From: Candidatus Woesearchaeota archaeon
Lineage (GTDB): Archaea > Nanobdellota > Nanobdellia > Woesearchaeales > JACPJR01
Assembly: GCA_016187565.1 (NCBI GenBank)
Contig: JACPJR010000031.1
Span: forward strand, 9,796-73,795
DNA length: 64,000 bases
Reading direction: 5' to 3'
Positions within the stretch are counted from its first letter, which is position 1. Each line of letters starts with the position of its first letter. Below are positions 1 through 64,000 of this stretch, piece by piece. The translations under genes were made by a program, and so were the position numbers. The notes under the pieces were generated by a model. The model was not told the DNA's origin, did no database searches, and was given only the letters and a program-made list of their open reading frames with translations.

Positions 1-170
1 ATAGCAACAATTTCACTAATGTGGTGCACCGGTAAAGTATGCTGTACAGCACTAGTTGAAGAATTTCCTCCAGTAATTGCCACTTTTCTTATCTGTGGAT
101 ACTGTTTACAAAGCGCATCAATCAGCCGCGGAAGGGATTTATTGCTTTCTTTAATCCTGATCTCTTTCAT
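1..170 (-). CDS. Partial hypothetical CDS (N-terminal part only; runs off the window start)
   Basis: Minus-strand ATG at 170..168, then an open frame to position 1 (MKEIRIKESNKSLPRLIDALCKQYPQIRKVAITGG...). It is below the ORF-track length cutoff only because it is cut by the window edge. Confidence 0.2.
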   Translation of the reverse strand, partial: MKEIRIKESNKSLPRLIDALCKQYPQIRKVAITGGNSSTSAVQHTLPVHHISEIVA

Positions 171-222
171 GACGATTTTCTTTTCATGCATAACCACAAA
201 TTTCGTAGAGCTGTAACCAAGA

Positions 223-2025
223 TCAATGCCAAGTATCATGCGTATCCTCTTTTTTCATATACCAAATAAATGACATAACCGCTATGATTGCAAGGATACC
301 TATAAGTACGAATGCTCCGGTGGTAAATACAACTCCTGCTACGGTAAGTGTACCAGCAGTAAATCCTGCAATTCCTTCACCACCCATGACACCTGCTGCA
401 ATCAGAAGAACCGTGTGCGAGAGCGAACTATACTTTTTATCAACAATCCATCGGAGTAAAGCTCCTATTCCAAGGGGAATGGCAATGGCAAATCCAAGAA
501 AAAGGCCAATTCCTAAGGGCATCATCAATACTTTGTTTCGTCTATTTTTTGGAAGGAGCATGTTGATGAGTTCCACTAAGAATGCAAGTCCAAAGCCAAT
601 CATAAAAGCGAGAGGATATGCAAAACCAAAGATGCTTCCAGCAACGAGCTGTGCTTGAGGAGCAGGCATGGTTGGTGTAAACAGTTGTGCCTGAAATCCT
701 TGGAAGATGATATGGAGTACGAAGGGTGCAATAAGCCCGGCAACAACAACCGCAATAAGATCAACCCGTACAATATCAGAAATCCGAGTGCCGAGAATCT
801 GTGCTGATTTGTAATCATGGCCAATGTCTCCTGCGACTGCACAAGCGACGCTGACAAAGGCAACAATAAGAAACGAAGCAAAGGGATCAAGGTTGATTGC
901 TAGTAATCCATAGATGAGGGCAATAATTAATCCCACAAAGATACCGAACTGTTCTAAGGGATCAATGTTTGTCTCTCCGGTCATTCGTGCTGCTACAATA
1001 ACCATAATCCATGTACCCAACACCGTGAGTAATGCAGCAATAAGAGGAACACCTCCAACCCTTAACGCAATCACTGAGGCTACTGAGAGCAGCATAAGAG
1101 CGTACCATGATGAGCCCTTAAGGAATGGAGCGAAAAGTTTTTTCATCCTTGGAATGAGGTAGATAATAAAAAACCCTATCCCTGAACCAAGCACGATGCC
1201 CATCCCAAGATTCTGAGCAAGTGCAATTGCATTTCCTGAGGTCATCCCCTTGGCAGCCAGCATAGGAATAAGGATAAGCCAGCCAAGAATTGCTCCGAAA
1301 AACCATGAAACTCCTGGACGAACGCCAAGAATATAACCCGCACTTACTGCAAGAGGCATTGGATAGAAGGTGAGGAATATGCCTAAGGGAATGAGTGCAG
1401 CCCAGGTCCATCCTGCAGGAAAATAGAGATCTCGGAAAAGTGCAAAGATCCCGGTTAATGCACCAACCAACACAACTCCAAAGAAAAGCCTCCCGCCCTT
1501 TGTACCCAGTTTTAAGAGTTCAGCTCCTGCAATTCCTGAGGCATAGGGTAAATTTTCTTTATCAACAAATGCTTTTTTCAAAGGAATTGAAACAAGTACA
1601 CCTAAGACACCTGCAAGAACCGTAAGAAGGGCAAGTATCCACGGATTGGGAAGGGGTATGGCTAGTCCCTTGCTTTGATTAAGAAAAATAATCCCTGGAA
1701 TAGTAAACACAACACCCGCAGCAACAAGTCCACCAATACTTCCCCCTGCCTGCGCCACATTGATCTCATGGGGATTTTCTTTTCCTCTCCAGTTGATGAG
1801 TTTCAAAAGTCCGCCTGCCACAATAACGGAAAAAATAATTGGCCAGGGAAGTGCACCAAGCTTTATGGCAATGTAGGATGAGCTTGCTGTAAGAAAAATC
1901 GTAATCAGGATCGCGATGATCACCGCCCGTAAGGTAAATCCACTATTCCTTTTTGTTTCTTTTGCGTTACTCTCTTTTGTTGGTTGTGTCTTCATAAACA
2001 TCCCCCACTCTTCTGTCTTTGGCAA
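223..2025 (-). CDS. Polytopic membrane transporter, OPT (oligopeptide transporter) superfamily-like
   Basis: 600 aa with ~14-16 predicted hydrophobic helices, Gly-rich and glycine-zipper segments, and a length typical of prokaryotic OPT-family permeases. The family is assigned from overall architecture only. Confidence 0.4.
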   Translation of the reverse strand: MPKTEEWGMFMKTQPTKESNAKETKRNSGFTLRAVIIAILITIFLTASSSYIAIKLGALPWPIIFSVIVAGGLLKLINWRGKENPHEINVAQAGGSIGGLVAAGVVFTIPGIIFLNQSKGLAIPLPNPWILALLTVLAGVLGVLVSIPLKKAFVDKENLPYASGIAGAELLKLGTKGGRLFFGVVLVGALTGIFALFRDLYFPAGWTWAALIPLGIFLTFYPMPLAVSAGYILGVRPGVSWFFGAILGWLILIPMLAAKGMTSGNAIALAQNLGMGIVLGSGIGFFIIYLIPRMKKLFAPFLKGSSWYALMLLSVASVIALRVGGVPLIAALLTVLGTWIMVIVAARMTGETNIDPLEQFGIFVGLIIALIYGLLAINLDPFASFLIVAFVSVACAVAGDIGHDYKSAQILGTRISDIVRVDLIAVVVAGLIAPFVLHIIFQGFQAQLFTPTMPAPQAQLVAGSIFGFAYPLAFMIGFGLAFLVELINMLLPKNRRNKVLMMPLGIGLFLGFAIAIPLGIGALLRWIVDKKYSSLSHTVLLIAAGVMGGEGIAGFTAGTLTVAGVVFTTGAFVLIGILAIIAVMSFIWYMKKEDTHDTWH

Positions 2026-2139
2026 TAGTATGGATGATACAATGATCGTTTACTATTTAAAGATTGTTACAAACCGGAAATACGCAATTGTGGTGAGTGA
2101 TGAATAATATTTATATACTGGCAAGCGGTATGGGCAGAT

Positions 2140-2760
2140 ATGACGCTTTTTATAATCGATCTTCCCTGTACCGCACCTTATCGGAAGCAAGAACATCATT
2201 CATCAACTGAACTTTACAATCTTGATTTTATTTGTGAGTCATATGGTTTACAGAGTTGTGGGAAGAAATACATCCGTAAAAAATGGTCACATAACTCCTC
2301 GTGGATGGCGCAACATTTCCAGCGACCTCGATTGTTAATTGACGAACTCGAGAAAGATGGTTTTCGTGGCGCTCATGGTTTTTTCTTTGCAGCAAATGAC
2401 AAGGATAAATTACATTTCCTTATGGAGCATATTCGACATAATATTCCGTTAGTCGTTCGTATTGGTTCTGGCTATGGGATATTTGGAACATTATTCTACT
2501 TTTATCCTCGTGCATTCATTACTGCCCACTTTATTACGCTCCTTGGTTACGATGATCATGCTCATGTTTTTTATGTGTATGATCCTCGCATTTCTTCTGA
2601 GAAAAATGCTCAGCTTCCTATTGGTAACTTTGCCCTCCCAGAAAAGATCTTGTTGCAGGAATGGAATGTCGGTCTCTTTTGGCATCCGAACTTTTATTTT
2701 GCTATAGAGCAAAAAGTGGGGAAAACAAATGTTGATACTATCCAAAATACTATTCTCTGA
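2140..2760 (+). CDS. Hypothetical protein
   Basis: A 206-aa ORF with a TATA-like element upstream (aatatttatatact, 2106-2119). It has a Cys...His...Asp arrangement but no family I can name. A papain-like fold is only a possibility. Confidence 0.3.
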   Translation: MTLFIIDLPCTAPYRKQEHHSSTELYNLDFICESYGLQSCGKKYIRKKWSHNSSWMAQHFQRPRLLIDELEKDGFRGAHGFFFAANDKDKLHFLMEHIRHNIPLVVRIGSGYGIFGTLFYFYPRAFITAHFITLLGYDDHAHVFYVYDPRISSEKNAQLPIGNFALPEKILLQEWNVGLFWHPNFYFAIEQKVGKTNVDTIQNTIL

Positions 2761-2773
2761 ATTAGTCTGACTC

Positions 2774-3880
2774 ATGGTGAATCCTATGTTCAGTCGTTTT
2801 CCTTTACAACACAGCAACTCTTTGAACCACGCTGCTGGAAATAATCCTCTTCATGTCGCTATTGTTACTCCAAGCTATCCACCAACCATTAGCGGAAATG
2901 CAACTACAGTTTCAAGAATTGTGGAAGGCTTACAAAAGAAACATGTTTCTTGTCATGTTTTCCTGCCCTCTACATTCGCACAGATTTCGAGTAATAAACT
3001 TCGTACTTTACAGGTCTCATTAATCCATGCATTTCATGGCTATAAGTCTGGGATTATTGCTCAGGAGATTGCGACGCAGCTTAACATTCCACTAGTGCTT
3101 ACCTTAACAGGAACTGATATCAATGTTGATCTGCATCAACCATCAAAGCAAAAAAAACTTTGCCGAGTGTTCAATAAAACACAGGTTATTACCGTATTTC
3201 ATAAACGCATGCAAAAAACGCTTCTGGCGTATTATCCTCAACTTCACCATAAAATAGTTATTATTCACCAGAGTGTTAAACTTATCAAACAGCCTTATGC
3301 CTTACGAGAAAAGCTGACCATACCAAAAAAATCCTTTCTTTTTTATCTCTCTGCAGGATTGCGAAGATTAAAATACCATGCATTTTATCTTCCAGCATTT
3401 ATTCGCCTTCATAAATTAAACAAGCAACGTGATATCCATCTTGTCGTTGTTGGTTCGGTACTAGAACCTGATTTTGCTCAATCGTTTCTTGAGACGATTA
3501 AACCTTATTCATGGATCCATTACATTCCCTCAATTCCCCATGAAAATATTGCTGCTGCATTGCAAGAAGTTGACATCGTACTCAATACCTCTGAAAGCGA
3601 AGGCCAGTCTAACAATATACTTGAAGCAATGAGTCTTGGAAAGCCGGTTTTAGCAGCCGCCATCTCTGGAAATAAAGCTCTGATCTGTGATCAAAAAAAT
3701 GGATTACTCTTTTCCTCTCCGACGAACTTTTTTAAAAAAGCTTCATTGTTGATTGACAATGCGACCTTGAGAAGAGAACTTGGACAGGAAGCAAAGACAA
3801 TACTTGGTAAGCACGCATACACTCGTGAAATAAGCGCATATTTCCAAGCGTATCAACGTGCTTTATATCCAGTAAGGTAA
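2774..3880 (+). CDS. Glycosyltransferase family 4 (GT-B, retaining)
   Basis: C-terminal EX7E-type motif (ESEGQSNNILEAMSLGKPVLAAAISGNKALI) and an overall GT4 layout. The stop codon abuts the start of the next ORF. Confidence 0.8.
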   Translation: MVNPMFSRFPLQHSNSLNHAAGNNPLHVAIVTPSYPPTISGNATTVSRIVEGLQKKHVSCHVFLPSTFAQISSNKLRTLQVSLIHAFHGYKSGIIAQEIATQLNIPLVLTLTGTDINVDLHQPSKQKKLCRVFNKTQVITVFHKRMQKTLLAYYPQLHHKIVIIHQSVKLIKQPYALREKLTIPKKSFLFYLSAGLRRLKYHAFYLPAFIRLHKLNKQRDIHLVVVGSVLEPDFAQSFLETIKPYSWIHYIPSIPHENIAAALQEVDIVLNTSESEGQSNNILEAMSLGKPVLAAAISGNKALICDQKNGLLFSSPTNFFKKASLLIDNATLRRELGQEAKTILGKHAYTREISAYFQAYQRALYPVR

Positions 3881-4552
3881 TTGAATCTATTTTTACGTCA
3901 TAAGATCCAAAAATATTTATACTCTTTCTGTTCTGTCTTTCCTATGGCTATTCCTTTTGAAATCCGACGGCGTTGTTTCCATATTGGTTATGGTCTTTTG
4001 ATTGTTTTATTGTTAGTAACGCATATTCTCACTCCTTGGAGATTAGTCCTGCTGTTTGCTGTTGGTATTCTTCTTTCCATACTTTCCCATTCCATAAAAC
4101 TACCTCTAGTCTATTGGTTTCTCAAGCATTTTGAACGTCCGGAAGTTTTGGAGAAATTTCCTGGTAAAGGTGCAATGTTATTTACGCTTGGCTGTATCAT
4201 ACCCTTATTCTTATTTTCGAGAGATATTGCCTTGGCTGCTATTATGGTTCTCACCTTAGGTGATGGAGTCTCTCATCTTGTGGGTAAAACCTGGGGAAAA
4301 CGGAATATTCCTTTTAACCAAGCGAAACGTGTTGAGGGAAGTATTGCAGGGATGGGAGCAGCATTCCTTGGTGCATTGTTCTTTGTCAGTCCACTTGAGG
4401 CATTTTTAGCGTCATTTGTTGCAATGGCTGTAGAGGCTGTTGAAATAACATTCTTTAGGTACGATGTGGATGATAATATTACTGTTCCCCTTGTTGCCTC
4501 TGCAGTGATCTTCTTATTGCGAAACATTCTTAAAAAAGCCTTATTTTCTTGA
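3881..4552 (+). CDS. CTP-dependent polyprenol/dolichol kinase-like membrane protein (CTP_transf_1/DUF92 superfamily)
   Basis: Multi-TM protein with GKTWGKRN...RVEGSIAGMGAAF, which is typical of the dolichol kinase / phytol kinase / CDP-alcohol synthase superfamily. The track start is TTG at 3881. The first ATG, at ~3944 (MAIPFEI), is the more likely start. Confidence 0.45.
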   Translation: MNLFLRHKIQKYLYSFCSVFPMAIPFEIRRRCFHIGYGLLIVLLLVTHILTPWRLVLLFAVGILLSILSHSIKLPLVYWFLKHFERPEVLEKFPGKGAMLFTLGCIIPLFLFSRDIALAAIMVLTLGDGVSHLVGKTWGKRNIPFNQAKRVEGSIAGMGAAFLGALFFVSPLEAFLASFVAMAVEAVEITFFRYDVDDNITVPLVASAVIFLLRNILKKALFS

Positions 4553-4556
4553 GTTC

Positions 4557-5546
4557 ATGAAAGAACAGTTTCCTTTTGAAAGCACACCACGTATAGTATT
4601 TGTTAAAAAGAAAGCAAAGACTGATAAAAAGTTTGGTTGTCGACCAGAGGAACGATCAACACAGGAGTTACTCCAGTATGGCATTGTGAGGGTTAACAAA
4701 CCTCGGGGACCGACCTCACACCAAGTCTCTGCCTATGTCCAACAGATTCTAGGGATTACCAAAAGTGGTCATTCAGGAACATTAGATCCAAATGTTACTG
4801 GATTATTGCCTGTTGCATTAGGAAGAGCAACAAGAATTACCGAAGCATTACTAGGCGCTGGAAAAGAATATATTGCGCTTATGCGTCTTCATGGAGATGT
4901 TCCTGATGCTTACCTTACAGCCGCTTTAGAGAAGTTTACGGGAAAGATCAAACAGCTTCCTCCAGTGAAGAGTGCAGTAAAACGACAATGGCGTTATCGA
5001 CAGGTGTATTATCTTACGCTTCTTGAGCGCGATGATAAGGATGTGTTGTTTAAGATCGGTTGTGAGGCAGGGACTTACATTCGTAAGATTTGTCACGATA
5101 TTGGTAAACAGCTTGGTTGTGGCGCTCATATGCAGGAACTCGTTCGAACGCGGGTTGGGCCATTCGATCAGCAGAACATGGTTACTCTCCAAGATCTTAC
5201 TGACGCATACTACTACTACAAGGAACTGGGAAATGAAAAGTATATCCGTTCTATTGTTGAGCCTCCGGAAAATGCAGTCCAGCATTTACCAAAAATATGG
5301 GTACTAGATAGCACGGTTGAGAGCTTATGTCATGGAGCAATCCTCCATATCCCAGGGATTAGTGCTTTCGAAGAACCTATCGAGAAAGATCAACTGGTTG
5401 CTCTCGTAACTTTGAAGGATGAATTGGTCTGCCTTGGCAAAGCACACGGTAGTTCAACTCTCATGAAAGGAGAAAAAGGAGTTGCCGTCAAAACCACTAA
5501 GGTATTCATGCTTCCGGGTACGTATCCAAAGGTTGAGAAAGTATAA
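4557..5546 (+). CDS. cbf5: tRNA/rRNA pseudouridine synthase Cbf5 (H/ACA RNP catalytic subunit, TruB family with PUA domain)
   Basis: TruB motifs: VNKPRGPTSH and GHSGTLDP (catalytic Asp). It has a C-terminal PUA-like region and an archaeal length of 329 aa. Confidence 0.9.
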   Translation: MKEQFPFESTPRIVFVKKKAKTDKKFGCRPEERSTQELLQYGIVRVNKPRGPTSHQVSAYVQQILGITKSGHSGTLDPNVTGLLPVALGRATRITEALLGAGKEYIALMRLHGDVPDAYLTAALEKFTGKIKQLPPVKSAVKRQWRYRQVYYLTLLERDDKDVLFKIGCEAGTYIRKICHDIGKQLGCGAHMQELVRTRVGPFDQQNMVTLQDLTDAYYYYKELGNEKYIRSIVEPPENAVQHLPKIWVLDSTVESLCHGAILHIPGISAFEEPIEKDQLVALVTLKDELVCLGKAHGSSTLMKGEKGVAVKTTKVFMLPGTYPKVEKV

Positions 5547-5579
5547 GAAGTGTATTTTATTGCTTTGTTGACTGTGCCC

Positions 5580-6188
5580 TTATAGCAATTTATGCCGGGG
5601 TACATAAATTCTTCCCTCAAGGTTTCCCCCATCCATGGCAACCTCTGCATTGGTTCTATCATTTTGCCGCAAGCCTTCGGTTACTCTTTCTCTTGGAGGC
5701 GTAGGCTGATTGAGGAAAAATCCCACTTCCCGTACAGGACTAGATTTGCTTGTATTTGTCTTAGCTGGCATATGGCCTGCTACCAAACGGCATATAGCCT
5801 CTTCCGCTCTGTATGGTTCATGGAGAGCAATGAATTGAACTGCCGCTGATGTTCCATAAGGATCTCGTGCGGAATAAGTAATAGTATCGATGTAAAGGGT
5901 AGCTCCATTAAGATACGTTCGTGCTCGTTCAGGAAGTGCGTCTAATACCAAATGGTGCTCAACAGGTTGGCCGAACATATGTTCCACAGAGCCATTTATT
6001 CTTCGTAGATTGACAGTAGCGTAGAGAGAAAGATTTCCGTCCCAATAAAGCGTATACCCACGATTTCCTTGTGCTGCATGTTCAACAAGCCTGAGTAAAG
6101 TATGTACTCGAGGATCATGATTCATAAAACGTGCTAATCCTGAATTGGCTGGTGGTTCTGCAAGTGATGGTAGTGCATACATTGGCAT
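5580..6188 (-). CDS. Hypothetical protein (orphan, locally elevated GC)
   Basis: A 202-aa ORF, the longest of three overlapping frames, with no motif I recognise. Its base composition is visibly more GC-rich than the flanks. Confidence 0.35.
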   Translation of the reverse strand: MPMYALPSLAEPPANSGLARFMNHDPRVHTLLRLVEHAAQGNRGYTLYWDGNLSLYATVNLRRINGSVEHMFGQPVEHHLVLDALPERARTYLNGATLYIDTITYSARDPYGTSAAVQFIALHEPYRAEEAICRLVAGHMPAKTNTSKSSPVREVGFFLNQPTPPRERVTEGLRQNDRTNAEVAMDGGNLEGRIYVPRHKLL

Positions 6189-6202
6189 GCGGATCCTTTT
6201 TT

Positions 6203-6236
6203 AGTGGTTATTTATATACCTTTTGTCATATAACCA
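6203..6236. promoter_or_regulatory. 8-bp inverted repeat (GTGGTTAT...ATAACCAC) whose loop contains a TATA-like element
   Basis: Read from the sequence. It lies in the divergent region between the orphan ORF (minus, start 6188) and alaS (plus, 6334). Confidence 0.4.
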
Positions 6237-6333
6237 CAAAACTTTTAATACGAACCGATATCCAAGACCTAAGAGAATGAAAGAGAGTCACAAAAAGTGT
6301 CGTAAATACCCAGCAAATACTTAATTTATCACC

Positions 6334-8871
6334 ATGCAATCCGATAAAGAAATAAAAAAGGCATTCAAGGTAAAGGCCAGCAAAGATCCTGATGCTTATT
6401 ATGTTACTCAGGTGCTACGGGCAGAAGGATTTGTCAGAAAACACTGCACCTGTGGCACGTTTTACTGGACAGCTTGTAACAGCCCTGTCTGCGGTGATCC
6501 CTCGTGTTCAGGTGGTTTTCGATTCTTTACCGGAACACCTGCAAAATATCATTTGGACTATATCCAAGTCTGGCAGAAATTTGCTGCCATGTTTCAGGAA
6601 GCAGGGTATACACCTATTCCTCGTTATCCTGTAGCGGCGAGATGGCGTGATGATACTGATTTTGTTCAGGCTTCTATCTATGATTTTCAGCCGTATGTCG
6701 TGAGTGGTGAGGTAAAGCCGCCTGCAAATCCGCTTGTCGTGCCCCAGTTTTGTCTTCGCTTTAATGACATTGACAATGTGGGGATTACTGGAGCCCATTA
6801 TACTGGCTTTGTCATGATTGGCCAACATGCCTTTAATGCTCCACAAGAATGGAATCAAGCAAAGTATTTCCGTGATATCTATCATTGGCTTACCCAAGGA
6901 TTGGGCTTACCCAAGGAAGAGATTACCTTTCATGAGGATGCATGGGCTGGTGGAGGTAATTTCGGTCCGTGTATGGAATATTTCAGTCGTGGACTTGAAC
7001 TTGGGAATCAGGTATACATGATGTATGCAAATACACCCGAAGGTATAAAAGAACTCAATCTAAAAGTCTTAGACATGGGTATGGGTCATGAACGGAATGC
7101 ATGGTTTACCCAGGGAACCAGTACCAGTTATGAAACAACCTTTCCGACAGTAATGCAGTATCTCAGAAAACAAACAGGCATAAAGACGAATGAAAAACTC
7201 ATGCGTAAGTTCTTGCCGTATTCTTCCTACCTCAATGTTGATGAGGTTGAAAATATCGACAAGGTTTGGATGGATATTGCCAAAAAGATTGATGTTCCTG
7301 TTGCTTCACTGAAGACCATGGTTTTGAAAAGTGCTGCGCTGTACTCCATTGCAGAACATGCTCGGGCACTCTTGGTAGCGCTTTCTGATGGCGTTCTCCC
7401 CAGTAATGTGGGAGGTGGTTATAATTTACGTGTTATTTTGAGAAGGGCACTTTTTTTTATTGATAAATACAACTGGGAGATATCCCTTCCCGAGGTATGT
7501 CGTTGGCACGCAACCTATCTCCAACCTCTTTTTCCAGAGCTCATGGATTCTTTAGATTCTGTTGCTACGATCTTAACTATTGAACAGGAAAAGTATGAAC
7601 AGACAAAGCAAAAAACAAAGCTCTTAGTTCAAAATCTTTTCCAATCACCAGAGGTTGTTTCTGAAGAAACCTTGTTACAGCTCTATGATTCACATGGCAT
7701 TGACCCTGCATTGGTGAAGGAGGAGGCAGAAAAACAAGGAAAAAAGGTTAGTGTTCCTGATAATTTCTTTGCTCGTGTTGCTGAGCTCCACGAAACTAAA
7801 GAACAGGAATGGACAACAAAACGAACAGAAATACATCTCGATCTTCACGATGTCCCTGACACCGAGGCATTGTATTACCAGAATTATCTGCAGTTGGAGA
7901 GTAAAAGCAAGGCGCTCAACATTATTGATAAGTATGTTGTGCTTGACAAAACCGTTGCCTATCCGACGAGTGGTGGACAGTTGCATGACACTGGAACAAT
8001 AAACAACATTCCTCTGGTTGATGTCTTTAAGCAAGGTGCCCATATTGTTCATGTTTTAGCTCAACAGCCGAATTTTACCGTGGGTGATACGGTTACGGTA
8101 ATGATTGATCCTGTGAGGAGACGACAGCTAGCCCAACATCATACTGCTACGCATATTATTAATGCCGTTGCACGAAAAGTTTTAGGAAAACATATCAACC
8201 AGGCAGGTGCACGAAAAACAGAAGAAAAAGCAACCTTAGACCTTACGCATTATCAGAAAATAGATGATCATCAGCTGGCTCTCTTGGAGCAAGAAGCAAA
8301 TGGACTTGTTGCTAAAGCACTTCCCCTTTGCCTGAGTTTTATTCCTCGAAATGATGCAGAACAACGCTATGGTATGCGTATTTATCAAGGGGGGGTTGTT
8401 CCAGGAAAAAAACTTCGTATTGTGGAAATCCCCGGTATTGATGTTCAGGCCTGTGGAGGAACTCATGTGAACAATACCCGAGAAGTTGGTGACATTCACC
8501 TCTTGAAATCAACAAAAATCCAAGATGGTATTGTTCGCCTTACCTTTACTGCAGGAAAACGAGCAGAACAAACAGCAGGAGATGTCCATACTACTGCCAC
8601 AGCATTAGCAAAGCGTTTAGGTGTACCAGAATCGTCCATCCCTTCTCGGGTTGCTGAACTCTTTGCAGTCTGGAAAAAGGCAAAAAAAGCTGTTGAAAAA
8701 GGAAAGCCTTTGCTCCCTGAAGAGTTAACCTTAACATCAAAAGAAACCTCTCATGGTGATGTCTTGAAAGAAGCTGCTACCATCCTGAAAACACAGCCTG
8801 AGCATGTGATGAAAACCGTTGAACGATTCCTCAAAGAGATTGAAGAGTTTAAACAGAAGTCGGTAAAGTAA
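6334..8871 (+). CDS. alaS: Alanine--tRNA ligase, archaeal type
   Basis: 845 aa. The class II catalytic core is followed by the editing-domain metal motifs HTATHIINAV (HxxxH) and CGGTHV (CxxxH), plus a C-terminal domain. Confidence 0.95.
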   Translation: MQSDKEIKKAFKVKASKDPDAYYVTQVLRAEGFVRKHCTCGTFYWTACNSPVCGDPSCSGGFRFFTGTPAKYHLDYIQVWQKFAAMFQEAGYTPIPRYPVAARWRDDTDFVQASIYDFQPYVVSGEVKPPANPLVVPQFCLRFNDIDNVGITGAHYTGFVMIGQHAFNAPQEWNQAKYFRDIYHWLTQGLGLPKEEITFHEDAWAGGGNFGPCMEYFSRGLELGNQVYMMYANTPEGIKELNLKVLDMGMGHERNAWFTQGTSTSYETTFPTVMQYLRKQTGIKTNEKLMRKFLPYSSYLNVDEVENIDKVWMDIAKKIDVPVASLKTMVLKSAALYSIAEHARALLVALSDGVLPSNVGGGYNLRVILRRALFFIDKYNWEISLPEVCRWHATYLQPLFPELMDSLDSVATILTIEQEKYEQTKQKTKLLVQNLFQSPEVVSEETLLQLYDSHGIDPALVKEEAEKQGKKVSVPDNFFARVAELHETKEQEWTTKRTEIHLDLHDVPDTEALYYQNYLQLESKSKALNIIDKYVVLDKTVAYPTSGGQLHDTGTINNIPLVDVFKQGAHIVHVLAQQPNFTVGDTVTVMIDPVRRRQLAQHHTATHIINAVARKVLGKHINQAGARKTEEKATLDLTHYQKIDDHQLALLEQEANGLVAKALPLCLSFIPRNDAEQRYGMRIYQGGVVPGKKLRIVEIPGIDVQACGGTHVNNTREVGDIHLLKSTKIQDGIVRLTFTAGKRAEQTAGDVHTTATALAKRLGVPESSIPSRVAELFAVWKKAKKAVEKGKPLLPEELTLTSKETSHGDVLKEAATILKTQPEHVMKTVERFLKEIEEFKQKSVK

Positions 8872-8872
8872 T

Positions 8873-9778
8873 ATGCAACGTACCTATGTCAGCTTTGATG
8901 GGACAAAGATACATTACGATATCCATGAGGTGAAGACACAACAGCCCTCTACGTTGCATGCTCGACGAACAGCACAACAGAACCAGTCTTTTCTCGTCTT
9001 TATCCATGGTGCAGGTGGTGATTTAAATGCATGGAACAGAGAACGCCATGCTTTCCATAACCGAGGTATTGCAACCCTTGCCATTGACTTGCGTGGCCAT
9101 GGACTTTCTGATAGACCACACACCTTTGATGCTTATCAGCTTACCTCTTTTGCACAAGACATTGCCGGTGTGCTTCACCAAGAACGTTTAAAGAACGTTG
9201 TCCTTGTAGGCCATTGTTTTGGAGGCATGGTTGCTATTACCTTCTACAGCCTCTATCCTCGTTTGGCAAAGGCATATGTGCTTATTGACACGACCTACAA
9301 AGCCCCACAATACCTGAAAAAGATATTTACCAGTTATCCTTTTCTAAGAAATCTCCGCCATGCAATTTTGCAGCATAAGTTCCTGAGAAAGACGCAGCTT
9401 TCCCATGTTGATTTCTCGAAATTTAAGGGCACGGGAGATTTTAATCTGTTGAGGATTTATTCTGATATTACCCACACCTCACTACGGTCATGGTTGTTTA
9501 CTTATGAAGCCATTGCCCATTTTGATGGGACCGCTATCTTACGTCGTATGAAACGGCCTGTCCTTATCATCGTAGGAGAAAAAGACCTTATCTTTCCGGT
9601 GTTAGTTGCCCGAAAAATACGAATGCTCGTTAAGCAATCAACCTTGAATGTTATCCCAAATGCAAATCATATTATCGTGCTCAACAACCCAGAAATTGTC
9701 GAAAAAGAGATCGTGACGTTTATAAAGAGTCTGCCTCCCACCAAACAAAAACCTTCTCCGTATAACAAGCGTGGTTAG
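8873..9778 (+). CDS. Alpha/beta-hydrolase fold protein (Cys in the nucleophile-elbow position)
   Basis: FIHGAGGD oxyanion region and a G-H-C-F-G-G nucleophile elbow with Cys where Ser usually sits. It starts 2 nt after the alaS stop. Confidence 0.7.
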   Translation: MQRTYVSFDGTKIHYDIHEVKTQQPSTLHARRTAQQNQSFLVFIHGAGGDLNAWNRERHAFHNRGIATLAIDLRGHGLSDRPHTFDAYQLTSFAQDIAGVLHQERLKNVVLVGHCFGGMVAITFYSLYPRLAKAYVLIDTTYKAPQYLKKIFTSYPFLRNLRHAILQHKFLRKTQLSHVDFSKFKGTGDFNLLRIYSDITHTSLRSWLFTYEAIAHFDGTAILRRMKRPVLIIVGEKDLIFPVLVARKIRMLVKQSTLNVIPNANHIIVLNNPEIVEKEIVTFIKSLPPTKQKPSPYNKRG

Positions 9779-9817
9779 TACGTTGGGTTAGTTTTCATCG
9801 GACAGTAGATTATTTAT

Positions 9818-9834
9818 CGAAACATTTATATATA
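9818..9834 (+). promoter_or_regulatory. BRE/TATA promoter (cGAAACATTTATATAta) upstream of sepF
   Basis: It shares the GAAACATTTATATA motif with the two other promoters listed. It sits ~57 nt before the ATG at 9890. Confidence 0.45.
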
Positions 9835-9889
9835 TCTTTACCAATCTCTTTCCCAAAGCAAGAAGTTATATTCCTCGAAGAAGAGAGTA

Positions 9890-10348
9890 ATGGCGAGGGT
9901 CAAGGAGGGTAAGAAAATGGGATTTTTTTCACGTATTAAAGAAACAATCCTTGGTTCTGATGAAGAAGACGAGATGGAAGGCGAAGGAGAGTATGTTGAT
10001 GATTATGTCCAGCTCGATAGCACTGAACAAAAAGCTGATAAGAGTAAACTCGTTGTTCGCCCTTATGTGCTTGATGATTTTTCTGATGTAAAGGAAATCC
10101 TTGATGCAATACGAACAGGAAAAACTATTGCATTGATTAATATCCGTCCATTAAAGGATAAGGATCTTATTGAGCTAAAGCGAGCGGTAAACAAATTAAA
10201 GAAAACAACCGATGTAATTGATGGGGATATTGCTGGGTTTGGCGATGATTATCTCGTTGTAACACCTGCAATAGCACAGATCTATCGCAACAAACAAACG
10301 ACGGTTGTAAACGCTTCTGAACAATCTTCTGCCCAGGAGAATATGTAG
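9890..10348 (+). CDS. sepF: Cell division protein SepF (DUF552), archaeal FtsZ membrane anchor
   Basis: N-terminal amphipathic MGFFSRIKETILG, an acidic linker, and a C-terminal core (VVRPYVLDDFSDVKEILDAIRTGKTIALINIRPL...). The likely true start is the Met at 9917. Confidence 0.7.
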   Translation: MARVKEGKKMGFFSRIKETILGSDEEDEMEGEGEYVDDYVQLDSTEQKADKSKLVVRPYVLDDFSDVKEILDAIRTGKTIALINIRPLKDKDLIELKRAVNKLKKTTDVIDGDIAGFGDDYLVVTPAIAQIYRNKQTTVVNASEQSSAQENM

Positions 10349-10412
10349 CTCTTTGCAACGCTTATGCTTAATTAAAATATAAAGCGTAAACTTTTTATAG
10401 TCGCAGGGATCT

Positions 10413-10994
10413 ATGGAATGTATGGCAGAGACCAACGATAATGAACAGCAATCTTCTGAGCAGCAACCTTCTGGAGATGGTATAGATATCTTGAAAAATC
10501 AGCCGTGTCCTTTTTGTCATACAAATAACCTCATACTCAGCGAACAGGTCGTTGAAGTTCCTTACTTTAATAAATTGTATCTTTTTTCCATGCAGTGTAA
10601 TCATTGTCATGTCAAGAAATCTGATGTGGAGGCACTTGAGAAAAAAGAGTCTTCACGCTTTACGCTTGAAGTAACAGGTGAAGAAGACATGAACATCCGT
10701 ATTGTACGATCGAGCGAAGCAACGATTAAGATCCCGCATGTAACTACCATTACCCCAGGGATGGGTGCAGAAGGGTACATTACCAATGTTGAGGGTCTGC
10801 TTCAGCGGGTTAAGCAGCAGATTGATGTTGTTCGTGAAGAAGAGGAAGATAAAAGCACAAAAAAGAAAGCCAAAAATCTTGTGAAAAAATTACAGCGAGT
10901 TATGTTTGGTCAGGAAAAACTCAAAATCATTATTGAAGATCCAACAGGAAATAGTGCTATCATCTCTCCGAAGGCAATCCAAACTAAGTTATGA
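10413..10994 (+). CDS. ZPR1-type zinc-finger domain protein
   Basis: CPFC...(29 aa)...CNHC zinc ribbon followed by a ZPR1-like beta domain. Archaeal ZPR1 homologues are of this size. Confidence 0.65.
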   Translation: MECMAETNDNEQQSSEQQPSGDGIDILKNQPCPFCHTNNLILSEQVVEVPYFNKLYLFSMQCNHCHVKKSDVEALEKKESSRFTLEVTGEEDMNIRIVRSSEATIKIPHVTTITPGMGAEGYITNVEGLLQRVKQQIDVVREEEEDKSTKKKAKNLVKKLQRVMFGQEKLKIIIEDPTGNSAIISPKAIQTKL

Positions 10995-11021
10995 TGATGT
11001 TGTAGAGTGTTCACCTGATAC

Positions 11022-11546
11022 ATGAGAGCAAAAAAACATAATTCTCTTATGAAACAAGCCAAAGATACAGCTCAGAAAAATACGAGAAATACCATGAACT
11101 CCATGAACCTTGTCATAGGATCTGATCATGCAGGCTTTGCCCTCAAGGAGCAATTAAAAACCTATCTTCAGAAAAAAGGATATAGGGTTGAGGATAAAGG
11201 TGTTTTCAGCGTAAATCCTGCTGATTATCCCTCTGTTGGACAAACCGTAGCTCAACAAGTAGCAAAAAAACATGAGCGTGGCATACTTATTTGTGGTACA
11301 GGTATTGGTATGTCTATTGTTGCCAACAAAGTGAAAGGCATTCGTGCAGCACTCTGCCATGACCTGAAGACCGCTCAGGCAAGTCGAGAGCATAATGATG
11401 CAAATGTCCTTTGTCTCGGGGGAAGAATTCTTGATACAGAAACTGCCCAAAGGATTACTGATGTTTGGTTAATGACTCCTTTCTCAAGTGAGGAACGTCA
11501 TCATCGAAGAATAAAACTTATCGATAGTATCGAGAAAGAATGTTAG
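11022..11546 (+). CDS. rpiB: Ribose-5-phosphate isomerase B
   Basis: LVIGSDHAGFALKEQL...GILICGTGIGMSIVANKV...LCLGGR are RpiB/LacAB signature regions. The true start is probably Met25 or Met28 (~11094-11103). Confidence 0.85.
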   Translation: MRAKKHNSLMKQAKDTAQKNTRNTMNSMNLVIGSDHAGFALKEQLKTYLQKKGYRVEDKGVFSVNPADYPSVGQTVAQQVAKKHERGILICGTGIGMSIVANKVKGIRAALCHDLKTAQASREHNDANVLCLGGRILDTETAQRITDVWLMTPFSSEERHHRRIKLIDSIEKEC

Positions 11547-11579
11547 AAGGTTAATGTATCTGTTTATTATCTTAACTCT

Positions 11580-13184
11580 TTGCCAAAAATGAATAGCATT
11601 CCTAAGTGTATCCGTGAAATCTCGGAACAGGACATTGGAAGAATATCTCTGTTTGAGGTACAGGTAATTGACGTCCAACAAACGACTGGCCCAACACTCT
11701 TTTTTTTTGGTGATGGAACCGGAAAGGTTATGGCAAAGGCATTTGTTGGTCCTGGGCAGCGTGCATTTCCCAAACTTAATCCAGGAGATGTTATTCATGT
11801 GCGTATTGCGTTAACACAAATATTTCCTACCTTTGAGGGAACATTACAGGGATATACTCCTCTTGAGGGAAATGATCGTACCATGGCGTTACAGGTCATT
11901 CAAGAACGCATGGATGAACGAACAGAGCCAGAACAAACGAGCTTTTTGGTTTCTTCTTCTGTGTTGGATAGTCTGAGGCCACATATCCTTCAGGCAGTAA
12001 AAGTAATCCGCTATGCGATTCTTGAAGCAAGGCCTATTCTTCTCAGGCATCATGCTGATTGTGATGGTTATTGCGGTGCTCTTGCACTTGAACAAGCGAT
12101 CTTACCGCAGATAAAAAAAGAACATGGAGAAGATGCGTTACGAAAAAGATTATGGAAAAGAATTCCCTCCAAAACACCCTTTTATGATTACACCGATGCA
12201 CTCAAGGATATTACCTCAAGCCTTACTGATATACAGCGTTTACGGACAAAAGAACCTTTGATCATTGTTGTGGATAATGGTTCTACCCAAGATGATTTGT
12301 TCGCTCTCCAAAAATTACGGTTGTATGGTTGTCAGCTTTTGGTTATTGACCATCATGATCCAGGTAGGATCGTTGAGGGTAAATCTCTCGTGGATGCATT
12401 TCTGGATGCACATGTAAATCCTTATCTTGTTGGCGGCAATAAACAGCTTACAGCAGGGATGTTAGCTGCGGAAATTGCCCGATGGATATCCACAAGTGCA
12501 CGCGTACCAGCATTTTTGCCTGCCTTGAGTGGTATTGCAGATCGGAGTACAGGTTCAGAGTTTCAGGCATACATCAAACTTGCCTATGATGCAGGTTATG
12601 TCCCTCACTATCTTGAGGATCTTGCCGTGTGCGTTGATTTTGAAGCATCGTACTTAAAATACCTTGAATCATCGCTTATTGATGATCTTCTCACGAGTCC
12701 TCTCCAGACTCAACAATCCTTTCTCTTACATCTCAAAAAGGAGATTGAAACCAGAAAACAGCAATACCTTGCTTTATTCCAGTATTATGTGCGTGTTGAG
12801 CATCGACAGGCATTTATTCTTGCAACATTAGACTTGGATTCAATTGATGTACGAGGAGAATGGCCGTCGAGAGGTAAGATTACGGGTATGGCTTTTCGAT
12901 TTATCTTAAGCAAATACCAAAAAGAAGGTCAAGGAGAAAAGCCTCTTGTGCCTATTATCTTTTTAGGTATAGGAAATACTGCTCTTACTGTTCGTGCTAC
13001 TGAGGGGACGGCATTTAACCTGAACACGATGATTTATGAAATGAAGAAACGGTTTCCTTATGCTATGATTCATGGAGGAGGTCATGATGTTGCTGGCACA
13101 CTCATGTTTATCGAAGCTGCAAAGCCAGAGATTATGAATTTTGTTGCTATCTACCTCAATGCCTTGTTTTCTGTTGAAAAGTAA
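11580..13184 (+). CDS. RecJ/Cdc45-like DHH-DHHA1 phosphoesterase (GAN/RecJ-like nuclease) with N-terminal OB-like region
   Basis: DHH motifs I (HHADCDG), II (VVDNGS) and III (VIDHHD), and the DHHA1 GGGH motif (IHGGGHDVAG). Confidence 0.8.
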   Translation: MPKMNSIPKCIREISEQDIGRISLFEVQVIDVQQTTGPTLFFFGDGTGKVMAKAFVGPGQRAFPKLNPGDVIHVRIALTQIFPTFEGTLQGYTPLEGNDRTMALQVIQERMDERTEPEQTSFLVSSSVLDSLRPHILQAVKVIRYAILEARPILLRHHADCDGYCGALALEQAILPQIKKEHGEDALRKRLWKRIPSKTPFYDYTDALKDITSSLTDIQRLRTKEPLIIVVDNGSTQDDLFALQKLRLYGCQLLVIDHHDPGRIVEGKSLVDAFLDAHVNPYLVGGNKQLTAGMLAAEIARWISTSARVPAFLPALSGIADRSTGSEFQAYIKLAYDAGYVPHYLEDLAVCVDFEASYLKYLESSLIDDLLTSPLQTQQSFLLHLKKEIETRKQQYLALFQYYVRVEHRQAFILATLDLDSIDVRGEWPSRGKITGMAFRFILSKYQKEGQGEKPLVPIIFLGIGNTALTVRATEGTAFNLNTMIYEMKKRFPYAMIHGGGHDVAGTLMFIEAAKPEIMNFVAIYLNALFSVEK

Positions 13185-13230
13185 ACGATACAACTCTTGG
13201 TGGTATTCTTATAACAATACCATAAATAAT

Positions 13231-13256
13231 TTTGTCTTTTTCTCCTTTTTCTCTTA
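13231..13256 (+). terminator. T-rich tract between convergent genes (putative terminator)
   Basis: ttttgtctttttctcctttttctctt, downstream of the RecJ-like gene. Archaeal terminators are oligo-T tracts. Confidence 0.3.
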
Positions 13257-14201
13257 TAAGAATTTAATGTCTTGTGTGGTATTAAATCTATCAAACGTTT
13301 CCATTCCTTGCTCTAACTCTATTCCTCTTAATGCTTGCTGTTGGTCATGTTTTTCATCTTGCCAACCAATAAAAATTCTTGTGTCACTTCTTCGTGCGTC
13401 AATCTCTGCCTTCATTCTTCGTAATGCTTCTTTTGAATCTTCCAGACTTGCACGAGGATGATCTGGATATATAGCTCTACTTCTCTTCGATGGATAATAG
13501 GGATGAAAATTAAAATCTATGGGTGCTCCATATCTTTCTCCTAGATTCAAACCAGAACGGAGTGTTTCAACTGCTTCCCTTATTGCTTCTTCCCCAATTA
13601 ATTCTGGTGGTTGAAATACAATATTAACATCAATGCCCACGTTCCCTTTATATTCTCCTGCAACTTCAAAAGCCTTTTCAATTTTCTCTCTCTTCATTTT
13701 CTTATTAAGTTTTCCAATTCTCACTTCATCACTTTGAGATTCAACTCCTAAAATAACTCTTGCTTGTTGGTCTCCTCTTAATCTACCAACTAAATAATCC
13801 AATGAATCCTCAGTTACATACATCTCTCGTGAATCAAAAGATACAATGCTACATCGATTTAAAGATGAAGCATACGCTGCAATATTTTCCAATGTCATTC
13901 TTGACATTTCTGCTTTATTCAATGTTGAGCCTGAATTATACACTACCAAATGTTCTACATTCCTGAGAACATCACCATAATACTGTATGAAAAATTCTAG
14001 TCTCTTTTTGTTCATCTCAGTTGTAAATGGTGTTCCTTCTCCTGCTCCAATATCACAATGATAGCATTGCCTTGCTGTATAAAATGGGCATTCTCCACCT
14101 TTGAACTCATTGCCAAACACCAAAGCGAGCCGACTTCCATACGTATCTCTAACAGGATCAAACATGATCGATGCATCTGGAATCGCTGGGTTATCTGCCA
14201 T
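13254..14201 (-). CDS. Radical-SAM-like TIM-barrel protein with atypical Cys triad (C-x7-C-x2-C)
   Basis: GGECPFYTARQCYHCDIG near the N-terminus, an NSGS glycine-rich segment, and GVESQSDEVRIGKLNK, which resembles the GxES 'ribose' motif of MiaB/Elp3-like radical-SAM enzymes. The Cys spacing is not canonical, so the family call is tentative. It overlaps the upstream gene by 11 nt. Confidence 0.5.
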   Translation of the reverse strand: MADNPAIPDASIMFDPVRDTYGSRLALVFGNEFKGGECPFYTARQCYHCDIGAGEGTPFTTEMNKKRLEFFIQYYGDVLRNVEHLVVYNSGSTLNKAEMSRMTLENIAAYASSLNRCSIVSFDSREMYVTEDSLDYLVGRLRGDQQARVILGVESQSDEVRIGKLNKKMKREKIEKAFEVAGEYKGNVGIDVNIVFQPPELIGEEAIREAVETLRSGLNLGERYGAPIDFNFHPYYPSKRSRAIYPDHPRASLEDSKEALRRMKAEIDARRSDTRIFIGWQDEKHDQQQALRGIELEQGMETFDRFNTTQDIKFL

Positions 14202-15915
14202 TGTTCTCCTCCCTCGAGACTAAGAAATTGCCAATAGCAAGATAATCAATTCTCGTTTTGAGAAATGTACTAACAGCATCTTGCGGACTGCAAACTATTG
14301 GTTCTCTATCATTAAACGACGTATTCAGAATAAGAGGTACTCCTGTAAGAGCTTCAAATTCCTGTATGAGTTTGTAATATTTGGGATTTGTTCCTTCTCT
14401 AACCGTTTGAATTCTACTTGTTCCGTCAACATGAGTGACCGCAGAAATTACGCCTTTCTTCTCATCGTTTACACGGTAAGCAAAAAGCATAAAGTCAGAT
14501 GAAATTGACTTTTGAGGAATACTAAACCAATCATCAGCGTTATCTACTAATACCGACGGAGCAAATGGTCTGAAATATTCTCTATGTTTTACTTTCATGT
14601 TCAGAATATCTCTCATCTTAGGGTTGCGAGGATCAGCAAGAAGTGACCTGTTGCCCAATGCTCTTGGTCCAACTTCCATTCGTCCCTGAAACCATCCAAC
14701 AACATTACCATCTGCAACTAGCTTTGCGACTTCTTTTTCTATCTCTTCAACATGAACATACGTGAGCCTATTTTCGTCCAATGCCTGTCTGATCTCTTCT
14801 TGAGAATATTCTGGCCCAAAATAGGCATGGTCCATAACAAAACTTCTCGGATTTCCTAATTGATGATTCCAGATAAAATAAGCCGCTCCGATTGCAGTTC
14901 CTGCATCATGTGCTGCTGGTTGAATGTACACATCCTTAAATGGGCCTTTCTCGAGAAGAATGCTATTAGCAACACAATTGAGAGCAACTCCCCCAGCGAG
15001 ACATACGTTTGAGCTTCCGGTAGATTCGGAGAGATGATGAGCAAGTTTGAGCAGAATTTCTTCGGTGATTCTCTGTAATGCTGCTGCAATATCTGCGTGT
15101 CTTTCTTCTAATTCATCGTGGGGGTCTCTTTTACGTCCTAAAATTTGTTCTAAACCACTATGATCATTACCTCTAAATCTTACTACGGTGTGATCAACAG
15201 TAAAGCCTCTTGTACCAACGTTTACAAATTGTCTTAATGTATCATAATATCGGTTAGGGTCTCCATAGGAAGCCAATCCCATTACTTTACCGGCATCGTA
15301 TTCGGTAAACCCCAGAAATATTGAGAGTTTTTCCCACAAGAATCCTAAACTATGAGGGTAGTTAATACTCTTCAATAGCCTTATCTTGTTTCCTTCTCCT
15401 TTGGAGAGAGTTGTTGATTCAATTTCTCCAATACCATCAACTACTAAAATAGCTGCTTCTTCAAATGGAGAGACAAAATAAGCACTTCCTGCATGAGAGG
15501 TATGGTGGTCAATCCAGTGAAATCTTTCTCTCATGTCAAGCTCATAAATATCTGACAATTTTTGAGGTACTTGCCGAAGTTTCTCGTAAAAAAGAGATTC
15601 TCCCGTGTTACTGCCCCAATCTCCTTCAATAACCAGATCATGAAATTCTTTATTTCTTCCCTTATTTCTTAGCCTCTTTGCTGGACTAAAAGAACTGGCA
15701 ATGTAATCAACTTCTGCAAGAGTAATTCCTGCTTTTTCCAAGCAAAAATTGATGGTATTTATAGGAAGCTCATCAGGATTATCAATTTGTGCTGGTTTTG
15801 CGTGCTTTATCCTATTGAAACGTTCTTCTTCAGCTACCGCTACCATTGAGCCATCTTTAATCAGACATGCTGAAGATTCATGATAGGCATGGTTTATTCC
15901 AAGGAGGTATGTCAT
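14191..15915 (-). CDS. Carbamoyltransferase, NodU/CmcH/TobZ family (Kae1-like ASKHA N-domain + C-domain)
   Basis: N-terminus MTYLLGINHAYHESSACLIKDGSMVAVAEEERFNRIKH matches the family start (LGI..HDS.A.L..DG..VAA.EEERF.R.KH). 574 aa. Confidence 0.85.
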   Translation of the reverse strand: MTYLLGINHAYHESSACLIKDGSMVAVAEEERFNRIKHAKPAQIDNPDELPINTINFCLEKAGITLAEVDYIASSFSPAKRLRNKGRNKEFHDLVIEGDWGSNTGESLFYEKLRQVPQKLSDIYELDMRERFHWIDHHTSHAGSAYFVSPFEEAAILVVDGIGEIESTTLSKGEGNKIRLLKSINYPHSLGFLWEKLSIFLGFTEYDAGKVMGLASYGDPNRYYDTLRQFVNVGTRGFTVDHTVVRFRGNDHSGLEQILGRKRDPHDELEERHADIAAALQRITEEILLKLAHHLSESTGSSNVCLAGGVALNCVANSILLEKGPFKDVYIQPAAHDAGTAIGAAYFIWNHQLGNPRSFVMDHAYFGPEYSQEEIRQALDENRLTYVHVEEIEKEVAKLVADGNVVGWFQGRMEVGPRALGNRSLLADPRNPKMRDILNMKVKHREYFRPFAPSVLVDNADDWFSIPQKSISSDFMLFAYRVNDEKKGVISAVTHVDGTSRIQTVREGTNPKYYKLIQEFEALTGVPLILNTSFNDREPIVCSPQDAVSTFLKTRIDYLAIGNFLVSREENNGR

Positions 15916-16024
15916 GGTATCTAATTGACCACTTTATTGTAGTTACTATTGTGGAGGATTACTTAAAGTTTTGTCGCACTTTAAAGTACGAAAATTTATA
16001 TAGGATCAAGTTTTCCTATGAAGT

Positions 16025-16744
16025 ATGCATGAACAACAACTCAAAGAATTAGGGTTAACTGACAATGAAGTGAGGATTTACCTACTTTTGTTGGAGTATG
16101 GAATGACAAATCCCTCAGAAATTTCTCAAAAATTAGGATTACATAGGGGATATGTCTATGATGCACTTGAAAGAATGCAGGAAAAAGAGGTGGTTAATGT
16201 TCTTCTTAAAATGAACAAAAAATATTATCAAGCTACTAACCCTCAAAATCTTATTGAGCTGTTAAAATTCAGATTAGAAAGCCTTGAAAAAGCAGTGCCC
16301 GATTTAATGAAATTAGCAACATTGAAGAAAGAAGAAACAAAAGTAGAACTTCACCGAGGAAAGCGAATTTATAGAGTCCTCCTCAACGATATGGTTTCAA
16401 CGTTAAGGAAGAACGATAAAGCATATTTAGTAGGCATTGATGAAGATGTTTTAATGGAGGAAGTAGAGCCGATCTATCTTAAACAATATCTGAATACGAT
16501 GAAGTCTAGAAACATCAAAGAAAAAATAATTGTAAAAACTGGCGCTACAAAAATAAAAAATCCTCATCTTGAATACAAAGAACTGGATAGCAAATATATA
16601 GGAAAAACAGCACAGATAATATATAATGATAAAGTCGCTATTTTTATTCTAGGAACACCTTATTACCTTATTGTGATTGAGAATAAAGAAGTCGCCGAAA
16701 CTTATAGAAAACAGTTTAATCTTTTGTGGAACATAGCAAAATAA
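16025..16744 (+). CDS. TrmB-family transcriptional regulator
   Basis: N-terminal wHTH (LGLTDNEVRIYLLLLEYGMTNPSEISQKLGLHRGYVYDALERM) and a TrmB-like C-terminal domain. Confidence 0.7.
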   Translation: MHEQQLKELGLTDNEVRIYLLLLEYGMTNPSEISQKLGLHRGYVYDALERMQEKEVVNVLLKMNKKYYQATNPQNLIELLKFRLESLEKAVPDLMKLATLKKEETKVELHRGKRIYRVLLNDMVSTLRKNDKAYLVGIDEDVLMEEVEPIYLKQYLNTMKSRNIKEKIIVKTGATKIKNPHLEYKELDSKYIGKTAQIIYNDKVAIFILGTPYYLIVIENKEVAETYRKQFNLLWNIAK

Positions 16745-16823
16745 CCGTCTCCCGCCTTTGTTGTTGTTATTTTTGTAGTTATCACTTATAAAAATCACTC
16801 AGAAATTATTTTGTTCCTGATTT

Positions 16824-16840
16824 CCGAAACATTTATATAT
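16824..16840 (+). promoter_or_regulatory. BRE/TATA promoter (ccGAAACATTTATATAt) for the MNT gene
   Basis: Purine-rich BRE next to TTTATATA, ~45 nt upstream of the ATG at 16881. The same motif recurs at 9818-9834 and 55844-55856. Confidence 0.5.
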
Positions 16841-16881
16841 TATTACTAAAATGTAATAGTTCTATTATATAAAAGTAATAA
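16840..16881 (+). promoter_or_regulatory. Nested inverted repeats between TATA box and start codon (operator-like)
   Basis: TTATTACT (16840-16847) and AGTAATAA (16874-16881) form an 8-bp inverted repeat. An inner GTAATAG / CTATTAT pair sits at 16853-16868. Confidence 0.35.
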
Positions 16882-17489
16882 TGATCTCTCCTGAAAACTA
16901 CATGAATATGAACAACAACCTTAAAGTGTTAAAATTATTCGTTGATAATAAGGACAAAACATTTACGATAAAAAAAGTAGCTGAGTCCTTGAGAATGAAT
17001 TATAAAATAGTCTATGAAGAAATCATGAAATTAGCCCAAGAGGAGTTAATAAATATAACCAAACATGGGAATGCAAAGGTTTGTGTTTTTAATTACCGAT
17101 TTCATAGCAAAATTGTTGAAATTGAGGAAACGAAAAAGGAAGAATTATTCAAAAGCAAAAGCCTAAAATTAATCTACAAAAGAATCAAAGACGTAAAAAG
17201 TCCGTTCTATTGTTTAATTCTTTTTGGGTCCTATGCAAACAAAACTAATCAAAAAGGCTCAGATATTGATTTATGTTTAATAACTGATAATCAGCAAATA
17301 AGCAGGGACATAAATGCAATATTAAGCATAACTCCTATAAGCGTCCATTTGCAGGAATTTAATTCAGACCAGTTTCTAGCCATGCTAAAAAGCAAAGAAT
17401 TCAATGTTGGCAACGAAATTGTAAGAAACAATATAATTCTTTATGGGGTCGAAGCATTTTATGAGCTGGTAAACGATGTTAAACAATGA
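16881..17489 (+). CDS. wHTH + minimal nucleotidyltransferase (MNT) domain protein, HEPN/MNT-module antitoxin-like
   Basis: Pol-beta-type NTase motif LFGSYANKTNQKGSDIDLCLI (GS...D.D) with an N-terminal wHTH. Its end overlaps the start of a HEPN-like frame by 14 nt. Confidence 0.7.
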   Translation: MISPENYMNMNNNLKVLKLFVDNKDKTFTIKKVAESLRMNYKIVYEEIMKLAQEELINITKHGNAKVCVFNYRFHSKIVEIEETKKEELFKSKSLKLIYKRIKDVKSPFYCLILFGSYANKTNQKGSDIDLCLITDNQQISRDINAILSITPISVHLQEFNSDQFLAMLKSKEFNVGNEIVRNNIILYGVEAFYELVNDVKQ

Positions 17490-17559
17490 ACGAATAAAAG
17501 AAGCCGAAAAAAATGTTAAGTCCTATTTGTTGGATGGATTAATCAAAAAAGAGTATAGT

Positions 17560-17562
<3 letters not shown>
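17476..17562 (+). pseudogene. Possible remnant of a HEPN-domain gene (first ~28 codons only)
   Basis: MLNNERIKEAEKNVKSYLLDGLIKKE resembles HEPN N-termini. The frame then reads through antisense to gapdh, and no Rx4-6H motif is present. Confidence 0.2.
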
Positions 17563-18564
<1,002 letters not shown>

Positions 18565-18673
18565 TCAATCAATTCAATGGTTGTTTACCTTGCTGCTTCA
18601 TAACTTGTTGTCTTTTTTGTATAAACCAACGGTAAGCGAACATCATACGTTATATAAACCTTGCTAAGGTCGC

Positions 18674-19876
18674 TTAAAGTGAGATATGCCACTGGCGGCC
18701 ATAACTCAGATCATCTTCTCTGAGAGACCCTACCCGGCCATCCCCCATAGTCTCTTTGTTATGTTCATCACCAGGAAGAGGGGTGCCTTGAACCCGCATC
18801 TGATGACGGTACACTACCTCAAACCGTTCTACGAGCTCTTGTGGCTCAAATCTTGCAGGCTTTAGATCAAGATTAAAGAGATTGGGAGCTATGAACAGAA
18901 GAAAGGTCATTGTTTTGTGTAAATCACTCAGCTGTACCTTTTTCCTAGCTCGGTACAAGTTGTGCCACCCTTTGTCGGTAAACCCCTCAAGAGGAAAGAG
19001 TTTTGTACAGTATTCAATACGACAGTTTCCATATCCTCCTTCGCCGAGCTCAAATCGTACATCGAAGCTATCGTCTGCTGCATCATAGAGAATAAACCAA
19101 TAACCCATATGATAGCCGAGTTTACTGATCCACCAGAAACTTCGTTTGGTTATGAATCCACCTGCTACGCAATCGCGAGAAGATGCAATACCTCTATTGT
19201 AATGCTCAAATGCACGGACTATTGCGCCCATAGGACTCTTGAGAATTTCCTCAGGGACGGGTAATGTGTCTGGAGAAGAGATATGATGATGCCTACTGAG
19301 TTCATAGATACCATAACCCTCTGACAAACGCTCTGCCACTCTTCCAAAACTCCCTACTGCTTGTTCATGCATAACTCTCACATAATCTTCAAGCGTTGTG
19401 ATGGAAGATACCATAAGATGCGGACTACTGTCTGCAGCCAATATTCTTCGAAAAGAATCAAAGGGTTCTCGAATAAGAGGATGGATAAAGGGAGAATCAA
19501 CCGTACTCTGGGCCATCACCGGTTGATGATAGCCAAAGGTAAAGAGATAGTGAAGCTCTCGTGTAGCTTCTCCCAGTTTTCTCAGGAGATGAGTTTTTTT
19601 ACCTTTGAGTAGGGTTTTATTAACTTTAGGTATCTCTTCAAGATCATCAACATAATCAGTCAATGTAGTGATGGCATCCTCTAAAGCCTTGAACTGTTCG
19701 GGAAGTGCATCCTTTTGTCTATAGCTCTCTCCAACAAGGGCTCTACGAAAAACTGCTTCACCCAATACGCCCATCTCTTCTAAGGCGCGCCGATTGAGCC
19801 CATGGAAAGAGTCAACTTCCTGTTCTAAACCAATGCTTGGATCACTGGCCCCCAAAATCTTTGTGTAGATACTCAC
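18674..19876 (-). CDS. Hypothetical protein (400 aa, soluble, no recognisable motif; GC-richer than its surroundings)
   Basis: A long uninterrupted ORF with an oligo-T/TATA-like region upstream. I could not assign a family. Confidence 0.5.
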   Translation of the reverse strand: MSIYTKILGASDPSIGLEQEVDSFHGLNRRALEEMGVLGEAVFRRALVGESYRQKDALPEQFKALEDAITTLTDYVDDLEEIPKVNKTLLKGKKTHLLRKLGEATRELHYLFTFGYHQPVMAQSTVDSPFIHPLIREPFDSFRRILAADSSPHLMVSSITTLEDYVRVMHEQAVGSFGRVAERLSEGYGIYELSRHHHISSPDTLPVPEEILKSPMGAIVRAFEHYNRGIASSRDCVAGGFITKRSFWWISKLGYHMGYWFILYDAADDSFDVRFELGEGGYGNCRIEYCTKLFPLEGFTDKGWHNLYRARKKVQLSDLHKTMTFLLFIAPNLFNLDLKPARFEPQELVERFEVVYRHQMRVQGTPLPGDEHNKETMGDGRVGSLREDDLSYGRQWHISL

Positions 19877-19920
19877 CTATCAAGAATGATGGTGATCTTT
19901 AAAAATTTTGAGGAAACACA

Positions 19921-19948
19921 GAGAAAAAATAAAAAAATGGGAAGAAAG
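19921..19948 (-). terminator. Oligo-T terminator downstream of tRNA-Met
   Basis: The minus strand reads ...cccatttttttattttttctc immediately 3' of the tRNA. Confidence 0.4.
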
Positions 19949-20023
19949 TAGCGGGGAGAGGATTTGAACCTCCGACCTGAGGGTTATGAGCCCTCCGGGC
20001 ACTCCTGACTGCCCTACCCCGCT
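19949..20023 (-). tRNA. tRNA-Met (anticodon CAT), probably initiator type
   Basis: The reverse complement folds as a cloverleaf: acceptor AGCGGGG/CCCCGCU with an A1:U72 pair, D-stem GGGC/GCCC with a GG-containing D-loop, anticodon stem GAGGG/CCCTC (three G:C) with loop CTCATAA giving anticodon CAT, and a T-loop TTCAAAT. Discriminator A, no encoded CCA. Confidence 0.8.
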
Positions 20024-20050
20024 GTAGAGGAGGAAGAGATTTGACCCAGC

Positions 20051-20058
20051 TTTATAAA
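20051..20058 (-). promoter_or_regulatory. TATA box (TTTATAAA) ~28 nt upstream of the tRNA 5' end
   Basis: The spacing matches archaeal TATA-to-TSS distance. Confidence 0.5.
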
Positions 20059-20179
20059 GCTTTTGGGAGGGCGTTTCTTTAACAGTACTCAGGTGGATCT
20101 ATAATCGATAGGCTTTATATATAAGCGCCGCTTCCATCCACCAAAATAAAGAGAGGAGTTAACCTTCAAACTTGACGAC

Positions 20180-21169
20180 GTGGTTGGGATGAACATTCTG
20201 GTTACTGGAGTGGCAGGCTTTATCGGCTTTCATGTTGCAACAGCTCTCCTAGATCGTGGAGACATTGTTCTTGGCATTGATAACCTCAATGATTATTATG
20301 ACGTTTCTTTGAAAGAAGCACGACTAAAGAAGCTAGAGGAATATGCAAAAACAAAGCCACGATCCTTTGTCTTTGTCAAGGAAGATATTGCGCAGGGTGA
20401 TGCACTGCAACAAATCGTTAAGCACCATAAGATTGATGCCATCTGTCATTTAGCAGCCCAGGCAGGAGTCCGTTATAGCTTAACCAATCCCTTTGTTTAT
20501 GAAGAATCTAATCTGAAAGGAACGCTTACTATTCTTGAACTCGCACGAAAGCATAAGATAAACCATGTTGTCTTTGCCTCAAGTTCATCGGTCTATGGAG
20601 GAAATACGAAAATTCCTTTTGCTGAAGAAGATCCAGTCAACCAGCCAATCTCACTCTATGCTGCCACAAAACGTGCAGGAGAGCTTATGTGTCACAGTTA
20701 CCACTATCTCTATGGCATGAACATTACGTGCTTACGCTTTTTTACGGTCTATGGGCCGTATGGCAGGCCAGATATGGCCATGTTTATCTTTACGAAAAAC
20801 ATCCTCAATGGTAAGCCAATAGAAGTGTACAATCACGGAAAGATGAAGCGTGATTTTACCTATATTTCTGATATCGTCTCAGGTGTTATTGCTTCCCTTG
20901 ATAAGCCTAGGGGATTTGCCATCATTAATTTAGGAAATTCTCAGAGTGTTGAACTCTTGTATTTCATTGCATGCTTAGAAAAAGAACTCGGTAAGAAAGC
21001 AGAAAAGAAGTTATTACCCTTGCAACCAGGAGATGTTCCAGAAACCTTTGCGGACATCAGCAGGGCAAAACGTCTCTTAGGATTTGAACCAAAAACAAAA
21101 ATTGAGGATGGAGTTAAACGTTTTGTTGTGTGGTATAAATCATATTATGCTTTAGGAAAAAACGTTTAG
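20180..21169 (+). CDS. NAD-dependent sugar-nucleotide 4-epimerase (extended SDR; WbpP/TviC/GalE-like)
   Basis: GxxGxxG Rossmann motif (VTGVAGFIGFHVA) and the catalytic YAATKRAGE (YxxxK). The likely start is the Met at 20189 (MNILVTG). Confidence 0.85.
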   Translation: MVGMNILVTGVAGFIGFHVATALLDRGDIVLGIDNLNDYYDVSLKEARLKKLEEYAKTKPRSFVFVKEDIAQGDALQQIVKHHKIDAICHLAAQAGVRYSLTNPFVYEESNLKGTLTILELARKHKINHVVFASSSSVYGGNTKIPFAEEDPVNQPISLYAATKRAGELMCHSYHYLYGMNITCLRFFTVYGPYGRPDMAMFIFTKNILNGKPIEVYNHGKMKRDFTYISDIVSGVIASLDKPRGFAIINLGNSQSVELLYFIACLEKELGKKAEKKLLPLQPGDVPETFADISRAKRLLGFEPKTKIEDGVKRFVVWYKSYYALGKNV

Positions 21170-21197
21170 GAAAAAAGAATACAGAGGGAAAGAGTAC

Positions 21198-22502
21198 ATG
21201 AAACAAATACCAACCCATAATCGTATGATAGCACTTGTTGGCCTAGGGTATGTTGGTTTACCCTTAGCAGTTGCTTTTGGAAGACAGAAACCGGTTATTG
21301 GGTTTGATATCAGTCCAAAGCGTATCAAAGAACTGCGTGAGGGGTTTGATAGAACTAATGAAGTCACCAAAGCAGACTTACAGTCTGCTCAGATTACCTT
21401 AACGACCGATCCAACCTCGTTGGAACAATCGGATTTTATTATTGTTACCGTACCAACTCCTGTTGACCAAGTTAACCGACCTGATTTAGGGCCAGTCTAC
21501 GCCGCGACAAAAACCGTCGGTCAGCATCTGCAGAAAGGAGCTATTGTTGTTTACGAATCTACGGTGTATCCTGGATGCACTGAAGAGGATTGTGTCCCTA
21601 TTTTAGAACAAGAAAGTGGTTTGCGTTGCGGTAGTGATTTTAAGGTAGGATATTCACCAGAACGCATCAATCCTGGTGATAAAGAGCATACCGTTGATAA
21701 AATTGTTAAGGTTGTTTCAGGAATGGATCAAGAAAGTACAGGCATTATTGCTTCAGTTTATGGATCAATTATCAAAGCAGGAATCCATGTTGCACCAACC
21801 ATTAAAGTTGCAGAAGCAGCAAAGGTTATTGAAAATACCCAACGAGACCTCAACATTGCCTTGATGAATGAACTCTCCCTCATCTTTGCAAAGATGGGAA
21901 TTGATACCTATGATGTGCTTGAAGCAGCAGGTACAAAATGGAATTTTTTAAAATTTCATCCAGGTCTTGTGGGAGGTCATTGCATTGGTGTTGATCCCTA
22001 TTACCTTACCTATAAAGCCCAGCAACTTGGATATCATCCTCAGGTGATTCTTGCAGGAAGAACTATCAATGATTCTATGGCAACCTATGTTGCTGGAATG
22101 ACACTACAGGCATTACAAAAATATAATGCTGATCCGAGACGTTGCAATGTTCTCATTCTTGGATTGACCTTTAAAGAAAATGTACCTGATATACGAAATA
22201 GTAAAGTAAAGGATATTATTCGAGGACTTCAGCAACATGGTGTTAAGGTTTCTGTTTATGATCCCTATGTTACAAAAGAAGATGCAGAAAAGGAATTTCA
22301 TGCACCCTTTGTTACTCTGGATACTGCTGCTCACTACCATGCTATCATCCTTGCAGTTATTCATCGTGAATTTCTCGCTCTATCGCCCCAAACAGTCCTT
22401 AAATTACTATCCGATCCCAATATCTTCGTAGATTTACGCGGGGTCATGAAACAGAAACAAGAATTTGAGAAGTTTGAGAAGGTTCATTACTATTCTCTGT
22501 AG
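21198..22502 (+). CDS. UDP-N-acetyl-hexosamine 6-dehydrogenase (WbpA/TviB-type nucleotide-sugar dehydrogenase)
   Basis: N-terminal NAD fold (IALVGLGYVGLPLAVAF) and the catalytic Cys motif GGHCIGVDPYYL, which is characteristic of the UDP-GlcNAc/ManNAc dehydrogenase subgroup. 434 aa. Confidence 0.85.
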   Translation: MKQIPTHNRMIALVGLGYVGLPLAVAFGRQKPVIGFDISPKRIKELREGFDRTNEVTKADLQSAQITLTTDPTSLEQSDFIIVTVPTPVDQVNRPDLGPVYAATKTVGQHLQKGAIVVYESTVYPGCTEEDCVPILEQESGLRCGSDFKVGYSPERINPGDKEHTVDKIVKVVSGMDQESTGIIASVYGSIIKAGIHVAPTIKVAEAAKVIENTQRDLNIALMNELSLIFAKMGIDTYDVLEAAGTKWNFLKFHPGLVGGHCIGVDPYYLTYKAQQLGYHPQVILAGRTINDSMATYVAGMTLQALQKYNADPRRCNVLILGLTFKENVPDIRNSKVKDIIRGLQQHGVKVSVYDPYVTKEDAEKEFHAPFVTLDTAAHYHAIILAVIHREFLALSPQTVLKLLSDPNIFVDLRGVMKQKQEFEKFEKVHYYSL

Positions 22503-22508
22503 CAGTCT

Positions 22509-23093
22509 TTGAAAATGTCGTACCTCCTCTCTTTGCTTAGACAAGGAATTGCTGTTATCAAGCAACAACGTAGAGAGAGCACTTTTCATAACAAAGAAGA
22601 AAGATTCTCTCAACAATTTCATCTTTTTTCTCGCACGTCGACGTCTCGTGGACTTTTTAAAAGGATCAAGCAGCGTTTGTTCCTCTTGATAAACCATAGC
22701 TTTTTCCTTACCAAGAGTGTCTTTTCCCATCAAGGATTTTTTAAGGAGAGTTTCCTTTACCGTATTGTTTCACCCTATTTTAGCCGAAATGAAGAGATCA
22801 TAGCTACCAATAACGAAAAAGGTTTTTGTAATAAATGCTGGCATAAACTGCGAGAATTATTTTATTATCAGCCATTTCATATCTTAGGGGTAGGCATTGC
22901 CTTTGCATTAATAGGTAATAGCTTTGTATGGTTTATGCAAAATAATATGCTCAATGTTTCCCCTATAGAATTAAGCCTTCGTTTGTTATTTATTCTGTTT
23001 TTTCTATTGATGTCAACCAATAATGAAAGCTGGGAGGAACTTATGAAGCAAAGTATGTTGCTACAATCAGTACGGAGGGATAAGAATGATTGA
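22509..23093 (+). CDS. Hypothetical protein (possible small membrane protein)
   Basis: A 194-aa ORF whose stop overlaps the rmlC start (ATGA), consistent with translational coupling in the same operon. It has two hydrophobic segments near the C-terminus. Confidence 0.3.
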   Translation: MKMSYLLSLLRQGIAVIKQQRRESTFHNKEERFSQQFHLFSRTSTSRGLFKRIKQRLFLLINHSFFLTKSVFSHQGFFKESFLYRIVSPYFSRNEEIIATNNEKGFCNKCWHKLRELFYYQPFHILGVGIAFALIGNSFVWFMQNNMLNVSPIELSLRLLFILFFLLMSTNNESWEELMKQSMLLQSVRRDKND

Positions 23094-23547
23094 GGGTGTT
23101 AAAATAAAAAAACTAAAACTCTATAAGGATGAGCGAGGAGAACTTTTGGAGATATTCCGTCGTGATGACCCTCTTTTTGAAAAATTTGGTCAAGCATACA
23201 TTACCACTTCCTACCCGGGCTATGTCAAGGGATGGCACTATCATAAAGTACAACGCGATAATTTTTGCTGTGTTCAGGGCAAAGTAAAGGTAGTTCTCTA
23301 TGATGATCGTGAGGATTCACGCACTAAAGGAGAGGTTAATGAGTTTATTCTTGACCGTCAAGAAAACCCAATGGTTTTATCCATTCCACCGTATGTATTT
23401 CATGGGTTTGAATGTGCTTCCGATGAGCAGTCTATTATTCTGAATGTGCCAACAGAACCATATCATCACCAAAATCCAGATGAATACCGTTTACCTTTTA
23501 ATACTGATAAAATTCCCTACACCTGGAAAGGAACAAAGGGTGGTTAA
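23086..23547 (+). CDS. rmlC: dTDP-4-dehydrorhamnose 3,5-epimerase (short archaeal form, cupin)
   Basis: DERGELLEIF, KGWHYH, CVQGKVKVVLYDDRE, IPPYVFHGF and YHHQNPDEYRLPFNTDKIPYTW match RmlC conserved blocks. Confidence 0.75.
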   Translation: MIEGVKIKKLKLYKDERGELLEIFRRDDPLFEKFGQAYITTSYPGYVKGWHYHKVQRDNFCCVQGKVKVVLYDDREDSRTKGEVNEFILDRQENPMVLSIPPYVFHGFECASDEQSIILNVPTEPYHHQNPDEYRLPFNTDKIPYTWKGTKGG

Positions 23548-24531
23548 ATGCATGCTGCAAATCCAGAGCGTGTGACGGTTTTAGTAACTGGTGGAGCGGG
23601 ATTTATTGGAAGTAATTTTGTCCGTTATTACCTTCAAAAACATCCGCATGTGCATCTTGTTAATTTTGATGCCCTGACGTACTGTGGAAATCTGGACAAC
23701 CTCAAGGATATTGCATCTCATCCGCATTACCGTTTTGTCCATGGAGATGTTTGTGATCGAGAACTTGTTGAAAAATGTATGCAGCATGTCGATCTAGTCT
23801 TTCATTTTGCCGCAGAAAGCCATGTTGATAATTCTATTAAAGATCCGTATGTCTTTACACGAACCAATGTGTTGGGTACTCATGTTCTTCTCGAGGCAGC
23901 AAAAAAAATGCATGTTAAACGCTTTGTCCATATATCCACCGATGAAGTGTATGGAAGCATACTGAATGGATCCTTTAAAGAAACAGATCCTTTAGAGCCA
24001 AATTCTCCGTATGCGGCGTCGAAAGCAAGCGCAGAGTTACTTGTCAGAGGCTTTTTTGTTACTTTTGGATTGCCTGTTGTTGTTACGAGAAGCTCCAACA
24101 ATTTTGGGCCCTACCAGTATCCAGAAAAAATGATTCCTCTGTTTGTGACCAATCTTCTTGAAGGAAAAAAAGTTCCTCTGTATGGTGATGGTATGAATGT
24201 CCGCGATTGGTTGTATGTTCTTGATAACTGTGAGGCAATCGATTTTGTTGCTACGCAGGGAAAGACCGGTGAGATCTATAACATCGGCGGTGGGAATGAA
24301 TGTTCTAACTATGAACTTACCAAATTGTTGCTACAGTTTACTCATAGAGAAGAGTCATTTATTCAAAAAGTACCTGATCGACTCGGTCATGATAGAAGAT
24401 ATTCGCTGGATTGTCAAAAGATTCGTCAATTAGGGTGGCAACCTCAGTTTCATTTTACCGATGCCTTACAAGAAACCGTAGCATGGTATCAACAACATGA
24501 AGCATGGTGGAAAAAATTAAAAAAAATTTAA
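23548..24531 (+). CDS. rmlB: dTDP-glucose 4,6-dehydratase
   Basis: VTGGAGFIGSNFV, a TDEVYG region, YAASKASAE (YxxxK), 327 aa. Confidence 0.9.
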   Translation: MHAANPERVTVLVTGGAGFIGSNFVRYYLQKHPHVHLVNFDALTYCGNLDNLKDIASHPHYRFVHGDVCDRELVEKCMQHVDLVFHFAAESHVDNSIKDPYVFTRTNVLGTHVLLEAAKKMHVKRFVHISTDEVYGSILNGSFKETDPLEPNSPYAASKASAELLVRGFFVTFGLPVVVTRSSNNFGPYQYPEKMIPLFVTNLLEGKKVPLYGDGMNVRDWLYVLDNCEAIDFVATQGKTGEIYNIGGGNECSNYELTKLLLQFTHREESFIQKVPDRLGHDRRYSLDCQKIRQLGWQPQFHFTDALQETVAWYQQHEAWWKKLKKI

Positions 24532-24592
24532 ACGTACCTATGTCGATGGCTCTTGCAACAGTAATGAAAAAAACGAGGATCCTTGAATAAAA

Positions 24593-25462
24593 ATGAAAAT
24601 TCTTATTCTTGGTAGCCATGGTATGCTTGGTCATGACCTCTTGGAGGCATTTCATGAGTATTCTCCGGTAGGATGGGGAAAAGATGAACTAGATATAACT
24701 GATAGAGCAATGGTTCAGAAGCGTCTAGCATTGCTCCGTCCAGACATTATTATTAATGCTGCTGCATATACTGATGTTGATGGTTGTGAGACTAATCTTG
24801 CTTATGCATATAAGGTAAATGGCGATGCAGTCGGCAACTTGGCACAAATAGCTAGCACGATTCATGCTACTTTGGTTCATGTAAGCACCGATTATGTCTT
24901 TGATGGTACGAACACCCAAGGATATAAAGAAAATGATCTTACTCATCCGATCAATGTCTATGGGAAGTCAAAAGAACAAGGGGAACAGCTGTTAGTCTCA
25001 ACTATGTCCTCTATGTCCTCCCCGCAATCACGTTATTTTATTGTGAGAAGCTCATGGTTGTATGGTCATTATGGAAAGAACTTCGTCAAAACAATTCTCC
25101 AGCTAGCACAAAAGCAGGATGAGATTTCTGTCGTTAATGATCAACAGGGTTGTCCTACGTATACCAAAGATCTTGCTTCTGGTATTAAACAAATACTGAT
25201 GCACCAGCCCCATCCATACCCTTCGGGGATCTATCATATAACCAACCAGGGGAACTGTACCTGGTATGAGTTTGCTCAGGAGATTAAAAGGATAACAAAT
25301 ATAAAGGTTAGAGTAATTCCCATCACGAGTAACGAACTTAAAAGAGCTGCACAGCGGCCGATGTGTTCTATTCTTTTGGACACTAAGACGACCATAACAC
25401 TAAGGCCATGGAAAGAGGCTCTGAAAGCATACATCGATGAATCGATAAGGATGCCTCGATGA
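24593..25462 (+). CDS. rmlD: dTDP-4-dehydrorhamnose reductase
   Basis: MKILILGSHGMLG N-terminus, STDYVFDG and YGKSKEQGE motifs, 289 aa. Confidence 0.85.
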   Translation: MKILILGSHGMLGHDLLEAFHEYSPVGWGKDELDITDRAMVQKRLALLRPDIIINAAAYTDVDGCETNLAYAYKVNGDAVGNLAQIASTIHATLVHVSTDYVFDGTNTQGYKENDLTHPINVYGKSKEQGEQLLVSTMSSMSSPQSRYFIVRSSWLYGHYGKNFVKTILQLAQKQDEISVVNDQQGCPTYTKDLASGIKQILMHQPHPYPSGIYHITNQGNCTWYEFAQEIKRITNIKVRVIPITSNELKRAAQRPMCSILLDTKTTITLRPWKEALKAYIDESIRMPR

Positions 25463-25505
25463 AGTTTTTTTGATAAAAATATAAGGCAATATAAGGAGCA
25501 TTATC

Positions 25506-26222
25506 ATGAAAGGGGTTATTCTTGCAGGGGGGACAGGAAGTCGTTTAATGCCATTGACTAAAGTAACGAATAAGCATCTTTTGCCGATTTACCACAAGCC
25601 GATGATCTATTACCCCTTAGAAACCTTGATTAAGGCAGGAATTACCGAGATTCTTATTGTTTCTGGTCCAGGTCACGCTGGTCATTTCCTTAACTTACTT
25701 GGTTCAGGAAAGGAATTTAGTGTTAAGTTAACCTACGAGATTCAGGATGAGGCCGGAGGTATTGCACAGGCTTTAGGGCTTGCTGAGCGTTTTGCTGATG
25801 ACCACCCTCTTATGGTTGTTCTCGGAGACAATATCTTTGAAGATGATTTTAAAATTCCTATTGCAAACTTTCACGAAGGTGCTATGATTTTTCTCAAAGA
25901 GGTTCCTGACCCACAACGTTTTGGCGTTGCAGAGCTTCAAGGTAATAAGGTGGTGGGCATTGAGGAAAAGCCAAAACATCCAAAATCTCATTATTGTGTT
26001 ACTGGATTGTATGTGTATGACTCTAAGGTGTTTACCGTCATTAAAGCATTACAGCCCTCAGCTCGCGGAGAACTGGAAATTACTGATGTTAATAACTGGT
26101 ATGTTCGTAACAATAAGATGATGGCCCATTTTGTTTCGGGGTTTTGGAGTGATGCGGGTACGTTTGAAAGCCTCCTTCGCGCAAATAATCTTGTTCAGGA
26201 GAAAATAAAAAAACACCATTAA
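25506..26222 (+). CDS. rmlA: Glucose-1-phosphate thymidylyltransferase (short form sugar nucleotidyltransferase)
   Basis: MKGVILAGGTGSRLMPLT signature and a GIEEKP region. 238 aa. Confidence 0.85.
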   Translation: MKGVILAGGTGSRLMPLTKVTNKHLLPIYHKPMIYYPLETLIKAGITEILIVSGPGHAGHFLNLLGSGKEFSVKLTYEIQDEAGGIAQALGLAERFADDHPLMVVLGDNIFEDDFKIPIANFHEGAMIFLKEVPDPQRFGVAELQGNKVVGIEEKPKHPKSHYCVTGLYVYDSKVFTVIKALQPSARGELEITDVNNWYVRNNKMMAHFVSGFWSDAGTFESLLRANNLVQEKIKKHH

Positions 26223-26261
26223 CATCTGACTTGAGTAATATTTAATCAAAGACTAAATACC

Positions 26262-27290
26262 ATGCCTCTTCCTCTGAAAAAACAATTAAGGAATCTTTTC
26301 GAGAACAAAACCATCCTTATTACGGGTGGCACTGGTTTTTTAGGGAGGCATTTGGTGAAAAATATTCTTCCGTATGGTCCTCACAGTATTCGTGTTTTAA
26401 GCAGAGATGAAGTCAAACACCATTACATGCAGCAACTTTTTGCTGAAAATCCTCTTCTTCGTCATTTTATCGGTGATGTCCGTGATTATGATCGATTACG
26501 AAGGGCTGCACAAGGTGCCGATATCGTCATTCATGCTGCTGCACTCAAGCGACTTGATATGATTGAGTATAATGTTGACGAGTCCATTAAGACCAATATT
26601 TTAGGAACAGTTAATGTTGTCCAAGCCTGCTTGGAGAATAATGTCACCACGGCTGTTTTTGTTTCCACTGATAAAGCCTGCTCTCCGATCAACACTTATG
26701 GTGCTTGTAAATTCCTTGCAGAACGGATTTTTTCAGTAAGCAATAGAAGAAGGGGAAGTGCACCAACCATTTTTACCATAGTGCGTTATGGAAATGTTCT
26801 TGAGAGTACCGGATCTGTTATTCCTTTTTTTACTCAGAAGATTAAAGATGGAGAAGACATTCCACTGACAGATCCACGAATGACGCGTTTTATTATCAGT
26901 CCTGAACAAGCAGTTCATCTTGTTTTTGATGCTATTGCCTATGGAAGGTGCGGTGAGATTTTTGTTCCTAAACTTCCTGCATTCCGTATTATCGATTTGA
27001 TTGACATCCTTAAAGAGAAATATCAAGCGAAAAATCGTGTAAAAATTGTCGGTATCCGACCAGGAGAGAAAATCCATGAGTACATGGTTAATGAAGCAGA
27101 GATGAGAAGGACCTATGAGTTCAAGAACATGTATGTCATTGCCTCTGAGGTGTATCCAAGTGAAGATGGAGAATTTGTGCTATCCGGCACCAAAGTTCCA
27201 GAGGGAGCGTTAACTCATTACAGTTCGGATCAAGCAGTTATTGGCAAAGAAGAGATACTGAGTTTATTTAAAAAATACAAGTTGTTATAA
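26262..27290 (+). CDS. pseB: UDP-N-acetylglucosamine 4,6-dehydratase (inverting), PseB/FlaA1/CapD-like
   Basis: ITGGTGFLG, VSTDKAC (TDKA) and YGACKFLAE (YxxxK). ~340 aa, as in PseB. Confidence 0.8.
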   Translation: MPLPLKKQLRNLFENKTILITGGTGFLGRHLVKNILPYGPHSIRVLSRDEVKHHYMQQLFAENPLLRHFIGDVRDYDRLRRAAQGADIVIHAAALKRLDMIEYNVDESIKTNILGTVNVVQACLENNVTTAVFVSTDKACSPINTYGACKFLAERIFSVSNRRRGSAPTIFTIVRYGNVLESTGSVIPFFTQKIKDGEDIPLTDPRMTRFIISPEQAVHLVFDAIAYGRCGEIFVPKLPAFRIIDLIDILKEKYQAKNRVKIVGIRPGEKIHEYMVNEAEMRRTYEFKNMYVIASEVYPSEDGEFVLSGTKVPEGALTHYSSDQAVIGKEEILSLFKKYKLL

Positions 27291-27318
27291 AAATATTAAA
27301 TCTAAAATTAAATCTAAA

Positions 27319-28491
27319 ATGACGTATATCCCCTACGGGCTCCACACTATTGATCGTGAAGATATCCACGCTGTTACTGAGGTACTGAACAGTAGCTTTC
27401 TCACCACAGGGCCGAAAGTAAAAGAATTTGAAGATGCTTTGTGTCAGTATCTAGGAGCAAAATACTGTGTAGTTGTTAATTCTGGGACTTCTGCGTTAGA
27501 TGTTGCTGTCCATGCTCTTGGACTAGACCCTGGTTCTGAAGTCATAACAACACCAATGACTTTTGTTGCAAGTGCTAATGCATTGCTCTATAATTCTCTC
27601 GTGCCTGTTTTTGTTGATATTGATCCTATAACCCACAATATTGATTGTGAAAAAATCAAGCAAAAAATTACTTCCAAAACCAAAGCAATTCTCTTTGTAG
27701 ATCTTAAAGGAAATCCTGCAGAGCTTAACAAACTTCGTGAAATAGCAATGCAGTATCACCTTAAACTTGTCGAAGATGCTTGTCAGGCTTTTAGTGCAGA
27801 ATATGACAGAAGAAAAGTTGGATGTGGAGATTTCGCTGAGCTTACTACTTTTAGTTTTCATCCGGTAAAACATATCTGTACTGGTGAGGGAGGAGCGATA
27901 ACAACTCCTGATGAACAATTATATCAGAAAATGCTGAAATTGCGCAATCATGGGATAGCCAGAAATATCCTTGCTCAAAGTAGAAAAGAAGGTACGTATC
28001 TTTTTGATATGGATTGTCTTGGAAGAAATTATCGTCTTCCTGATATTAATTGTGCTCTGGGATTAAGCCAACTCAAGAAGAGTGATGCTTTCTTGATGAG
28101 ACGTGAGGAAATCGTACACAGATATAAGGAGGCTTTTCAAAAAATCCCTGAGATTACCTTACCCTCACTTACCAAACGAGCGAGGTCTTCATGGCACCTC
28201 TTTGTTGTCCTCCTTGATAAACAAATCAATCGAGACCAGTTTTTTTTGCAGATGCGATCAAAGGAGATTGGTGTCAATGTCCACCATATCCCTGTATATC
28301 ATCACAGCCATTATGCTCAGTTTGCTGTTGATCGTCATGATTTTCCTGTTACTGAGGATTATTTTCAGCGTGCTCTCACCTTGCCCTTATACCCTGCAAT
28401 GACTGATGCAGATGTTGATCGAGTTGTCCATGAAACTATTGCGACCATCGAGATACTTAAAACAAATCCTCGGGTAAATGAGTCTAAATAA
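27319..28491 (+). CDS. pseC: DegT/DnrJ/EryC1-family PLP aminotransferase (PseC-like UDP-4-keto-6-deoxy sugar transaminase)
   Basis: ALCQYLGAKYCVVVNSGTSALDVA and the PLP-Lys block SFHPVKHICTGEGG. Confidence 0.8.
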   Translation: MTYIPYGLHTIDREDIHAVTEVLNSSFLTTGPKVKEFEDALCQYLGAKYCVVVNSGTSALDVAVHALGLDPGSEVITTPMTFVASANALLYNSLVPVFVDIDPITHNIDCEKIKQKITSKTKAILFVDLKGNPAELNKLREIAMQYHLKLVEDACQAFSAEYDRRKVGCGDFAELTTFSFHPVKHICTGEGGAITTPDEQLYQKMLKLRNHGIARNILAQSRKEGTYLFDMDCLGRNYRLPDINCALGLSQLKKSDAFLMRREEIVHRYKEAFQKIPEITLPSLTKRARSSWHLFVVLLDKQINRDQFFLQMRSKEIGVNVHHIPVYHHSHYAQFAVDRHDFPVTEDYFQRALTLPLYPAMTDADVDRVVHETIATIEILKTNPRVNESK

Positions 28492-28523
28492 GCTAAAGAA
28501 GCTTTGATGAGGGGTAGTTAGCT

Positions 28524-29594
28524 ATGAAACCTGTGAAGATAGGTCAACGGCTTATTGGCCAGGGCTGTCCACCGTATGTTATTCTCGAAGCAAGTTCAAA
28601 CTGGTGCGACATGAAATCTGCTCCCGAAAGTCGTGAGAATTTTGAAAATGCTCGAGAGATGATTCGTGTTGCAAAAGAGTGTGGTGCTGATGCTGTCAAA
28701 TTTCAATTGTTTGACAGTAATAAAATTGTTAATCCATTTACTCCGTTTAGTTGGGCAATTGGAAAAAAATTAGGTGTTTCTACAACAGCACAACTGTTTG
28801 ACCATTTAAAAATGCCACGTTCATTTGTTCCTCAGCTTATTGATTATGCTAGAACAATGAAGATTGATTTTTTGGTAACTCCTTTTGACAAAGATGCAGT
28901 CGACCTTCTCGTTACTCTTGGAGTTCCTGCATTGAAGATAGCCTCGTATGAGATTACAGACATTCCCTTTTTGCAATACTGTGCACAGCAAAAACTTCCC
29001 CTTATTATTTCAACAGGCATTGCAACGCCAGAAGATATTCATGTTGCATTACAATCAGTTACTACGAGTGGCTGTGAAGAAGTGATTTTTTTGCTCTGTG
29101 AATCAACCTATCCTTGTCCGATAGAGGAAGTAAATTTGGCACGATTACAGACTCTTAAACAGATGACTGATACTATTGTTGGTTATTCTGATCACTCGGT
29201 TGAGGAATGGGTTCCTGCTGTAGCTGTCGCTTTGGGAGCGAAGGTTATTGAAAAGCATTTTGTCCTTGATAAGGAAATCCTTGGTCCTGATGAAGCATTT
29301 TCTATACGGCCAAAACGAGCAAAGGAAATGATCGCTTTGATCCATGCAGTGTATAAGGCTGTAGGAAACCAAACTTGGGTTCATACACTTACCTCTCAAG
29401 ACGAGCGAAAAGTAGCACGACGATGTTTATGTGCAGGTTCACAGGGAATAAAGTATGGAGAGTCTTTTGATGTAGATGCGCTTGTGATTCTGCGTGGTTC
29501 TGGTATTCTTCCTCGAGATGTTGCAAAGTTAGCCGGAAAAGTTGCTTCACGAGATTATAAGCCCTATGAGCCTATCTTGGAAAATGAAGTGTAA
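28524..29594 (+). CDS. pseI: Nonulosonic acid (pseudaminic/sialic) synthase, NeuB/PseI family with C-terminal SAF domain
   Basis: NeuB TIM-barrel region (AREMIRVAKECGADAVKFQLFD) and a C-terminal SAF/antifreeze-like domain (ARRCLCAGSQGIKYGESF...). The canonical EIGxNH block reads EASSNW instead. Confidence 0.8.
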   Translation: MKPVKIGQRLIGQGCPPYVILEASSNWCDMKSAPESRENFENAREMIRVAKECGADAVKFQLFDSNKIVNPFTPFSWAIGKKLGVSTTAQLFDHLKMPRSFVPQLIDYARTMKIDFLVTPFDKDAVDLLVTLGVPALKIASYEITDIPFLQYCAQQKLPLIISTGIATPEDIHVALQSVTTSGCEEVIFLLCESTYPCPIEEVNLARLQTLKQMTDTIVGYSDHSVEEWVPAVAVALGAKVIEKHFVLDKEILGPDEAFSIRPKRAKEMIALIHAVYKAVGNQTWVHTLTSQDERKVARRCLCAGSQGIKYGESFDVDALVILRGSGILPRDVAKLAGKVASRDYKPYEPILENEV

Positions 29595-29624
29595 ATTTCC
29601 TCTTAACGTGCTCTCGGATCTCTT

Positions 29625-31430
29625 TTGTCAATAGGGGTACATTTTATGAAAAAAGTCGTTGCCATTGTCCAAGCGCGTATGGGTGCTTCACGATTACCAG
29701 GAAAAGTCCTCATGCCTCTTTTAGGAAAACCTCTTCTTTTGCATATTCTGCAGCGGTTACAAACAGTAAAAAGACTTAATCATATTATTGTAGCAACAAC
29801 TACAAGCAATGAAGATAATGTTCTTGTGGAACATCTAGATTCTTGGAACATATCTTACTATCGTGGATCTGAAGATAATGTGCTTGATCGATTTATCAGA
29901 GCTGCAGAATCAACTCATGCAGATATTGTTGTAAGGATCTGTGCAGATAGCCCGCTTATTGAGCCAAACGAAATTGATAAAATGGTTGAAATAATCCTCG
30001 AAAAGAATGCTGATTATGTTATGGTTAAGTCAGGTGTCTTATGTATGCATGAAGGTTTTGAAGTAGTAACGCTAAAAGCACTTCGACACCAGCTTGATTT
30101 TTCTGATGGGAGTTATGTTAAAGAGCATGTTACTGCGTTTATTCGAGAACATCCTGAAAAGTTTGCTATTGCTTATTTTGTTCCTGAGCAAGAATATCAA
30201 CGTAAAGGATTTCGATTATCAATTGATACCATGCAGGATTTTCGATTTATGGAGCAGATTTATAAACGCCTCTACAATGAGGGAACCATTGTTGATCTCA
30301 AACAAGTTACGCAGCTTCTTGATCAACATCCAGAGATTCTTGTTATTAATAAGGAGGTAACACAGAAGGGATTACATGAGAAGAGTTTACGTATAGCTTT
30401 CAGAACCGATGGTGATTCCCAAATGGGCATGGGGCATGTCTTTCGCTGTTTGCATCTTGCAAGGACATTTCAAAACGCCTTTCATTTGGGTATTATTTTT
30501 TTAGTAAAAAAATCAACCGTTGCAAAAGAATTTATTCAGAAGCAAGGTTATCCTCTTATTTCCATTAGCGAGCACTTCAGTGAGGTAGAGGAGGTTGATT
30601 TCATTGCATCAATCTTGTTAGAAAAAAAAATAGATTGCCTTATTATTGACCAAAAGATACCACCATCACAACAATATTTTCGCTCGTTGAAAACAATTTC
30701 ACCTACCAAGCTTGTTGTTATGGATAAAATCACCAATTTTCCTGAGGTAAATGTAACCATCCTCCCGACAGCACATGTTGACCAGAAAAAAATTATTCCT
30801 GAATCTCAGGAAAGAACATTTTTTGGGATAGAATATGCTGTTTTTTCAGACGAACTTCTCAAGCGAAAAAAAACACATCTTAATCCAACGGTGAAGAATA
30901 TCCTTATTTCTATGGGGGGAAGTGATCCAAGCCGAATTACGCTTCGAATTCTTTCTTATTTGAGAAAGATGAAACAGGAAACTCCAGATCAGTTCAACCA
31001 ATTTGAATGGCATGTAGTGATTGGACCTGCATTTGACTTTATTCACGAAATAAAAACATTTATGAATGAAAACCAGTTACCCCTTAAAATCCATGAGGGG
31101 ATTACTGATTTATCTCCGTTGCTTGAACAAGCTGATCTGTGTGTTGTTTCGTTTGGTATTACACCTTATGAAGCACTTGCTGTTCGAGTTCCTGCGCTTG
31201 TCGTCAGTCATGATCAGCCAAACTATACAGATTCGCTGATTTTTGAAAAACTTAATACGTGCATTAATCTTGGATATTATGAAAACCTCACTTACGAGCG
31301 TTTCAACAAAGAGCTTTTTGAGATGATAGGTAATCGGGAGTTGCGGGAGCGAATATTTGAACGCGACAAAGACCTTATCAGAGGAAATGGGAAAGAAGCA
31401 ATTGCGAAACTTATACGAGGGATCTTATGA
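29625..31430 (+). CDS. pseF/pseG: Fusion: CMP-nonulosonate cytidylyltransferase (PseF-like) + UDP-2,4-diacetamido-2,4,6-trideoxy-altropyranose hydrolase (PseG-like GT28 fold)
   Basis: N-terminal KVVAIVQARMGASRLPGKVLMPL (CMP-NeuAc synthetase family). The C-terminal half has IAFRTDGDSQMGMGHVFRCLHLA and ISMGGSDPSRITLRIL, which are the PseG signature blocks. Confidence 0.75.
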   Translation: MSIGVHFMKKVVAIVQARMGASRLPGKVLMPLLGKPLLLHILQRLQTVKRLNHIIVATTTSNEDNVLVEHLDSWNISYYRGSEDNVLDRFIRAAESTHADIVVRICADSPLIEPNEIDKMVEIILEKNADYVMVKSGVLCMHEGFEVVTLKALRHQLDFSDGSYVKEHVTAFIREHPEKFAIAYFVPEQEYQRKGFRLSIDTMQDFRFMEQIYKRLYNEGTIVDLKQVTQLLDQHPEILVINKEVTQKGLHEKSLRIAFRTDGDSQMGMGHVFRCLHLARTFQNAFHLGIIFLVKKSTVAKEFIQKQGYPLISISEHFSEVEEVDFIASILLEKKIDCLIIDQKIPPSQQYFRSLKTISPTKLVVMDKITNFPEVNVTILPTAHVDQKKIIPESQERTFFGIEYAVFSDELLKRKKTHLNPTVKNILISMGGSDPSRITLRILSYLRKMKQETPDQFNQFEWHVVIGPAFDFIHEIKTFMNENQLPLKIHEGITDLSPLLEQADLCVVSFGITPYEALAVRVPALVVSHDQPNYTDSLIFEKLNTCINLGYYENLTYERFNKELFEMIGNRELRERIFERDKDLIRGNGKEAIAKLIRGIL

Positions 31431-32035
31431 TTGAGCGTTATCGAAAACGACGGGAAGAGGAAATGCAACGACAAAGTTCTGACGCTTATTGGCTTTGGTA
31501 CAATGAAAGGTATATTAAAACCTACAAGCGCATATTAGGACAACGATTTGACTCAAAAATTCTTGATCTTGGTTGTGGTGCAGGCCATCTTGTTTTAGCA
31601 TGTAAAAAGCAGGGTTATGATGCAGAGGGTATTGATATTGAGACCTGTGATTTTGAGAATGAAAACCTGCCCTACAAGGATCAGACCTTTAACCTTGTTA
31701 TTGCTAATGCAGTAATTGAGCATATCGGATCGCCAGATCACATTTTTCAAGAAGCATATCGCGTTCTTAAGCCAGGAGGATCTTTTATTATGCGAACTCC
31801 AAATTGGCAACAAGACGCCAAAAACTTTTACAATGATCCAACCCATAAAAAGCCTTATACTCCTCATGGATTGAAAATGATTTTACAAATGCATGGATTT
31901 AGCGTTCCATTTATAGAGCCAGGACTTATCGAGAAGCCAGCTTTCTATTGGAAACTTCCTTCACCAATTAAATGGAAAATCGCTTCGATCATTCCTGGAG
32001 GAACAAAATCCATTCTTGCAATTGGAAGAAAATAA
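31427..32035 (+). CDS. Class I SAM-dependent methyltransferase
   Basis: Motif I ILDLGCGAGHLV and motif II/post-I YRVLKPGGSFIM. It overlaps the preceding stop by 4 nt. Confidence 0.7.
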   Translation: MIERYRKRREEEMQRQSSDAYWLWYNERYIKTYKRILGQRFDSKILDLGCGAGHLVLACKKQGYDAEGIDIETCDFENENLPYKDQTFNLVIANAVIEHIGSPDHIFQEAYRVLKPGGSFIMRTPNWQQDAKNFYNDPTHKKPYTPHGLKMILQMHGFSVPFIEPGLIEKPAFYWKLPSPIKWKIASIIPGGTKSILAIGRK

Positions 32036-32041
32036 AATACT

Positions 32042-33499
32042 ATGTCAAATAAAATCAATGTTATTGGACTAGATGGTGCAACTTTTTATCTCCTTGATAA
32101 GATTGTTGCTCGGGGATTAACACCAAACATCCATCGTATTATGACGCAAGGTTACAAAAATGTCTGTACTTCTATTTATCCGCCCCTTTCCCCTCCTGCA
32201 TGGGCGACTATTGCCACAGGGGTTAATCCTGCAAAGCATGGTGTCTTTGACTTTTTTTATATGCCTTTTCGGCGAGAAGGAAGTTATGCCCGGCGGATTG
32301 TGAACACGACACAGTGGAAAATAGACACGGTTTTTCACCACTTTAATAAAGCCGGTTATAGCTGTGGTGTTATTAATTATCCCATGGGTTACCCACCGTT
32401 AATCGTGAACAAGTATTTTATTTCTGGTCTTGGAACACCTGGGCTTGATACTGATTATACCTATCCTCTCGATCTCAAGAAAGAGATTGCTCAACAATTC
32501 CCTGATTATCTTATTGATGTTGGCGGTGGTATTGGCCAGACCTCAGAGGCTTTTTTGCAATCCTGCAGACAGATGATGCTCGAGCAAATAAAGGCAGCAA
32601 AATATCTTTTTGATAAGTATCCTGTTGATATGTTTTACGCTGTTTTTGCTTTTACTGATCGCTTTCAGCATTGGTTTTGGCAATTTATTGATCCTCAATC
32701 TCCCTCCTATGGAACATGGAAAAAACCCATTGAGGTCTATGAAGAATTTTTTAAAGAAGTAGATGCTTTTTTTGGTCTTCTCCTTGAAAGAATGCATGCT
32801 GATGATGTTCTTCTTGTTCTTTCAGATCATGGGTTTGGTCCTATCAAAAAATATTTTTACATCAACAAGTTCTTGTATGAGGCAGGGCTTCTTCATTTTC
32901 TTCCCGAAGCAAAAATATTCCACCAAAAAAATACCCCTGACGGGTTACTCACTTCTATTGATTGGACAAAAACCGTTGCTTATTCATTAGGTGATTATGG
33001 TGAGATCCGTATTAATCTTAAAGGCCGTGAACCAAAGGGCATTGTTCAGCCTGGAGAGGAGTATCACCGCCTCCGTCTGTTTATCAAAAATATTTTGGAA
33101 AATGTCGTAGACCCAGAAGACGGCAAAAAAATAACTGATACCGTCTTTTTGAAAGAAGAGGTTTATAACGGGCCAATGCTTCATGAGGCTCCTGATCTTC
33201 TCTTTACTTTGCGACATTGTTCATATTTGTGTTACATTAATGGGAGAGGAAATGAATTTTATAATTACGATAAGGTTCTTTTCAGACCACCAAGCAAAAA
33301 CGAAATGGAGCAGTGGACAGGAGGCCATACCCTTGACGGCATTTTTATGGCATATGGTAAAACCGTAAACAAGGATGCTGTTATTCCAAAAATAACCCTC
33401 TATGATATCCCGGCAACGCTTCTCTTCCTCAAGGGAATACCTCTGCCGCAATCACTTGATGGAAAGGCTCTACAGGAATTATTTATTAATCATCCTTGA
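32042..33499 (+). CDS. Alkaline-phosphatase superfamily protein (type I phosphodiesterase/nucleotide pyrophosphatase family)
   Basis: VIGLDGATFYLLD...GLTPNI...SIYPPLSPPAWATIATGVNPAKHGVFDF is the family N-terminal metal-site block. 485 aa. Confidence 0.65.
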   Translation: MSNKINVIGLDGATFYLLDKIVARGLTPNIHRIMTQGYKNVCTSIYPPLSPPAWATIATGVNPAKHGVFDFFYMPFRREGSYARRIVNTTQWKIDTVFHHFNKAGYSCGVINYPMGYPPLIVNKYFISGLGTPGLDTDYTYPLDLKKEIAQQFPDYLIDVGGGIGQTSEAFLQSCRQMMLEQIKAAKYLFDKYPVDMFYAVFAFTDRFQHWFWQFIDPQSPSYGTWKKPIEVYEEFFKEVDAFFGLLLERMHADDVLLVLSDHGFGPIKKYFYINKFLYEAGLLHFLPEAKIFHQKNTPDGLLTSIDWTKTVAYSLGDYGEIRINLKGREPKGIVQPGEEYHRLRLFIKNILENVVDPEDGKKITDTVFLKEEVYNGPMLHEAPDLLFTLRHCSYLCYINGRGNEFYNYDKVLFRPPSKNEMEQWTGGHTLDGIFMAYGKTVNKDAVIPKITLYDIPATLLFLKGIPLPQSLDGKALQELFINHP

Positions 33500-34749
33500 T
33501 CAATGAATATTTTATTTCATTCCATAGACGAGCTCTGCGTATCATGAACAATCCAATGAAGAATTCCATGAACTGTGATTTTTGTAAGCATCCAATAACT
33601 CCAGTCTATAACGTACCTTCATCACCACGAAAAGCTGTTGTTAAGGTTTGCAGCCACTGTGGGCTTGTCCAAAGTACATTTCTTAACAACTCTTCTCTTC
33701 CTCGACAGGTTGCGGTTACCTCAGAAGCAAGTTGGGGAAATGTGCGCTATGGTAAATCCTTCAGAACAACTCCGCATGTAGATATCCTCGATAAGTTTCT
33801 TTCCTGGCACAGGCTTCAGCAGGTAATAGATGTTGGGTCTAATCGAGGAAGTTTTATTCAGGCGATCTATAATAAAGGAAATTTTCCCATTCTTGCTGTT
33901 GAACCAGATAAGCATATCTCTCCAGACTTTCATGATTTTCCGAGAGTGAAGCTTCTTTTAGATCGTATTGAGCATATTTCTTTTATCAACGAAAAAGCCA
34001 ACGAAAAATTTGACCAAAAATTTGACCTTATCTATCTTTCTCATACCCTCGAACATCTTGAGTCGCCGTTTCTGACCCTTCAACAACTTACCCATCATGC
34101 ACAGCAACATGCGTATCTGTTTGTAGAGGTTCCTAATATTGAGTTCCTGAGGAGTAAAGATATTGTTGAAGAATTCTTTATTGATAAGCATACCTTCCAT
34201 TTTTCTCGATCTACGCTAAAAAACTATCTCTTGCATTTTGGATGGCAGATCCTCTATGAGAACCCTTCTGATGATATCCTGAATATTACGTTGTTAGCAA
34301 CATTGCATCCCTCAGGTATTCAGGGAAAAACGTTTCTTTCGGTTGATGTACCGAAAACAATTGCGCAGATCACACAATACAAAGAAACAAAAGAAAAGAA
34401 TATGCGTGCTCTAAATAACGTTGCAACATACATTGAAGCCTTGTATCCGAAAAAAATTGGTATTTGGGGGGCTGGGCGTCTTTACCATGCATTAGTACAA
34501 CACGGTAACCTTAACAAAGAAAAGATAGCAGTTCTTATTGATTCCTATCTTCCTGCGTATGTCGATAACCTTAATGATCAGCGTATTTTGCTTCCTGATG
34601 AAGTCTCTTTTAAGGACATTGATGTTCTTGTGATCATGTCACGGCAGTATGTTACTGAAATAACTACAAGAGCTCGTCAACTGGGTTTTCATGGTGAGAT
34701 CATAGAGTATAGCGGACTATTACAGCAAATGTCTTCTTCAGTAGTTTAA
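33496..34749 (+). CDS. NDP-sugar C-methyltransferase-like protein (N-terminal zinc ribbon + class I MTase + C-methyltransferase C-domain)
   Basis: CDFC...CSHC zinc ribbon, SAM motif VIDVGSNRGSFIQAI, and a C-terminal extension, as in the TylCIII/EryBIII architecture. Confidence 0.55.
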   Translation: MINEYFISFHRRALRIMNNPMKNSMNCDFCKHPITPVYNVPSSPRKAVVKVCSHCGLVQSTFLNNSSLPRQVAVTSEASWGNVRYGKSFRTTPHVDILDKFLSWHRLQQVIDVGSNRGSFIQAIYNKGNFPILAVEPDKHISPDFHDFPRVKLLLDRIEHISFINEKANEKFDQKFDLIYLSHTLEHLESPFLTLQQLTHHAQQHAYLFVEVPNIEFLRSKDIVEEFFIDKHTFHFSRSTLKNYLLHFGWQILYENPSDDILNITLLATLHPSGIQGKTFLSVDVPKTIAQITQYKETKEKNMRALNNVATYIEALYPKKIGIWGAGRLYHALVQHGNLNKEKIAVLIDSYLPAYVDNLNDQRILLPDEVSFKDIDVLVIMSRQYVTEITTRARQLGFHGEIIEYSGLLQQMSSSVV

Positions 34750-34822
34750 GAAAGTTTAAGAAAGAAGGTCACGAAAATATACTACTCAACCAAAAAAATT
34801 ATAAAGATAGGTAATCCCCTCA

Positions 34823-35077
34823 TTGAATACCATGAATGAACGTTTGATCGATGATAACCAACAGGTATCTATAGCATTGCCGAAATCCTTAGTTCAGGAG
34901 CTTGAACACCATATGAAGCAGTATGGCTATACGTCTCTTTCCGACTATGTGCAGCATCTTCTCAATGAATCATTAGTTACCTTGAACGCTTCTCAGAAAG
35001 GTACCAGTAGCGGGTTTAGTCAAGAGGATGAGGAACGAGTTAAAGAACGGTTAAAGCAGCTTGGTTATCTTAACTAG
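34823..35077 (+). CDS. Ribbon-helix-helix (CopG/Arc-like) small DNA-binding protein
   Basis: 84 aa with QVSIALPKSLVQELEHHMKQYGY, a beta-strand/helix pattern typical of RHH proteins. Confidence 0.45.
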   Translation: MNTMNERLIDDNQQVSIALPKSLVQELEHHMKQYGYTSLSDYVQHLLNESLVTLNASQKGTSSGFSQEDEERVKERLKQLGYLN

Positions 35078-35136
35078 CTACAGGTAATAGCAATAATGAT
35101 ATGACCCTACATCTGTAGATGATAGACGATTGTAAG

Positions 35137-35181
35137 GAGAATAAAGAAAATAAAGAAAATAAAGAAAATAAAGAAAATAAA
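35137..35181. repeat. 9-bp tandem repeat (GAAAATAAA) x5 (first copy imperfect), between an AGGAGA Shine-Dalgarno-like element and the cysD ATG at 35191
   Basis: The repeat is read directly from the sequence. If the upstream ATG at 35119 is used, it encodes an (ENK)5 N-terminal tail. Confidence 0.9.
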
Positions 35182-35190
35182 GATAGTACC

Positions 35191-35994
35191 ATGGAATACC
35201 TCGACGAACTTGAAAGCAAAAGTGTCTATGTCATCAGGGAAGCATATCATCAATTTAGAAATCTAGCGTTACTTTGGAGCATTGGTAAGGATTCAACAGC
35301 ACTACTTTGGCTTTGTCGGAAGGCCTTTTATGGAAAAATTCCCTTTAAAGTTCTCCATATTGATACTACGTTTAAATTTCCTGAAATGTATGCTTTCCGT
35401 GATAAATATGCTCGAGAATGGAACCTTCCGTTGGTTATTGTTAAGAACGAGGAAGCATTAGCCCGAGGAGTCAATTACGATACCTGTGATTCTTTGACCG
35501 TTTGCACTGAACTAAAAACCAATGCTCTTAAACAGGCTGTTGCAGCGTATGGATTTAAGGCCCTCTTAGTAGGCATCCGAAGAGATGAACATGGCATTCG
35601 GGCTAAAGAACGTTATTTTTCTCTACGAAACCAGGATTTTCAGTGGAATTATAAGGCGCAGGCGCCTGAATTATGGGATCAGTATAAAACCAAGCAAGAA
35701 GAAGATGAACATATCCGGGTTCATCCGTTGCTTCACTGGACCGAACTTGACATTTGGGAATATATCAAGAGAGAAAATATTCCTATTAACACCTTGTATT
35801 TTGCGAAAAATGGTAAGCGCTATCGTAGTCTTGGTTGTATGCCTATAACGAAGCCTATTGTTTCAAATGCCGACAATGTTGATAGAATTATCGAAGAGAT
35901 TCGGACATCAAAGACCACTGAACGTGCAGGACGGGCGCAGGATAAAGAACAGATGCACGCCATGCAAAAATTACGTGCATTGGGTTATATGTAA
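35191..35994 (+). CDS. cysD: Sulfate adenylyltransferase subunit 2 (ATP sulfurylase small subunit, PAPS-reductase fold)
   Basis: LWSIGKDSTALLWL PP-loop and CysD-family blocks (HIDTTFKFPEMY, LVGIRRDE). Homologues start near MEYLDELES (35191). The ORF track offers an alternative in-frame start at 35119. Confidence 0.85.
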   Translation: MEYLDELESKSVYVIREAYHQFRNLALLWSIGKDSTALLWLCRKAFYGKIPFKVLHIDTTFKFPEMYAFRDKYAREWNLPLVIVKNEEALARGVNYDTCDSLTVCTELKTNALKQAVAAYGFKALLVGIRRDEHGIRAKERYFSLRNQDFQWNYKAQAPELWDQYKTKQEEDEHIRVHPLLHWTELDIWEYIKRENIPINTLYFAKNGKRYRSLGCMPITKPIVSNADNVDRIIEEIRTSKTTERAGRAQDKEQMHAMQKLRALGYM

Positions 35995-36050
35995 GGGTAG
36001 GGGTAGGTAGCTTTTGGGATGAAAGTAATGACAGTAATGAGGGTAATGGT
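35995..36050. repeat. Short tandem repeats in cysD-cysN spacer (GGGTAG x2; three AGTAATGA-like 9-mers)
   Basis: gggtaggggtaggtag at 35995-36010, and gtaatg at 36025, 36034 and 36043 with 9-bp phasing. Confidence 0.6.
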
Positions 36051-36069
36051 GATATCTGGTGATAAATAA

Positions 36070-37335
36070 ATGAATAACAGGATTGCTTCTCTTCCTCAAG
36101 AAAATCGAGAAAATCTTCGTGTAGTTATTGTTGGCCATGTTGATCACGGCAAGTCTACCTTTATTGGAAGATTACTCTATGATACGAATAGTTTACCTGA
36201 TGAGAAGATTCAAGAGCTTAAAACTATCGCCGAAGCCCTTGGAAAAGATATCGAGTTCAGTTATATCATGGATCATCTACAGGAAGAGCGTGATCAGGGG
36301 ATCACTATTGATACTGCCCAAATTTTCTTCAATACCATAAAACGACACTATACCATTATTGATGCTCCGGGCCATGTTGAATTCTTGAAGAATATGATCA
36401 CTGGAGCTTCACAGGCAGATGCAGCAATCTTACTTGTTGATGTAGCTGAGGGAATACAGGAACAGACAAGGAGGCATGCATATCTCCTGAGTATGCTTGG
36501 ATTCCATCATATTGTTGTTTTATTGAATAAGATGGATTTAGTTCATTACCAACAAGAAGTATTTGATGCACTTGTATCCTCTCTTGGCGTATTCCTTGCT
36601 CCGCTTCATATGCATGCCCAGTACATTCCTTTTTCAGCAAAAAATGGAGACAACCTTGCTGTTCTTTCTCCAAATATGCCTTGGTATAAGGGAAAAACCG
36701 TACTTGATGCCTTGGATGCATTGCCCTTGCAAAAAGACTTACGTCAGTCTCCACTTCGTTTTCTTGTTCAGGACATTTATAATTTTGATAAACGAATCTA
36801 CGTCGGAGTTGTTGGAAGCGGTAGCCTGAATAAAGGGGACAAGGTTGTTATCCTTCCTTCAGGTGAAAAAACATGCATTGCCTCTCTCGAAGAATGGAAC
36901 CGCTCGATAACTACTGCAGAAGCGGGAAAATGTCCAGGGTTTATAACAACAACAAAAGTCTTTATTGACCGTGGAAATGTTATTGTAAAAGAACATGAAA
37001 CACATCCTATTATTACAAAAAATTTTACTGCTCATCTTTTTTGGCTAGAGAGCAAGCCCTTTGTAACAGGCGAACGGCTCATGTTTCGATGTGGGACCCA
37101 GCAGACGCTTTGTGATGTCACGGTAAAAAAGACCATAGATTCTTCTACCCTGGCGCTTATTGCAGAGTCGCCTGATGAAATTAAGAATCGGGAAGTAGCC
37201 GAAGTTGTTATTACTACAAGTCAGCCGGTGATCATAGAGAATTTCCATAATGTTCCTGAACTAGGAAGATTTGTGCTTGAGAGGAACGACACTTGTGCAG
37301 GAGGCATTATTATAGCTAATGGTGATTCTGTATGA
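36070..37335 (+). CDS. cysN: Sulfate adenylyltransferase subunit 1 (GTPase CysN, no APS-kinase domain)
   Basis: G1 [10 protein letters not shown]3 DAPGH and G4 NKMD, with EF-Tu-like domains II/III. 421 aa. Confidence 0.85.
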
Positions 37336-38060
37336 TCGTTGTTCTTGCGATTGATGCCTTAGAGTTTGACCTTGTTGAAAAGTTCTCCTGTACACATTTA
37401 AAGCAGCAGTTTTATGGGAAGACTAACATCCAAGAATTCTCAGAGCCTCGTACCATGGTCTTATGGAGTTCGTTTATGACCGGTATAAATAAAGAAAAAG
37501 AGGTTTTGGCAGGTGGAAATCAAGAGATGTGGGATAAACAGTGGTCTTATGATGAAACCTTCTTCAAGACTTTTAAGAATCCTTGTGTTCTTGATCTGCC
37601 AGGATACAGTTATGATCTCAAAGTGCACGAAAAATCTCGGCTTTTACTTAAAAAATTTTTTCTTGTCAATTCTCCCGAAGAAAAAGAGGCTATACGTAAA
37701 GAGTACAATCAGGATGCATTTGTCCATCATCGAGCTATAAAAACTGCCTTTTTTGAGGCTTTACAGAGTAATCATGATTTTGTTCTTGGCTATTTCTCGG
37801 TTGCCGATGTTATCGGTCATCTCAATTTTGGAAATACCCTTATGATGCGGATGATCTATAGTGATTTAGAGGAGATTGCATCGAAGATTATGGTAAAGAA
37901 ATGCATCATTCTCTCTGATCATGGCATGTATGGCGTTGGCATGTTTGGAGATCATTCTTCATATGGTTTCTGGAGTACGAATTTCCGGGATTTAGGGTTA
38001 CCCCGTATTACGGATTTTCGGAGCATTATTGAAGAACTGAACAACGTTGAAATAAAATAG
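37332..38060 (+). CDS. Small alkaline-phosphatase-superfamily protein (phosphodiesterase/sulfatase-like fold)
   Basis: [12 protein letters not shown]-terminal metal-site block and a C-terminal LSDHGMYG motif. The start overlaps the cysN stop (ATGA), so the two are probably translationally coupled. Confidence 0.5.
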
Positions 38061-38122
38061 AATCTTCTCTTTTTAGGAAGAAACCTTTTTAAAGAACAAG
38101 CCTTCCCCTCATCAGGGGAATC

Positions 38123-40030
38123 ATGGACGTAACAACGATTAAAAATCTCTATCTGAAAGCAGTAGGCATTCGAGAAGATGTCCTCCATATGCTGAAGTTT
38201 GCAGGGAGTGGTCATCTTGGTGGATCTTTTTCTGCGGCCGAATTATTGAGTGTTTTATATTTCCATGAACTAAAACTTGATCCCAAACATCCAAATTGGG
38301 AAGAACGAGACCGTTTTGTGCTTTCAAAAGGGCACTGTTGTCCTGGATTGTATGCCGTACTTGCTGAAAGAGGCTTTTTCTCAAAAGAAGAATTTAAAAT
38401 GCTAAGAAAGGTCAATGGAAATTTACAGGGCCATCCTGAGCGCATTACTCCAGGAGTTGAATTTATTGCAGGATTCTTGGGACAAGGGCTTTCTGCTGGT
38501 TTAGGTATGGCATTAGGCTTTAAGCGGATGAAAAAAAACAATAGGATTTATGTTATGATCGGAGATGGAGATAATCAAGAAGGCCAGACGTGGGAAGCAG
38601 CACGCTTTGGTGTCCACAATAAACTGGATAATCTCGTAGCAATATATGATTATAACAATCTCCAGAGCGATGACCGAACAGAAAACATCCTCACGATTAA
38701 AGATCCTGAAAAGCAATGGACCAGTTTTGGATGGCATGCTATTGTTATTGACGGGCATCATGTTGAGCAGATTGTGCGTGCGTTGACAGAAGCTAAGACC
38801 ATCAAACAGAAACCAACGATTATTATTGCCCACACCCTCAAGGGAAATGGGGTTTCCTTCTATGCTGATAATCCTAACTCTCATGGAAGCTGGGCACCGT
38901 CAGATAGTGATTACAAAAATGCCCTTGCAGAGCTCCAAGAAACACGTAATAGACTGGTGAGAGAGGAATTTCCTCTTGCTCGTAGAGAATTGACGTTTTT
39001 CAATCCACAAATTGATGTTCGTTCGAGTAAAGATAATTGTTCGACAGATCAACAGGGAGAAGCATTTGAGCCCTATGTTTTTAAGAAAGAGGAGAAGTAC
39101 AGCTTACGAAATGCATTTGGTATGGCTGCCGCAAACCTTGCCAAGAAGTACGATAACTTTGATCTTTTTGATGGCGATGTTCGTGGTGGAACCATGACTT
39201 GTATTTTTGAAAAACATTTTCCCCATCGTTTTATCCAATGTGGCATTGCTGAACAAAACATGATGAGTGTAGCTGCAGGATATCATCTGGCAACAGAGAG
39301 AATTCCTATTGTTACTACCTATGCTGCGTTTACCTCGCTACTCACTGCAGCACAGTTTAGAAATAACATTGCCATGCAGAAACTTCCGGTCATAGTTGCA
39401 TCGAGCCACAACGGAACAGATACTGGACCAGATGGACCTACGCATCAGGCAATTGAGGATTTAGGTGTCTTTCGAACCTATCCTGGGGTTGTTGTTATTT
39501 CTGCTGCTTGTCCGTATCAGATTCACGGCTTGTTAGAGGCAGCACTCTTAGGCAAGAAGCCAGTCTACATGCGAACAGGAAGAAGCCCTACCCCTGTCTT
39601 GTACGGTCCGTCTGAACATTTTAGCATTGGTAAGGATACAGTACTGAGAAAAGGGACTGACATCACGTTTTTTGCAACAGGCCTTCTCGTTAAACGAGCC
39701 CTTGATGCAGCAGAACAATTGAGCAGTGAGGGCATTGATGCTGAGGTTATTAATATCGCCACGCTTAACCCCCTTGATACTCAATTGATTTTACAATCAG
39801 TCAGGAAAACTAAGCGTGCACTTGTTGCCGAGGATCATTATCTTCACAATGGATTAGGCGGAGCAATAAGCCAGTTTTTGGGAGAACAATTTCCCGTGCC
39901 CCTAAGATATATTGCTCTCCGAACCTATGCTGAATCAGGAGATCCTCAGGAATTGGCAGCAAAGTATCACCTTACATCAAATGATATTTTTTTAACCGCT
40001 CAAGAAATGATTCGAGGTGATTTACATTAA
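38123..40030 (+). CDS. tkt: Transketolase, fused N-terminal (TPP-binding) and C-terminal (pyrimidine-binding) sections
   Basis: The N-part (GSGHLGGSFSAAELLSVLYF...RDRFVLSKGH...IGDGDNQEGQTWEA) matches split-type TK N subunits. The C-part (FGMAAANLAKKYDNFDLFDGDV...CGIAEQNMMSVAAG) matches TK C subunits. A ~100-aa linker joins them. Confidence 0.85.
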   Translation: MDVTTIKNLYLKAVGIREDVLHMLKFAGSGHLGGSFSAAELLSVLYFHELKLDPKHPNWEERDRFVLSKGHCCPGLYAVLAERGFFSKEEFKMLRKVNGNLQGHPERITPGVEFIAGFLGQGLSAGLGMALGFKRMKKNNRIYVMIGDGDNQEGQTWEAARFGVHNKLDNLVAIYDYNNLQSDDRTENILTIKDPEKQWTSFGWHAIVIDGHHVEQIVRALTEAKTIKQKPTIIIAHTLKGNGVSFYADNPNSHGSWAPSDSDYKNALAELQETRNRLVREEFPLARRELTFFNPQIDVRSSKDNCSTDQQGEAFEPYVFKKEEKYSLRNAFGMAAANLAKKYDNFDLFDGDVRGGTMTCIFEKHFPHRFIQCGIAEQNMMSVAAGYHLATERIPIVTTYAAFTSLLTAAQFRNNIAMQKLPVIVASSHNGTDTGPDGPTHQAIEDLGVFRTYPGVVVISAACPYQIHGLLEAALLGKKPVYMRTGRSPTPVLYGPSEHFSIGKDTVLRKGTDITFFATGLLVKRALDAAEQLSSEGIDAEVINIATLNPLDTQLILQSVRKTKRALVAEDHYLHNGLGGAISQFLGEQFPVPLRYIALRTYAESGDPQELAAKYHLTSNDIFLTAQEMIRGDLH

Positions 40031-40754
40031 ACTCAACAATAAAGTCGCTATTGTTACTGGTTCAAGTAGAGGGATTGGCAAATCCATTGCCCTTGCCTTT
40101 GCCAAAGAAGGTGCAGATGTTGTTATTACCTATAAATCTGAAGAGACAAAAGCAAAGGAAGTTGTAAACGCTATTAAGGCATTGAAGAGGGATGCAATTG
40201 CTGTAAAAGTCGATGTAAGTCAACGTAAAGATTTAATTGTTCTTGTCCAAGAAACCATGAAACATTTCAGAAGGATTGATATTTTGGTGAACAATGCAGG
40301 GATTAACAAACCCAGCGACTTTCTTGATATCACTGAAGAAGATTGGGATGCTATCATTGATACGAATCTCAAAGGAGCATTTTTATGCTCCCAGGAAGTC
40401 TTGAAAGTAATGAAGGAACAAAAAAGTGGTGTTATCATTAACATCTCCTCAGTGAGCGGTCAATATGGAGGCCCACGCACATGCCATTACGCGGTTTCTA
40501 AAGCTGGTCTCATCATGATGGGGTATAATCTTGCACTGAACTTTGCCAAGTACAATATCCGCGTTATTAATATTGCCCCAGGCGTTATCGAATCAGAAAT
40601 GGCCAAGGCAGCTGCAAGTCTCGATCTTAAAATTCCTTTACAGCGCCTTGGTAAAGCAGATGAAGTAGCAAAAGCAGCAGTTTTTTTAGCATCTGATGAT
40701 GCAAGTTATATTACCGCCTTTACCATGAATGTCAATGGCGGCTTGTATTTTTAG
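40017..40754 (+). CDS. Short-chain dehydrogenase/reductase, FabG-like (classical SDR)
   Basis: TGSSRGIGKSIA cofactor motif, an NNAG region, and the catalytic YAVSKAG (YxxxK). It overlaps the tkt end by 14 nt. Confidence 0.85.
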   Translation: MIYIKLNNKVAIVTGSSRGIGKSIALAFAKEGADVVITYKSEETKAKEVVNAIKALKRDAIAVKVDVSQRKDLIVLVQETMKHFRRIDILVNNAGINKPSDFLDITEEDWDAIIDTNLKGAFLCSQEVLKVMKEQKSGVIINISSVSGQYGGPRTCHYAVSKAGLIMMGYNLALNFAKYNIRVINIAPGVIESEMAKAAASLDLKIPLQRLGKADEVAKAAVFLASDDASYITAFTMNVNGGLYF

Positions 40755-40784
40755 TAACTAAGTTTTAGCAACAAGGTAAATCTC

Positions 40785-42014
40785 ATGCAAAAGCGATTAT
40801 TGGTTATTGGAGGAGGACCTGAGATGGTCCCTCTGTTTTCACTCACCAAGCAAATGGGATTACAAACAGTTGTCACTGATAGAGATCCTCATGCACCTGG
40901 TTTTTTATACGCAGATGATCATATTCTTGCAAGTACCAGGGATATTAAAGAGACAGTTGAGAAGGTTCTTGTTTTTCATGCAAAAAAACCAATTCATGGT
41001 GTTATGACCATTGCTAATGATGTTCCCTTGACGGTTGCCAGTGTCGCACGTGTCTTGCACTTGCCTGAAATCCCACCGCTTGAAATTGCTGAAATATTGT
41101 CTGATAAATTCAAGATGAAAGAGGTTTTTAAGGCATCTGGTATTCCATTACCATGGTTTCAACAGATCACCACTTTTAAAGAACTTCAGCAGATTGTTCA
41201 TGAACGTGGATTTCCTCTGGTCCTTAAGCCCGTAGATAACTGTGGGGGGAGGGGTGTCTTTCGGCTGACATCTGTGGATAATCTTCAGGAAGCATTCTCT
41301 ACTGCACAGACCTTTTCACGACGAGGAACCCTCCTTGTTGAAGCTTTTCTTGAAGGCCCACAGGTAAGTACTGAGTCCATTGTCTATCACGGAAGGGTTT
41401 ATACTATTGGATTTTCTGATCGGAATTATGAATTTTTAGAGAAGTATGCACCCCACTTCATTGAAAATGGTGGTGAGCTTCCGTCTCATCTCTCTCCAGC
41501 TGATCAACGCAAAATGTACCAGCTTCTGGAGAAAACTGCGCAGGCGCTTCATCTTACCAATGGTGTTCTTAAAGGGGATCTCATCCTCCACAATGGTGAA
41601 GCGAAAATTATCGAAGTGGCTGGCAGGTTAAGTGGGGGTTACTTTTGTACCCATGAAACACCACTTTCGACCGGTATTGAAATTGTTGTACCTGTTATTA
41701 AGATGGCTCTTGGAGAAAAGGTTGATGAACAGGACTTGAAACCAAAATACCACCGTGGAGTTTGCCAGCGTTATTTTTTTCCAACAGAAGGGAAGGTTGT
41801 TGCTGTTGAGGGCATTGATCAAGTCAAAAAACTTCCATGGGTAAAGCTTTTCTCGCTTAATGTTAAGATTGGAGACATTATTAAAAAACCAGTAGATTCT
41901 AATGCAAGTGTAGGAGTTATCATGACTATTGGAGAAACCAGAGAAGAGGCATTGGAGCGAATGGCTGAGGCAATGGCCCATATTAAGATAAAAACCATTA
42001 AACAAACATTGTGA
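40785..42014 (+). CDS. ATP-grasp ligase (carboxylate-amine ligase-like)
   Basis: Pre-ATP-grasp + ATP-grasp layout: LVLKPVDNCGGRGVFRL, with downstream acidic/Asn catalytic regions. 409 aa. Confidence 0.7.
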   Translation: MQKRLLVIGGGPEMVPLFSLTKQMGLQTVVTDRDPHAPGFLYADDHILASTRDIKETVEKVLVFHAKKPIHGVMTIANDVPLTVASVARVLHLPEIPPLEIAEILSDKFKMKEVFKASGIPLPWFQQITTFKELQQIVHERGFPLVLKPVDNCGGRGVFRLTSVDNLQEAFSTAQTFSRRGTLLVEAFLEGPQVSTESIVYHGRVYTIGFSDRNYEFLEKYAPHFIENGGELPSHLSPADQRKMYQLLEKTAQALHLTNGVLKGDLILHNGEAKIIEVAGRLSGGYFCTHETPLSTGIEIVVPVIKMALGEKVDEQDLKPKYHRGVCQRYFFPTEGKVVAVEGIDQVKKLPWVKLFSLNVKIGDIIKKPVDSNASVGVIMTIGETREEALERMAEAMAHIKIKTIKQTL

Positions 42015-42042
42015 AAACATAATCCAAAAAACGGAGGGTATT

Positions 42043-42726
42043 ATGAATATTTTAGTAGTCGCTGCACATCCTGACGATGAAGTGTTGGGTTGTGGAGGAA
42101 CAATGGTTCATCATGTTCGGCAAGGAGACAAGGTTTTTATATTAATCACCGGAGAAGGTATTACTGCACGGTATACTCATCGTGATCAAGCTAATTTACT
42201 GCATCTTGAAAACCTCCATGTTCAAACACAGAAAGTTGCCGATATTTTAGGAGCGACAAAGCTTTTTACTCATAATTTTCCTGACAATCGTTTGGACAGT
42301 GTTCCTTTACTTGATGTTATTAAAGTGGTTGAGAAGGTTCAACAAGAGGTAAAACCAGAAATGGTGTATACCCATCATCGTGCAGATTTAAACATAGACC
42401 ATCGTATTTTGTATCATGCAGTGCTGACTGCATGTCGACCTATGCAAAAGAGTCGTGTTAGAAGGATCCTTTCATTTTATAATATCTCATCAACTGAATG
42501 GAATGTACCTCCTCCTAAAGATCTTTTCTTTCCTAATGTCTTCGTTGATATTACTCGGTCGATGAAAACAAAGCTTAAAGCAATGAGTATCTATAAAACA
42601 GAACTGTGTAAATATCCTCATCCACGATCCTTAAAGGCAATAGAAAACACAGCGAAATATTGGGGTAATTGTGTTGGTTTTGAAGCTGCAGAACCGTTCA
42701 TGCTTGTTCGTGAGAGGATTACATGA
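42043..42726 (+). CDS. PIG-L/LmbE-family N-acetyl-sugar deacetylase
   Basis: Canonical N-terminus ILVVAAHPDDEVLGCGGTM, and HxxH in YTHHRADLNIDHR. Confidence 0.85.
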   Translation: MNILVVAAHPDDEVLGCGGTMVHHVRQGDKVFILITGEGITARYTHRDQANLLHLENLHVQTQKVADILGATKLFTHNFPDNRLDSVPLLDVIKVVEKVQQEVKPEMVYTHHRADLNIDHRILYHAVLTACRPMQKSRVRRILSFYNISSTEWNVPPPKDLFFPNVFVDITRSMKTKLKAMSIYKTELCKYPHPRSLKAIENTAKYWGNCVGFEAAEPFMLVRERIT

Positions 42727-43676
42727 GAACAGCATTTATTGGTGCGCTTATTGGCGGATATGATGCACTCAAAGCTTTGCTTGATAATGGGATTACTATT
42801 GATCTTGTTTTTACGCTTGATGAACATTATGCCGAAAATGTGAGCTGCTTTCAGTTATTTGATCCGCTCTTTAAGCAATACAATGTTCCATACTCTAAAA
42901 TAAAGGATATCAATGATCCAGAAAATATTTTGCGACTAAAAAATCTTAAACCAGATTTAATGATTGTTAATTGCTGGTCGCAACTTCTTACCAAGGAAAT
43001 TTTGGACATTCCTAGCATAGGAGTCCTTGGCATGCATCCTACCTTATTGCCAAAACATCGGGGACGAGCTCCAATTCCCTGGGCCCTTATCCACGGCCTT
43101 GATAAAACTGGTGTTACCTGGTTTTTTTATAATGAGAAACCAGATGCAGGTGATATTGTTGCGCAGCGTGAAATACCCATCACCTTTCAAGACACGGCGA
43201 TGTCCCTGGGCAAAAAGGTTGATACGGTTGCTATCGAACTTCTTATTGAGGCAGTAAAAAGCATCCAACAAGGCATCTACAAAAGAATTCCTCAGGATCA
43301 TACCCAGGCAACCTATTGGAAGCGAAGAAGACCAGAGGATGGTATTATTGACTGGAACAAAACAAATCTTGCATTGTATAATTGGGTACGAGCGTTGACA
43401 AGACCATATCCTGGAGCATTCACGTATCATAACGGAAAAAAACTCTTCGTGTGGAAAGCATCTCTTCCCTTAAAGGATTTAGCAGAGGTATCATTCACCA
43501 CAGAGGATGTCCGTACATCAGGTACTATTATGAATGTTGACCCTGATGGAATTACGGTAAGTACAGGACAAGGGAATCTTATCCTTGAAGAAGTCCAATA
43601 TGAAGATGAACCAGTTCTTAATTTAGCTCTTGCGACACTACACTTTCAAATAGGTGAGGTACTTGGTAATGTCTGA
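42723..43676 (+). CDS. Formyltransferase (Fmt/ArnA-N-like, N10-formyl-THF-dependent), probable sugar N-formyltransferase
   Basis: Formyl_trans_N catalytic block NCWSQLL...GVLGMHPTLLPKHRGRAPIPWALIHG...TGVT (HxSLLPxxRG motif) and a C-terminal Formyl_trans_C-like beta domain. It overlaps the LmbE stop (ATGA). Confidence 0.8.
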   Translation: MRTAFIGALIGGYDALKALLDNGITIDLVFTLDEHYAENVSCFQLFDPLFKQYNVPYSKIKDINDPENILRLKNLKPDLMIVNCWSQLLTKEILDIPSIGVLGMHPTLLPKHRGRAPIPWALIHGLDKTGVTWFFYNEKPDAGDIVAQREIPITFQDTAMSLGKKVDTVAIELLIEAVKSIQQGIYKRIPQDHTQATYWKRRRPEDGIIDWNKTNLALYNWVRALTRPYPGAFTYHNGKKLFVWKASLPLKDLAEVSFTTEDVRTSGTIMNVDPDGITVSTGQGNLILEEVQYEDEPVLNLALATLHFQIGEVLGNV

Positions 43677-45696
43677 AGTAAAACCAAAACTGTATCTAGC
43701 CATGGTTTTTCATGGTAATCTTGGATATTCAAGTATTCCAGAAGGACATTATCCAGAAGTAATTGCAAAATGTTACTGGCCGATTCTTTCGTTGCTTGAG
43801 AAACATGGCATTCCTGCAGGTTTTGAATTTCCAGGAAGAACCCTTGAGATAATCGAGGAAAAGGATCCAAACTTTATCAAAAGATTCAAAGTCCTTATGA
43901 CTAACAAACGTGTCGAGTTTATTGGTTCGGGTTATGTGCAAAGCATATTCCCCTTAATTCCGGCAGCGGTTAATCTCAAGAATCTTTTTTTGGGTAATGA
44001 GGTTTATCAACAGATTCTTGGTTTACAACCGAAGATAGCTTTCATTAATGAGCATGTGTATGCTGATGGATTGGTGAAACTCTATAATCAAGCAGGTTAT
44101 GAAGCGATCATTTTGGATTGGGTTAATGCCGCTCATTTTAATAAAGATTTGAAGTCCTGTAAATATTCTGCAACAGGTATTGAGGGTACAGATCATCAAA
44201 AGATAAAGGTGCTTTGGAACAATTCATTCTTTTTCCAGCTCTTTCAGCGGTATGTCTATGGGGATATAGACCTTGTGGATTACCAGAAGCATGTACAATC
44301 AATGAAATCAAAAAAAGAATCTCGTGTTGCTATGATTTATGGCAATGATATGGAAGTTTTTAATTTTCGTCCACGGGATCCTCAAATCCTCCACTCAGGA
44401 GATATTAAAGAGGATGAGATCAAAAAAATTGAGCGTTTACTTCTTATGCTTAAGCAAGATTCAGATATTGAGTTTGTTCTTCCTTCACAAGCGCTTGATG
44501 TCTGTTTTTTACCTCACGTTTTTCGTATAGGAACTGCAGAAAGTCCTATCACTACAAAAAAACAGGAAAAGTACAATGTTTCTCGATGGGCTGTTTGTGG
44601 AAAAAATAGTTATCTGAGCAATACCTATTGTATGCAAGTGTATCATGAATTGATTGCCGATAGCAAGCAAACTTCTTTTAAAGATAAAGACTGGAAAGAA
44701 TTGGTGTTGTTATGGGCCAGTGATTTTAGGACTCACACTGAACCAAAAAAGCATGCAGCATTTGTGACTAAGTTAGATGAGTTAAAGAAACGCTTAGTTA
44801 CTCCTCCTGGCATAACTTTTCCTGACATCACTTCTAGCTTGATAGTTCGTAGTAATGACAGAGATATGCCTTCACTACATACGCATTCTGTTGAGCAAGG
44901 TGTTGTTACGACTGATGCTGTTCTTCTCGCTTTATCCGCCAGAAAAGGAGCAGCCATCAAAAAATTAACATTTAAAAACGTTCATAACCACCCGTTAATA
45001 GCTACGTTGCCCTATGGCTATTATGATGATATTACCCACGCGTTTGATTTTTTTTCCGGGCATTGTATTATTCTTGAGGGAAATCAGCAAATTACTGATT
45101 TACAATCTACAAAACTCGATACAAGAGAGTTTGATTCTTTTGTTGAAATAACGGCTAAAGTTCCTCTTACTCAGGGAGCTGGAACCGTAGATAAACTATT
45201 TCGTGTCTACAAAAAAATACCTAAAGTAGATGTGCAGTTACTTTTTACTTTTCATCGAGCAATTAACCCAACCTTTGCTCGTATGATGATCCTTACCTTA
45301 AATCCACATGCTTTTACAAAAAATAAACTTTTTTATCGTACGAGTAATGGAGGATTTGAAGAGGAGACTTATTTTTTTCGGAAGAATTTTGATCAGACTC
45401 TTCCAGTCGATTTTCGATTTTCTGCACGTGGCTGTTTAGGAACAACGAATGAACATTTGACTATAGGTGACAATCAGTGTGCATTAACGATTTATGCGGA
45501 TAAAACTGCAACGTATACTGTTCCGTTGCTTACCTATGAGCGATTGTCAAAATCTTTTTTTCTTCGAGTATCTCATTCATTGATAGAAACTGATGAGACT
45601 ACCCATTGTATGCTTACAGGAACTCTTCCTTTACGCTTCTCACTGGTGGCACAACCGCTGAAAAAAACAAATAGGCAACAAGGAAGTAATAGGTAA
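43654..45696 (+). CDS. Glycoside hydrolase family 57-like protein (divergent)
   Basis: Colinear matches to the GH57 N-terminal regions: VFHGNL (HQP region, here H-G-N), FPGRTLEIIEE, RVEFIGSGYVQSIFPLIP (GQLEIV region) and FINEHVYADG...AIILDW (nucleophile-Glu region). The likely start is the Met at 43669. Confidence 0.45.
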   Translation: MRYLVMSEVKPKLYLAMVFHGNLGYSSIPEGHYPEVIAKCYWPILSLLEKHGIPAGFEFPGRTLEIIEEKDPNFIKRFKVLMTNKRVEFIGSGYVQSIFPLIPAAVNLKNLFLGNEVYQQILGLQPKIAFINEHVYADGLVKLYNQAGYEAIILDWVNAAHFNKDLKSCKYSATGIEGTDHQKIKVLWNNSFFFQLFQRYVYGDIDLVDYQKHVQSMKSKKESRVAMIYGNDMEVFNFRPRDPQILHSGDIKEDEIKKIERLLLMLKQDSDIEFVLPSQALDVCFLPHVFRIGTAESPITTKKQEKYNVSRWAVCGKNSYLSNTYCMQVYHELIADSKQTSFKDKDWKELVLLWASDFRTHTEPKKHAAFVTKLDELKKRLVTPPGITFPDITSSLIVRSNDRDMPSLHTHSVEQGVVTTDAVLLALSARKGAAIKKLTFKNVHNHPLIATLPYGYYDDITHAFDFFSGHCIILEGNQQITDLQSTKLDTREFDSFVEITAKVPLTQGAGTVDKLFRVYKKIPKVDVQLLFTFHRAINPTFARMMILTLNPHAFTKNKLFYRTSNGGFEEETYFFRKNFDQTLPVDFRFSARGCLGTTNEHLTIGDNQCALTIYADKTATYTVPLLTYERLSKSFFLRVSHSLIETDETTHCMLTGTLPLRFSLVAQPLKKTNRQQGSNR

Positions 45697-45700
45697 TGAA

Positions 45701-47170
45701 ATGTCAGAAAGAATACAGATCATGAAGGATGCTTCAATTTATTCCTTAACCACGTATATTGGTGAAGCTCTCAATTTTATTCGTGGTTTAATTGTTGCAG
45801 CTATGCTGGGTCCAACATTCTTTGGAATCTGGAGGGGCTTACAACTTATTCCCATGTATGGAGCCTATGCACATCTTGGAACAATCAATGCAATGGAACG
45901 CCAGCTTCCATATTATCGTGCAAAACAAGAGCATGAACATTGCCTGCATATACGAAATGTAACCCTTTCCTCTACCATTATCATTACGCTTTTAGTGACC
46001 TTTGGTATTATTATTTATTCATTTTTCGCCTCTCTATCTCGTGAATTCCTTCTTGGTATTCAGTTGATTGCTGTTGTTGTTCTACTGCAACAGCTGTGGA
46101 TATTTTTTACTAAATATCTCAATACTGAGAAAAAATTTATAATTAAAAGCACCTCTAATCTGATTTTAGCAGTTGCGAGCATTCTCTTTATGCCTGGTCT
46201 TATTTTTATTATGGGATTTACTGGTCTTTTTATTGGTCTTATTTTGGCGTATCTTGTGACGCTCGTTTATATCTGGATTCATCTTGATTTCAAGTTTTCT
46301 TTTTCTCTTGAGGGACTGGAGCTAAAGACATTATTACAAATAGGATTTCCGATTATTATTCTCGGTTTACTTGCAACCCTTCTTATGAGTATTGATCGTT
46401 TACTGATCCTTCGTTATAGTGATGCTAAAAATCTTGGGTATTACAGTATTGGTATTATGTTTCTTACCCTTATCCGTCTAGGATCTCGTGTTATCACCGA
46501 AGTCCTCTCGCCCAGAATCTATGAACGTCTTGGATCTACTGAGAAATTAGAATCAATACAGGGGCTTGTTTTCAAACCAACCTATGTCTCAAGCCTTCTC
46601 TTTCCCTTTCTTCTTGGTATTTCTTTTTTTTTACTCCCTCTGATTATAACGATGTTTCTCCCAGAATATGTTGCAGGGATAGATGCTCTTAAAATTCTCA
46701 TTGTTGCTTCCTTTTTTATTCCCTTAAACCCTCTTGGCATGATTTTTTTTATAGGTATTTCGAAGCAGCATAAATTAATCCCTCTTGCCGTTCTTCTCAT
46801 TATCTTTACCTTTCTCACACAATATCTCTTGTTAAAAGCAGGGTTTGGTATTCTTGGAGTAGCCATTGCTGTTGGTCTTACCATTGTAGTTGAGGTCACG
46901 TTATATCTGTTGTATATGCTCTGGCATTTTACGAAAAAAGCATCAGATTTTTTCCGTTTGTTATTACGGGTCTATGCTCCATTTTTGTATTTTTTGCTCG
47001 TTGTTATTGTTGTGCAATCCATACCATTGTCTGCCTTAGGTAATATTCTGGCAACTTTATTGCAGGTATTTATTGTTGTTATTCTTCTTTCTCCTCTCCT
47101 TTACTTTTTTAATGCCATTATCCCACTGAAAGAACTTGTTGGACTTATCAAAAAAAATGACCATGCCTAA
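45701..47170 (+). CDS. Wzx-like oligosaccharide flippase (polysaccharide biosynthesis protein, MOP superfamily)
   Basis: 489 aa with ~12-14 TM helices in the Polysacc_synt arrangement. It sits between glycan enzymes and a Wzy-like gene. Confidence 0.7.
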   Translation: MSERIQIMKDASIYSLTTYIGEALNFIRGLIVAAMLGPTFFGIWRGLQLIPMYGAYAHLGTINAMERQLPYYRAKQEHEHCLHIRNVTLSSTIIITLLVTFGIIIYSFFASLSREFLLGIQLIAVVVLLQQLWIFFTKYLNTEKKFIIKSTSNLILAVASILFMPGLIFIMGFTGLFIGLILAYLVTLVYIWIHLDFKFSFSLEGLELKTLLQIGFPIIILGLLATLLMSIDRLLILRYSDAKNLGYYSIGIMFLTLIRLGSRVITEVLSPRIYERLGSTEKLESIQGLVFKPTYVSSLLFPFLLGISFFLLPLIITMFLPEYVAGIDALKILIVASFFIPLNPLGMIFFIGISKQHKLIPLAVLLIIFTFLTQYLLLKAGFGILGVAIAVGLTIVVEVTLYLLYMLWHFTKKASDFFRLLLRVYAPFLYFLLVVIVVQSIPLSALGNILATLLQVFIVVILLSPLLYFFNAIIPLKELVGLIKKNDHA

Positions 47171-49052
47171 TACCTCCGAAACTGTTCTGATCATATCATC
47201 CCAAGAAAATCAACCGCTTGTACCTTTGGGAAGAAATGATAGTGAAAAGGATCCAGAAAAAAAAGTTATTGCTTTAACCCCTCTATCTTTACAAAAATAT
47301 AATGCTATTATAGATTATAACCATGTGCGAAAAAGAGTTGATGATATTGCTGATTCTTTACTTGCCTTCTTAGAAAAGGAATATGCTGACTTACTACATG
47401 TTGAAGACATCAGTTTAAGTACGATGGTACGGTTAGCTATGCAAAACGCTTTCCTCGAAGTCGTTTTCTTCCATGAATACCTTGATAAGGTCTTGCAAAC
47501 GGAAAAACCGGTATCTATCATTCTTTACGATGATGCGTCTTCTTTTGTTGATATCATGAAAACATGGTTGTCGAGCAAAGATTTGTCAGTAACAATCATA
47601 CCTGCTCCTTCTTCACTTGTTCTTTTCTCGAAAAGAAGGAACATGAAAACCTTGGTTCATTTTCAGCTGAAAAAATCGTATATTTTAACTCTTCGACCAC
47701 TTCTTTTCAAGCTCCAGCGGTTCTATACTTGTTCTGCTCGGCTTGACACGAAAAAGGATGCAATAAGTTCTCTTGATATGCTTTTTATTACTTGTCATCC
47801 TGCTTCTTATCGTTGTCTTCTTCCAATAATTGAGGAAGCAAGGAATCAACAAAAAAAAGTACTGCTTTTGGTGCAAAATGCTAAAGTCCAATCATTGTTG
47901 CGAAAAACAACCATCCCCTTCATGCTTTTTTCTGATTTTCTTCCGAAAAATTCTCCTCAATTAATTGCACGTCTTCGTCATAACATAGAACATGCATGGA
48001 ATAATCTTCTCCAGAATGATTCATTTACCACATTAATAGTTGGATGGGGAATACCTAAATCTCAGGTACTTACCCTTTTGAAAGAGATTTTTTTCATTCG
48101 TATGGTACAAGCTGCAGAATGTGTTCTTGCTTCAAAGGAATTTATCGGCCGATATAATCCAAAGATTCTTGTTGTCGGAACTGACACGCATCTTCAAGAA
48201 AAATCTTGTATCCATTACGCAAAAAAATACAATATCCCTTCGTTGAATATCCAGCATGGGACTGTAGGTTACACTGAACTTATGCTTCCTCTCTCTGCAG
48301 ATTACATGGCAGTTTGGGATAAAGCAAACCTGGATAAGCTTGTTGCTAAAGGTGCAGATCCCAAGCGATTAGTAATCACTGGTCAGCCTCGTTATGATTC
48401 ACTCGTCCAGGGAAAGGTTATGTATGACCGCGATGAGGTATGCCGTATTTTTCACATTGATCTCAAAAAACCGTTGTTACTTATACTCACAAGTCCCTTT
48501 CCAAAAGCATTGAATACTGAATTCTTACTAGCAGCACTTGATGCAGCAATTCATCTTCCGGGTATGCAAATTCTTATTAAGGCCCATCCTGAAGAGGATG
48601 TTTCACTTCATAAAATTATCCTCCATATTTTTGCCAAGCGTTTTGCTCTTTCTAAAGATGCTGGTGAATTTCCCAACATTCCTATAATTCGCCATTTTGA
48701 TACCTTTTCTCTTCTCAAGGCTTCTGATCTCATTCTTTCTATGTATTCGAGCGTAGTTCTTGAGGCCGTTCTTCTTAACAAAGACGTCATCGTGAGTGAC
48801 CTCAGTGGTGACAAAACCGAGGATTTTGAAGAACGAGGGATTGTTCTTGTTGCTCATCAAAAAAAGGATATTGCTTCCCTCATCAACCAGTTGATAACAT
48901 CTCCTGATCGTAAACATACCTTGGCAACAAAGAGAAAAACATTTTTAAAAGAATATGCCTTTGCTGATGGAAAAGCAACTGATCGTGTTATGGATCTTAT
49001 GCAAAAAATGGTTCAACACCGTACCCATACTATGGATACATCCCTTTTGTAG
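47136..49052 (+). CDS. GT-B fold transferase, TagF/KpsS-like (CDP-glycerol glycerophosphotransferase / capsule Kdo-type transferase family); candidate nonulosonate transferase
   Basis: C-terminal half has ILVVGTDTHL...NIQHGTVGY...ITGQPRYD...LLLILTSPFPK...IKAHPEE...ASDLILSMYSSVVLEA, which resembles the TagF/KpsS catalytic domain layout (HP motif). The likely start is Met8 or Met10 (47157-47163). Confidence 0.45.
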   Translation: MLDLSKKMTMPNTSETVLIISSQENQPLVPLGRNDSEKDPEKKVIALTPLSLQKYNAIIDYNHVRKRVDDIADSLLAFLEKEYADLLHVEDISLSTMVRLAMQNAFLEVVFFHEYLDKVLQTEKPVSIILYDDASSFVDIMKTWLSSKDLSVTIIPAPSSLVLFSKRRNMKTLVHFQLKKSYILTLRPLLFKLQRFYTCSARLDTKKDAISSLDMLFITCHPASYRCLLPIIEEARNQQKKVLLLVQNAKVQSLLRKTTIPFMLFSDFLPKNSPQLIARLRHNIEHAWNNLLQNDSFTTLIVGWGIPKSQVLTLLKEIFFIRMVQAAECVLASKEFIGRYNPKILVVGTDTHLQEKSCIHYAKKYNIPSLNIQHGTVGYTELMLPLSADYMAVWDKANLDKLVAKGADPKRLVITGQPRYDSLVQGKVMYDRDEVCRIFHIDLKKPLLLILTSPFPKALNTEFLLAALDAAIHLPGMQILIKAHPEEDVSLHKIILHIFAKRFALSKDAGEFPNIPIIRHFDTFSLLKASDLILSMYSSVVLEAVLLNKDVIVSDLSGDKTEDFEERGIVLVAHQKKDIASLINQLITSPDRKHTLATKRKTFLKEYAFADGKATDRVMDLMQKMVQHRTHTMDTSLL

Positions 49053-49061
49053 TTATTTTCT

Positions 49062-49679
49062 GTGGAGGACAGAACTATGAATGATCTACTCTATTTTATC
49101 TACCGAGCGTTTCGTCATATATCATTTCGGCTGCGAGCATTTTACTTCTCACTCCTTGTAAAAAAAATGGGAACTAGAGTAAAAATTGGTCCCGGATTTC
49201 AAACAAATGATCCTCACCATATTATCATAGGAGATCATGTCTATATTGATGCGTACTGTAATGTCATGGCTGTTGCTTCGTGGAAAGGAGAAAAATATAA
49301 CCCTTTATTAGAAATAGGGCATCATACGACCATCGGAAGATTTGCTCATATTACCTGTGTCAACAAGGTACGTATTGGCAGTAATGTTATGTTTGCTGAG
49401 CGTGTGTTTATAGGTGATCACGACCATGCCTATAAAGAGATTCATCAACCCATTCTTCATCAACCCTTGAGTAGAGATGGTGTTACTGAAATCGGCGATG
49501 GTTGTTGGTTAGGTGTAGGTTGTGTTATTCTTAAGGATGTGCATATTGGCAAGCATTGTGTTATTGGATCTAACAGCGTTGTTACAAAGGATATTCCTGC
49601 GTATTCAGTAGCAGTTGGCATTCCTGCTCGGGTTATACAGCAATACGATCACGCCACAGGAACATGGATACACGTTTAG
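49062..49679 (+). CDS. Hexapeptide-repeat (left-handed beta-helix) sugar acetyltransferase
   Basis: Tandem hexapeptide repeats: IGDGCWLGVGCVILKDVHIGKHCVIGSNSVVTKDIPAYSVAVGIPARVI. Confidence 0.8.
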   Translation: MEDRTMNDLLYFIYRAFRHISFRLRAFYFSLLVKKMGTRVKIGPGFQTNDPHHIIIGDHVYIDAYCNVMAVASWKGEKYNPLLEIGHHTTIGRFAHITCVNKVRIGSNVMFAERVFIGDHDHAYKEIHQPILHQPLSRDGVTEIGDGCWLGVGCVILKDVHIGKHCVIGSNSVVTKDIPAYSVAVGIPARVIQQYDHATGTWIHV

Positions 49680-49692
49680 GTGATAGGACACT

Positions 49693-51096
49693 ATGAAATT
49701 ATTAGGGAAGAAACCTTTTGTTCTAAAATCGTGGATTATAACCCTTACCATTGCAGTCTTGGGCATTATTTTTGGAATACTTAGTGCACTGGTTCCTTTT
49801 CGTTATCTGTTGCTTGGTTGTATAGGCATGGTTCTCTTCATAGCTCTTCTTAGAATTCTTACTAAAGGACCTACGCCTTTACTTCTGTCTCTTGTTATTT
49901 TTATTCCCTTGCTTCCTAAAATACCTCTTTTCGGTGTTCCTGGCTCTCCTGTTGGTATTCGTCTTGATGACATACTTTTGCTTGTTCTAGTTAGTGCCTG
50001 GCTAGTCTATCTTATCGTAAACAAACAGGAAATCCCTGTTACACCCCTTCATATCCCTATCTTTGTTTTTCTGAGTATTTCATTGATCTCCACGCTAATT
50101 GGTGTTTTGAATAATGAGCTCCAACCATTAGTAGCCTTTTTTTACTTTGCTCGAAAAATAGAATATCTTTTTGCCTTTTTTATCGCTATAAGCACACTTA
50201 AACGATCTTCCTTCCCGCTGGTTATGAGAACGATTATTCTTGTTTCTTGGGTAGTCGCAATCTTTGGGATTCTGCAATTGCTGGATATAACTGGTCCTCT
50301 TTACCAGTACACCCAAGCAGGTACTGAATATGGTCCAGAATTCTATAAATATGAACTCGTGAGTACCTTTGCAGGGAATTATGATCTTGCTGCGTATTTT
50401 TTATTGATCATTCCCCTTATTCTCTGCCTATTGTTTGCCGAACATCACGATCGGTATCTACCAAGATGGCTTTTGTTTATTATTCTCCTTTCTGATCTTT
50501 TTATTTTTATTGCAGCAGAGGCAAGAACACCACTTGTTGCCATGATTGTTGTTATTATGCTTTTTGTTATTATTCGTGAAAGTCGTTTATTTTATTATCT
50601 TATTCCACTGCTTTTTGTTTTTCCTTTTCTCTTGGATAAACAGCAACAAAAAAAGATTCTTGATGCTATTGCAACATTAAAAGGAGGCGGTTCAGAGATT
50701 TTAGATGCGAGCTTAGGACTTCGATTTACGGTTCAATGGCCACGGGCATTAGAAGCTTTTCGAAAAAATCCAGTTTTTGGTTCAGGTTTATCTTCAGTAG
50801 GCACGGCTGTTGACGGGAATTACTTTAGGATACTCGCTGAAACTGGCATTCTAGGGATTCTTGCTTTTTTTTGGATAATTTTTGCTTTTATTCGGGTTGG
50901 CATGCATATCTTTACCAACAAAAAAATAAATCCACTCCTACAAACAACTGCGCTCGGAATCTTCTTAGGAATTATTGGCATTTTGGTTGATGCCACATTC
51001 ATCGATATTCTTGAATCCTCAAAAATAGCCATGTATTTCTGGCTTTTCGTAGGTATTCTCATGTGGCTGCATAATGAAGCCCATGAACTAAGTTAA
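49693..51096 (+). CDS. O-antigen ligase/polymerase-like membrane protein (Wzy_C domain)
   Basis: ~11 TM helices and the Wzy_C signature FGSGLSSVGTAVDGNYFRILAETGILG in a late loop. Confidence 0.65.
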   Translation: MKLLGKKPFVLKSWIITLTIAVLGIIFGILSALVPFRYLLLGCIGMVLFIALLRILTKGPTPLLLSLVIFIPLLPKIPLFGVPGSPVGIRLDDILLLVLVSAWLVYLIVNKQEIPVTPLHIPIFVFLSISLISTLIGVLNNELQPLVAFFYFARKIEYLFAFFIAISTLKRSSFPLVMRTIILVSWVVAIFGILQLLDITGPLYQYTQAGTEYGPEFYKYELVSTFAGNYDLAAYFLLIIPLILCLLFAEHHDRYLPRWLLFIILLSDLFIFIAAEARTPLVAMIVVIMLFVIIRESRLFYYLIPLLFVFPFLLDKQQQKKILDAIATLKGGGSEILDASLGLRFTVQWPRALEAFRKNPVFGSGLSSVGTAVDGNYFRILAETGILGILAFFWIIFAFIRVGMHIFTNKKINPLLQTTALGIFLGIIGILVDATFIDILESSKIAMYFWLFVGILMWLHNEAHELS

Positions 51097-51111
51097 ATAA
51101 ATCTCTGTTCG

Positions 51112-53163
51112 TTAGATTACTTCACCGTCTGACGTATAAAACAAGACTTCGCCTAAAGCGACGTAGTATACTCCTGGCAAGTTAGGATTGAATAGCCTAA
51201 CTTGGATCATATTTGCTTGAATTGGTGTCGAAAGGTTATGAGTTGTTTTTATTAACTTTGTTGATAAGGGAATCTTTTGGTATGGAATAATTTCAACAAG
51301 TTCACCATTTGATGCATAGTAAGAAATGCTGTAATCTGCCCATGAATTAGGTGATTTGAGAACATCTTCAGCAAAGGCTGTTTTTTGGTAGTTTTGAACT
51401 ACATCTATCCTGTTGATAACTATTTCTTTGGTAAATGTAAAATTAACAGAGCAAATGTTCTTTGTATTACATCTCTCAGGGTTATCAGTTACCTCAGCAA
51501 TTATATATCTATTATCTGCCACTTTCCCATCAATAAGGGATTCTATCTTATATACTTCGGAGATACTTTCGTTTTTATTTGAACTGACTTTAATCGGTTG
51601 AGTGTATCCCCTTCGATTCGACAAATTTATGATTACAAAATGATCTGGAACCTTATAAAGTACTATGTCATAGGATGCATTTAAAAGCCCTTTTGAAAGA
51701 GAATTATTCTCAAATAAAAAAGAACTTTCTAAACGAACAACGTATTTTGCTCCTCTTTCTTTAGCATATTCAATAAACTCAAAGGTCATACCTTCAGGTG
51801 GAATGCGCCACCCTTGTATGTTGGCGTAATACATGTACGAAGGATTGATCATATCGGTAACAACAAGCTCATTGTCAGGAATAATCTGATCTATTTTTGA
51901 GAACATCTCGAAGGTAATGGGATCATATCTATGGGGTATTGGGCTATGCAATAAGATCATGATTGAAGAATACAGTAGGATCCCAGTTACCACTCCATAC
52001 CTGATGAAATTTCGTTCTTTACTTCCACGAAGAAACTGAAGCTCGGTTATCCTACTAAGGCTCCTTGCAGCAAAGATGGACATCGGTATCACCACTGGTA
52101 GGATATAGTAATGGTGGATAAAGGTTCGTTTTGCTGCAAAAATTAAGAAGACAGAAATGCCTAAAAAAAGGAAATGAGTGAAGTATCCTGAATGATTCTT
52201 TGGTTTCACAAATATTCCGAGTAATGCTAAAATTCCCCCAAGTAATCCAAGTGCAAAAAAGACTCTCCGTATAAACACTGTCTTGTACCATCCAATCTCT
52301 TTGTACAAGGGATATACCATAGGGCCCCACATAGGATCCTCGTCAGGGGTTTGTTGCATTTTAAAATCAAATAATTCAAAAGACAGACCCGTCTTTTCAT
52401 AAAGAGAAACAGTGTGTATGTAATACCAGTAATAAAAAGGAGTTAGGACAAGTATAAGAAAAAGCCATAATTTCCACCGAGTGAATATTCGAAGCCTATA
52501 TTTAACAACACCTAAAAAAAGTAGAGAAAATGGTAAATATAATACTACAGGCATTTTAACTAAAAACGCAAAAGCAGTTGTGGTTGTTGCAAGCACAAAA
52601 TACAGCCATGAATTTTCTTTATCTAACCATTTGGAAAAAAAATAAAGAGAAGCTAAAGAAAAAAAAGTTACCATGGATTCTGGCTGTAAATTTCTGCTCA
52701 TATGAACAAAGACTGGAGCAATTGCAAGAAAGAACATAGCAAACAATGCTGTTTTTTTGTTTTCGTAATGCTTAACAAGATGGTACATGATAATCAATGA
52801 ACTAATAGATAATAGTAGAGATGTAATCCTCCCTATGATGATGTGAACACCAAATATGGGATAAAAGAGCGCAATAACATAGGAATAAAGTGGGAATTCA
52901 CTCTGAACATATCCGGGTGTGTCTGCTCGCCAATCAACTTGGGGATAGAAAATGTTGTAGCCATTAAGATAAAAGTTCTTTGCAATTGCTGCAACATCTC
53001 CTTCTCTCCACGCATAATCTCCCACAAGAGGTAAATCAAGGTACTGGATCCGTAAATAGATTCCAAAGGCAAGAATCAAGACAAAAATGAGCGAAGTCTT
53101 ATTAAAGAAATCTAAGTGCTTTTTAGTAAAAAAATGATTAAATGGTTTTAGTCTTCTTGTCAA
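51112..53163 (-). CDS. GT-C membrane glycosyltransferase, ArnT/PMT-like (GT39/GT83-type) with C-terminal extracytoplasmic beta-rich domain
   Basis: N-terminal ~420 aa with 11+ TM helices and acidic-loop motifs (DLPLVGDYAWREGD), then a ~250-aa soluble domain. This architecture suggests a polyprenyl-phosphate-sugar-dependent transferase. Confidence 0.6.
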   Translation of the reverse strand: MTRRLKPFNHFFTKKHLDFFNKTSLIFVLILAFGIYLRIQYLDLPLVGDYAWREGDVAAIAKNFYLNGYNIFYPQVDWRADTPGYVQSEFPLYSYVIALFYPIFGVHIIIGRITSLLLSISSLIIMYHLVKHYENKKTALFAMFFLAIAPVFVHMSRNLQPESMVTFFSLASLYFFSKWLDKENSWLYFVLATTTTAFAFLVKMPVVLYLPFSLLFLGVVKYRLRIFTRWKLWLFLILVLTPFYYWYYIHTVSLYEKTGLSFELFDFKMQQTPDEDPMWGPMVYPLYKEIGWYKTVFIRRVFFALGLLGGILALLGIFVKPKNHSGYFTHFLFLGISVFLIFAAKRTFIHHYYILPVVIPMSIFAARSLSRITELQFLRGSKERNFIRYGVVTGILLYSSIMILLHSPIPHRYDPITFEMFSKIDQIIPDNELVVTDMINPSYMYYANIQGWRIPPEGMTFEFIEYAKERGAKYVVRLESSFLFENNSLSKGLLNASYDIVLYKVPDHFVIINLSNRRGYTQPIKVSSNKNESISEVYKIESLIDGKVADNRYIIAEVTDNPERCNTKNICSVNFTFTKEIVINRIDVVQNYQKTAFAEDVLKSPNSWADYSISYYASNGELVEIIPYQKIPLSTKLIKTTHNLSTPIQANMIQVRLFNPNLPGVYYVALGEVLFYTSDGEVI

Positions 53164-53257
53164 TGATGATTCCCCTCAACCCACATCCTTTTTTCACGGT
53201 TACTGTTTTAGAGTTCTTTGCAACTATTTAAACTATTCTATGTGTGAGATTTATTTT

Positions 53258-53725
53258 TTAGAAAAGTATTGTTGAGATCCAAAAGACCATAAGGCCGAGT
53301 AGAATTCCACCAATAATGTCAATCCAATCATGCTTCTTAAGGTAGATTCTTGAATACACTACTAAAATCATGAGGATGAAGAACCAAGCAGTAATAAAAC
53401 TGTTACTGAAGAAATTAATAAACACTAAGGAATAGAAAACAACCCTCGTTGCATGAAGACTTGGAAAGGATGACGCGTCAATTCTCTCCAAAAAGCCTGA
53501 ATAGTGTTGTTTGTTTGGTCTGTCCTTAAAATAAAAGGTTCGGATAAGAACCACGAAACCTGTAGTTGCAATAAATCCTAACAGGAGTTGGTAAAAAAGT
53601 TCTAACTCACCAATTCCTAAAACAAAAAGCATCATAATCCCATAGAAAAAAGAGCCGCCAAGGGTGGTAATGTCTCTAAAGAGTGATTGAATTAGCTCTT
53701 TGAACTGGTTTCTCATTACAACCAT
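53258..53725 (-). CDS. PAP2-family (phospho)lipid phosphatase
   Basis: PAP2 motifs KDRP (KxxxxxxRP), SFPSLHA (PSGH) and SRIYLKKHDWIDIIGG (SRxxxxxHxxxD). Confidence 0.7.
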   Translation of the reverse strand: MVVMRNQFKELIQSLFRDITTLGGSFFYGIMMLFVLGIGELELFYQLLLGFIATTGFVVLIRTFYFKDRPNKQHYSGFLERIDASSFPSLHATRVVFYSLVFINFFSNSFITAWFFILMILVVYSRIYLKKHDWIDIIGGILLGLMVFWISTILF

Positions 53726-53780
53726 ACAAGTAAGTATATATCGACAACTTTATAAATTTATCATCATTTCTTACTACGAC

Positions 53781-54827
53781 ATGAAATCAAAGACTTTTTT
53801 GGTAACTGGCGGTGCCGGCTTCTTGGGGATTAATCTTGTTCGCTTTTTGATTCAGAAAGGTCATATGGTTATTTCTGTTGATATCCAACCCTTTGATTAC
53901 CCTGATATGATACGGAAAGTCGAGGTTGTCAATGGAGATATTCGAAACCTTAGCATGCTTAAAAAGGCAATGAAAGGGGTTGATGTAGTGATACACACTG
54001 CAGCTGCCCTCCCTTTATATACAAAAAAAGAAATCTTCTCTACCGATGTTAAAGGTACTAAAAATGTTCTTGATGCTGCGAAAGAAAATAATGTTAAGCG
54101 GGTTATTCACATCTCAAGTACTGCAGTCTATGGCATCCCTGACCATCATCCGTTGTATGAAGATGATACATTAGATGGAGTTGGGAATTACGGCAAAGCA
54201 AAGATACTTGCCGAAAAAATATGTCTTGGATATAGAGAACAGGGAATGTGTGTGCCTATTTTACGACCCAAATCATTTATTGGACCAGAACGACTGGGAG
54301 TTTTTGCGATTTATTATGACTGGATAAAAAGCGGAAAAAGTGTTCCGATTGTTGGTTCTGGAAAAAATCGTTACCAATTGCTTGATGTAGAAGATCTGTG
54401 CGAAGCAATATACCTTTGTGCAATCAAGCCAAGACAAATAGTAAATGATACTTTTAACATTGGCGCAAAAGAATACACTACTATGAAGGAAGATTTTGGC
54501 GCTGTTCTTAAATATGCGGGATATGGCAAAAAGATTGTTCCAGTACCTGCGAAGCCCCTTATTTGGACATTGAGGTTCTTAGAGTTCTTGCATCTTTCTC
54601 CATTGTACAAATGGGTTTATGAGACTGCTCCAGAAGATTCATTTGTTTCTATTGAGAAAGCAGAAAAAGTTCTTGGTTTTGTACCAAAGTATTCCAATAA
54701 GCAAGCATTGATTCGAAATTATGAGTGGTACTTGAAGAACTATAGTGAGTACCAGAACAGAACAGGAGTTACTCATAGGGTTCCTTGGAAGCAGGGGATT
54801 TTAGGAGTAATAAAGCATTTTTTTTGA
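53781..54827 (+). CDS. NAD-dependent epimerase/dehydratase (extended SDR)
   Basis: TFLVTGGAGFLGINLV and YGKAKILAE (YxxxK). The track ORF begins at 53700 and overlaps the PAP2 gene on the opposite strand. The Met at ~53781 (MKSKTFLVTG) is the likely start. Confidence 0.8.
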   Translation: MKSKTFLVTGGAGFLGINLVRFLIQKGHMVISVDIQPFDYPDMIRKVEVVNGDIRNLSMLKKAMKGVDVVIHTAAALPLYTKKEIFSTDVKGTKNVLDAAKENNVKRVIHISSTAVYGIPDHHPLYEDDTLDGVGNYGKAKILAEKICLGYREQGMCVPILRPKSFIGPERLGVFAIYYDWIKSGKSVPIVGSGKNRYQLLDVEDLCEAIYLCAIKPRQIVNDTFNIGAKEYTTMKEDFGAVLKYAGYGKKIVPVPAKPLIWTLRFLEFLHLSPLYKWVYETAPEDSFVSIEKAEKVLGFVPKYSNKQALIRNYEWYLKNYSEYQNRTGVTHRVPWKQGILGVIKHFF

Positions 54828-54847
54828 ATCTTCTCGTTTTATCCCCC

Positions 54848-55717
54848 TCAGTTAAAAAGTCCTGAATACATGATAACGAGAGTTAAGAGAGTCCATAAGG
54901 CAATTCCAATAACCATCTCTTTGTCAGTAATTACTTTTTCTGGATGTCTGGCGATAATCGATCCGCTATGAATAAGGTAGAAGTAGCGAAAAATAACAAA
55001 AAGTGCAAGAGGAAGGGTGTAAATTAGTTTTGTATAGTTGCTTAAAAAAGAGTATAAAGCATAGGAGATGACTAATAAAGCAGTTGAAATGTTCATAAGC
55101 GCGTTGGTTAATCCAAGGCTGTAGCTATCTAACACTTTTCTTGTTTCCACTGCCTTCTCTTTGAGAAAGAGTACCTCACCATGACGTTTTCCTATCGACA
55201 TAAATAAGGACAAGAAAAATGGACAAAGGATTAGCCAAGGAGATACCGTAACGTTAATAGCAAAAGCTCCCAAAAGAGCACGGGTCACAAAAAGCGTAGC
55301 AATAGTCAAGATGTCAGCACAAAGAATATGCTTTAGGAAAAAGGTATATATTTGAGAAAACAGAAAAAACAGAACTAGGCCTACAAAAAACAGAGAACCG
55401 AGCAAGAAACCTAAGTAAAACCCAAAACCAAGGAGTGCAACTGCTATTACTATTGCAGTACTTACCTTCATTCTCCCACTAGGAAGTGACCTTAATTTTT
55501 TCTCAGGATGGAGACGATCTTTTTCTACGTCAACAAGATCATTAATGATATAGTTTGATGAAGAGATAAACGAAAGAGATAAGAAGGCGAGGAGCGTTAA
55601 GAAAAGCGAATGAAGATCGAATAATTGTCCTATAAAGAACAGTGCTAAGAAAACAACTAAATTCTTGTACCACTGTCGTACTCTTATAAGATCAACATAA
55701 ACAGAGAGTTTTGTCAT
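54848..55717 (-). CDS. UbiA-family prenyl-phosphate phosphoribosyltransferase-like (DPPR synthase / Rv3806c-like)
   Basis: LIRVRQWYKNLVVFLALFF and NDLVDVEKDRLHPEKKLRSLPSGRM match the decaprenyl-phosphate 5-phosphoribosyltransferase subgroup (RPRQWVKN...; NDxxDxExDRxHPxKxxRPLxSG). They do not match DGGGP synthase. 8-9 TM helices. Confidence 0.65.
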   Translation of the reverse strand: MTKLSVYVDLIRVRQWYKNLVVFLALFFIGQLFDLHSLFLTLLAFLSLSFISSSNYIINDLVDVEKDRLHPEKKLRSLPSGRMKVSTAIVIAVALLGFGFYLGFLLGSLFFVGLVLFFLFSQIYTFFLKHILCADILTIATLFVTRALLGAFAINVTVSPWLILCPFFLSLFMSIGKRHGEVLFLKEKAVETRKVLDSYSLGLTNALMNISTALLVISYALYSFLSNYTKLIYTLPLALFVIFRYFYLIHSGSIIARHPEKVITDKEMVIGIALWTLLTLVIMYSGLFN

Positions 55718-55843
55718 TTGATTTGTTAGGAGGAGATCATAACCGAGTGCATCTTTATATTAGGCTTTAGACTGAGTGGTTTAGCTTCTGGATATAAAAA
55801 ATGTTCGAAAAAATACTTCATCCCACATTAATCCGCTTAATAA

Positions 55844-55856
55844 AAACATTTATATA
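55844..55856 (+). promoter_or_regulatory. BRE/TATA promoter (AAAACATTTATATA) upstream of epimerase gene at 55911
   Basis: The same motif recurs at 9818-9834 and 16824-16840. It sits ~55 nt before the ATG. Confidence 0.45.
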
Positions 55857-55910
55857 GGTTGTTTTTTACCCTGCTTAGGGTTAGTATGTCAACTGTTCTA
55901 GGATGATCGC

Positions 55911-56918
55911 ATGAAACAACGAATTTTTATTACTGGCGTCGCAGGATTTCTCGGAAGTCATCTCGCTGATACCATGATTGCAAAAGGTCATCATGTTATT
56001 GGTTGTGATAGCTTAATTGGTGGCTATCTGGATAATGTGCCAAGTCAGGTTGAATTCTATCAATATGATTGCAATTATCTCAATTCGATGAAAAAGATTA
56101 TGAAGGATGTTGATATAGTTTACCATTGTGCAGCAACAGCCTATGAAGGGTTAAGCGTTTTCTCTCCGTATCTAGTAACTAAAAATGTGTATCAGTGTAC
56201 AGCCTCTGTTGTTTCTGCAGCAGTTGCAACGAATGTTAAACGTTTTGTTCTTTGCTCAAGTATGGCACGATATGGGGAGAATAAGGTTCCTTTTACTGAG
56301 GATATGGAACCAAAACCTCAAGATCCTTATGGTATTGGAAAATATGCTTCAGAATTATTGGTTAGAAACGTTGCCCAAACCCACAACATGGAATATGTTA
56401 TTGCAGTTCCTCACAATATCATAGGGCCACGGCAAAAATATGATGATCCTTATCGAAATGTTGCTTCGATTATGATTAATATGATGCTCCAGGGAAGACA
56501 GCCTATTATCTATGGAGATGGCGAACAAAAACGCTGCTTTTCATTTGTTCAGGATTGCATTCAATGTTTAGAAAAATTAGCTTTTGAGAAGAATATTTCT
56601 GGAGAAATTATAAATATTGGTCCAGATGAAGAAGTTATCACTATTAATGAGCTTGCAAAGATTATTGCTGAACTTCTTAATTTTAAATTACATCCCATGT
56701 ACATGCCTGATCGGCCACAGGAAGTAAAACTTGCAACCTGTTCTGCAAATAAAGCAAGAAAGCTCCTTGGTTATCAAACAAAATATGCCCTTAGGCAAGG
56801 ACTTCAAGAGATGATTATGTATATTAAAGGACGAGGCCCCAAGCCTTTTAAGTACCATCTTGATCTTGAAATTGTTAATGAACGTACACCGAAAACATGG
56901 AAAGATAGAATGTTCTGA
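55911..56918 (+). CDS. NAD-dependent epimerase/dehydratase (extended SDR, nucleotide-sugar modifying)
   Basis: IFITGVAGFLGSHLAD and YGIGKYASE (YxxxK). 335 aa. Confidence 0.85.
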   Translation: MKQRIFITGVAGFLGSHLADTMIAKGHHVIGCDSLIGGYLDNVPSQVEFYQYDCNYLNSMKKIMKDVDIVYHCAATAYEGLSVFSPYLVTKNVYQCTASVVSAAVATNVKRFVLCSSMARYGENKVPFTEDMEPKPQDPYGIGKYASELLVRNVAQTHNMEYVIAVPHNIIGPRQKYDDPYRNVASIMINMMLQGRQPIIYGDGEQKRCFSFVQDCIQCLEKLAFEKNISGEIINIGPDEEVITINELAKIIAELLNFKLHPMYMPDRPQEVKLATCSANKARKLLGYQTKYALRQGLQEMIMYIKGRGPKPFKYHLDLEIVNERTPKTWKDRMF

Positions 56919-56939
56919 CTTTACTTCATTTCAGCGTGA

Positions 56940-56968
56940 TCGTTTTATTGCTTTATTGTTTTATTGAT
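56940..56968 (+). terminator. T-rich tract downstream of epimerase gene
   Basis: cgttttattgctttattgttttattga. Confidence 0.3.
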
Positions 56969-57024
56969 CATCTACCAGCCACTTATCGATGTAATTTATA
57001 TACTTCTTATCCACTTTTCATAGC

Positions 57025-57980
57025 ATGCACGCTTCAAATTTTCCTAAATTTCCTAAAATCTCAGTAATTGTTATTAATTATAATGGTATTGGTTTTCTTA
57101 AAGACTGTTTTGAATCATTAGAATCAGTTGATTATCCAGACTATGAGGTTTTTTTAATGGATAATGCCTCAACTGATGACTCTGTTACTTATGCTCAGAA
57201 AACATTTCCTTGGGTAAAAATCCTTGCGTTTGACAAGAACTATGCCTTTGCTGAGGGATATAACCGTGCAGTTAATTCTATCACTAGTGAATACCTTTAT
57301 TTTCTGAACAATGATACAAAGGTTGACAAGAATTTTTTGAAAGAGGCAATAAAGCCCATGCTTGAAGATAGTACTATTGCTGTGTGTGGGAGTAAAATGT
57401 ATTTTTATGATAAACCGGCTCATCTCAATTATGCTGGTGGTAAAATAACTCAGGTCTTGCCTGTGGCGGAGCAATGCTTGTGAAAAGATATCTTTTTCTT
57501 GATATTGGAGGATTTGATCCCTCGTACGTTATCTATTTTGAGGATGTTGATCTTGCCTGGCGTGCATGGCTCTATGGGTATAAGGTGGTTTATGTGCCCA
57601 TGTCTGTTGTGTATCATAAGTATGGAGGATATTTTGGGGGTTTTAATAAATCCAGCAGAAGTGTTTACCTCGGCCAAATCAATCGTTTAAGTAATCTTTG
57701 GAAGAATGCAGAACCGTTTACTGTTTTTAAAGGAAGCCTTCTTTCATTACTGTATGACCTCGTGAAAAGTGCTTATTTTTTACGCTACCTCCGATTTTCT
57801 CGATGGCTTGCTTTGCATAAAGGAAACATCGCATTTCTTATGAAACTACCAAGAGTATTGCAACAACGAAAGACCGTACAACAGCGACGGAAATATTCAG
57901 ATAAATGGTTGATGCAGAACAACATCATTGCAAGCCTCAATGAGAGTATTGCGGTCTTTTTTCGACTTTTGAAGATATAA
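57025..57980 (+). pseudogene. GT2 glycosyltransferase interrupted by a frameshift near 57440-57476 (pseudogene or homopolymer sequencing error)
   Basis: ORF 57025..57483 carries the GT2 N-terminus (KISVIVINYNG...LMDNASTDDS). ORF 57474..57980, in another frame, carries the C-terminal GT2 block. Extending the second frame back gives ...SGLACGGAMLVKRYLFLDIGGFDPSYVIYFEDVDL. The junction lies in the aaaataact run. Confidence 0.6.
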
Positions 57981-58055
57981 GTTGTTTAACAATATCCCCA
58001 ACAGAATAATTTAATATACTATGCACGTTTACCCGCTTTCTATAATCTGTTTTTA

Positions 58056-59042
58056 ATGATCATGACATCAACAATACGAACAACATACCGATGGATATTC
58101 TATTTGATCGGCTTTATTCTTTTATTTTTTATTATAACACAAGTTGATCTCCAAGAGGTTCTCGCTATTTTTGCCCAAGCAAAACTTCATCTTATTGCGC
58201 TAGGACTGTTGGTTTCCTTGGTTCTGGTTGTTTTCCGTGCCTTAAAATGGCATTGGGTTCTTTCTATCTATGGTATTTCACTGCCTTTTCGAAAGACCTT
58301 TACTTATTACATTATGGGAGCTTCGCTTGGTATGATCTCACCAGCAAAACTTGGAGAATTCACCAAGATGATCCCACTCAGAAAATACGCCTTATTTCCT
58401 GTGTTCATGAGCATTTTTCTTGATCGACTATCTGATTTCTTGATTCTGTTAAGCATTGGTCTTCCTGGACTTTTTTTTGTGTATGATGTCATACCTGAGC
58501 AAGCACTTTTCATTGCTATAGTTCTGCTGATGGTTGTTCTGTTTGGGATTCTTCTTTTGTTTCAAAATATCCCACTATTCCTTTTTAAGCTCGCTCAAAA
58601 AATATATCATAAAAAATTATCTACATCTTCATCTGTTCAGTCACCTAGCTTCAATGCTTCTCTAGAGAAAAAAGCACATCTTTCATTGAGAAACATCTTT
58701 TCGTTGATGCTTTTTTCTCTGTTTTGTTGGAGTCTTTCTTTTCTTGCTACAGTCTTTTTGGCACGGTCACTAGAAATAAACCTTCCTGTTCTTATTATTC
58801 TCGTTGTCACTGCTGCTTATACGATTGTTGATTTATTACCCATTAGCATTCTCGGTATTGGAACCAGAGATTCTCTTGTTATTCTTCTTTTTGGTATGTA
58901 TGGAATCTCTTGGGAGCTTGCGCTTGCATACTCAACCCTTATTTTAGCAAGTACGATTTTTGTTGTCATTGTTCCTTATAGTCTCCTCTTCTTTTTTTCC
59001 TTTTTTGCTAAAAAACACATTTCCCATGGTGATCTCGAATGA
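58056..59042 (+). CDS. LPG-synthase-TM/UPF0104 family membrane protein (flippase-like)
   Basis: 8 TM helices with a C-terminal ...ISILGIGTRDSLVILLFGMYGIS... block typical of this family. The family often accompanies GT2 enzymes. Confidence 0.45.
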   Translation: MIMTSTIRTTYRWIFYLIGFILLFFIITQVDLQEVLAIFAQAKLHLIALGLLVSLVLVVFRALKWHWVLSIYGISLPFRKTFTYYIMGASLGMISPAKLGEFTKMIPLRKYALFPVFMSIFLDRLSDFLILLSIGLPGLFFVYDVIPEQALFIAIVLLMVVLFGILLLFQNIPLFLFKLAQKIYHKKLSTSSSVQSPSFNASLEKKAHLSLRNIFSLMLFSLFCWSLSFLATVFLARSLEINLPVLIILVVTAAYTIVDLLPISILGIGTRDSLVILLFGMYGISWELALAYSTLILASTIFVVIVPYSLLFFFSFFAKKHISHGDLE

Positions 59043-61012
59043 ATTTCAAAACAAATCAAGGACTTTCTCTTCGTAACATCATCTTTACTCTTGTTATTCC
59101 ACTTTTCTTTTATTTTTTCTCTCTTTTTTCTGCTTTTCTTGCATTTCCACTTCCAGCAAAAATGTTCCTCTCCTTTTACGTGTTTATTCTCTTTCCAGGA
59201 CACCTTCTGTCTTTACTTCTTTTTCACACCATGAGAAGAACAGCACTTCTCCATCTGTTTTTTTCTTTTGCCTCAGGCCTTTTGTTTTTGAGTGTATTCT
59301 CACTGATAGGCTATGTATTTCAGACTTCTCTTACCTTTATTTTTTTTCTTGTTATCGCTCTTACTTTTATTCTCACTCTTTTGATTGTTTTGCTCCCTTA
59401 TATATCTTCGCTTCGATTTTCTCTTCCCACTTTCTCTGAAACTTCTTCTTCTATTTTTCCTGTGCTTATTATCCTTTTTTTAATGCTCTTCATTTCATTT
59501 GTTGGCTACACGCATCCTGCTCCTGATACAGGTGATATTTGGTATAATATGGCTGTGAACCGAGAGATGGTTATCCTTGATGCTATTTCTCCTTTTATCC
59601 CCATTCTTAATATTCCTGAAATAGACCCCGCCTACGGTCTTAACACTTGGTATGTTATGACTTCCCTTATGGTTAAACTATCTGGCGTTGATCCAGTATT
59701 CTTTAATACTCATCTTTCTTTCCTTGTACTTCCTTTTTTTCTTGTTGCCTTTTTTGCATTTGGTATGCGATTGTTTGAGAATAACCAGACAATGGGATAT
59801 CTTTCCGCTATCCTTGGGTTTCTCTTTCTTGTAATTCAGCCATTCCTTGACTACATTTATTATTCGGGCTTTCAGCGATATATCATGCTTTTTTTTATTA
59901 TGCCATTCCTATTCTACCTCACTTTTGAATATCTCTCCCGGCCGACTACTTCTCTGCGGTTTATAATTGCAATTACAGTTTCTCTTTTTTCATGGTTTCA
60001 CTCGATGGTACTCTTTCTTTTTTTTCTTGCGCTCGTATTTTTTGCTCTAGGAGTGATACTCTTTTCAAAGAGTTTTCATGATGTTTTTTCTTCTCAATCC
60101 CATTTTCACCGAATTGTTCTATTATTTTTCCTATCTTTTCTCTTGAGCACACCCACTATTCTTGTCAAATTTTTTAACTATGGCGCTGGAGGAATTCCTC
60201 CAACGTATCCTACTCAGCTATTTCTATCTAAAACTCTCTTTCTTATCAACCCAATTTCTTATCTAAAAATGCCCGTTATTCTCTCGCTGTTTGTTTGCGT
60301 TCCTCTTTTTTTCTTCAAACGAGAAAAAATCTGGTCAGTGTTTCTTGTATCTCTCTTTTTCTTTCCCCTTATTGTTCTATTTACTCCCCCATTAATAACG
60401 TTTCTCTCTACTATCCTTTCCATTCGCCTGCTTGTTAAAATGGACTATCTTATGCCACTTGTTTACCTCTTGGCATATGGATTATTCATCTTCCTTTCCT
60501 TTATTACTACCCATTCTTTTTTCAGTCAACGAAAAAAAACGATTGTATTTCTGATCGTTCCTTTAATTCTCTTTGGTGCTCTACTCCTTCTCGTTCCAGC
60601 CTCTGCAAATCTTACAAAGGGAAGCATTCAGGCATGGAAAACAAAGCAACCATTCTCCTTAAAACCTACTGAATTATTTATGCAAGAAACCCTTACACCA
60701 GGAAGTACGCTTACTTCGAGTGATGTCATTGCGAATCTTGCGATTAGTTCTCGAGTACCTGTCTTTGTACTTACTATTTATGGTGGACATCTTCCGTCAC
60801 TTAACCTTACGGAGCGTGTGCAAGCGATGAATATCATTTTCAATTCTTCCACAAGTATTAACGATACACTTATGTCTCTTCAAACCTATAACATTACCTA
60901 CATTTATGTGAATACAGAAAAAGATGATCCACAAAAATTCGTTGTATCGCCTCTCCATTTCAGGGAGGTCTACAGCAAAGATGGCAAGATGATTTTTCAG
61001 ATGAATCAATAA
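59039..61012 (+). CDS. Polytopic membrane protein, putative GT-C fold glycosyltransferase
   Basis: 657 aa with ~14 TM helices and a ~130-aa C-terminal soluble domain ending ...YIYVNTEKD...FREVYSKDGKMIFQMN, similar to the C-terminus of the PMT_2-like protein at 51112-53163. No WWDYG (AglB/STT3) motif is present. Confidence 0.4.
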   Translation: MNFKTNQGLSLRNIIFTLVIPLFFYFFSLFSAFLAFPLPAKMFLSFYVFILFPGHLLSLLLFHTMRRTALLHLFFSFASGLLFLSVFSLIGYVFQTSLTFIFFLVIALTFILTLLIVLLPYISSLRFSLPTFSETSSSIFPVLIILFLMLFISFVGYTHPAPDTGDIWYNMAVNREMVILDAISPFIPILNIPEIDPAYGLNTWYVMTSLMVKLSGVDPVFFNTHLSFLVLPFFLVAFFAFGMRLFENNQTMGYLSAILGFLFLVIQPFLDYIYYSGFQRYIMLFFIMPFLFYLTFEYLSRPTTSLRFIIAITVSLFSWFHSMVLFLFFLALVFFALGVILFSKSFHDVFSSQSHFHRIVLLFFLSFLLSTPTILVKFFNYGAGGIPPTYPTQLFLSKTLFLINPISYLKMPVILSLFVCVPLFFFKREKIWSVFLVSLFFFPLIVLFTPPLITFLSTILSIRLLVKMDYLMPLVYLLAYGLFIFLSFITTHSFFSQRKKTIVFLIVPLILFGALLLLVPASANLTKGSIQAWKTKQPFSLKPTELFMQETLTPGSTLTSSDVIANLAISSRVPVFVLTIYGGHLPSLNLTERVQAMNIIFNSSTSINDTLMSLQTYNITYIYVNTEKDDPQKFVVSPLHFREVYSKDGKMIFQMNQ

Positions 61013-61701
61013 GCTTTTTTCTGTAATAGTTTTTGTCTCGCGAATTTTAGAATTATCGTTGGTGATAGTAAAGAAATGCCGAAGAGAGGGTTTATTTTCA
61101 TCAGGAAAAGTCCTTGTTGAGAGAACAACCGCTTCATTTCTGTAATAGTATGCCCATACATCTTCACGTCTGGAATGAGGAGTCGGTGTTTAAAAACTTT
61201 AATTGGATAGTACGGGCAATGTTTGTTCTTTATTTCTATGATTATTTCTTTTTTTGTTCCAATACAAATATTAGTAATAACTTTCTTGAGTGCTGATGGG
61301 CTAATGTAGAGGAGAACCCCTAACATTACTGTAGTATCATACTTGTTCTGCAAAGGAAAATGAATGTCATGCACAGAGAAAGAGACATTCTCTGTTTTTG
61401 TTATTTTTTTTAGCTCTTGTGCACGTTGTATCATCCATATGGATGCATCAAGACCGTATACTCTGGTGTGAGGATGTGTTTGTGCCATCATTATGCTGAG
61501 ATCTCCACGCCCACAACCAATGTCCGCAATGGTACTGCTTTCCTTGCTGACCATGCTATTTATTCTTGTTTTCATTTTCTGTTGAAAATAGTAAGAAATA
61601 GACCCTGGCAAAGAGTGTAACCCTTTTTTTTTCTGAGCAATGTTATCGTATGCACTAATAATCTTGTGTCTTTGTTTTATTTCATTCATTTTATTTTCCA
61701 A
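61006..61701 (-). CDS. Class I SAM-dependent methyltransferase
   Basis: Motif I IADIGCGRGDLSIMMAQ and a motif II region VYGLDAS. Confidence 0.7.
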   Translation of the reverse strand: MENKMNEIKQRHKIISAYDNIAQKKKGLHSLPGSISYYFQQKMKTRINSMVSKESSTIADIGCGRGDLSIMMAQTHPHTRVYGLDASIWMIQRAQELKKITKTENVSFSVHDIHFPLQNKYDTTVMLGVLLYISPSALKKVITNICIGTKKEIIIEIKNKHCPYYPIKVFKHRLLIPDVKMYGHTITEMKRLFSQQGLFLMKINPLFGISLLSPTIILKFARQKLLQKKAY

Positions 61702-62770
61702 TGTGTTTTCTTAATGGTGGTCCAATAATGCGAAGGGCTTCGAGAGGGAATATTGATATAATCTTTTGTGCCACATAAAACTTCCTGTTTTCCGGGTCAA
61801 GGTTGAGATCTACTTTTTTGTATATCTTAAAGAGATAATCAACTTCTTTCTCCTCACCCCCCCATTTTTTCTTATAGATATAAACACCACTGTTCTTTCG
61901 GGTCCTGCACAAATCAAATGTTTCCATTCCTTTGTTTTTTGCATACGTAATCATTGCATCATGGATGCTATAGTGTGGACTTAATGAATTGTATTTTGGA
62001 TCTGAAACCCCATAGAGATAATAAACTGTTTTTTTCCAGCAGACAAAAACCAATGCACTAATCAATCGTTCATTATAATATGCCCCGAGTATATGGTAAT
62101 GTTCTCCAAGAATTTTTTTTTGCAAAGCAAAAAATTTTTTGGGATAGGGTGGGGAGCAAAAGCGTCTCATGGTCTGTAAATAAAGATTGTAAAATGTTTT
62201 CATCTCTTTCTCTTCTACCTCCTTCAGTAAGAGTCGACTAACATTTTTTTTCACTATGCGTTGTACTGACGGAGATCTTAAACTAATTTCTTTTTTTTCC
62301 TGAAGCGGGATAATAAACGTAACATAGGGAGCAGTATGTATGAAGTTATTGTGTTGAAGCACTCCTTTAGAAAGAGGATCATTCATTTGTTGCCCTCTTA
62401 TTTCTATAGCGGAACAATTATTTTTTTTTGCAGTGGAATCGAGTAATGAGAGTATCTGTGGCATGATTTTTTCTTTTTCCTCTTGGTTAAGCTGTGAAGC
62501 AAAACATATACCTCCATAATCAGAAAAAGGGAGTGAAATTATTCTATTCTTGAAGATAAACGATTTAACCAAAAACGCAGGAAATAGAGCGACGACTTTT
62601 CTTGTTTCTTTTTCTCTTGCCATTAGATATTCTGGAATATGCGCAAATGTTTTTTCTATTATTTCCTTCCACTCAAGGCTATGGAATACGGTCGCATGCT
62701 TTTGCTCAGCAACAAACTCTTGCCAATCATGTACATTGTTTGCATTCAGGCTTTCAATGATGAAAGGCAT
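61691..62770 (-). CDS. FemAB-like / GNAT-fold (Acetyltransf_6, BioF2-like) acyl- or aminoacyl-transferase
   Basis: 359 aa. The N-terminus (WQEFV...ATVFHSLEWKEII) and two GNAT-like halves are typical of FemAB/BioF2-like proteins found in exopolysaccharide loci. It overlaps both neighbours. Confidence 0.4.
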   Translation of the reverse strand: MPFIIESLNANNVHDWQEFVAEQKHATVFHSLEWKEIIEKTFAHIPEYLMAREKETRKVVALFPAFLVKSFIFKNRIISLPFSDYGGICFASQLNQEEKEKIMPQILSLLDSTAKKNNCSAIEIRGQQMNDPLSKGVLQHNNFIHTAPYVTFIIPLQEKKEISLRSPSVQRIVKKNVSRLLLKEVEEKEMKTFYNLYLQTMRRFCSPPYPKKFFALQKKILGEHYHILGAYYNERLISALVFVCWKKTVYYLYGVSDPKYNSLSPHYSIHDAMITYAKNKGMETFDLCRTRKNSGVYIYKKKWGGEEKEVDYLFKIYKKVDLNLDPENRKFYVAQKIISIFPLEALRIIGPPLRKHIGK

Positions 62771-62773
62771 TGT

Positions 62774-63643
62774 TTACTGCCTCCCCAGAAGAGAAAGCTG
62801 ATCAGCAATGAGGCCGAAGAAAAAGACAAGAAATGATACAATAAAGAGAAGAACTGTAGGATCTGAAAGATTGCTTAGCATAATATCATGAATTAGCCAG
62901 CTAAGGGCCACGACAAAAGTCAATATACTTACCGGAAGCAACACTTTCAAAGGGCTGAACAGCATGGTCATACGGAGTATAAGAACAAAAAATCTTACTG
63001 TGTCTTTGAGAGGGTGGATCGTACTTTTTCCTCTTTTTCTTTCTTTAATGTGAATAGGAATGTACTTTACTTGATATCCCTCTTTGAAACAGGCTAATGT
63101 TATTGTTGTTGTAAAGGAGAAGCTGTTTGGTAATATTCCTAGGAAACGTTCTGCAACACTCTTTCGAATGAGCCTAAATCCAGAATTGAGGTCAGGAATC
63201 TTTGTTTCAGCGATATAATTCGCGAACATCTCAATAGCCATCTTTGTTGGTTTTCTTACTAAAGAAGTAGTTTTTGTTCTTTTACCAACTATCATGTCAT
63301 ACTGTTCTTTTTCTCTCAGTAGTCGAGGGATATCTTCCGCGTAGTGTTGTCCGTCTGCATCCATGATCAGAAGATATTCACCTTTTGCTTGGCGAATACC
63401 TGTTTTTAAAGCAGCACCATATCCTCGGTTAAACTGATGAGAAATAAGTTTTACCTTTGGAAAACTTGCAACGACTTCTACGGTTTTATCTGAGGAACCA
63501 TCATTTATCACGAGGATTTCAAAAGCAATCTTAAGACTTTTCAGTATGCTGAGTGTTTCTTCTAAGACGCGGTGAATTGTATTTTCTTCGTTATATGCCG
63601 GAATGACAACACTTATCACAAAAACCCCCACCGAAAGAATCAC
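62774..63643 (-). CDS. GT2 polyprenyl-phosphate glycosyltransferase (DPM1/ArnC/GtrB-like) with C-terminal TM helices
   Basis: ISVVIPAYNEE, VINDGSSDKT, LIMDADGQH (DxD) and two C-terminal TM helices. Confidence 0.85.
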   Translation of the reverse strand: MILSVGVFVISVVIPAYNEENTIHRVLEETLSILKSLKIAFEILVINDGSSDKTVEVVASFPKVKLISHQFNRGYGAALKTGIRQAKGEYLLIMDADGQHYAEDIPRLLREKEQYDMIVGKRTKTTSLVRKPTKMAIEMFANYIAETKIPDLNSGFRLIRKSVAERFLGILPNSFSFTTTITLACFKEGYQVKYIPIHIKERKRGKSTIHPLKDTVRFFVLILRMTMLFSPLKVLLPVSILTFVVALSWLIHDIMLSNLSDPTVLLFIVSFLVFFFGLIADQLSLLGRQ

Positions 63644-63651
63644 CTTTCCAT

Positions 63652-63972
63652 TTAAAATGGTTTCGTTGTCTTTTTACTTTTCGCAATAATCCGTATGTTT
63701 GAGGAGAAATAGCTCATCAATGGAACTTTTCCAAGAATTTTCTCAAATCTGTACATTGCATGAACAACGGTGTTAATCCCAGGAATTTTGTCTGCATGTT
63801 TGATGCAAGGGATAACATCGCTGTGGAACAACTGTGAATAAAAGGCGTCTTTTTCAATGCTCTTAATAGAAAATCCGGTCTTTTTTAGCGCTTGGATAAG
63901 CTCTTTTGTTTGAAAACCCCGTTCTGTTTTCTCGTCAAATTTTGATGAAACTGTATAAATAAACGTTCTCAT
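63652..63972 (-). CDS. Hypothetical small protein
   Basis: A 106-aa ORF immediately upstream of, and co-directional with, the GT2 gene. No motif recognised. Confidence 0.3.
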   Translation of the reverse strand: MRTFIYTVSSKFDEKTERGFQTKELIQALKKTGFSIKSIEKDAFYSQLFHSDVIPCIKHADKIPGINTVVHAMYRFEKILGKVPLMSYFSSNIRIIAKSKKTTKPF

Positions 63973-64000
63973 GAATCGAATGATAAAAAAATCATCACAC

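What the first reader, a model, noticed from the sequence alone, without database searches (positions are those of the whole stretch)
13254..15915. Overlapping operon: NodU/CmcH-type carbamoyltransferase + radical-SAM-like protein with non-canonical C-x7-C-x2-C
The carbamoyltransferase (TobZ/NodU family, Kae1-like fold that forms carbamoyl-adenylate) overlaps by 11 nt a 315-aa protein that has a radical-SAM-like GxES motif but an unusual Cys spacing (CPFYTARQCYHC). The pair sits among information-processing genes (RecJ-like, rpiB, ZPR1), not in the glycan island. I know of no characterised system combining these two enzyme types. Candidate roles include modification of a nucleoside, RNA or small molecule, for example carbamoylation coupled to radical chemistry.
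Basis: partly seen in the sequence, partly recalled or inferred. Interest (0 to 1): 0.65.

Follow-up and report, generated by a model that had tools for sequence, protein, structure and literature searches.

The report
Carbamoyltransferase coupled to RaSEA-like radical SAM
Two overlapping genes in a Woesearchaeota genome encode a carbamoyl-adding enzyme and a small iron-sulfur radical enzyme that are neighbours or fused into one protein in many unrelated microbes, so they almost certainly work together in a reaction that has not been described.

Summary
ORFs 14191-15915(-) (574 aa) and 13254-14201(-) (315 aa, "X315") overlap by 11 nt, with a GGAGG ribosome-binding site for X315 inside the end of the first gene.

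The 574-aa protein is an intact TobZ/NovN/GdmN-type carbamoyltransferase (CT). X315 matches no Pfam family. It models confidently (pLDDT 95) as a radical-SAM barrel and is a full-length remote homologue of RaSEA, the archaeosine radical-SAM enzyme. It scores far below the RaSEA family threshold. The long Cys spacing is a trait of this clade, not an oddity.

The pairing is real. CT lies directly upstream in 47 of 56 informative genomes across about ten phyla. The two are fused into one polypeptide in nine genome loci. Close CT relatives are also fused to a RaSEA domain that scores above the RaSEA family threshold.

The best reading is a two-part enzyme like ArcS-RaSEA, with a carbamoyltransferase as the partner. 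Substrate and product are unknown. No paper, defence-system model, riboswitch or conserved third gene explains it. This is a new variant of a known kind and can be tested by co-expression.

The parts
14191..15915 (-). Carbamoyltransferase (CT), 574 aa: Kae1-like N-terminal domain plus YrdC-like C-terminal domain, NodU/CmcH/TobZ family
   Evidence: Pfam Carbam_trans_N 1e-59 and Carbam_trans_C 7e-71. Full-length PDB matches to NovN 3e-95, TobZ 1e-94 and GdmN 4e-92.
15493..15507 (-). HHTSH (aa 137-141), the HxxxH metal-binding motif of the Kae1-like domain. VVDGIGE (aa 158-164, nt 15424-15444) supplies the Asp.
   Evidence: Aligned to HHLAH and VMDGAGE of NovN. Coordinates. The metal-ligand role is from published TobZ/Kae1 structures (my knowledge).
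14644..14685 (-). GRMEVGPRALGNRS (aa 411-424), signature of the YrdC-like carbamoyl-adenylate-forming domain
   Evidence: Conserved against NovN GRSEFGPRALGNRS. Coordinates.
13254..14201 (-). X315, 315 aa: single-cluster radical-SAM protein of the RaSEA/queuine-lyase clade. No Pfam model matches it.
   Evidence: No significant Pfam hit. TIGR01210 52.7 bits. AF2 pLDDT 95.3. Foldseek to Elp3, queuine lyase, MiaB, DesII and LipA. hhalign 98.9% to a RaSEA-like protein.
14055..14090 (-). CPFYTARQCYHC: C38-x7-C46-x2-C49, the predicted [4Fe-4S] ligands in the loop after beta-1
   Evidence: The three Cys are invariant in 64 sequences. Spacing is x5-x7 across the family. The loop lies between strand 22-28 and helix 61-75.
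13926..13937 (-). NSGS (aa 89-92), the counterpart of the GGE-type SAM-binding motif
   Evidence: N89, S90 and G91 are invariant. Aligns to INSGSFF of SAM-bound queuine lyase 6p78 and to the FNSGSFF of the RaSEA domain in P0386.
13734..13748 (-). GVESQ (aa 152-156), start of the conserved GxE..D..R...LNK block
   Evidence: G152, E154, R161 and K167 are invariant. Aligned to GIETFNDEMRNNVLNK of 6p78.
13848..13859 (-). NRCS containing C117, a fourth, family-specific near-invariant Cys outside the cluster motif
   Evidence: At least 90% conserved. Aligned to Ile in RaSEA-like P0186. X315 has only 4 Cys, so an auxiliary cluster is excluded. A role as H-atom donor is inference.
14191..14212 (-). 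Gene junction: GGAGG (14212-14208), X315 ATG (14201-14199), CT stop TAA (14193-14191). An 11-nt overlap, consistent with translational coupling.
   Evidence: Sequence read. The same 11-nt overlap is seen in L077, L078 and L073.
15916..16024 (.). 109-nt divergent intergenic region between CT and the TrmB regulator. It holds AT-rich TATA-like elements (e.g. TATATAAA).
   Evidence: Sequence. Promoter function is not tested.
16025..16744 (+). TrmB-family transcription regulator, divergent from the operon, and its probable regulator
   Evidence: Pfam TrmB. 71% identical TrmB genes lie divergent from a RaSEA-like paralogue (P0162) in L079-L081, and a TrmB lies divergent from PRMT-CT-X315 in L077.

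Best explanation
The two genes encode the two halves of one bipartite enzyme.

**Shown.** The 574-aa protein is a complete TobZ-type carbamoyltransferase. X315 is a one-cluster radical-SAM protein, homologous over its full length to RaSEA and queuine lyase. The two are co-inherited, translationally coupled and repeatedly fused.

**Inferred.** The CT's YrdC-like domain makes carbamoyl-AMP from carbamoyl phosphate and ATP. Its Kae1-like domain transfers the carbamoyl group to an -OH or -NH2 of a substrate. X315, bound to the CT as RaSEA is bound to ArcS, reductively cleaves SAM on its C38/C46/C49 [4Fe-4S] cluster. It uses the 5'-deoxyadenosyl radical to abstract a hydrogen next to a heteroatom on the same substrate. 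The result is a C-N (or C-O) bond scission or rearrangement of the kind RaSEA and queuine lyase perform.

The order of the two steps is unresolved: either the carbamoyl is installed and the product is then processed, or an amine is unmasked and then capped. I favour a small nitrogen-rich substrate (amine, amidine, guanidine or ureido compound, possibly a 7-deazaguanine-type base) over a tRNA, because both proteins are acidic and most carriers are bacteria. The divergent TrmB gene probably regulates the operon.
For: **Coupling**
- CT lies directly upstream on the same strand in 47 of 56 informative genome loci, with gaps of -42 to +256 nt. These span Woesearchaeota, Cyanobacteria, Verrucomicrobiota, Planctomycetota, Myxococcota, Eremiobacterota, Rifleibacteriota and others. 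It is also upstream in L001, L002, L073 and L077.
- Single-ORF CT-X315 fusions of 869-1001 aa occur in nine loci. Independent database proteins P0129, P0132 and P0133 show the same architecture.
- CT and X315 identities to the window proteins co-vary across 41 loci (Pearson r = 0.76).
- An SD-like sequence for X315 sits inside the 3' end of the CT gene.
- The same CT clade (56-57% identity) is fused to a TIGR01210 RaSEA domain scoring 254 and 253 bits against a cutoff of 212 in P0386 and P0367. The CT-RaSEA-type partnership therefore arose in more than one form.

**X315 as a radical-SAM enzyme**
- Model quality, fold neighbours and motif alignments support it.
- More distant relatives hit Pfam Radical_SAM.

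**CT intact**
- Both signature motifs are conserved against NovN.

**Precedent**
- RaSEA forms a complex with ArcS, ArcS is active only in that complex, and RaSEA then processes the group ArcS installs (PMC11298593, read).

**Substrate lean**
- pI is 5.4 for X315 and 5.8 for CT, with family medians near 6.0. RaSEA-type proteins are at 9.1-9.5.
- Other partners are N-directed or guanidino-directed enzymes: a PRMT-like gene in operon in L005, L006 and L077; an NPPF methyltransferase fused to an X315-like domain in P0135; and a DDAH/arginine-dihydrolase-like domain fused to the CT in P0373.
- An EamA exporter lies downstream in Xenococcus.
Against: - No substrate, product or activity is known. 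Every chemical step is inferred by homology at 20-35% identity.
- Carbamoyl groups have no C-H bond, so the ArcS-RaSEA "install then trim" logic does not transfer literally.
- The pair is not obligate. X315 stands alone in nine genome loci, including five Acidobacteriota, and in L075. CTs 57-60% identical to the window CT occur without X315.
- The PRMT-like link is facultative: seven close PRMT-like homologues have no CT or X315 nearby.
- The GME and methyltransferase fusions are single examples on short contigs.
- pI is a weak discriminator and is confounded by proteome composition.
- I could not inspect model coordinates, so convergence of the three Cys on one site is inferred from topology, not measured.
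Confidence: 0.55

Rival explanations
1. An ArcS-independent pathway for archaeosine or another 7-deazaguanine modification. The CT replaces ArcS as the partner of a RaSEA-type enzyme and acts on preQ0, preQ1 or G+ in tRNA or DNA. The outcome would be a fourth route to the G+ amidine, or a new carbamoyl-7-deazaguanine.
For: - The only two characterised relatives, RaSEA and queuine lyase, both act on N-substituted 7-deazaguanine side chains (PMC11298593).
- CT::TIGR01210 fusions pass the RaSEA equivalog cutoff. They sit in a DPANN-like archaeal contig among housekeeping genes, and both of their domains are basic (pI 9.3-9.5).
- Methyl and formyl capping of the dPreQ1 amine is known in phages (title and abstract of PMC10516641, listed).
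Against: - X315 itself scores 52.7 bits against the 212 cutoff.
- Most X315 carriers are bacteria. To my knowledge archaeosine is not found in bacterial tRNA.
- Both proteins are acidic.
- No TGT or Que genes were found among the window ORFs that were annotated or scanned.
- The family is absent from phages, viral contigs and plasmids.
- There is no evident chemistry by which a carbamoyl donor converts a nitrile to an amidine.
Confidence: 0.15
2. X315 serves the donor side. It radically cleaves a ureido or guanidino compound (for example at the delta carbon of citrulline or arginine, a direct analogue of RaSEA cleaving the lysine C-epsilon-N bond). This would supply or recycle the carbamoyl or nitrogen unit used by the CT in organisms with poor carbamoyl-phosphate supply.
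For: - In P0373 a DDAH/arginine-dihydrolase-like domain (arginine to citrulline-type chemistry) occupies the position after the CT that X315 occupies in the CT-X315 fusions.
- PRMT-like arginine-directed methyltransferases lie in the same operon in three archaeal lineages.
- The RaSEA reaction type is known (PMC11298593).
Against: - Urea or cyanate released this way is not an activated carbamoyl donor.
- The CT retains the standard carbamoyl-phosphate/ATP signature.
- There is only one GME fusion example.
- The PRMT link is facultative.
Confidence: 0.1
3. The genes are ordinary tailoring enzymes of a natural-product pathway, as with TobZ plus AprD4 in aminoglycoside clusters or PolO plus PolH in polyoxin. 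They have become detached from a larger gene cluster.
For: - The best-characterised CT homologues are antibiotic O-carbamoyltransferases.
- Structural neighbours of X315 include AprD4 and DesII.
- Carriers include Myxococcota, Cyanobacteria and Planctomycetota.
- EamA and MatE transporters lie nearby in cyanobacteria.
Against: - No third gene cluster is shared across the 64 loci. Only lineage-specific synteny and a heterogeneous ABC-transporter cluster were found.
- In DPANN genomes the pair sits among AlaRS, Cbf5, ZPR1, SepF and RpiB.
- No PKS, NRPS or sugar-pathway core lies adjacent in the annotated contexts.
Confidence: 0.1
4. A two-gene anti-phage or conflict system that makes a modified nucleotide, analogous to prokaryotic viperins.
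For: - The family is rare and phylogenetically patchy: 64 loci in 185,579 species genomes and about 49 clusters at 50% identity.
- It is a self-contained cassette.
- Viperin is among the fold matches.
- Some loci lie near ParE, HNH, Bro-N, reverse transcriptase or SMC-like ATPase genes.
Against: - Neither protein matches a PADLOC model.
- Defence-island context is not consistent.
- The family is not found on plasmids, phages or viral contigs.
- In the window it sits among housekeeping genes under a TrmB-type regulator.
Confidence: 0.06
5. The adjacency is coincidental, or X315 is not a radical enzyme and its Cys motif binds a structural metal. The two proteins would then have unrelated functions.
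For: - X315 has no Pfam Radical_SAM hit.
- Solo copies of each gene exist.
Against: - Synteny holds in 84% of informative loci across about ten phyla.
- Fusions occur in at least two phyla.
- The two proteins' identities co-vary (r = 0.76).
- The genes overlap and carry an internal ribosome-binding site.
- X315 has a radical-SAM fold and conserved SAM-region motifs.
Confidence: 0.04

Closest known systems
ArcS-RaSEA complex (archaeosine synthesis in Euryarchaeota; RaSEA = TIGR01210)
   Same: - X315 is a full-length homologue of RaSEA-type proteins (hhalign 98.9%, E 1.7e-17).
- It has the same size of about 310 aa and a single domain.
- It shares the extended Cys spacer, the NSGS-type motif, the GxES..D..R..L.K block and the C-terminal FxGxxDE...FNxxQD motif.
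- Like RaSEA, it is tied to a group-installing partner enzyme (PMC11298593).
- The same CT clade is fused to a TIGR01210-threshold-passing RaSEA domain in P0386 and P0367.
   Different: - The partner is a carbamoyltransferase, not the TGT/PUA-type lysine transferase ArcS.
- X315 scores 52.7 bits against a cutoff of 212 and shares about 23% identity.
- Carriers are mostly bacterial.
- The proteins are acidic rather than basic.
- X315 has an extra conserved Cys117 and lacks the C-terminal Cys-rich tail seen in the RaSEA domain of P0386.
Queuine lyase (PDB 6p78, Clostridium spiroforme)
   Same: It is the only solved structure detectable by sequence profile (E 5e-4). The NSGS and GIE..D..R...LNK motifs align. 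It is a top Foldseek hit with TM 0.51/0.66. It is a small single-domain radical-SAM enzyme, solved bound to SAM and queuine.
   Different: Queuine lyase is 251 aa and X315 is 315 aa. The alignment covers only residues 65-189. Queuine lyase has no carbamoyltransferase partner and a different taxonomic range.
Elp3 radical-SAM domain (tRNA U34 cm5U synthesis)
   Same: It is the best structural match: 8asw_C E 1.2e-6 with TMq 0.58, and D. mccartyi Elp3 with TMq 0.55. Elp3 is likewise a radical-SAM domain physically joined to a group-donating domain (a GNAT that binds acetyl-CoA).
   Different: X315 has no KAT/GNAT domain. Only about 10-16% identity is seen in the structural alignment. TIGR01211 (Elp3) does not hit X315.
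TobZ / NovN / GdmN / NodU / CmcH O-carbamoyltransferases
   Same: The CT aligns over its full length (E 1e-92 to 3e-95). It has the Kae1-like HxxxH...D metal site and the YrdC-like GRxExGPRALGNRS motif.
   Different: Those enzymes act alone on antibiotic or Nod-factor hydroxyls inside large biosynthetic clusters. This CT belongs to a separate, highly conserved clade (55-85% identity between archaea and bacteria). Members of that clade are paired or fused with RaSEA-type radical-SAM proteins. The CT scores 170 bits against 1000 for the NodU equivalog.
TsaD/Kae1 followed by MtaB (t6A to ms2t6A), and HypF-HypE
   Same: Both are pathways in which a Kae1/YrdC-type carbamoyl-transfer enzyme is followed by a second enzyme that acts on the carbamoylated product. 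MtaB is a radical-SAM enzyme and appears among the fold matches.
   Different: X315 lacks the UPF0004 and TRAM domains and the second cluster of methylthiotransferases. HypE is not a radical-SAM protein. To my knowledge neither pair is fused or operon-locked in this way.

Membership tests
Radical SAM superfamily (X315) | Three-Cys motif (CX3CX2C or a variant) in the loop after beta-1 that ligates a [4Fe-4S] cluster | tested here: met
   C38-x7-C46-x2-C49 is invariant in 64 sequences. The motif lies between strand 22-28 and helix 61-75 of the model. The spacer is x5-7 in the family and x3-x10 in the wider clade.
Radical SAM superfamily (X315) | Partial or full (beta/alpha) TIM-barrel core | tested here: met
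   AF2 pLDDT 95.3, pTM 0.92, with alternating beta/alpha elements. The 32 Foldseek PDB hits with E <= 1e-3 are almost all radical-SAM enzymes.
Radical SAM superfamily (X315) | SAM-binding motifs (GGE-like motif, ribose/beta-4 motif) | tested here: inconclusive
   NSGS and GxE..D..R...LNK are invariant and align to the same motifs in SAM-bound queuine lyase 6p78. I could not inspect coordinates to confirm the contacts.
Radical SAM superfamily (X315) | Significant match to Pfam PF04055 | tested here: not met
   X315 has no PF04055 hit, and none was precomputed for 120 homologues. More distant relatives found with the family profile do hit PF04055, so the link is transitive.
Radical SAM superfamily (X315) | [4Fe-4S]-dependent reductive cleavage of SAM to 5'-deoxyadenosine | not testable with these tools
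   This needs anaerobic biochemistry.
RaSEA (NCBIfam TIGR01210 equivalog) | Score at or above the curated cutoff of 212.15 bits | tested here: not met
   X315 scores 52.7 bits, matched over aa 35-218 only. The fused domains of P0386 and P0367 score 254 and 253 bits.
RaSEA (NCBIfam TIGR01210 equivalog) | Functional partner is ArcS, and the organism makes tRNA archaeosine | tested here: not met
   The partner is a carbamoyltransferase in 47 of 56 loci. Most carriers are bacteria. No TGT or ArcS was seen among the annotated or scanned window genes. Whole genomes were not available.
RaSEA-like clade (broader, undefined family) | Full-length homology to RaSEA-type proteins, including the C-terminal FxGxxDE...FNxxQD region | tested here: met
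   hhalign gives 98.9% probability, E 1.7e-17, over 282 aligned columns. The nearest out-family relatives all have TIGR01210 as their best NCBIfam hit.
NodU/CmcH/TobZ carbamoyltransferase family (574-aa protein) | Both Pfam domains (Carbam_trans_N and Carbam_trans_C) above gathering score | tested here: met
   203.1 bits against a cutoff of 24, and 237.7 bits against 27.
NodU/CmcH/TobZ carbamoyltransferase family (574-aa protein) | Kae1-like metal site (HxxxH plus Asp) and the YrdC-like adenylation signature | tested here: met
   HHTSH (137-141), VVDGIGE (158-164) and GRMEVGPRALGNRS (411-424) align to the same motifs in NovN.
NodU equivalog (NF041651) | Score at or above 1000 bits | tested here: not met
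   170.4 bits. The protein is a family member but not a NodU orthologue.
Known anti-phage defence systems (PADLOC 2.0) | Match to any defence-protein model | tested here: not met
   Neither protein matches any model at E <= 0.1.

The most novel reading that the evidence does not exclude
TobZ-type carbamoyltransferases joined to RaSEA-type radical-SAM proteins form an unrecognised class of two-part nucleobase-modifying enzymes. The joining takes three forms: overlapping genes, CT-X315 fusions and CT::TIGR01210 fusions. In DPANN archaea they would provide an ArcS-independent route to archaeosine, or make a new carbamoyl-7-deazaguanine (or other carbamoylated base) in tRNA or DNA. The bacterial copies would do the same on DNA or on salvaged bases.
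Probability: 0.15. Interest if true: 0.85.

Novelty: new variant of a known kind. Interest (0 to 1): 0.68.

Why it matters
X315 defines a protein family that no Pfam model matches and that falls far below the only NCBIfam model it touches. All 120 listed homologues lack a precomputed Pfam domain, and source names are "hypothetical protein" apart from a few inconsistent automatic labels. Genomic evidence for its functional partnership is unusually strong: conserved synteny across domains of life, and gene fusions of two kinds.

The only characterised relatives, RaSEA and queuine lyase, carry out rare radical C-N bond cleavages on 7-deazaguanines. RaSEA is also the textbook case of a radical-SAM enzyme that works only in complex with the enzyme that installs its substrate group. 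A version of that arrangement built around a carbamoyl-AMP-forming transferase implies chemistry not yet described.

The system is small: two genes, or one fused gene. It is soluble and self-contained, so co-expression with metabolite and nucleoside profiling is a direct test. Its retention in very small DPANN genomes suggests a function that matters to those cells.

Tried and rejected
- **Defence system.** No PADLOC hit for either protein.
- **Mobile or viral origin.** X315 has no PHROG hit. It has no relatives in IMG/VR viral contigs, GenBank phages or PLSDB plasmids. Phage "Nol-like" CTs are only 33-35% identical, so they belong to a different clade.
- **Riboswitch as a ligand clue.** An Rfam gathering-threshold scan of 35 bacterial loci found nothing near the operon. 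The only hits were a tRNA, a group II intron fragment and an Acido-Lenti-1 sRNA elsewhere in the loci.
- **Conserved third gene.** All-against-all clustering of neighbours in 64 loci found only lineage-specific synteny and a heterogeneous ABC-transporter cluster. That cluster includes an OmpA-tailed substrate-binding protein in L013, L043, L046, L053 and L066, at varying distance and orientation. My naive ORF caller produced spurious antisense ORFs in high-GC loci (for example "cluster 9"), so those calls were discarded.
- **PRMT-like gene as an obligate third component.** Rejected. Seven close homologues (54-61% identity) have no CT or X315 nearby.
- **The alternative partner in L008.** P0388 (248 aa, 4-nt overlap with X315) is an orphan. 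It has only sub-threshold GNAT-fold hints (E about 0.09), and its single-sequence AF2 model is unusable (pLDDT 35).
- **Literature.** Searches combining carbamoyltransferase, NodU or CmcH with radical SAM, TIGR01210 or archaeosine, and queuine lyase with radical SAM, found no paper on this pair.
- **Window survey.** No TGT, Que or ArcS gene was found among the annotated or scanned ORFs.

Full report
**1.

The window contains ORF 14191..15915(-) of 574 aa and ORF 13254..14201(-) of 315 aa, here called X315. They overlap by 11 nt. The junction reads GGGAGGAGAACAATGGCAGATAA, so a GGAGG lies 6 nt upstream of the X315 ATG, inside the last codons of the upstream gene. This is the classic layout for translational coupling.

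X315 carries CPFYTARQCYHC (C38-x7-C46-x2-C49) and LGVESQ. The exact protein is on record as hypothetical protein HYW21_07830 of a Candidatus Woesearchaeota archaeon.

Public gene calls start the upstream gene at Met24, giving 551 aa. The 23 residues they omit contain the conserved LGINxxxHESSA N-terminus, which aligns to NovN.

**2. The 574-aa protein is a complete carbamoyltransferase (CT)**

- It hits Pfam Carbam_trans_N (1e-59) and Carbam_trans_C (7e-71).
- It aligns end to end with solved O-carbamoyltransferases: NovN (3e-95), TobZ (1e-94) and GdmN (4e-92).
- The Kae1-like metal motif HHTSH...VVDGIGE and the YrdC-like GRMEVGPRALGNRS signature are conserved.
- It is not a NodU orthologue: 170 bits against a cutoff of 1000.
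- The wider family is very large, with at least 8000 proteins at E < 1e-30. The 120 best hits are 54-85% identical and come from both archaea and bacteria, which points to a tightly conserved clade.

**3. X315 is a radical-SAM protein of the RaSEA clade**

- No Pfam family reaches significance for X315, and none is precomputed for its 120 closest homologues.
- The only NCBIfam hit is TIGR01210, the archaeosine radical-SAM protein RaSEA. It scores 52.7 bits against a cutoff of 212.
- An AlphaFold2 model built on 64 homologues is very confident (pLDDT 95.3, pTM 0.92). It shows alternating strands and helices, with the three Cys in the loop between beta-1 (residues 22-28) and the first long helix (61-75).
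- Foldseek against the PDB returns radical-SAM enzymes: Elp3, queuine lyase, TsrM, MiaB/RimO, DesII, Mmp10, AprD4, MqnE and LipA. Probability is 1.00 and query TM-scores are 0.4-0.58.
- A family profile detects queuine lyase 6p78 by sequence (E 5e-4). X315's invariant NSGS and GxE..D..R...LNK blocks align to the same blocks of that SAM-bound enzyme.
- Profile comparison with P0186, a near-threshold RaSEA-like protein (209.7 bits), gives 98.9% probability and E 1.7e-17 over 282 columns, including the C-terminal FxGxxDE...FNxxQD region.

The first Cys spacer is x5-x7 within the family. It is x10 in P0186, x9 in P0162 and P0367, and x3 in other clade members. The long spacing is therefore a variable trait of this clade rather than an anomaly.

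X315 has only four Cys, so an auxiliary cluster is excluded. The fourth, C117, is at least 90% conserved and specific to this family.

I could not read model coordinates. Convergence of the Cys triad is therefore inferred from topology, not measured.

**4. The family is small, rare and spread across domains**

- An exhaustive profile search of 1.84 billion cluster representatives finds 49 clusters at E < 1e-30. Beyond that, hits shade into generic radical-SAM proteins.
- A scan of one genome for each of 185,579 species finds 64 loci. They come from Woesearchaeota, Micrarchaeota, Cyanobacteria (two copies in Xenococcus PCC 7305), Verrucomicrobiota, Planctomycetota, Myxococcota, Acidobacteriota, Eremiobacterota, Rifleibacteriota, Actinomycetota and others.
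- No copy is found in viral contigs, phage genomes or plasmids.

**5. The pairing is the main result**

- Of 59 strong X315 loci, three lie at contig edges.
- In 47 of the remaining 56 (84%), the CT lies immediately upstream on the same strand, with estimated gaps of -42 to +256 nt.
- The same arrangement is seen with independent gene calls in an uncultured flagellated bacterium, in Xenococcus and in metagenomic contigs. An identical 11-nt overlap occurs in L073, L077 and L078.
- In nine loci (six Myxococcales, one Polyangia, two Pseudomonadota-labelled MAGs and one Planctomycetota), the two are one ORF of 869-1001 aa.
- The database proteins P0129, P0132 and P0133 show the same architecture. 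For P0129, the Pfam CT domains are followed by an X315 profile match at residues 577-870.
- Identities of CT and X315 to the window proteins co-vary across 41 loci (r = 0.76), as expected if the two are inherited as a unit.

**6. The CT clade pairs with RaSEA-type enzymes more than once**

P0386 and P0367 are about 908 aa. They carry a CT 56-57% identical to the window's, fused to a radical-SAM domain that scores 254 and 253 bits on TIGR01210. That is above the RaSEA equivalog cutoff. P0367 lies in a DPANN-like archaeal contig among SerRS, diphthamide synthase and FtsZ.

This carbamoyltransferase clade is therefore joined to RaSEA-superfamily proteins in three configurations: overlapping genes, fusion to X315, and fusion to a TIGR01210-threshold-passing RaSEA domain.

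**7. The pair is not obligate, and other partners occur**

- X315 stands alone in nine genome loci, including five Acidobacteriota where the upstream gene is a divergent PspA-like gene, and in L075.
- One Terriglobia locus keeps only a CT C-terminal remnant upstream.
- CTs 57-60% identical occur without X315.
- A PRMT-like methyltransferase with a PRMT5_C domain, and by my reading of its sequence a PRMT double-E loop (...SEILGNLGDNEDM...), lies directly upstream of CT-X315 in L005, L006/L088 and L077/L078. Seven close PRMT-like homologues have no CT or X315 nearby, so this link is facultative.
- P0135 fuses an NPPF-motif HemK/MTS-type methyltransferase to an X315-like domain.
- P0373 fuses the CT (54% identity) to a DDAH/arginine-dihydrolase-like domain ending in a GGAINC motif.
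- In L008 an orphan 248-aa protein overlaps the X315 start by 4 nt.
- In Xenococcus an EamA transporter follows X315.

These companions are mostly enzymes directed at amino, amide or guanidino nitrogens. I treat that as a lead to the substrate class, not as proof.

**8. Local context**

Around the window pair are a DHH/RecJ-like protein, RpiB, ZPR1, SepF, an alpha/beta hydrolase, AlaRS and Cbf5 on one side. On the other are a TrmB regulator, an NTP_transf_2 protein and GAPDH. None of these recurs in bacterial loci.

The TrmB gene (16025-16744) is divergent from the operon across 109 nt. It is 71% identical to TrmB genes that sit divergent from P0162, a RaSEA-like paralogue 28% identical to X315, in three groundwater and sediment contigs. 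A TrmB is also divergent from PRMT-CT-X315 in L077. This suggests regulated rather than constitutive expression.

No TGT or Que gene was found among the window ORFs that were annotated or scanned. Positions 20-63 kb are a glycan-synthesis island.

**9. How it most likely works**

Established knowledge:
- TobZ-type enzymes make carbamoyl-AMP in the YrdC-like domain and transfer the carbamoyl group in the Kae1-like domain.
- RaSEA forms a complex with ArcS, ArcS is active only in that complex, and RaSEA then converts the ArcS product preQ0-lysine to archaeosine (PMC11298593).
- By my knowledge of the published queuine-salvage work, queuine lyase cleaves queuine to preQ1. The PDB entry confirms only that it was solved bound to SAM and queuine.

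Inference: CT and X315 form one enzyme that acts twice on the same molecule. One step is a carbamoyl transfer. The other is a 5'-deoxyadenosyl-radical-initiated scission or rearrangement next to a heteroatom.

The order of steps is open. A carbamoyl group has no C-H bond, so a literal "install then trim" scheme would require hydrogen abstraction on the acceptor carbon. An "unmask an amine, then cap it" scheme fits the alternative methyltransferase partners equally well.

Both window proteins and their families are acidic (pI 5.4 and 5.8, medians about 6.0). The RaSEA-type proteins examined are basic at 9.1-9.5. That is weak evidence for a small-molecule rather than an RNA substrate for the X315 type. 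The basic CT::RaSEA fusions may well act on tRNA.

**10. Rivals**

The rivals considered are:
- an ArcS-independent archaeosine or 7-deazaguanine pathway;
- X315 serving the donor side by cleaving a ureido or guanidino compound;
- detached natural-product tailoring enzymes;
- a defence cassette;
- coincidental adjacency.

Each is weighed in its own section. None is excluded except coincidence, which the fusions and the synteny make very unlikely.

**11. Novelty**

Literature searches found no paper describing a carbamoyltransferase and radical-SAM pair of this kind. PADLOC has no model for either protein. Database names for X315 homologues are "hypothetical protein" or inconsistent automatic labels.

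Both superfamilies and the "installer plus RaSEA" arrangement are known. The carbamoyltransferase partner, the separate X315 family and the fused forms are not. I therefore rate it a new variant of a known kind, with function unknown. It is well supported as a real and testable system.

Noticed in passing
window 16025-16744 (+); L079 4179-4901, L080, L081, L077 3377-4114: The TrmB-family regulator divergent from the CT-X315 operon is 71% identical to TrmB genes that sit divergent from a different RaSEA-like paralogue (P0162, 28% identical to X315, C-x9-C-x2-C) in other archaeal contigs. The TrmB-radical-SAM arrangement is thus conserved while the radical-SAM gene differs.
   Followed up: partly
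P0386 (908 aa), P0367 (909 aa); L086/L087 8001-10730: These are carbamoyltransferases 56-57% identical to the window's, fused to a radical-SAM domain that passes the TIGR01210 RaSEA equivalog cutoff (254 and 253 bits against 212). They lie in a DPANN-like archaeal contig among housekeeping genes. This is a possible ArcS-independent RaSEA partner.
   Followed up: partly
P0373 (862 aa, 3.3-kb contig): This is a carbamoyltransferase (54% identical to the window's) fused to a DDAH/arginine-dihydrolase-like guanidino-modifying domain with a C-terminal GGAINC motif. Only one example was found.
   Followed up: partly
P0135 / L068 474-2210: An NPPF-motif HemK/MTS-type methyltransferase is fused N-terminally to an X315-like radical-SAM domain (C-x6-C-x2-C). 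It is a second kind of partner for this radical-SAM family.
   Followed up: partly
L005 1015-2160, L006 3168-4286, L077 4185-5276, L078: A PRMT-like methyltransferase (PRMT5_C domain, double-E loop) lies directly upstream of CT-X315 in three archaeal lineages. It is absent from the window. Close homologues elsewhere lack CT or X315 neighbours.
   Followed up: yes
window 15847-15915 (-): Public gene calls (P0268, 551 aa) start the carbamoyltransferase at Met24 and cut off the conserved N-terminal LGINHAYHESSA motif. The 574-aa start at 15915 fits the family better.
   Followed up: yes
L055 2581-2736: A Terriglobia locus keeps only a short carbamoyltransferase C-terminal remnant (aa 516-567, 44% identity) just upstream of an intact X315 homologue. 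Related Acidobacteriota have X315 alone next to a divergent PspA-like gene. The CT may have been lost in this lineage.
   Followed up: no
L013 8368-11832, L043 1096-4989, L046 1-3864, L053 188-3802, L066 2068-5357: An ABC transporter whose substrate-binding protein has an OmpA-like C-terminal domain recurs within a few kb of X315 homologues in four phyla. Distance and orientation vary, and the significance is unclear.
   Followed up: partly
window 16881-17489 (+): A 202-aa NTP_transf_2/Pol-beta-type nucleotidyltransferase lies next to TrmB. The overlapping downstream ORF 17476-17748 may be a HEPN-like partner or may be spurious, because it overlaps GAPDH on the opposite strand.
   Followed up: no
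window 18674-19876 (-) and 59039-61012 (+): Two sizeable ORFs (400 aa and 657 aa) have no Pfam match.
   Followed up: no
window about 20000-63000: This is a large glycan-synthesis island. It includes a CMP-sugar cytidylyltransferase (29625-31430), a phosphodiesterase (32042-33499), GH57 (43654-45696), a Polysacc_synt flippase (45701-47170), an epimerase/glycerophosphotransferase-like gene (47136-49052), a Wzy-like gene (49693-51096) and a PMT-type glycosyltransferase (51112-53163, -). A transketolase (38123-40030) is embedded in it. It is not linked to the CT-X315 pair in other genomes.
   Followed up: partly
L008 5252-5998: In a marine Woesearchaeota MAG, an orphan 248-aa protein (P0388) overlaps the X315 start by 4 nt in place of the carbamoyltransferase. 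It has no homologues among 5.8 billion clusters. The only hints are sub-threshold GNAT-fold matches, and the AF2 single-sequence model failed (pLDDT 35).
   Followed up: yes

What the first reader, a model, noticed from the sequence alone, without database searches (positions are those of the whole stretch)
26262..31430. Pseudaminic-acid-type CMP-nonulosonate pathway with a fused PseF-PseG and no GNAT PseH
PseB, PseC, PseI and a single 601-aa protein joining a CMP-sugar synthetase domain to a PseG-like UDP-sugar hydrolase domain are all present. No PseH-type GNAT acetyltransferase is evident in the window. The formyltransferase at 42723 or the hexapeptide acetyltransferase at 49062 may supply the 4-N-acyl group. 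That would predict an N-formyl or otherwise unusual nonulosonate, as with the Pse5Ac7Fm-type sugars reported in some bacteria. Nonulosonic acids are uncommon but known in Archaea. The fusion of the first (PseG) and last (PseF) soluble steps is unusual. PseI also lacks the canonical EIGxNH block (EASSNW).
Basis: partly seen in the sequence, partly recalled or inferred. Interest (0 to 1): 0.6.

Follow-up and report, generated by a model that had tools for sequence, protein, structure and literature searches.

The report
Archaeal pseudaminic-type sugar pathway lacking PseH
A DPANN archaeon carries real genes for a sialic-acid-like surface sugar; the fused enzyme flagged as odd turns out to be common and marks a widespread, unstudied version of the pathway that lacks the usual acetyltransferase.

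Summary
All four ORFs exist as described. They are a PseB-type dehydratase, PseC, a NeuB-family synthase, and a 594/601-aa protein joining an SpsF/FlmC-type cytidylyltransferase to a PseG-type UDP-sugar hydrolase. The contig is from a Candidatus Woesearchaeota archaeon.

- **Fusion:** it is not unusual. At least 587 species genomes encode a relative, and 35 of the 82 loci analysed carry the fused form. PseG is step 4 of the pathway, not the first.
- **PseH:** no PseH is in the window. A PseH profile hits 0 of 35 fused loci but 19 of 29 loci where the two genes are separate.
- **Cassette:** the fusion marks a conserved PseH-less cassette of PseB, PseC, NeuB, the fusion, a methyltransferase, ATP-grasp ligase(s), a TPP enzyme, an SDR and a GH57-like protein.
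- **Acyl donors:** the hexapeptide enzyme is an O-acetyltransferase type. The formyltransferase is ArnA-like but has Gly in place of the catalytic Asn.
- **NeuB:** it keeps its catalytic residues. The Trp substitution and a 9-aa insert define a clade of four proteins.

My verdict is a Pse-type nonulosonate with non-acetyl N-acylation. It is a new variant of a known kind, of moderate interest.

The parts
26262..27290 (+). PseB-type UDP-GlcNAc 4,6-dehydratase. The T-x9-Y-x3-K triad is at nt 26664-26711.
   Evidence: TIGR03589 scores 353 bits, below the 408 cutoff. The best solved structure is H. pylori PseB/FlaA1, 2gn4, at 261 bits. The triad residue is Tyr, not the Met of SpsM/PglF/CapE.
27319..28491 (+). 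PseC aminotransferase (UDP-4-amino-4,6-dideoxy-AltNAc forming)
   Evidence: TIGR03588 scores 449.8 bits, above the 423.5 cutoff. LegC scores only 233.8 bits.
28524..29594 (+). Divergent NeuB-family nonulosonate synthase. It has EASSNW (nt 28587-28604) and a 9-aa insert (within nt 28602-28631).
   Evidence: It scores 268 bits on NeuB_NnaB and 240 on PseI, both below their cutoffs. The best solved structures are SpsE 1vli and C. jejuni PseI 8h2c. The equivalents of NmNeuB E25, K53, Q55, T110, K129, S132, E134, S154, Y186, S213, H215, E234, H236, D247 and R314 are all kept (my numbering from the alignment; motif positions checked). The Trp and the insert are conserved in a four-protein clade.
29625..31430 (+). 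Fusion of an SpsF/FlmC-type cytidylyltransferase (residues 12-215, nt 29658-30269) with a PseG-type UDP-sugar hydrolase (residues 256-528, nt 30390-31208). The PseG His271 codon is at nt 30435-30437. The likely true start is the ATG at 29646.
   Evidence: The AF2 model has pLDDT 92.4 and pTM 0.88. By Foldseek the N domain matches 6oew (TM 0.91) and the C domain matches PseG 3hbn (TM 0.82). R16, G19, K20, D101, P103 and G261-x-G263-H264 (P0001 numbering) are invariant in 32 homologues.
31427..32035 (+). Class I SAM methyltransferase (MT1). Its start overlaps the stop of the fusion gene by 4 bp.
   Evidence: Pfam Methyltransf_23. A methyltransferase follows the fusion gene in L004, L088, L089 and L090.
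33496..34749 (+). Methyltransferase with a C2185-like domain (MT2)
   Evidence: Pfam assignment. A homologue is present in 23 of 35 fused loci and 0 of 29 unfused loci.
38123..40754 (+). Transketolase-type TPP enzyme (38123-40030) and FabG-like SDR (40017-40754)
   Evidence: Family assignments. TK-type genes occur in 21 of 35 fused loci and 0 of 29 unfused loci. A TPP enzyme plus an SDR also occur in L010, L086 and L089.
40785..42014 (+). ATP-grasp carboxylate-amine ligase of the L-amino-acid-ligase type, with an LAL_C2 domain. It is a candidate N-acylating enzyme.
   Evidence: Family assignments. Homologues occur in 18 of 35 fused loci and 3 of 29 unfused loci. In P0119 it is physically fused to SpsF-PseG.
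42043..42726 (+). PIG-L/BshB-type de-N-acetylase
   Evidence: Family assignments. It is paired with a formyltransferase-like gene next to the fusion in L005.
42723..43676 (+). ArnA/Fmt-like formyltransferase. His105 and Asp141 are kept, and Gly103 replaces the catalytic Asn. It is a candidate 4-N-formylating enzyme.
   Evidence: The top NCBIfam match is PRK06988 formyltransferase at 228 bits, below its 316 cutoff; ArnA scores 217 bits. The best solved structure is ArnA 8gjh at 154 bits. The Gly is shared by 112 of the 150 nearest representatives.
43654..45696 (+). GH57-like protein of 680 aa and unknown role, a constant partner of the fusion
   Evidence: Weak family matches. Homologues occur in 15 of 35 fused loci and 0 of 29 unfused loci, and also in L088, L089 and L090.
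47136..49052 (+). SpsB/BFO_1060-type protein, a candidate nonulosonate transferase
   Evidence: Pfam Glyphos_transf/Epimerase_2. NCBIfam BFO_1060 family and TIGR04396, both below cutoff. Similar genes flank the NeuB clade in L086 and L087.
49062..49679 (+). Hexapeptide acetyltransferase of the WbbJ/WcaF O-acetyltransferase type. I considered and rejected it as a PseH substitute.
   Evidence: WbbJ scores 106 bits. NeuD/PglB scores 58 bits against a 160.8 cutoff. No homologue occurs in any of the 82 related loci.

Best explanation
The region is the core of a CMP-5,7-diamino-3,5,7,9-tetradeoxy-nonulosonate pathway of the pseudaminic-acid type in a Woesearchaeota (DPANN) archaeon. It sits inside a roughly 31-kb surface-glycan cluster at 20180-51096.

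**Proposed steps**
1. The PseB-type enzyme dehydrates and 5-epimerises UDP-GlcNAc.
2. PseC aminates C4.
3. The free 4-amine is acylated by something other than a GNAT.
4. The PseG half of the fusion protein hydrolyses off UDP.
5. The NeuB-family enzyme condenses the hexose with PEP.
6. The SpsF/FlmC-type half of the fusion protein activates the product with CTP.

Steps 1, 2, 4, 5 and 6 are inferred from homology and retained catalytic residues.

**The fusion.** It is a common welding of the adjacent spsF/flmC and pseG/flmD genes. It marks a conserved PseH-less cassette.

**The acyl group (inferred).** It probably comes from the cassette's ATP-grasp ligase, using an acid made or trimmed by the TPP enzyme and the SDR. 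In this window the PIG-L deacetylase plus ArnA-like formyltransferase pair may also contribute. The methyltransferases would modify the sugar further. The predicted product is a Pse-like sugar carrying formyl and/or hydroxyacyl or aminoacyl groups and methyl groups rather than Pse5Ac7Ac. The SpsB/BFO_1060-like protein would transfer it to a Wzx/Wzy-built glycan.
For: **Gene identities and catalytic residues**

**Commonness of the fusion**
- 1081 database proteins match at E<=1e-5, and nearly all of the top 120 are 570-610 aa.
- At least 587 species genomes encode a relative.
- Of 82 analysed loci, 35 are fused and 29 have separate spsF and pseG genes, usually adjacent and in the same order.

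**PseH**
- PseH is absent from the window.
- It is absent from 0 of 35 fused loci but present in 19 of 29 unfused loci (Fisher p=2e-9; the loci are not phylogenetically independent).

**Cassette**
- Pfam-annotated loci from Bacillota, Deltaproteobacteria and Dehalococcoidia share most of this order: PseB, PseC, NeuB, fusion, methyltransferase, ATP-grasp, SDR, TPP enzyme, ATP-grasp (LAL) and GH57-like (complete in L089). None has a GNAT.
- The same partners occur in Gammaproteobacteria, Alphaproteobacteria, Acidobacteria and Deferrisomatales.
- A triple fusion of SpsF, PseG and ATP-grasp sits next to PIG-L and a formyltransferase-like gene.

**Formyltransferase**
- In unfused loci a formyltransferase occupies the PseH position, and PseH is then absent.

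**Literature**
- FlmC, a cytidylyltransferase with no homology to PseF, is co-encoded just upstream of FlmD (PseG). It completes a reconstituted Pse pathway (PMC7591256).
- SpsF is needed after nonulosonate synthesis (PMC7439481).
- The formyltransferase PseJ gives Pse5Ac7Fo (cited in PMC11040635).
- A deacetylase plus formyltransferase cluster in Ca. Kuenenia is linked to formyl and free-amine CMP-nonulosonates (bioRxiv 10.64898/2026.04.20.719630).
Against: - No biochemistry exists for any member of the fused family, so the acyl donor and the product are inferences.
- PseB, PseG, PseI and NeuB all score below their NCBIfam equivalog cutoffs.
- The NeuB homologue scores slightly higher on NeuB_NnaB than on PseI. 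Its best solved relative is SpsE of the B. subtilis legionaminic pathway, so the stereochemistry is not established.
- The window covers 64 kb of a contig of about 184 kb. A PseH gene could lie elsewhere, as pse genes do in H. pylori and as flmH does in Caulobacter.
- The formyltransferase lacks the canonical Asn.
- The formyltransferase and PIG-L are not conserved parts of the cassette. Each occurs in 1 of 35 fused loci.
- About two thirds of the fused loci come from one alphaproteobacterial lineage, so the co-occurrence counts overstate independence.
- PseB and PseC were seen within 10 kb in only 9 and 6 of the 35 fused loci. Several PseB genes sit at the locus edge.
Confidence: 0.6

Rival explanations
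1. This is a canonical Pse5Ac7Ac pathway. PseH is simply encoded outside the 64-kb window, and the ATP-grasp, TPP enzyme, SDR, methyltransferase and formyltransferase genes serve other sugars of the glycan.
For: - Pse genes are dispersed in H. pylori.
- In C. crescentus flmH lies far from flmC and flmD, and loss of flmH and its paralogues is tolerated (PMC7591256).
- The window covers only 64 kb of a contig of about 184 kb.
Against: - 0 of 35 fused loci have PseH within 10 kb, against 19 of 29 unfused loci.
- The accessory genes are syntenic with the fusion across at least six phyla.
- One of them, the ATP-grasp ligase, is physically fused to it in P0119.
Confidence: 0.15
2. This is a legionaminic-type, B. 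subtilis sps-like pathway rather than a pseudaminic-type one. The gene set mirrors spsM, C, E, F, G plus the rhamnose genes spsI-L.
For: - The upstream RmlC/B/D/A genes followed by dehydratase, aminotransferase, NeuB and SpsF-SpsG copy the content of the sps operon.
- The best solved hit for NeuB is SpsE 1vli.
- NeuB_NnaB scores 268 bits against 240 for PseI.
- The sps set was reported to make Leg from UDP-GlcNAc (PMC7439481).
Against: - SpsM has a Met triad and is complemented by the retaining PglF, not by PseB (PMC7439481). The window enzyme has Tyr like PseB, and its best structure match is H. pylori PseB.
- PseC is above its equivalog cutoff, and LegC scores half as much.
- The NeuB position equivalent to Nm N184 is Ser, as in C. 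jejuni PseI.
- Most of the nearest named NeuB relatives are called pseudaminic acid synthase.
Confidence: 0.15
3. The hexapeptide acetyltransferase at 49062-49679 acetylates the 4-amino group, acting like PglD or LegH in place of PseH.
For: - Hexapeptide N-acetyltransferases do this job in the legionaminic and bacillosamine pathways (established knowledge).
- There is a weak NeuD/PglB-family match of 58 bits.
Against: - The best matches are O-acetyltransferases: WbbJ at 106 bits and WcaF at 76 bits. The NeuD/PglB score is far below its 160.8 cutoff.
- No PglD_N domain was found.
- The gene lies 17.6 kb downstream, between the putative transferase and the Wzy polymerase.
- No homologue occurs in any of the 82 related loci.
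Confidence: 0.07

Closest known systems
Pseudaminic acid pathway of C. jejuni and H. pylori (PseB, PseC, PseH, PseG, PseI, PseF)
   Same: It shares a PseB-type Tyr dehydratase, PseC above the equivalog cutoff, a PseG-type hydrolase with the catalytic His, and a NeuB-family synthase with metal and PEP ligands. The order of chemistry is the same.
   Different: There is no PseH. The cytidylyltransferase is SpsF/FlmC-type, not PseF (TIGR03584 scores 24 bits), and it is fused to PseG. The synthase is divergent (Trp and insert). There are extra tailoring genes.
Caulobacter crescentus FlmC-FlmD (with FlmA, FlmB, FlmH, NeuB; PMC7591256)
   Same: A cytidylyltransferase unrelated to PseF is encoded immediately upstream of, and co-transcribed with, the PseG homologue. 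This matches the N-to-C domain order of the fusion. The six Caulobacter enzymes reconstitute Pse-dependent flagellin glycosylation.
   Different: The Caulobacter genes are separate, and a GNAT (FlmH) exists. I did not compare sequences with FlmC, because it was not available in the tools.
Bacillus subtilis sps operon (SpsM, C, D, E, F, G plus SpsI-L; PMC7439481)
   Same: It has the same protein families, including SpsF-type and SpsG-type proteins, an SpsB-like transferase and neighbouring rhamnose genes. SpsE is the best solved relative of the window's NeuB.
   Different: The sps product is reported as legionaminic acid. SpsM has Met where the window enzyme has Tyr. SpsD, a GNAT, is present in B. 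subtilis. SpsF and SpsG are separate.
PseJ formyltransferase variant giving Pse5Ac7Fo (Reimer et al. 2018, as cited in PMC11040635)
   Same: A formyltransferase replaces PseH in a Pse cluster. Related unfused loci place a formyltransferase exactly at the PseH position and lack PseH.
   Different: The window formyltransferase is ArnA/Fmt-like with a C-terminal domain. It lies 11 kb from the core, has Gly in place of the catalytic Asn, and is paired with a PIG-L deacetylase. I did not compare it directly with PseJ.
Ca. Kuenenia stuttgartiensis nonulosonate cluster with deacetylase plus formyltransferase (bioRxiv 10.64898/2026.04.20.719630)
   Same: A deacetylase and formyltransferase pair is embedded in a nonulosonate cluster. 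CMP-nonulosonates with one formyl group, one free amine and O-methylation were measured there.
   Different: That cluster is described as leg-like (legB, legC, legG homologues).

Membership tests
Pseudaminic acid pathway (Pse) | PseB: inverting 4,6-dehydratase/5-epimerase, measured by the TIGR03589 equivalog cutoff | tested here: not met
   353.2 bits against a cutoff of 407.75. It is still by far the best family, with FnlA at 234 and LegB at 64.
Pseudaminic acid pathway (Pse) | PseB catalytic T-x9-Y-x3-K with Tyr, as opposed to Met in the retaining or CapE-type enzymes | tested here: met
   STDKACSPINTYGACK at nt 26664-26711. The best solved match is H. pylori PseB 2gn4.
Pseudaminic acid pathway (Pse) | PseC aminotransferase (TIGR03588 cutoff) | tested here: met
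   449.8 bits against a cutoff of 423.5.
Pseudaminic acid pathway (Pse) | PseH, the GNAT 4-N-acetyltransferase (TIGR03585) | tested here: not met
   A PseH profile finds nothing in the six-frame window (best E=1.4). Pfam finds no PseH-type GNAT in any ORF of 120 aa or more. The rest of the genome could not be searched.
Pseudaminic acid pathway (Pse) | PseG UDP-sugar hydrolase: TIGR03590 cutoff and the catalytic His (His17 of C. jejuni PseG, from my own knowledge) | tested here: inconclusive
   138.1 bits against a cutoff of 153.55. The G-x-G-H motif is invariant in 32 homologues. The family profile hits PseG 3hbm at E=1.4e-19 over its full length, against MurG at 5e-8 over the C-terminal half only. 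By Foldseek, TM is 0.82 to PseG and 0.70-0.78 to MurG.
Pseudaminic acid pathway (Pse) | PseI synthase (TIGR03586 cutoff) with NeuB-type metal and PEP ligands | tested here: inconclusive
   239.9 bits against a cutoff of 340.25, and NeuB_NnaB scores 267.7. All mapped catalytic residues are kept except the His next to Asn, which is Trp.
Pseudaminic acid pathway (Pse) | PseF CMP-Pse synthetase (TIGR03584) | tested here: not met
   24.3 bits against a cutoff of 205.7. The domain belongs to the SpsF/6oew type.
Pseudaminic acid pathway (Pse) | Product has the L-glycero-L-manno configuration | not testable with these tools
   This needs chemistry: NMR, or DMB-LC against standards.
B. subtilis sps legionaminic pathway | SpsM-type dehydratase with a Met triad, and the SpsD GNAT | tested here: not met
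   The window has Tyr in the triad and no GNAT of that type. The defining features are taken from PMC7439481.
SpsF::PseG fusion family (alignment A1) | A single polypeptide of about 590 aa. It has the cytidylyltransferase P-loop R-x2-G-K and the D-x-P motif in the N half, and G-x-G-H plus MGGSDP in the C half. | tested here: met
   Invariant columns R16, G19, K20, D101, P103, G261, G263, H264, G424, D427 and P428 in 32 sequences, including the window protein. The AF2 model has pLDDT 92.4.
N10-formyl-THF sugar formyltransferases (ArnA, PseJ type) | Asn-His-Asp catalytic triad | tested here: not met
   His105 and Asp141 are present, and Gly103 replaces Asn. 112 of the 150 nearest representatives share the Gly.

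The most novel reading that the evidence does not exclude
The SpsF::PseG fusion marks a widespread, uncharacterised PseH-independent nonulosonate pathway. An ATP-grasp ligase installs the N-acyl group, built with the help of a transketolase/DXS-like TPP enzyme and an SDR, and methyltransferases then modify it. The GH57-like protein has a dedicated but unknown role. The rare Trp-plus-insert NeuB clade, shared by a DPANN archaeon and a CPR bacterium, would be adapted to the altered hexose. The product would be a new class of tailored Pse-like sugar, used on flagellins in bacteria and on the cell envelope in ultra-small archaea.
Probability: 0.3. Interest if true: 0.65.

Novelty: new variant of a known kind. 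Interest (0 to 1): 0.45.

Why it matters
Nonulosonic acids decorate flagella, S-layers and capsules. They shape motility, phage recognition and host interaction, and their N-acyl groups carry much of that specificity. The enzymes that install groups other than acetyl are largely unknown.

The fused SpsF::PseG gene is an easy genomic marker for a conserved cassette that lacks PseH and carries ATP-grasp, TPP-enzyme, SDR and methyltransferase genes. The cassette occurs in many bacterial phyla and several archaeal lineages. Characterising it would assign function to hundreds of genes now annotated as "SpsF" or "hypothetical". It would probably also reveal a new acylation route.

For DPANN biology, it shows that a genome-reduced archaeon invests about 30 kb in an elaborate, probably sulfated and methylated surface glycan.

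Tried and rejected
- **MurG identity for the C-terminal half: rejected.** The family profile hits PseG over its whole length at E=1.4e-19. It hits MurG only over the C-terminal Rossmann half at 5e-8. The PseG His is invariant.
- **Loss of NeuB catalytic residues: rejected.** Only the His after Asn is changed.
- **Hexapeptide transferase as PseH substitute: rejected.** It is an O-acetyltransferase type and has no homologue in related loci.
- **ORF 22509-23093 (no Pfam match) as a hidden acyltransferase: no support.** Pfam, NCBIfam and PDB searches give nothing, and it looks like a small membrane protein.
- **ORF 37332-38060 as a sulfotransferase: rejected.** It does not match the sulfotransferase neighbours of relatives. 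It is 66% identical to a small AlkP-like neighbour in L004.
- **Walking the native 184-kb contig to look for PseH: not possible.** The index holds only Logan contigs of 15 kb or less for this gene.
- **Looking up P0072 (Desulfuromonas) context: nothing on record**.
- **Reading the PseJ paper: not held**.
- **First ORF filtering lost true genes** to longer antisense ORFs in high-GC loci. I redid the analysis with unfiltered ORFs.
- **RNA searches:** tRNA and Rfam scans show only one tRNA-Met at 19948-20023, which is not relevant.

Full report
**Observation**

They are co-directional and separated by 28-51 bp.
- ORF 26262-27290 matches PseB: TIGR03589, E=1e-105, 353 bits, below the 408-bit equivalog cutoff.
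- ORF 27319-28491 is PseC: 449.8 bits, above the 423.5 cutoff. The LegC model scores 233.8.
- ORF 28524-29594 is a NeuB-family synthase: NeuB_NnaB 267.7 bits and PseI 239.9 bits, both below their cutoffs.
- ORF 29625-31430 has a CTP_transf_3 domain at residues 12-215 and a PseG match at residues 256-528: TIGR03590, E=4e-40, 138 bits against a 153.6 cutoff.

The fusion protein is identical to NCBI protein HYW21_07915 of a Candidatus Woesearchaeota archaeon, which starts at the ATG seven codons in. The window also carries archaeal housekeeping genes, including a Cbf5 homologue with DKCLD and PUA domains, ZPR1, SepF and TrmB. Base composition is uniform across the window.

**Catalytic integrity**

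- **PseB homologue.** It has the triad T-x9-Y-x3-K, and its best solved relative is H. pylori PseB 2gn4. The Tyr distinguishes it from B. subtilis SpsM. SpsM carries Met and is complemented by the retaining PglF but not by PseB (PMC7439481).
- **Fusion protein.** In an alignment of 32 homologues that are 28-51% identical to the window protein, the invariant positions include the cytidylyltransferase P-loop (R16, G19, K20), the D101-x-P103 motif, the PseG motif G261-x-G263-H264, and MGGSDP.
- **PseG half.** A profile of that alignment matches C. jejuni PseG (3hbm) at E=1.4e-19 over the whole chain. It matches MurG only at 5e-8, over the C-terminal half.
- **Predicted structure.** An AlphaFold model is confident, with pLDDT 92.4 and pTM 0.88. 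Its N domain superposes on the Leptospira cytidylyltransferase 6oew (TM 0.91). Its C domain superposes on PseG (TM 0.82), against 0.70-0.78 for MurG.
- **Refutation tests.** The third, a GNAT PseH found nearby, is also not met (see "No PseH").
- **NeuB.** Aligned to N. meningitidis NeuB, the window protein keeps E25, K53, Q55, T110, K129, S132, E134, S154, Y186, S213, H215, E234, H236, D247 and R314. I numbered these from the alignment, and one search confirms the motif positions. Only H30 is replaced, by Trp, followed by a 9-residue insert.

**The NeuB peculiarity is real, conserved and rare**

Among 5.8 billion clustered proteins, only three others share the motif ILEASSNWC plus the insert. 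They are 79, 78 and 58% identical to the window protein. The next relatives fall to 41% identity, have a His, and mostly carry the name pseudaminic acid synthase. One of the three comes from a Candidatus Peregrinibacteria (CPR) genome. The EASSN part of the motif, followed by His, is also found in the NeuB genes next to fused SpsF-PseG genes of Rhizomicrobium.

**The fusion is common**

The database search returns 1081 proteins at E<=1e-5. Nearly all of the top 120 are 570-610 aa and cover both domains. They come from Bacillota, Deltaproteobacteria, Dehalococcoidia, Desulfuromonas, Geoalkalibacter, Plasticicumulans and ANME-2, and most are labelled "SpsF".

A scan of one genome per species found at least 587 genomes with a relative. 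Of the 82 loci I analysed:
- 35 have the fusion;
- 29 have separate spsF-type and pseG-type genes, usually adjacent and in the same order;
- 18 have only the cytidylyltransferase.

This matches Caulobacter. There the cytidylyltransferase FlmC has no homology to PseF and lies immediately upstream of, and is co-encoded with, FlmD (PseG). The six Flm/NeuB enzymes reconstitute Pse-dependent flagellin glycosylation in E. coli (PMC7591256). In B. subtilis, spsF is required after the nonulosonate has been made (PMC7439481).

The N domain is therefore best read as the CMP-activating enzyme, although it is not a TIGR03584 PseF (24 bits).

**No PseH**

I built a profile from 12 neighbours of relatives. 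Its representative scores 138 bits on TIGR03585 PseH against a cutoff of 93. The profile finds nothing in the six-frame translation of the window (best E=1.4).

Pfam scans of every ORF of 120 aa or more found a single GNAT-fold protein. It is a FemAB/Acetyltransf_6-type ORF at 61691-62770 on the opposite strand.

Across related loci, PseH tracks the gene architecture. It is found either stand-alone or fused to PseG, as in the 481-aa protein of L050 (Methanoregula) and the 836-aa protein of L045 (Terriglobales). It is present in 19 of 29 unfused loci and in 0 of 35 fused loci. Fisher's test gives p=2e-9, but about two thirds of the fused loci belong to one alphaproteobacterial lineage, so the number overstates independence.

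**What accompanies the fusion instead**

| Gene type (window homologue) | Fused loci (of 35) | Unfused loci (of 29) |
|---|---|---|
| Methyltransferase, 33496-34749 | 23 | 0 |
| Transketolase type, 38123-40030 | 21 | 0 |
| ATP-grasp ligase, 40785-42014 | 18 | 3 |
| SDR, 40017-40754 | 16 | 3 |
| GH57-like protein, 43654-45696 | 15 | 0 |

Three Pfam-annotated loci from unrelated lineages share most of one gene order: L088 (Bacillota), L089 (Deltaproteobacteria) and L090 (Dehalococcoidia). The full order, complete in L089, is PseB, PseC, a short NeuB, the fusion, a methyltransferase, an ATP-grasp, an SDR, a TK/DXS-like TPP enzyme, an ATP-grasp with LAL_C2, and the GH57-like protein. L088 lacks the TPP enzyme and an adjacent PseC, and L090 lacks the SDR. 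None has a GNAT.

The same partners appear in a gammaproteobacterium, Rhizomicrobium, an acidobacterium and Deferrisomatales. In bacteria they often sit next to flagellin, FliS, Maf or FlmG-like genes.

One metagenomic protein (P0119, 987 aa) fuses SpsF, PseG and the ATP-grasp domain. It sits beside a PIG-L deacetylase and a formyltransferase-like gene, with NeuB, PseC and PseB nearby.

The two loci that carry the other Trp-type NeuBs also hold unfused SpsF, a methyltransferase, an SDR, an ATP-grasp and a Glyphos_transf-type transferase, and no GNAT. L086 adds a TPP enzyme, a sulfotransferase and an APS kinase, and L087 adds a GH57-like gene.

**Candidates for the missing acylation**

- **Hexapeptide enzyme (49062).** It is a WbbJ/WcaF-type O-acetyltransferase (106 and 76 bits). 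Its NeuD/PglB score of 58 is far below the 160.8 cutoff. It lies between the putative transferase and Wzy, and it has no homologue in related loci. I reject it.
- **Formyltransferase (42723).** It is closest to the ArnA formyltransferase domain, which acts on a UDP-4-amino sugar (217 bits on NCBIfam, 154 bits to 8gjh).
  - Published precedents exist. PseJ gives Pse5Ac7Fo (cited in PMC11040635). In Ca. Kuenenia a deacetylase plus formyltransferase pair sits in a nonulosonate cluster, and formyl and free-amine CMP-nonulosonates were measured (bioRxiv 10.64898/2026.04.20.719630).
  - In five unfused related loci a formyltransferase sits between PseG and NeuB, exactly where PseH sits elsewhere, and PseH is absent.
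  - The window enzyme has Gly103 where ArnA, Fmt and GART have the catalytic Asn. His105 and Asp141 are kept. 112 of its 150 nearest 50%-identity representatives share the Gly.
  - The formyltransferase and PIG-L are each found in only 1 of 35 fused loci.
- **ATP-grasp ligase.** It is of the L-amino-acid-ligase type and is the conserved partner. It is my preferred general replacement for PseH. In this window the PIG-L plus formyltransferase pair adds a second remodelling step.

The exact acyl groups cannot be derived from sequence.

**Pse or Leg?**

The window's layout copies the content of the B. subtilis sps operon: rhamnose genes 23086-26222, then dehydratase, aminotransferase, synthase and SpsF-SpsG, with an SpsB-like gene downstream. 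That operon is reported to make legionaminic acid (PMC7439481).

Four observations favour the pseudaminic series:
- the Tyr-type dehydratase;
- the PseC score;
- Ser at the position of Nm N184, as in C. jejuni PseI;
- the naming of the nearest NeuB relatives.

The configuration still needs chemistry.

**Context**

The genes lie in a co-directional cluster from 20180 to 51096. Besides the genes above, it contains:
- UDP-sugar epimerase and dehydrogenase genes;
- two AlkP-type proteins;
- the sulfate-activation genes CysD and CysN;
- a Wzx flippase;
- an SpsB/BFO_1060-type candidate nonulosonate transferase;
- a Wzy polymerase.

**Verdict**

The fusion is ordinary in frequency but useful as a marker. 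It tags a widespread, apparently uncharacterised PseH-less variant of the nonulosonate pathway. I rate it a new variant of a known kind, of moderate interest.

Noticed in passing
window 28524-29594; proteins P0121-P0124: The Trp-plus-insert NeuB clade has only four members in the 5.8-billion-protein collection. One of them, at 78% identity, is from a Candidatus Peregrinibacteria (CPR) bacterium. This suggests gene sharing between DPANN archaea and CPR bacteria, or a binning error.
   Followed up: partly
window 35119-37335 (CysD/CysN); L086 51-863 and 11064-11870: Sulfate-activation genes sit inside the glycan cluster. Relatives carry an APS kinase and a sulfotransferase next to the same NeuB clade, and a sulfotransferase family recurs in 17 fused loci. 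The glycan or the nonulosonate may be sulfated.
   Followed up: partly
window 42723-43676: The ArnA/Fmt-like formyltransferase has Gly103 in place of the catalytic Asn of the Asn-His-Asp triad. 112 of its 150 nearest representatives share the Gly, so this is a large subfamily whose chemistry may differ from classical formyl transfer.
   Followed up: partly
window 43654-45696; L088 16420-18393, L089 19021-21021, L090 16937-18916: A 660-690-aa protein with only a weak N-terminal GH57 match is a constant neighbour of the SpsF::PseG fusion across phyla and never of the unfused genes. Its function is unknown.
   Followed up: partly
window 61691-62770 (-): A FemAB/Acetyltransf_6-type protein is the only GNAT-fold ORF in the window. 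It lies in a second glycosyltransferase-rich stretch, together with a methyltransferase and GT2 genes.
   Followed up: no
L050 10799-12244; L045 2541-5051; L005 1901-4864: Other fusions of the same pathway exist: PseG-GNAT (481 aa), PseG-GNAT-WbqC (836 aa) and SpsF-PseG-ATP-grasp (987 aa). PseG seems to be a hub for gene fusions in these clusters.
   Followed up: partly
window 57025-57483 and 57474-57980: Two short overlapping ORFs each match part of a family-2 glycosyltransferase. This may be a frameshifted or split gene.
   Followed up: no
window 32042-33499 and 37332-38060; L004 4547-6010 and 7129-7845: A 485-aa type I phosphodiesterase/AlkP-family protein and a small AlkP-like protein are conserved next to the fusion in the nearest relative's contig, where the fusion is 51% identical. 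Their role in the glycan pathway is unknown.
   Followed up: no
L043, L061, L063, L070 (archaeal relatives): Four archaeal relatives (Methanomicrobiales, Methanosarcinaceae, Methanolobus, Hadesarchaea) have Met instead of Tyr in the dehydratase triad, like SpsM and PglF. They may make a different stereoisomer from the window's pathway.
   Followed up: no
window 38123-40030: A full-length transketolase, above the NCBIfam transketolase cutoff (538 against 488 bits), is embedded in the glycan cluster. Relatives have split or DXS-like versions. A preprint reports C10 ulosonic acids in Magnetospirillum, and a link to a C2-transferring TPP enzyme is only a speculation.
   Followed up: no

Follow-up and report, generated by a model that had tools for sequence, protein, structure and literature searches.

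ATP sulfurylases of the CysD/CysN type convert sulfate and ATP into adenosine 5'-phosphosulfate (APS), with GTP hydrolysis driving the reaction. PAPS-independent sulfuryl transfer by a ping-pong mechanism through a covalent sulfo-enzyme is known from the E. coli ASST, a periplasmic beta-propeller that uses phenolic sulfate donors and forms a sulfo-histidine intermediate. Enzymes of the alkaline phosphatase (AlkP) superfamily with two metal ions and a threonine nucleophile, such as NPP, AP, iPGM and EptA, are tuned to phosphorus, and their sulfatase activity is a weak side reaction. In Halobacterium salinarum, the sulfatase-like AlkP-superfamily proteins Agl30 and Agl31 were demonstrated by genetics and heterologous expression to sulfate N-glycans, in a study that did not address the sulfate donor and reported no link to CysDN (PMC11980604). 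Fusions of ATP sulfurylase with other enzymes in algae and oomycetes counter an unfavourable equilibrium (PMC2275785).

The DNA stretch analysed here, referred to as the window, comprises 64,000 nucleotides of a contig from a Candidatus Woesearchaeota archaeon. The features of interest are listed in Table 1. A preceding sequence-only reading had proposed a cysD-cysN pair, and both identities were upheld by curated models, with the ORFs located as that reading had placed them. The deduced CysD protein matched PF01507 (PAPS_reduct/PP-loop fold; 1.9e-44) and passed the curated family cutoff of NCBIfam NF003587 with 360 bits (cutoff 195). It remained below the cutoffs of two stricter models, NF009214 (288 vs 413 bits) and TIGR02039 (283 vs 397 bits), and therefore represents a divergent subfamily. 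The match to CysD of P. syringae (1ZUN_A; 5.5e-66) included the C-terminal ..GY tail, and the translation contains the PP-loop ATP-binding motif SxGKDS in the form SIGKDS. Since homologues align only from residue 25, the cysD gene probably starts at the ATG at 35191, 72 nt downstream of the listed start. The first 24 codons of the listed ORF cross a 9-bp tandem repeat, which belongs either to the leader of cysD or to an N-terminal stretch wrongly included in the ORF. The cysN gene follows cysD after a gap of 75 nt. Its product matched GTP_EFTU (EF-Tu-like GTPase; 2.6e-48), exceeded the cutoff of TIGR02034 by a slim margin (336.5 vs 336.1 bits) and carries the G1, G3 and G4 motifs, including NKMD. 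The match to NF004035, the model of bifunctional CysN/CysC, is confined to positions 19-432 out of 632, so that this CysN is devoid of an APS-kinase domain. In the NCBI annotation the cysN product is named just 'GTP-binding protein'.

Table 1. Features of the cysD-cysN region and its upstream neighbourhood in the window.
Feature	Position	Strand	Basis or remark
SAM methyltransferase	31427..32035	+	Methyltransf_23 at 1.8e-21; gene closely adjoins that of the 485-aa AlkP protein
Larger AlkP/Phosphodiest protein, 485 aa, Ser nucleophile (PPLSPPAW)	32042..33499	+	PF01663 at 5e-35
Second methyltransferase-domain protein, 417 aa	33496..34749	+	Methyltransf_23 at 1.4e-12
Small acidic protein, 84 aa, tail ...RVKERLKQLGYLN resembling the CysD C-terminus	34823..35077	+	Cluster c3
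Perfect 9-bp tandem repeat, AATAAAGAA x4.9	35140..35183	+	Repeat detection in sequence
cysD, ATP sulfurylase (sulfate adenylyltransferase) catalytic subunit	35191..35994 (probable); ORF as listed 35119-35994, 291 aa	+	PF01507, NF003587
cysN, ATP sulfurylase GTPase subunit, 421 aa	36070..37335	+	GTP_EFTU, TIGR02034
Mini alkaline-phosphatase/NPP-fold protein (mini-AlkP), 242 aa	37332..38060	+	ATGA overlap with cysN; AF2 fold; invariant ligands
Intergenic stretch, two T5 runs and short GC hairpin (TTCCCCT..AGGGGAA)	38061..38122	+	Read from sequence

The stop codon of cysN and the start codon of the 242-aa ORF share 4 nt (gtATGAtc), in agreement with the overlap noted earlier. The encoded protein, termed mini-AlkP and named 'hypothetical protein HYW21_07950' by NCBI, is predicted from its sequence to be cytoplasmic and appears to be translationally coupled to cysN as the signature third component of a gene cassette. 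Its AF2 model reached a pLDDT of 90.9 and a pTM of 0.90, and a Foldseek search of the PDB yielded 38 matches at E <=1e-3. All listed matches belong to the AlkP superfamily and comprise NPPs, sulfatases, AP and YejM, with ENPP4/5/6/1, Xac NPP and choline sulfatase at the top. Solved structures resemble the protein weakly, with TM values of about 0.45-0.5, 10-15% identity and a sequence E of 0.02, so that details of the pocket are unreadable; iPGM phosphotransferases are among the weak sequence matches. The residues D8, T41, D159, H163, D196, H197 and H208 were invariant in 31 sequences, and T41 precedes the conserved T50-G51 by nine residues. The predicted catalytic set thus consists of two-metal ligands (Asp; Asp-His; Asp-His; His) and T41 as putative nucleophile. 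D8, T41, D159/H163 and D196/H197 align with their counterparts in a PF01663-positive family of ~500 aa, and H208, which lies beyond this alignment, was assigned as ligand from invariance and position only. The score of mini-AlkP against PF01663 was below the Pfam threshold (15.0 bits vs 23; E = 0.019), and a Pfam scan at E<0.01 gave no match. Many of its homologues have a precomputed PF01663 match, and hhalign of the mini-AlkP family with the ~500-aa family gave a probability of 95% (E = 2.9e-8). Despite the sub-threshold Pfam score, the fold, the invariant metal ligands and the profile-profile match place mini-AlkP in the AlkP superfamily, as an outlier to the Pfam PF01663 family. This superfamily had already been named in the sequence-only reading, and the metal-binding residues, whose loss would count against it, are all present.

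The mini-AlkP family is small and separate (35 representatives at E<1e-30), and the model contains a long two-helix insertion at residues 96-144. A type I (formylglycine) sulfatase was rejected as identity of mini-AlkP, since the respective region reads P-R-T-M-V-L-W, contains no C/S-x-P-x-R motif and the protein has no PF00884 match. A PAPS-dependent sulfotransferase was likewise rejected, as Pfam matches to PF00685, PF13469, PF03567 and relatives were absent. Membership among the PglZ/BREX-type defence AlkP domains was likewise not supported, as the PADLOC defence models gave no match for the 242-aa, 84-aa and 485-aa proteins.

The homologue search with mini-AlkP revealed 548 proteins. Among the best 120 of these, from which the identities were taken, most are 60-70% identical and almost all are archaeal where named, the hosts including DPANN, methanogens/ANME, Thermoplasmatota, Hadarchaeota and other archaea. 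The gene order cysD-(TauE or DUF2061)-cysN-mini-AlkP was detected in about 80 loci, which represent at least 10 archaeal lineages. The mini-AlkP start is located within 16 nt of the cysN stop or overlaps it in 62 of 75 loci, the identical 4-nt overlap being present in 30 of the 75. A reciprocal search from the cysN side found mini-AlkP directly downstream in six of the seven loci with room that encode a CysN at least 50% identical; one close cysDN locus (L086) is without it. Loci of bacterial-type context with a CysN of at most 48% identity contain mini-AlkP in no case, and most have cysC fused or adjacent. In about 165 loci, cysC and mini-AlkP were mutually exclusive after cysN, and mini-AlkP was not seen away from cysN among the loci with enough upstream flank. 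The trio cysD-cysN-mini-AlkP is a conserved archaeal cassette in the place of cysC and no local oddity of the window; no description of it was found in the literature searched.

Additionally, the natural protein P0268 unites a mini-AlkP and a CysD-like PAPS_reduct domain in one chain and represents a Rosetta stone, and two loci (L030 and L050) encode short PAPS_reduct proteins paired with sulfatase-family genes. AlkP folds and APS-binding folds are thus paired recurrently. In 26 loci a gene for a TauE/TSUP permease is inserted between cysD and cysN, which supports a sulfur oxyanion as the substrate of CysD/CysN. Genes for HIT-family nucleotide hydrolases adjoin cysD in five loci.

Upstream of cysD, the 84-aa protein showed weak NikR/RHH-type matches at its N-terminus and no Pfam family above threshold. 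Its cluster c3 was found in 49 of about 80 loci, and about 40 of the 61 same-strand copies overlap the cysD start or precede it by no more than 42 nt. All 67 of 67 c3 copies end with [LIVM]GY and 0-3 further residues (typically ..LGY[LIF]x), and the same C-terminal GY ending is present in 63 of 66 CysD proteins (..KLRALGYM). The 84-aa protein is a fourth recurrent cassette member that mimics the C-terminal tail of CysD. The intergenic stretch downstream of mini-AlkP may end the transcription unit.

Genes for APS kinase, CysH, sulfite reductase and Pfam sulfotransferases were not found among the non-antisense ORFs of at least 120 aa in the window, and cysC, cysH, sir and Pfam sulfotransferase genes were not found in overlapping contigs covering ~7 kb before the window start and ~9 kb past its end. 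These results are in line with the earlier statements that neither an APS kinase nor a PAPS-type sulfotransferase is visible nearby and that the context is one of glycan synthesis rather than of sulfur assimilation. A tblastn search with a CysC probe gave no match, neither in the window nor in the 85 cassette loci L001-L085; as a positive control, the same probe finds cysC in most of the bacterial-type cysN loci. Proteins with a PSB-like KTGTS motif occurred in only one of about 80 loci and had no Pfam match. Genes for CysC or PAPS-type sulfotransferases may be present elsewhere in the genomes, beyond the loci examined, and matches to the sulfotransferase family PF03567 have been reported for some Woesearchaeota and Pacearchaeota (review, PMC11625862).

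The cassette is embedded in a glycan island that extends from about 20 to 64 kb of the window and runs on past its end. Likewise, 32 of the 45 loci that span 12 kb or more contain genes for Wzx, glycosyltransferases, epimerases or UDP-glucose dehydrogenase. The larger AlkP-family protein just upstream, already pointed out in the earlier reading, was verified by PF01663 (Table 1). Its family c7 is present in 19 loci, and the N-terminal core of this family aligns with the 242-aa family. The cytoplasmic 485-aa protein is an accessory member and a candidate for an acceptor-specific transferase. Its stop codon overlaps the start of the 417-aa methyltransferase gene by 4 nt, and the methyltransferase encoded upstream of it possibly acts in the same modification step; the same pair of AlkP~500 and methyltransferase genes precedes the cassette in L001, another Woesearchaeota contig. 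Larger AlkP-superfamily proteins are encoded in 22 of these 45 long loci, the others being without one within 10 kb. The nucleophile of these neighbours is Thr or Ser in all 21 of 21, and the PF00884-positive (sulfatase-like) ones have Thr at this position in eight of eight alignable cases. Thr excludes formylglycine and fits transferases, not sulfatases. Locus L050 additionally encodes a 1233-aa Sulfatase-GT2 fusion.

With confidence somewhat short of even, we favour the reading that the four genes constitute a cassette for glycan sulfation in which mini-AlkP uses APS, probably by sulfuryl transfer via Thr41. CysD and CysN would provide APS for glycan sulfation, not for sulfur assimilation, and mini-AlkP, made in step with CysN and holding the place of bacterial CysC, would remove it. 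Thr41, activated by two metal ions, might attack the sulfur of APS, so that AMP leaves and a covalent sulfo-threonine enzyme is formed. A hydroxyl on a sugar precursor or a lipid-linked glycan would then accept the sulfuryl group. As an alternative, this group might be handed to the larger AlkP or sulfatase-like proteins with Thr or Ser nucleophile, or mini-AlkP may work beside them; these proteins, encoded by roughly half of the related islands, could give acceptor specificity. PAPS would not be required in this scheme. The observed part of this reading comprises the gene identities, the fold, the catalytic residues, synteny and coupling, the missing cysC and the glycan context. Support for the reading comes from the conserved coupling, the absence of cysC, the P0268 fusion, the intact catalytic site, the TauE/TSUP permease, the glycan setting, the Thr nucleophile of the sulfatase-like neighbours and the precedent of Agl30 and Agl31 (PMC11980604). 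We infer APS as the substrate, attack on sulfur rather than on phosphorus and the identity of the acceptor. These findings agree with the suggestion of the sequence-only reading that the 242-aa protein may be an 'unconventional sulfo- or phospho-transferase'. Against the glycan sulfation reading speaks that only about half of the loci encode a larger AlkP-fold protein to which acceptor specificity could be assigned.

Two-metal Thr-nucleophile enzymes are tuned to phosphorus. Judged by chemistry alone, pyrophosphate or another phosphorus compound is at least as likely a substrate as the sulfur of APS. Rather unlikely overall, yet to be taken seriously, is the explanation that mini-AlkP acts on the pyrophosphate of CysD, either as a pyrophosphatase pulling the sulfurylase forward or as a PPi-dependent, non-homologous APS kinase that transfers a phosphoryl group from PPi via Thr41 to the 3'-OH of APS and yields PAPS. 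Two-metal Thr-nucleophile AlkP chemistry suits phosphoryl transfer, the iPGM phosphotransferases are among the weak matches mentioned above, and mini-AlkP occupies the position of cysC in a mutually exclusive manner. Moreover, its very high conservation across phyla, next to variable glycan genes, argues for a universal small-molecule substrate instead of a variable acceptor. Fusions of ATP sulfurylase with inorganic pyrophosphatase exist in stramenopiles and haptophytes (PMC2275785). Strict coupling would nevertheless be left unexplained, because GTP hydrolysis by CysN already drives the reaction and cells contain general pyrophosphatases. The PAPS-making version lets PAPS-type sulfotransferases be expected nearby, and none was recognised by Pfam in the window or, apart from the single KTGTS locus, by motif. 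The recurrent pairing of AlkP-fold and PAPS_reduct proteins without CysN likewise points to APS, not to PPi. Improbable, in our view, is that mini-AlkP hydrolyses APS in the manner of an NPP, by attack on its phosphorus and with AMP and sulfate as products, and thereby serves as a safety valve or regulator against inhibitory APS build-up at times when acceptors run short, the true sulfotransferases then being the larger AlkP and sulfatase-like proteins of the islands. The closest folds are indeed nucleotide pyrophosphatases/phosphodiesterases crystallised with AMP, NPPs cut nucleotide anhydrides at the alpha-phosphate, and the HIT-family hydrolases next to cysD are another kind of AMP-X enzyme. 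A futile cycle burning ATP and GTP would however be odd as the function of a single invariant, translationally coupled partner, and a larger AlkP-fold protein is missing from the 10-kb surroundings in about half of the loci.

Two further explanations dissociate mini-AlkP from sulfate or the cassette from glycans. The resemblance to the Pfam family Phosphodiest, the many sugar-modifying enzymes of the window island and the decoration of envelope polymers by the AlkP-superfamily transferases EptA and LtaS would suit a glycan phosphodiesterase or a transferase of phospho-groups (phospho-sugar, phospho-alcohol) that merely shares the cysDN operon. This is highly improbable, as mini-AlkP, in contrast to the variable other glycan genes, was never seen away from cysN where the upstream flank suffices, the overlap of stop and start codon is conserved and the fusion to a CysD-like domain exists. 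Least credible of all is an ordinary assimilatory role, in which the activated sulfate is used to make cysteine and mini-AlkP is a bystander, the way in which CysDN of ANME, Methanoperedens and DPANN is read in the literature (PMC6286981; PMC8091004). Neither cysH nor sir nor cysC was found in the 64 kb and about 16 kb of flanks, most of the long loci place the cassette inside glycan islands, and a true assimilatory cysDN locus (L095) differs in containing a sulfhydrylase, an ABC transporter and cysH. Furthermore, de novo amino-acid synthesis is reported to be missing from DPANN genomes (PMC8091004), and Ca. Methanoperedens has Sat besides CysDN (PMC6286981), in keeping with distinct roles of these two enzymes.

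If the glycan sulfation reading is true, archaea would sulfate surface glycans without PAPS, and an APS-dependent AlkP-type sulfotransferase would constitute a new enzyme class. The cassette would also supply the missing sulfate-donor route for sulfatase-like archaeal sulfotransferases of the Agl30/31 type, which could dock on a CysD-CysN-mini-AlkP complex via the shared C-terminal ..LGY tail. This combination of a new class working through a Thr-sulfate enzyme, a donor route and tail docking is possible rather than probable.

A comparison with known systems shows that CysD and CysN of the cassette are orthologous to those of the bacterial CysD-CysN(-CysC) system (E. coli, P. syringae 1ZUN) and resemble them in fold and motifs. 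The archaeal cassette differs by the absence of an APS-kinase domain or gene, by the AlkP-fold protein directly after cysN and by the extra small protein mimicking the CysD tail. With NodP/NodQ of Nod-factor sulfation it would have in common a secondary sulfation pathway rather than assimilation. Agl30 and Agl31 are AlkP proteins of an archaeal glycosylation cluster that add sulfate, and mini-AlkP agrees with them in superfamily and genomic context. They are larger and sulfatase-like by BLAST and structure, whereas mini-AlkP represents a minimal NPP-like core without a PF00884 match; it is the sulfatase- and Phosphodiest-family neighbours of the cassette that look Agl30/31-like, as judged by published description and superfamily. 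Like the NPPs (Xac NPP, ENPP1/4/5/6; PF01663), mini-AlkP has a two-metal site of seven residues and a Thr nucleophile that precedes TG by nine positions. It differs from them in being about 140 residues shorter, predicted to be cytoplasmic, equipped with the two-helix insertion and below the Pfam threshold. E. coli ASST exemplifies the type of mechanism proposed for mini-AlkP, to which it has no structural or genomic relation. In the fusions of ATP sulfurylase with pyrophosphatase or APS reductase of algae and oomycetes a product-removing enzyme is tied to the sulfurylase (PMC2275785), as appears to be the case here. These fusions combine a homo-oligomeric Sat-type sulfurylase with a family I pyrophosphatase or APR, whereas the cassette combines a CysDN-type enzyme with an AlkP fold, linked by predicted translational coupling or, in P0268, by fusion to a CysD-like domain.

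The region represents one instance of a widespread and apparently undescribed archaeal cassette, in which genes for a small tail protein, CysD and CysN are followed by a gene for a 242-aa protein of the AlkP/NPP fold, termed mini-AlkP. It is at minimum a new variant of the sulfate-activation pathway and its product could belong to a new class of sulfotransferases or of enzymes that process adenosine 5'-phosphosulfate (APS). The three reading frames named in the sequence-only reading were recovered with their coordinates and family matches, as was the overlap of the cysN stop codon with the following start, and the observation as such is real and non-trivial. The window CysN aligns with the 632-position CysN/CysC model over positions 19-432 alone and consequently lacks the kinase domain. 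In the NCBI annotation it is labelled 'GTP-binding protein', and mini-AlkP is 'hypothetical protein HYW21_07950'. Since CysD homologues align from residue 25 onward only and the first 24 listed codons run across a perfect 9-bp repeat, the true cysD start is probably the ATG at position 35191. The repeat lies immediately 5' of this likely start, and its translation from the listed start yields a low-complexity KENKENKEN N-terminus that is absent from CysD homologues; possible interpretations of the repeat are a leader or regulatory element and a tract prone to slippage.

Features of the cassette and of the surrounding glycan island, with positions in the window
Feature	Position	Strand	Assignment or remark
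PseF-PseG fusion gene	29625-31430	+	PseF-like cytidylyltransferase fused to PseG-like hydrolase
Larger AlkP-superfamily protein, 485 aa	32042-33499		PF01663
Small tail protein, 84 aa	34823-35077	+	cluster recurs in 49 loci
cysD	35119-35994 (as listed)	+	PF01507 1.9e-44; NCBIfam NF003587 'CysD' 360 bits vs cutoff 195
9-bp repeat	35140-35183		AATAAAGAA x4.9
cysN	36070-37335	+	GTP_EFTU 2.6e-48; TIGR02034 'CysN' 336.5 bits vs cutoff 336.1
mini-AlkP, 242 aa	37332-38060	+	ATG overlaps cysN stop (gtATGAtc)
Tailoring genes	38123-43676	+	full-length transketolase, SDR, ATP-grasp ligase, PIG-L deacetylase, formyltransferase
GT2 glycosyltransferase, first ORF, 152 aa	57025-57483	+	overlaps second ORF
GT2 glycosyltransferase, second ORF, 168 aa	57474-57980	+	overlaps first ORF

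Mini-AlkP scored 15 bits against PF01663, under the Pfam threshold of 23, and belongs to a small, distinct family with 35 representatives among 1.8 billion at E<1e-30. Homologues numbered 548, with lengths near 240 aa; the 120 best-scoring ones listed are mostly 60-70% identical to the window protein, and the named ones are nearly all archaeal. An alignment of 31 sequences revealed the invariant residues D8, T41, D159, H163, D196, H197 and H208, which make up the canonical two-metal ligand set of AlkP/NPP enzymes, with the Thr nucleophile located nine residues before a conserved TG; the metal-binding residues, whose loss would have spoken against the earlier assignment, are thus completely retained. 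The AlphaFold2 model calculated with this alignment (pLDDT 90.9, pTM 0.90) matched, among the hits listed, only AlkP-superfamily structures of the PDB in a Foldseek search, with ENPP4/5/6/1, a Xanthomonas NPP and choline sulfatase on top, even these matches being weak (E about 1e-4, TM 0.45-0.5, 10-15% identity). A profile search of the PDB sequences yielded marginal hits only (ENPP7, E = 0.023; iPGM, E >=0.5) and no close solved relative, and a profile-profile comparison with the PF01663 family of about 500 aa from the same islands gave 95% probability (E = 2.9e-8) and paired the N-terminal Asp, the nucleophile and both Asp-His ligand pairs. The model, the structural matches and the profile comparison together place the protein in the AlkP superfamily, as an NPP-like enzyme that is reduced to the core, cytoplasmic by its sequence and intact in its active site. 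Several other identities were rejected: the protein contains no C/S-x-P-x-R motif of formylglycine sulfatases and no Pfam sulfotransferase match expected of a PAPS sulfotransferase, the window gave no match to a CysC (APS kinase) probe, and a PglZ-type defence role was discarded on the PADLOC result.

A genome scan with the mini-AlkP family profile yielded 80 loci. They are distributed over Woese-, Pace-, Aenigm-, Nano-, Undin-, Micr- and Diapherotrites archaea on the DPANN side, and over Methanosarcinales, Methanoperedens, Methanothrix, Methanofastidiosa, Methanomicrobiales, Thermoplasmatota, Hadarchaeota, Bathyarchaeota and Altiarchaeota; the cassette was also detected in ANME archaea. Its carriers include complete or near-complete genomes such as Woesearchaeota CP070803.1 and M. 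nitroreducens JMIY01. A few loci are short contigs binned as bacteria. Four of these (L032, L051, L052 and L063, binned as Cloacimonadota, Hydrothermota, Desulfobacteraceae and Planctomycetota) carry homologues 56-63% identical to the window protein and reflect either horizontal transfer or mis-binned archaeal contigs. Wherever the flanking sequence was sufficient, the gene order was cysD, a TauE permease or DUF2061 membrane protein gene, cysN and mini-AlkP. The distance from the cysN stop to the mini-AlkP start was at most 16 nt, or the genes overlapped, in 62 of 75 loci, including 30 loci with a 4-nt overlap identical to that of the window, and no CysN-miniAlkP fusion occurred among the best 150 representatives. 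In L001/L079 (Woesearchaeota JAFGLI010000007.1, 6985-7984), among the few loci with broken coupling, a toxin-antitoxin-like nucleotidyltransferase/HEPN pair is inserted between cysN and the mini-AlkP gene, and PIN/RHH pairs follow, which suggests that the cassette lies here in a mobile or recombination-prone region.

The reciprocal test started from the cysN side and comprised 80 metagenome loci. Mini-AlkP followed CysN proteins of at least 50% identity in 6 of the 7 loci with room for it, and was present in none of the remaining loci, where CysN is at most 48% identical. The CysC probe, an E. coli sequence, proved valid since it detected a fused or adjacent cysC in most of the bacterial-type cysN loci; it found no match in the window or in 85 cassette loci. 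At the position after cysN, mini-AlkP and APS kinase thus exclude each other. Genes for an APS kinase, a PAPS/APS reductase, a sulfite reductase and any Pfam sulfotransferase were all missing among the non-antisense window ORFs of at least 120 aa, nor were these gene classes found in about 7 kb upstream and about 9 kb downstream on overlapping contigs. Since neither cysH nor sir genes occur in the window or in these flanks and the metal ligands are intact, both findings named beforehand as counting against the sequence-only reading failed to appear. A true assimilatory locus has a different composition, as exemplified by L095 with genes for a sulfhydrylase, cysD, cysN, an ABC transporter and cysH, and plain sulfate assimilation is one of the less likely explanations of the cassette.

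The fourth cassette member belongs to a cluster whose usual place is directly upstream of cysD. These small acidic proteins of about 76-84 aa, encoded also at L003 (9059-9271) and many other loci, end in ..RLKxLGY[LIF]x, and a second copy sometimes follows mini-AlkP. In all 67 copies, [LIVM]GY stands at the C-terminus with at most three residues (0-3) after it, as a rule in the form ..LGY[LIF]x. The tail mirrors the C-terminus of CysD, ..KLRALGYM (63 of 66 proteins), and the CysD of P. syringae likewise ends in ..KKRQGY. Additionally, the tail was detected on short PAPS_reduct proteins, several 290-320-aa mini-AlkP paralogues, 3 of 21 proteins of the larger, about 500-aa AlkP family and one sulfatase-like protein. 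It looks like a shared docking peptide, and our guess is that CysN is probably the docking partner. In most members of the larger family without ..LGY (L009, L012, L020, L021, L025 and others), the C-terminus is a related tail of basic, amphipathic character, ..K(I/L)xxLKKxGKI. The 485-aa copy in the window has neither tail.

AlkP-type and APS-binding folds were also found combined outside the standard gene order. In P0268, a 511-aa protein encoded on a JGI metagenome contig (L166, 1966-3501), a mini-AlkP homologue (E = 2e-23) is naturally fused to a PAPS_reduct domain that resembles CysD (39% identity, E = 2e-53), is shortened and retains the tail ..RLRALGYF. This gene and those of the tailed paralogues P0136, P0146 and P0190 are located on contigs of 1-3.5 kb, with an epimerase gene as the only informative neighbour. 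In an uncultured Methanoregula (L050, 10875-15232), the mini-AlkP gene directly precedes that of a 219-aa PAPS_reduct protein with the tail ..KLKKLGYL, and next comes a 1233-aa protein in which a sulfatase-family domain with a Thr nucleophile is fused to a GT2 glycosyltransferase; in Methanoperedens (L030) the gene for a 197-aa PAPS_reduct protein overlaps that of a 420-aa sulfatase-family protein. L050 also encodes three paralogues that form cluster c369 and are about 360-400 aa long. Two carry the motif HIGxGKTGTS; these two were the only proteins, at this single locus, that matched a regular expression for the PAPS-binding loop, and the one scanned had no Pfam match. With respect to the 45 loci of at least 12 kb, a larger AlkP-superfamily protein was encoded within 10 kb in 22 and glycan genes were present in 32. 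The nucleophile of the sulfatase-family neighbours was Thr, not Cys or Ser, in all eight alignable members. Since Thr permits no formylglycine, these neighbours look, by their active-site residues, like transferases.

The window itself carries archaeal genes encoding Cbf5 with DKCLD and PUA domains, SepF, ZPR1 and TrmB, and a surface-glycan island that begins near 20 kb and reaches the window end, with more glycan genes in the downstream flank. Besides genes of the rhamnose pathway, the island includes a nonulosonic acid set of the pseudaminic/legionaminic type (PseB-like, PseC-like, NeuB and the PseF-PseG fusion). The gene for the 485-aa protein is flanked by two methyltransferase genes and the cassette comes next, followed by the unusual tailoring set and then by genes for Wzx, Wzy-like and ArnT-like proteins and several GT2 enzymes. 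The fusion and the tailoring set suggest a heavily decorated nonulosonic acid. One GT2 gene is split into two overlapping ORFs, and the near-identical Logan contig L172 contains it as a single gene (341 aa, 14791-15816); the split reflects a frameshift, an assembly error or a difference between strains, and phase variation is a further possibility for this glycan gene.

Any functional interpretation starts from five observations: the ATP sulfurylase and the NPP-like active site are both intact, the genomic coupling is obligatory, cysC is replaced, and the context is one of glycan genes. We infer that mini-AlkP removes APS, and ping-pong sulfuryl transfer is the favoured, though still tentative, reading. 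Thr41 would attack the sulfur of APS with AMP as leaving group, and the resulting sulfo-Thr enzyme would pass the sulfate onto a common sugar precursor or onto the larger, acceptor-specific AlkP-fold enzymes. Such a transfer from an anhydride to an alkyl sulfate is energetically plausible. Sulfatases hydrolyse their substrates by a hemiacetal route that is closed to a Thr nucleophile, a restriction that would shift the balance from hydrolysis towards transfer. A safety-valve role as an APS hydrolase is among the less likely rivals, as is a glycan phosphotransferase unrelated to sulfate.

The main objection to sulfuryl transfer is that two-metal Thr enzymes of the AlkP superfamily prefer phosphorus as the point of attack. 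The very high conservation of mini-AlkP, too, points to a small substrate of universal occurrence. The main rival, which we consider rather less likely than sulfuryl transfer, is therefore a pyrophosphate-directed role, either as a dedicated pyrophosphatase or as a PPi-driven, non-homologous APS kinase. The pyrophosphatase version has a precedent in algal ATPS-PPase fusions (PMC2275785). The earlier proposal of an unconventional sulfo- or phospho-transferase is thus supported in part: the genes, their overlap, the AlkP fold, the metal ligands and the missing kinase were borne out, and the transfer chemistry built on them is what we infer.

To our knowledge, all textbook biological sulfation proceeds via PAPS, the product of APS kinase. 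The cassette combines a bona fide sulfurylase with an AlkP-fold enzyme at the place where the kinase would be, and direct use of APS by mini-AlkP would define a new sulfotransferase class and a PAPS-independent pathway. Agl7 of H. volcanii is presumably of the sulfoquinovose-synthase type. It was dropped as a precedent, its paper making no family assignment. The cysDN genes of ANME-1/2 and Methanoperedens were listed as assimilatory by Yu et al. (2018), who remarked with surprise on the presence of both Sat and CysDN in Methanoperedens and named Methanoregula formicica, Methanococcoides methylutens and Methanolobus tindarius as cultured methanogens with cysDN (PMC6286981). Cai et al. (2021) reported sulfate adenylyltransferase in all their vent DPANN MAGs, along with widespread 'arylsulfatases' read as sulfur cycling (PMC8091004). 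In the literature searched on APS-dependent sulfotransferases, PAPS-independent archaeal sulfation and cysDN in DPANN, no description of the cysDN-miniAlkP cassette was found. If mini-AlkP uses APS directly, the 'sulfate assimilation' cysDN and 'arylsulfatase' genes of archaeal metagenomes, which current studies assign to sulfur cycling or to the degradation of polysaccharides (PMC6286981, PMC8091004), need re-reading, and sulfated cell-surface glycans are predicted to be common in uncultured archaea, including the host-dependent DPANN. In Halobacterium salinarum, deletion and heterologous expression demonstrated that Agl30 and Agl31, sulfatase-like proteins of the AlkP superfamily, sulfate the N-linked tetrasaccharide, the sulfate donor not being addressed (Zaretsky et al. 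2025; PMC11980604); with APS used directly by mini-AlkP, the donor of such archaeal sulfatase-like sulfotransferases would become testable.
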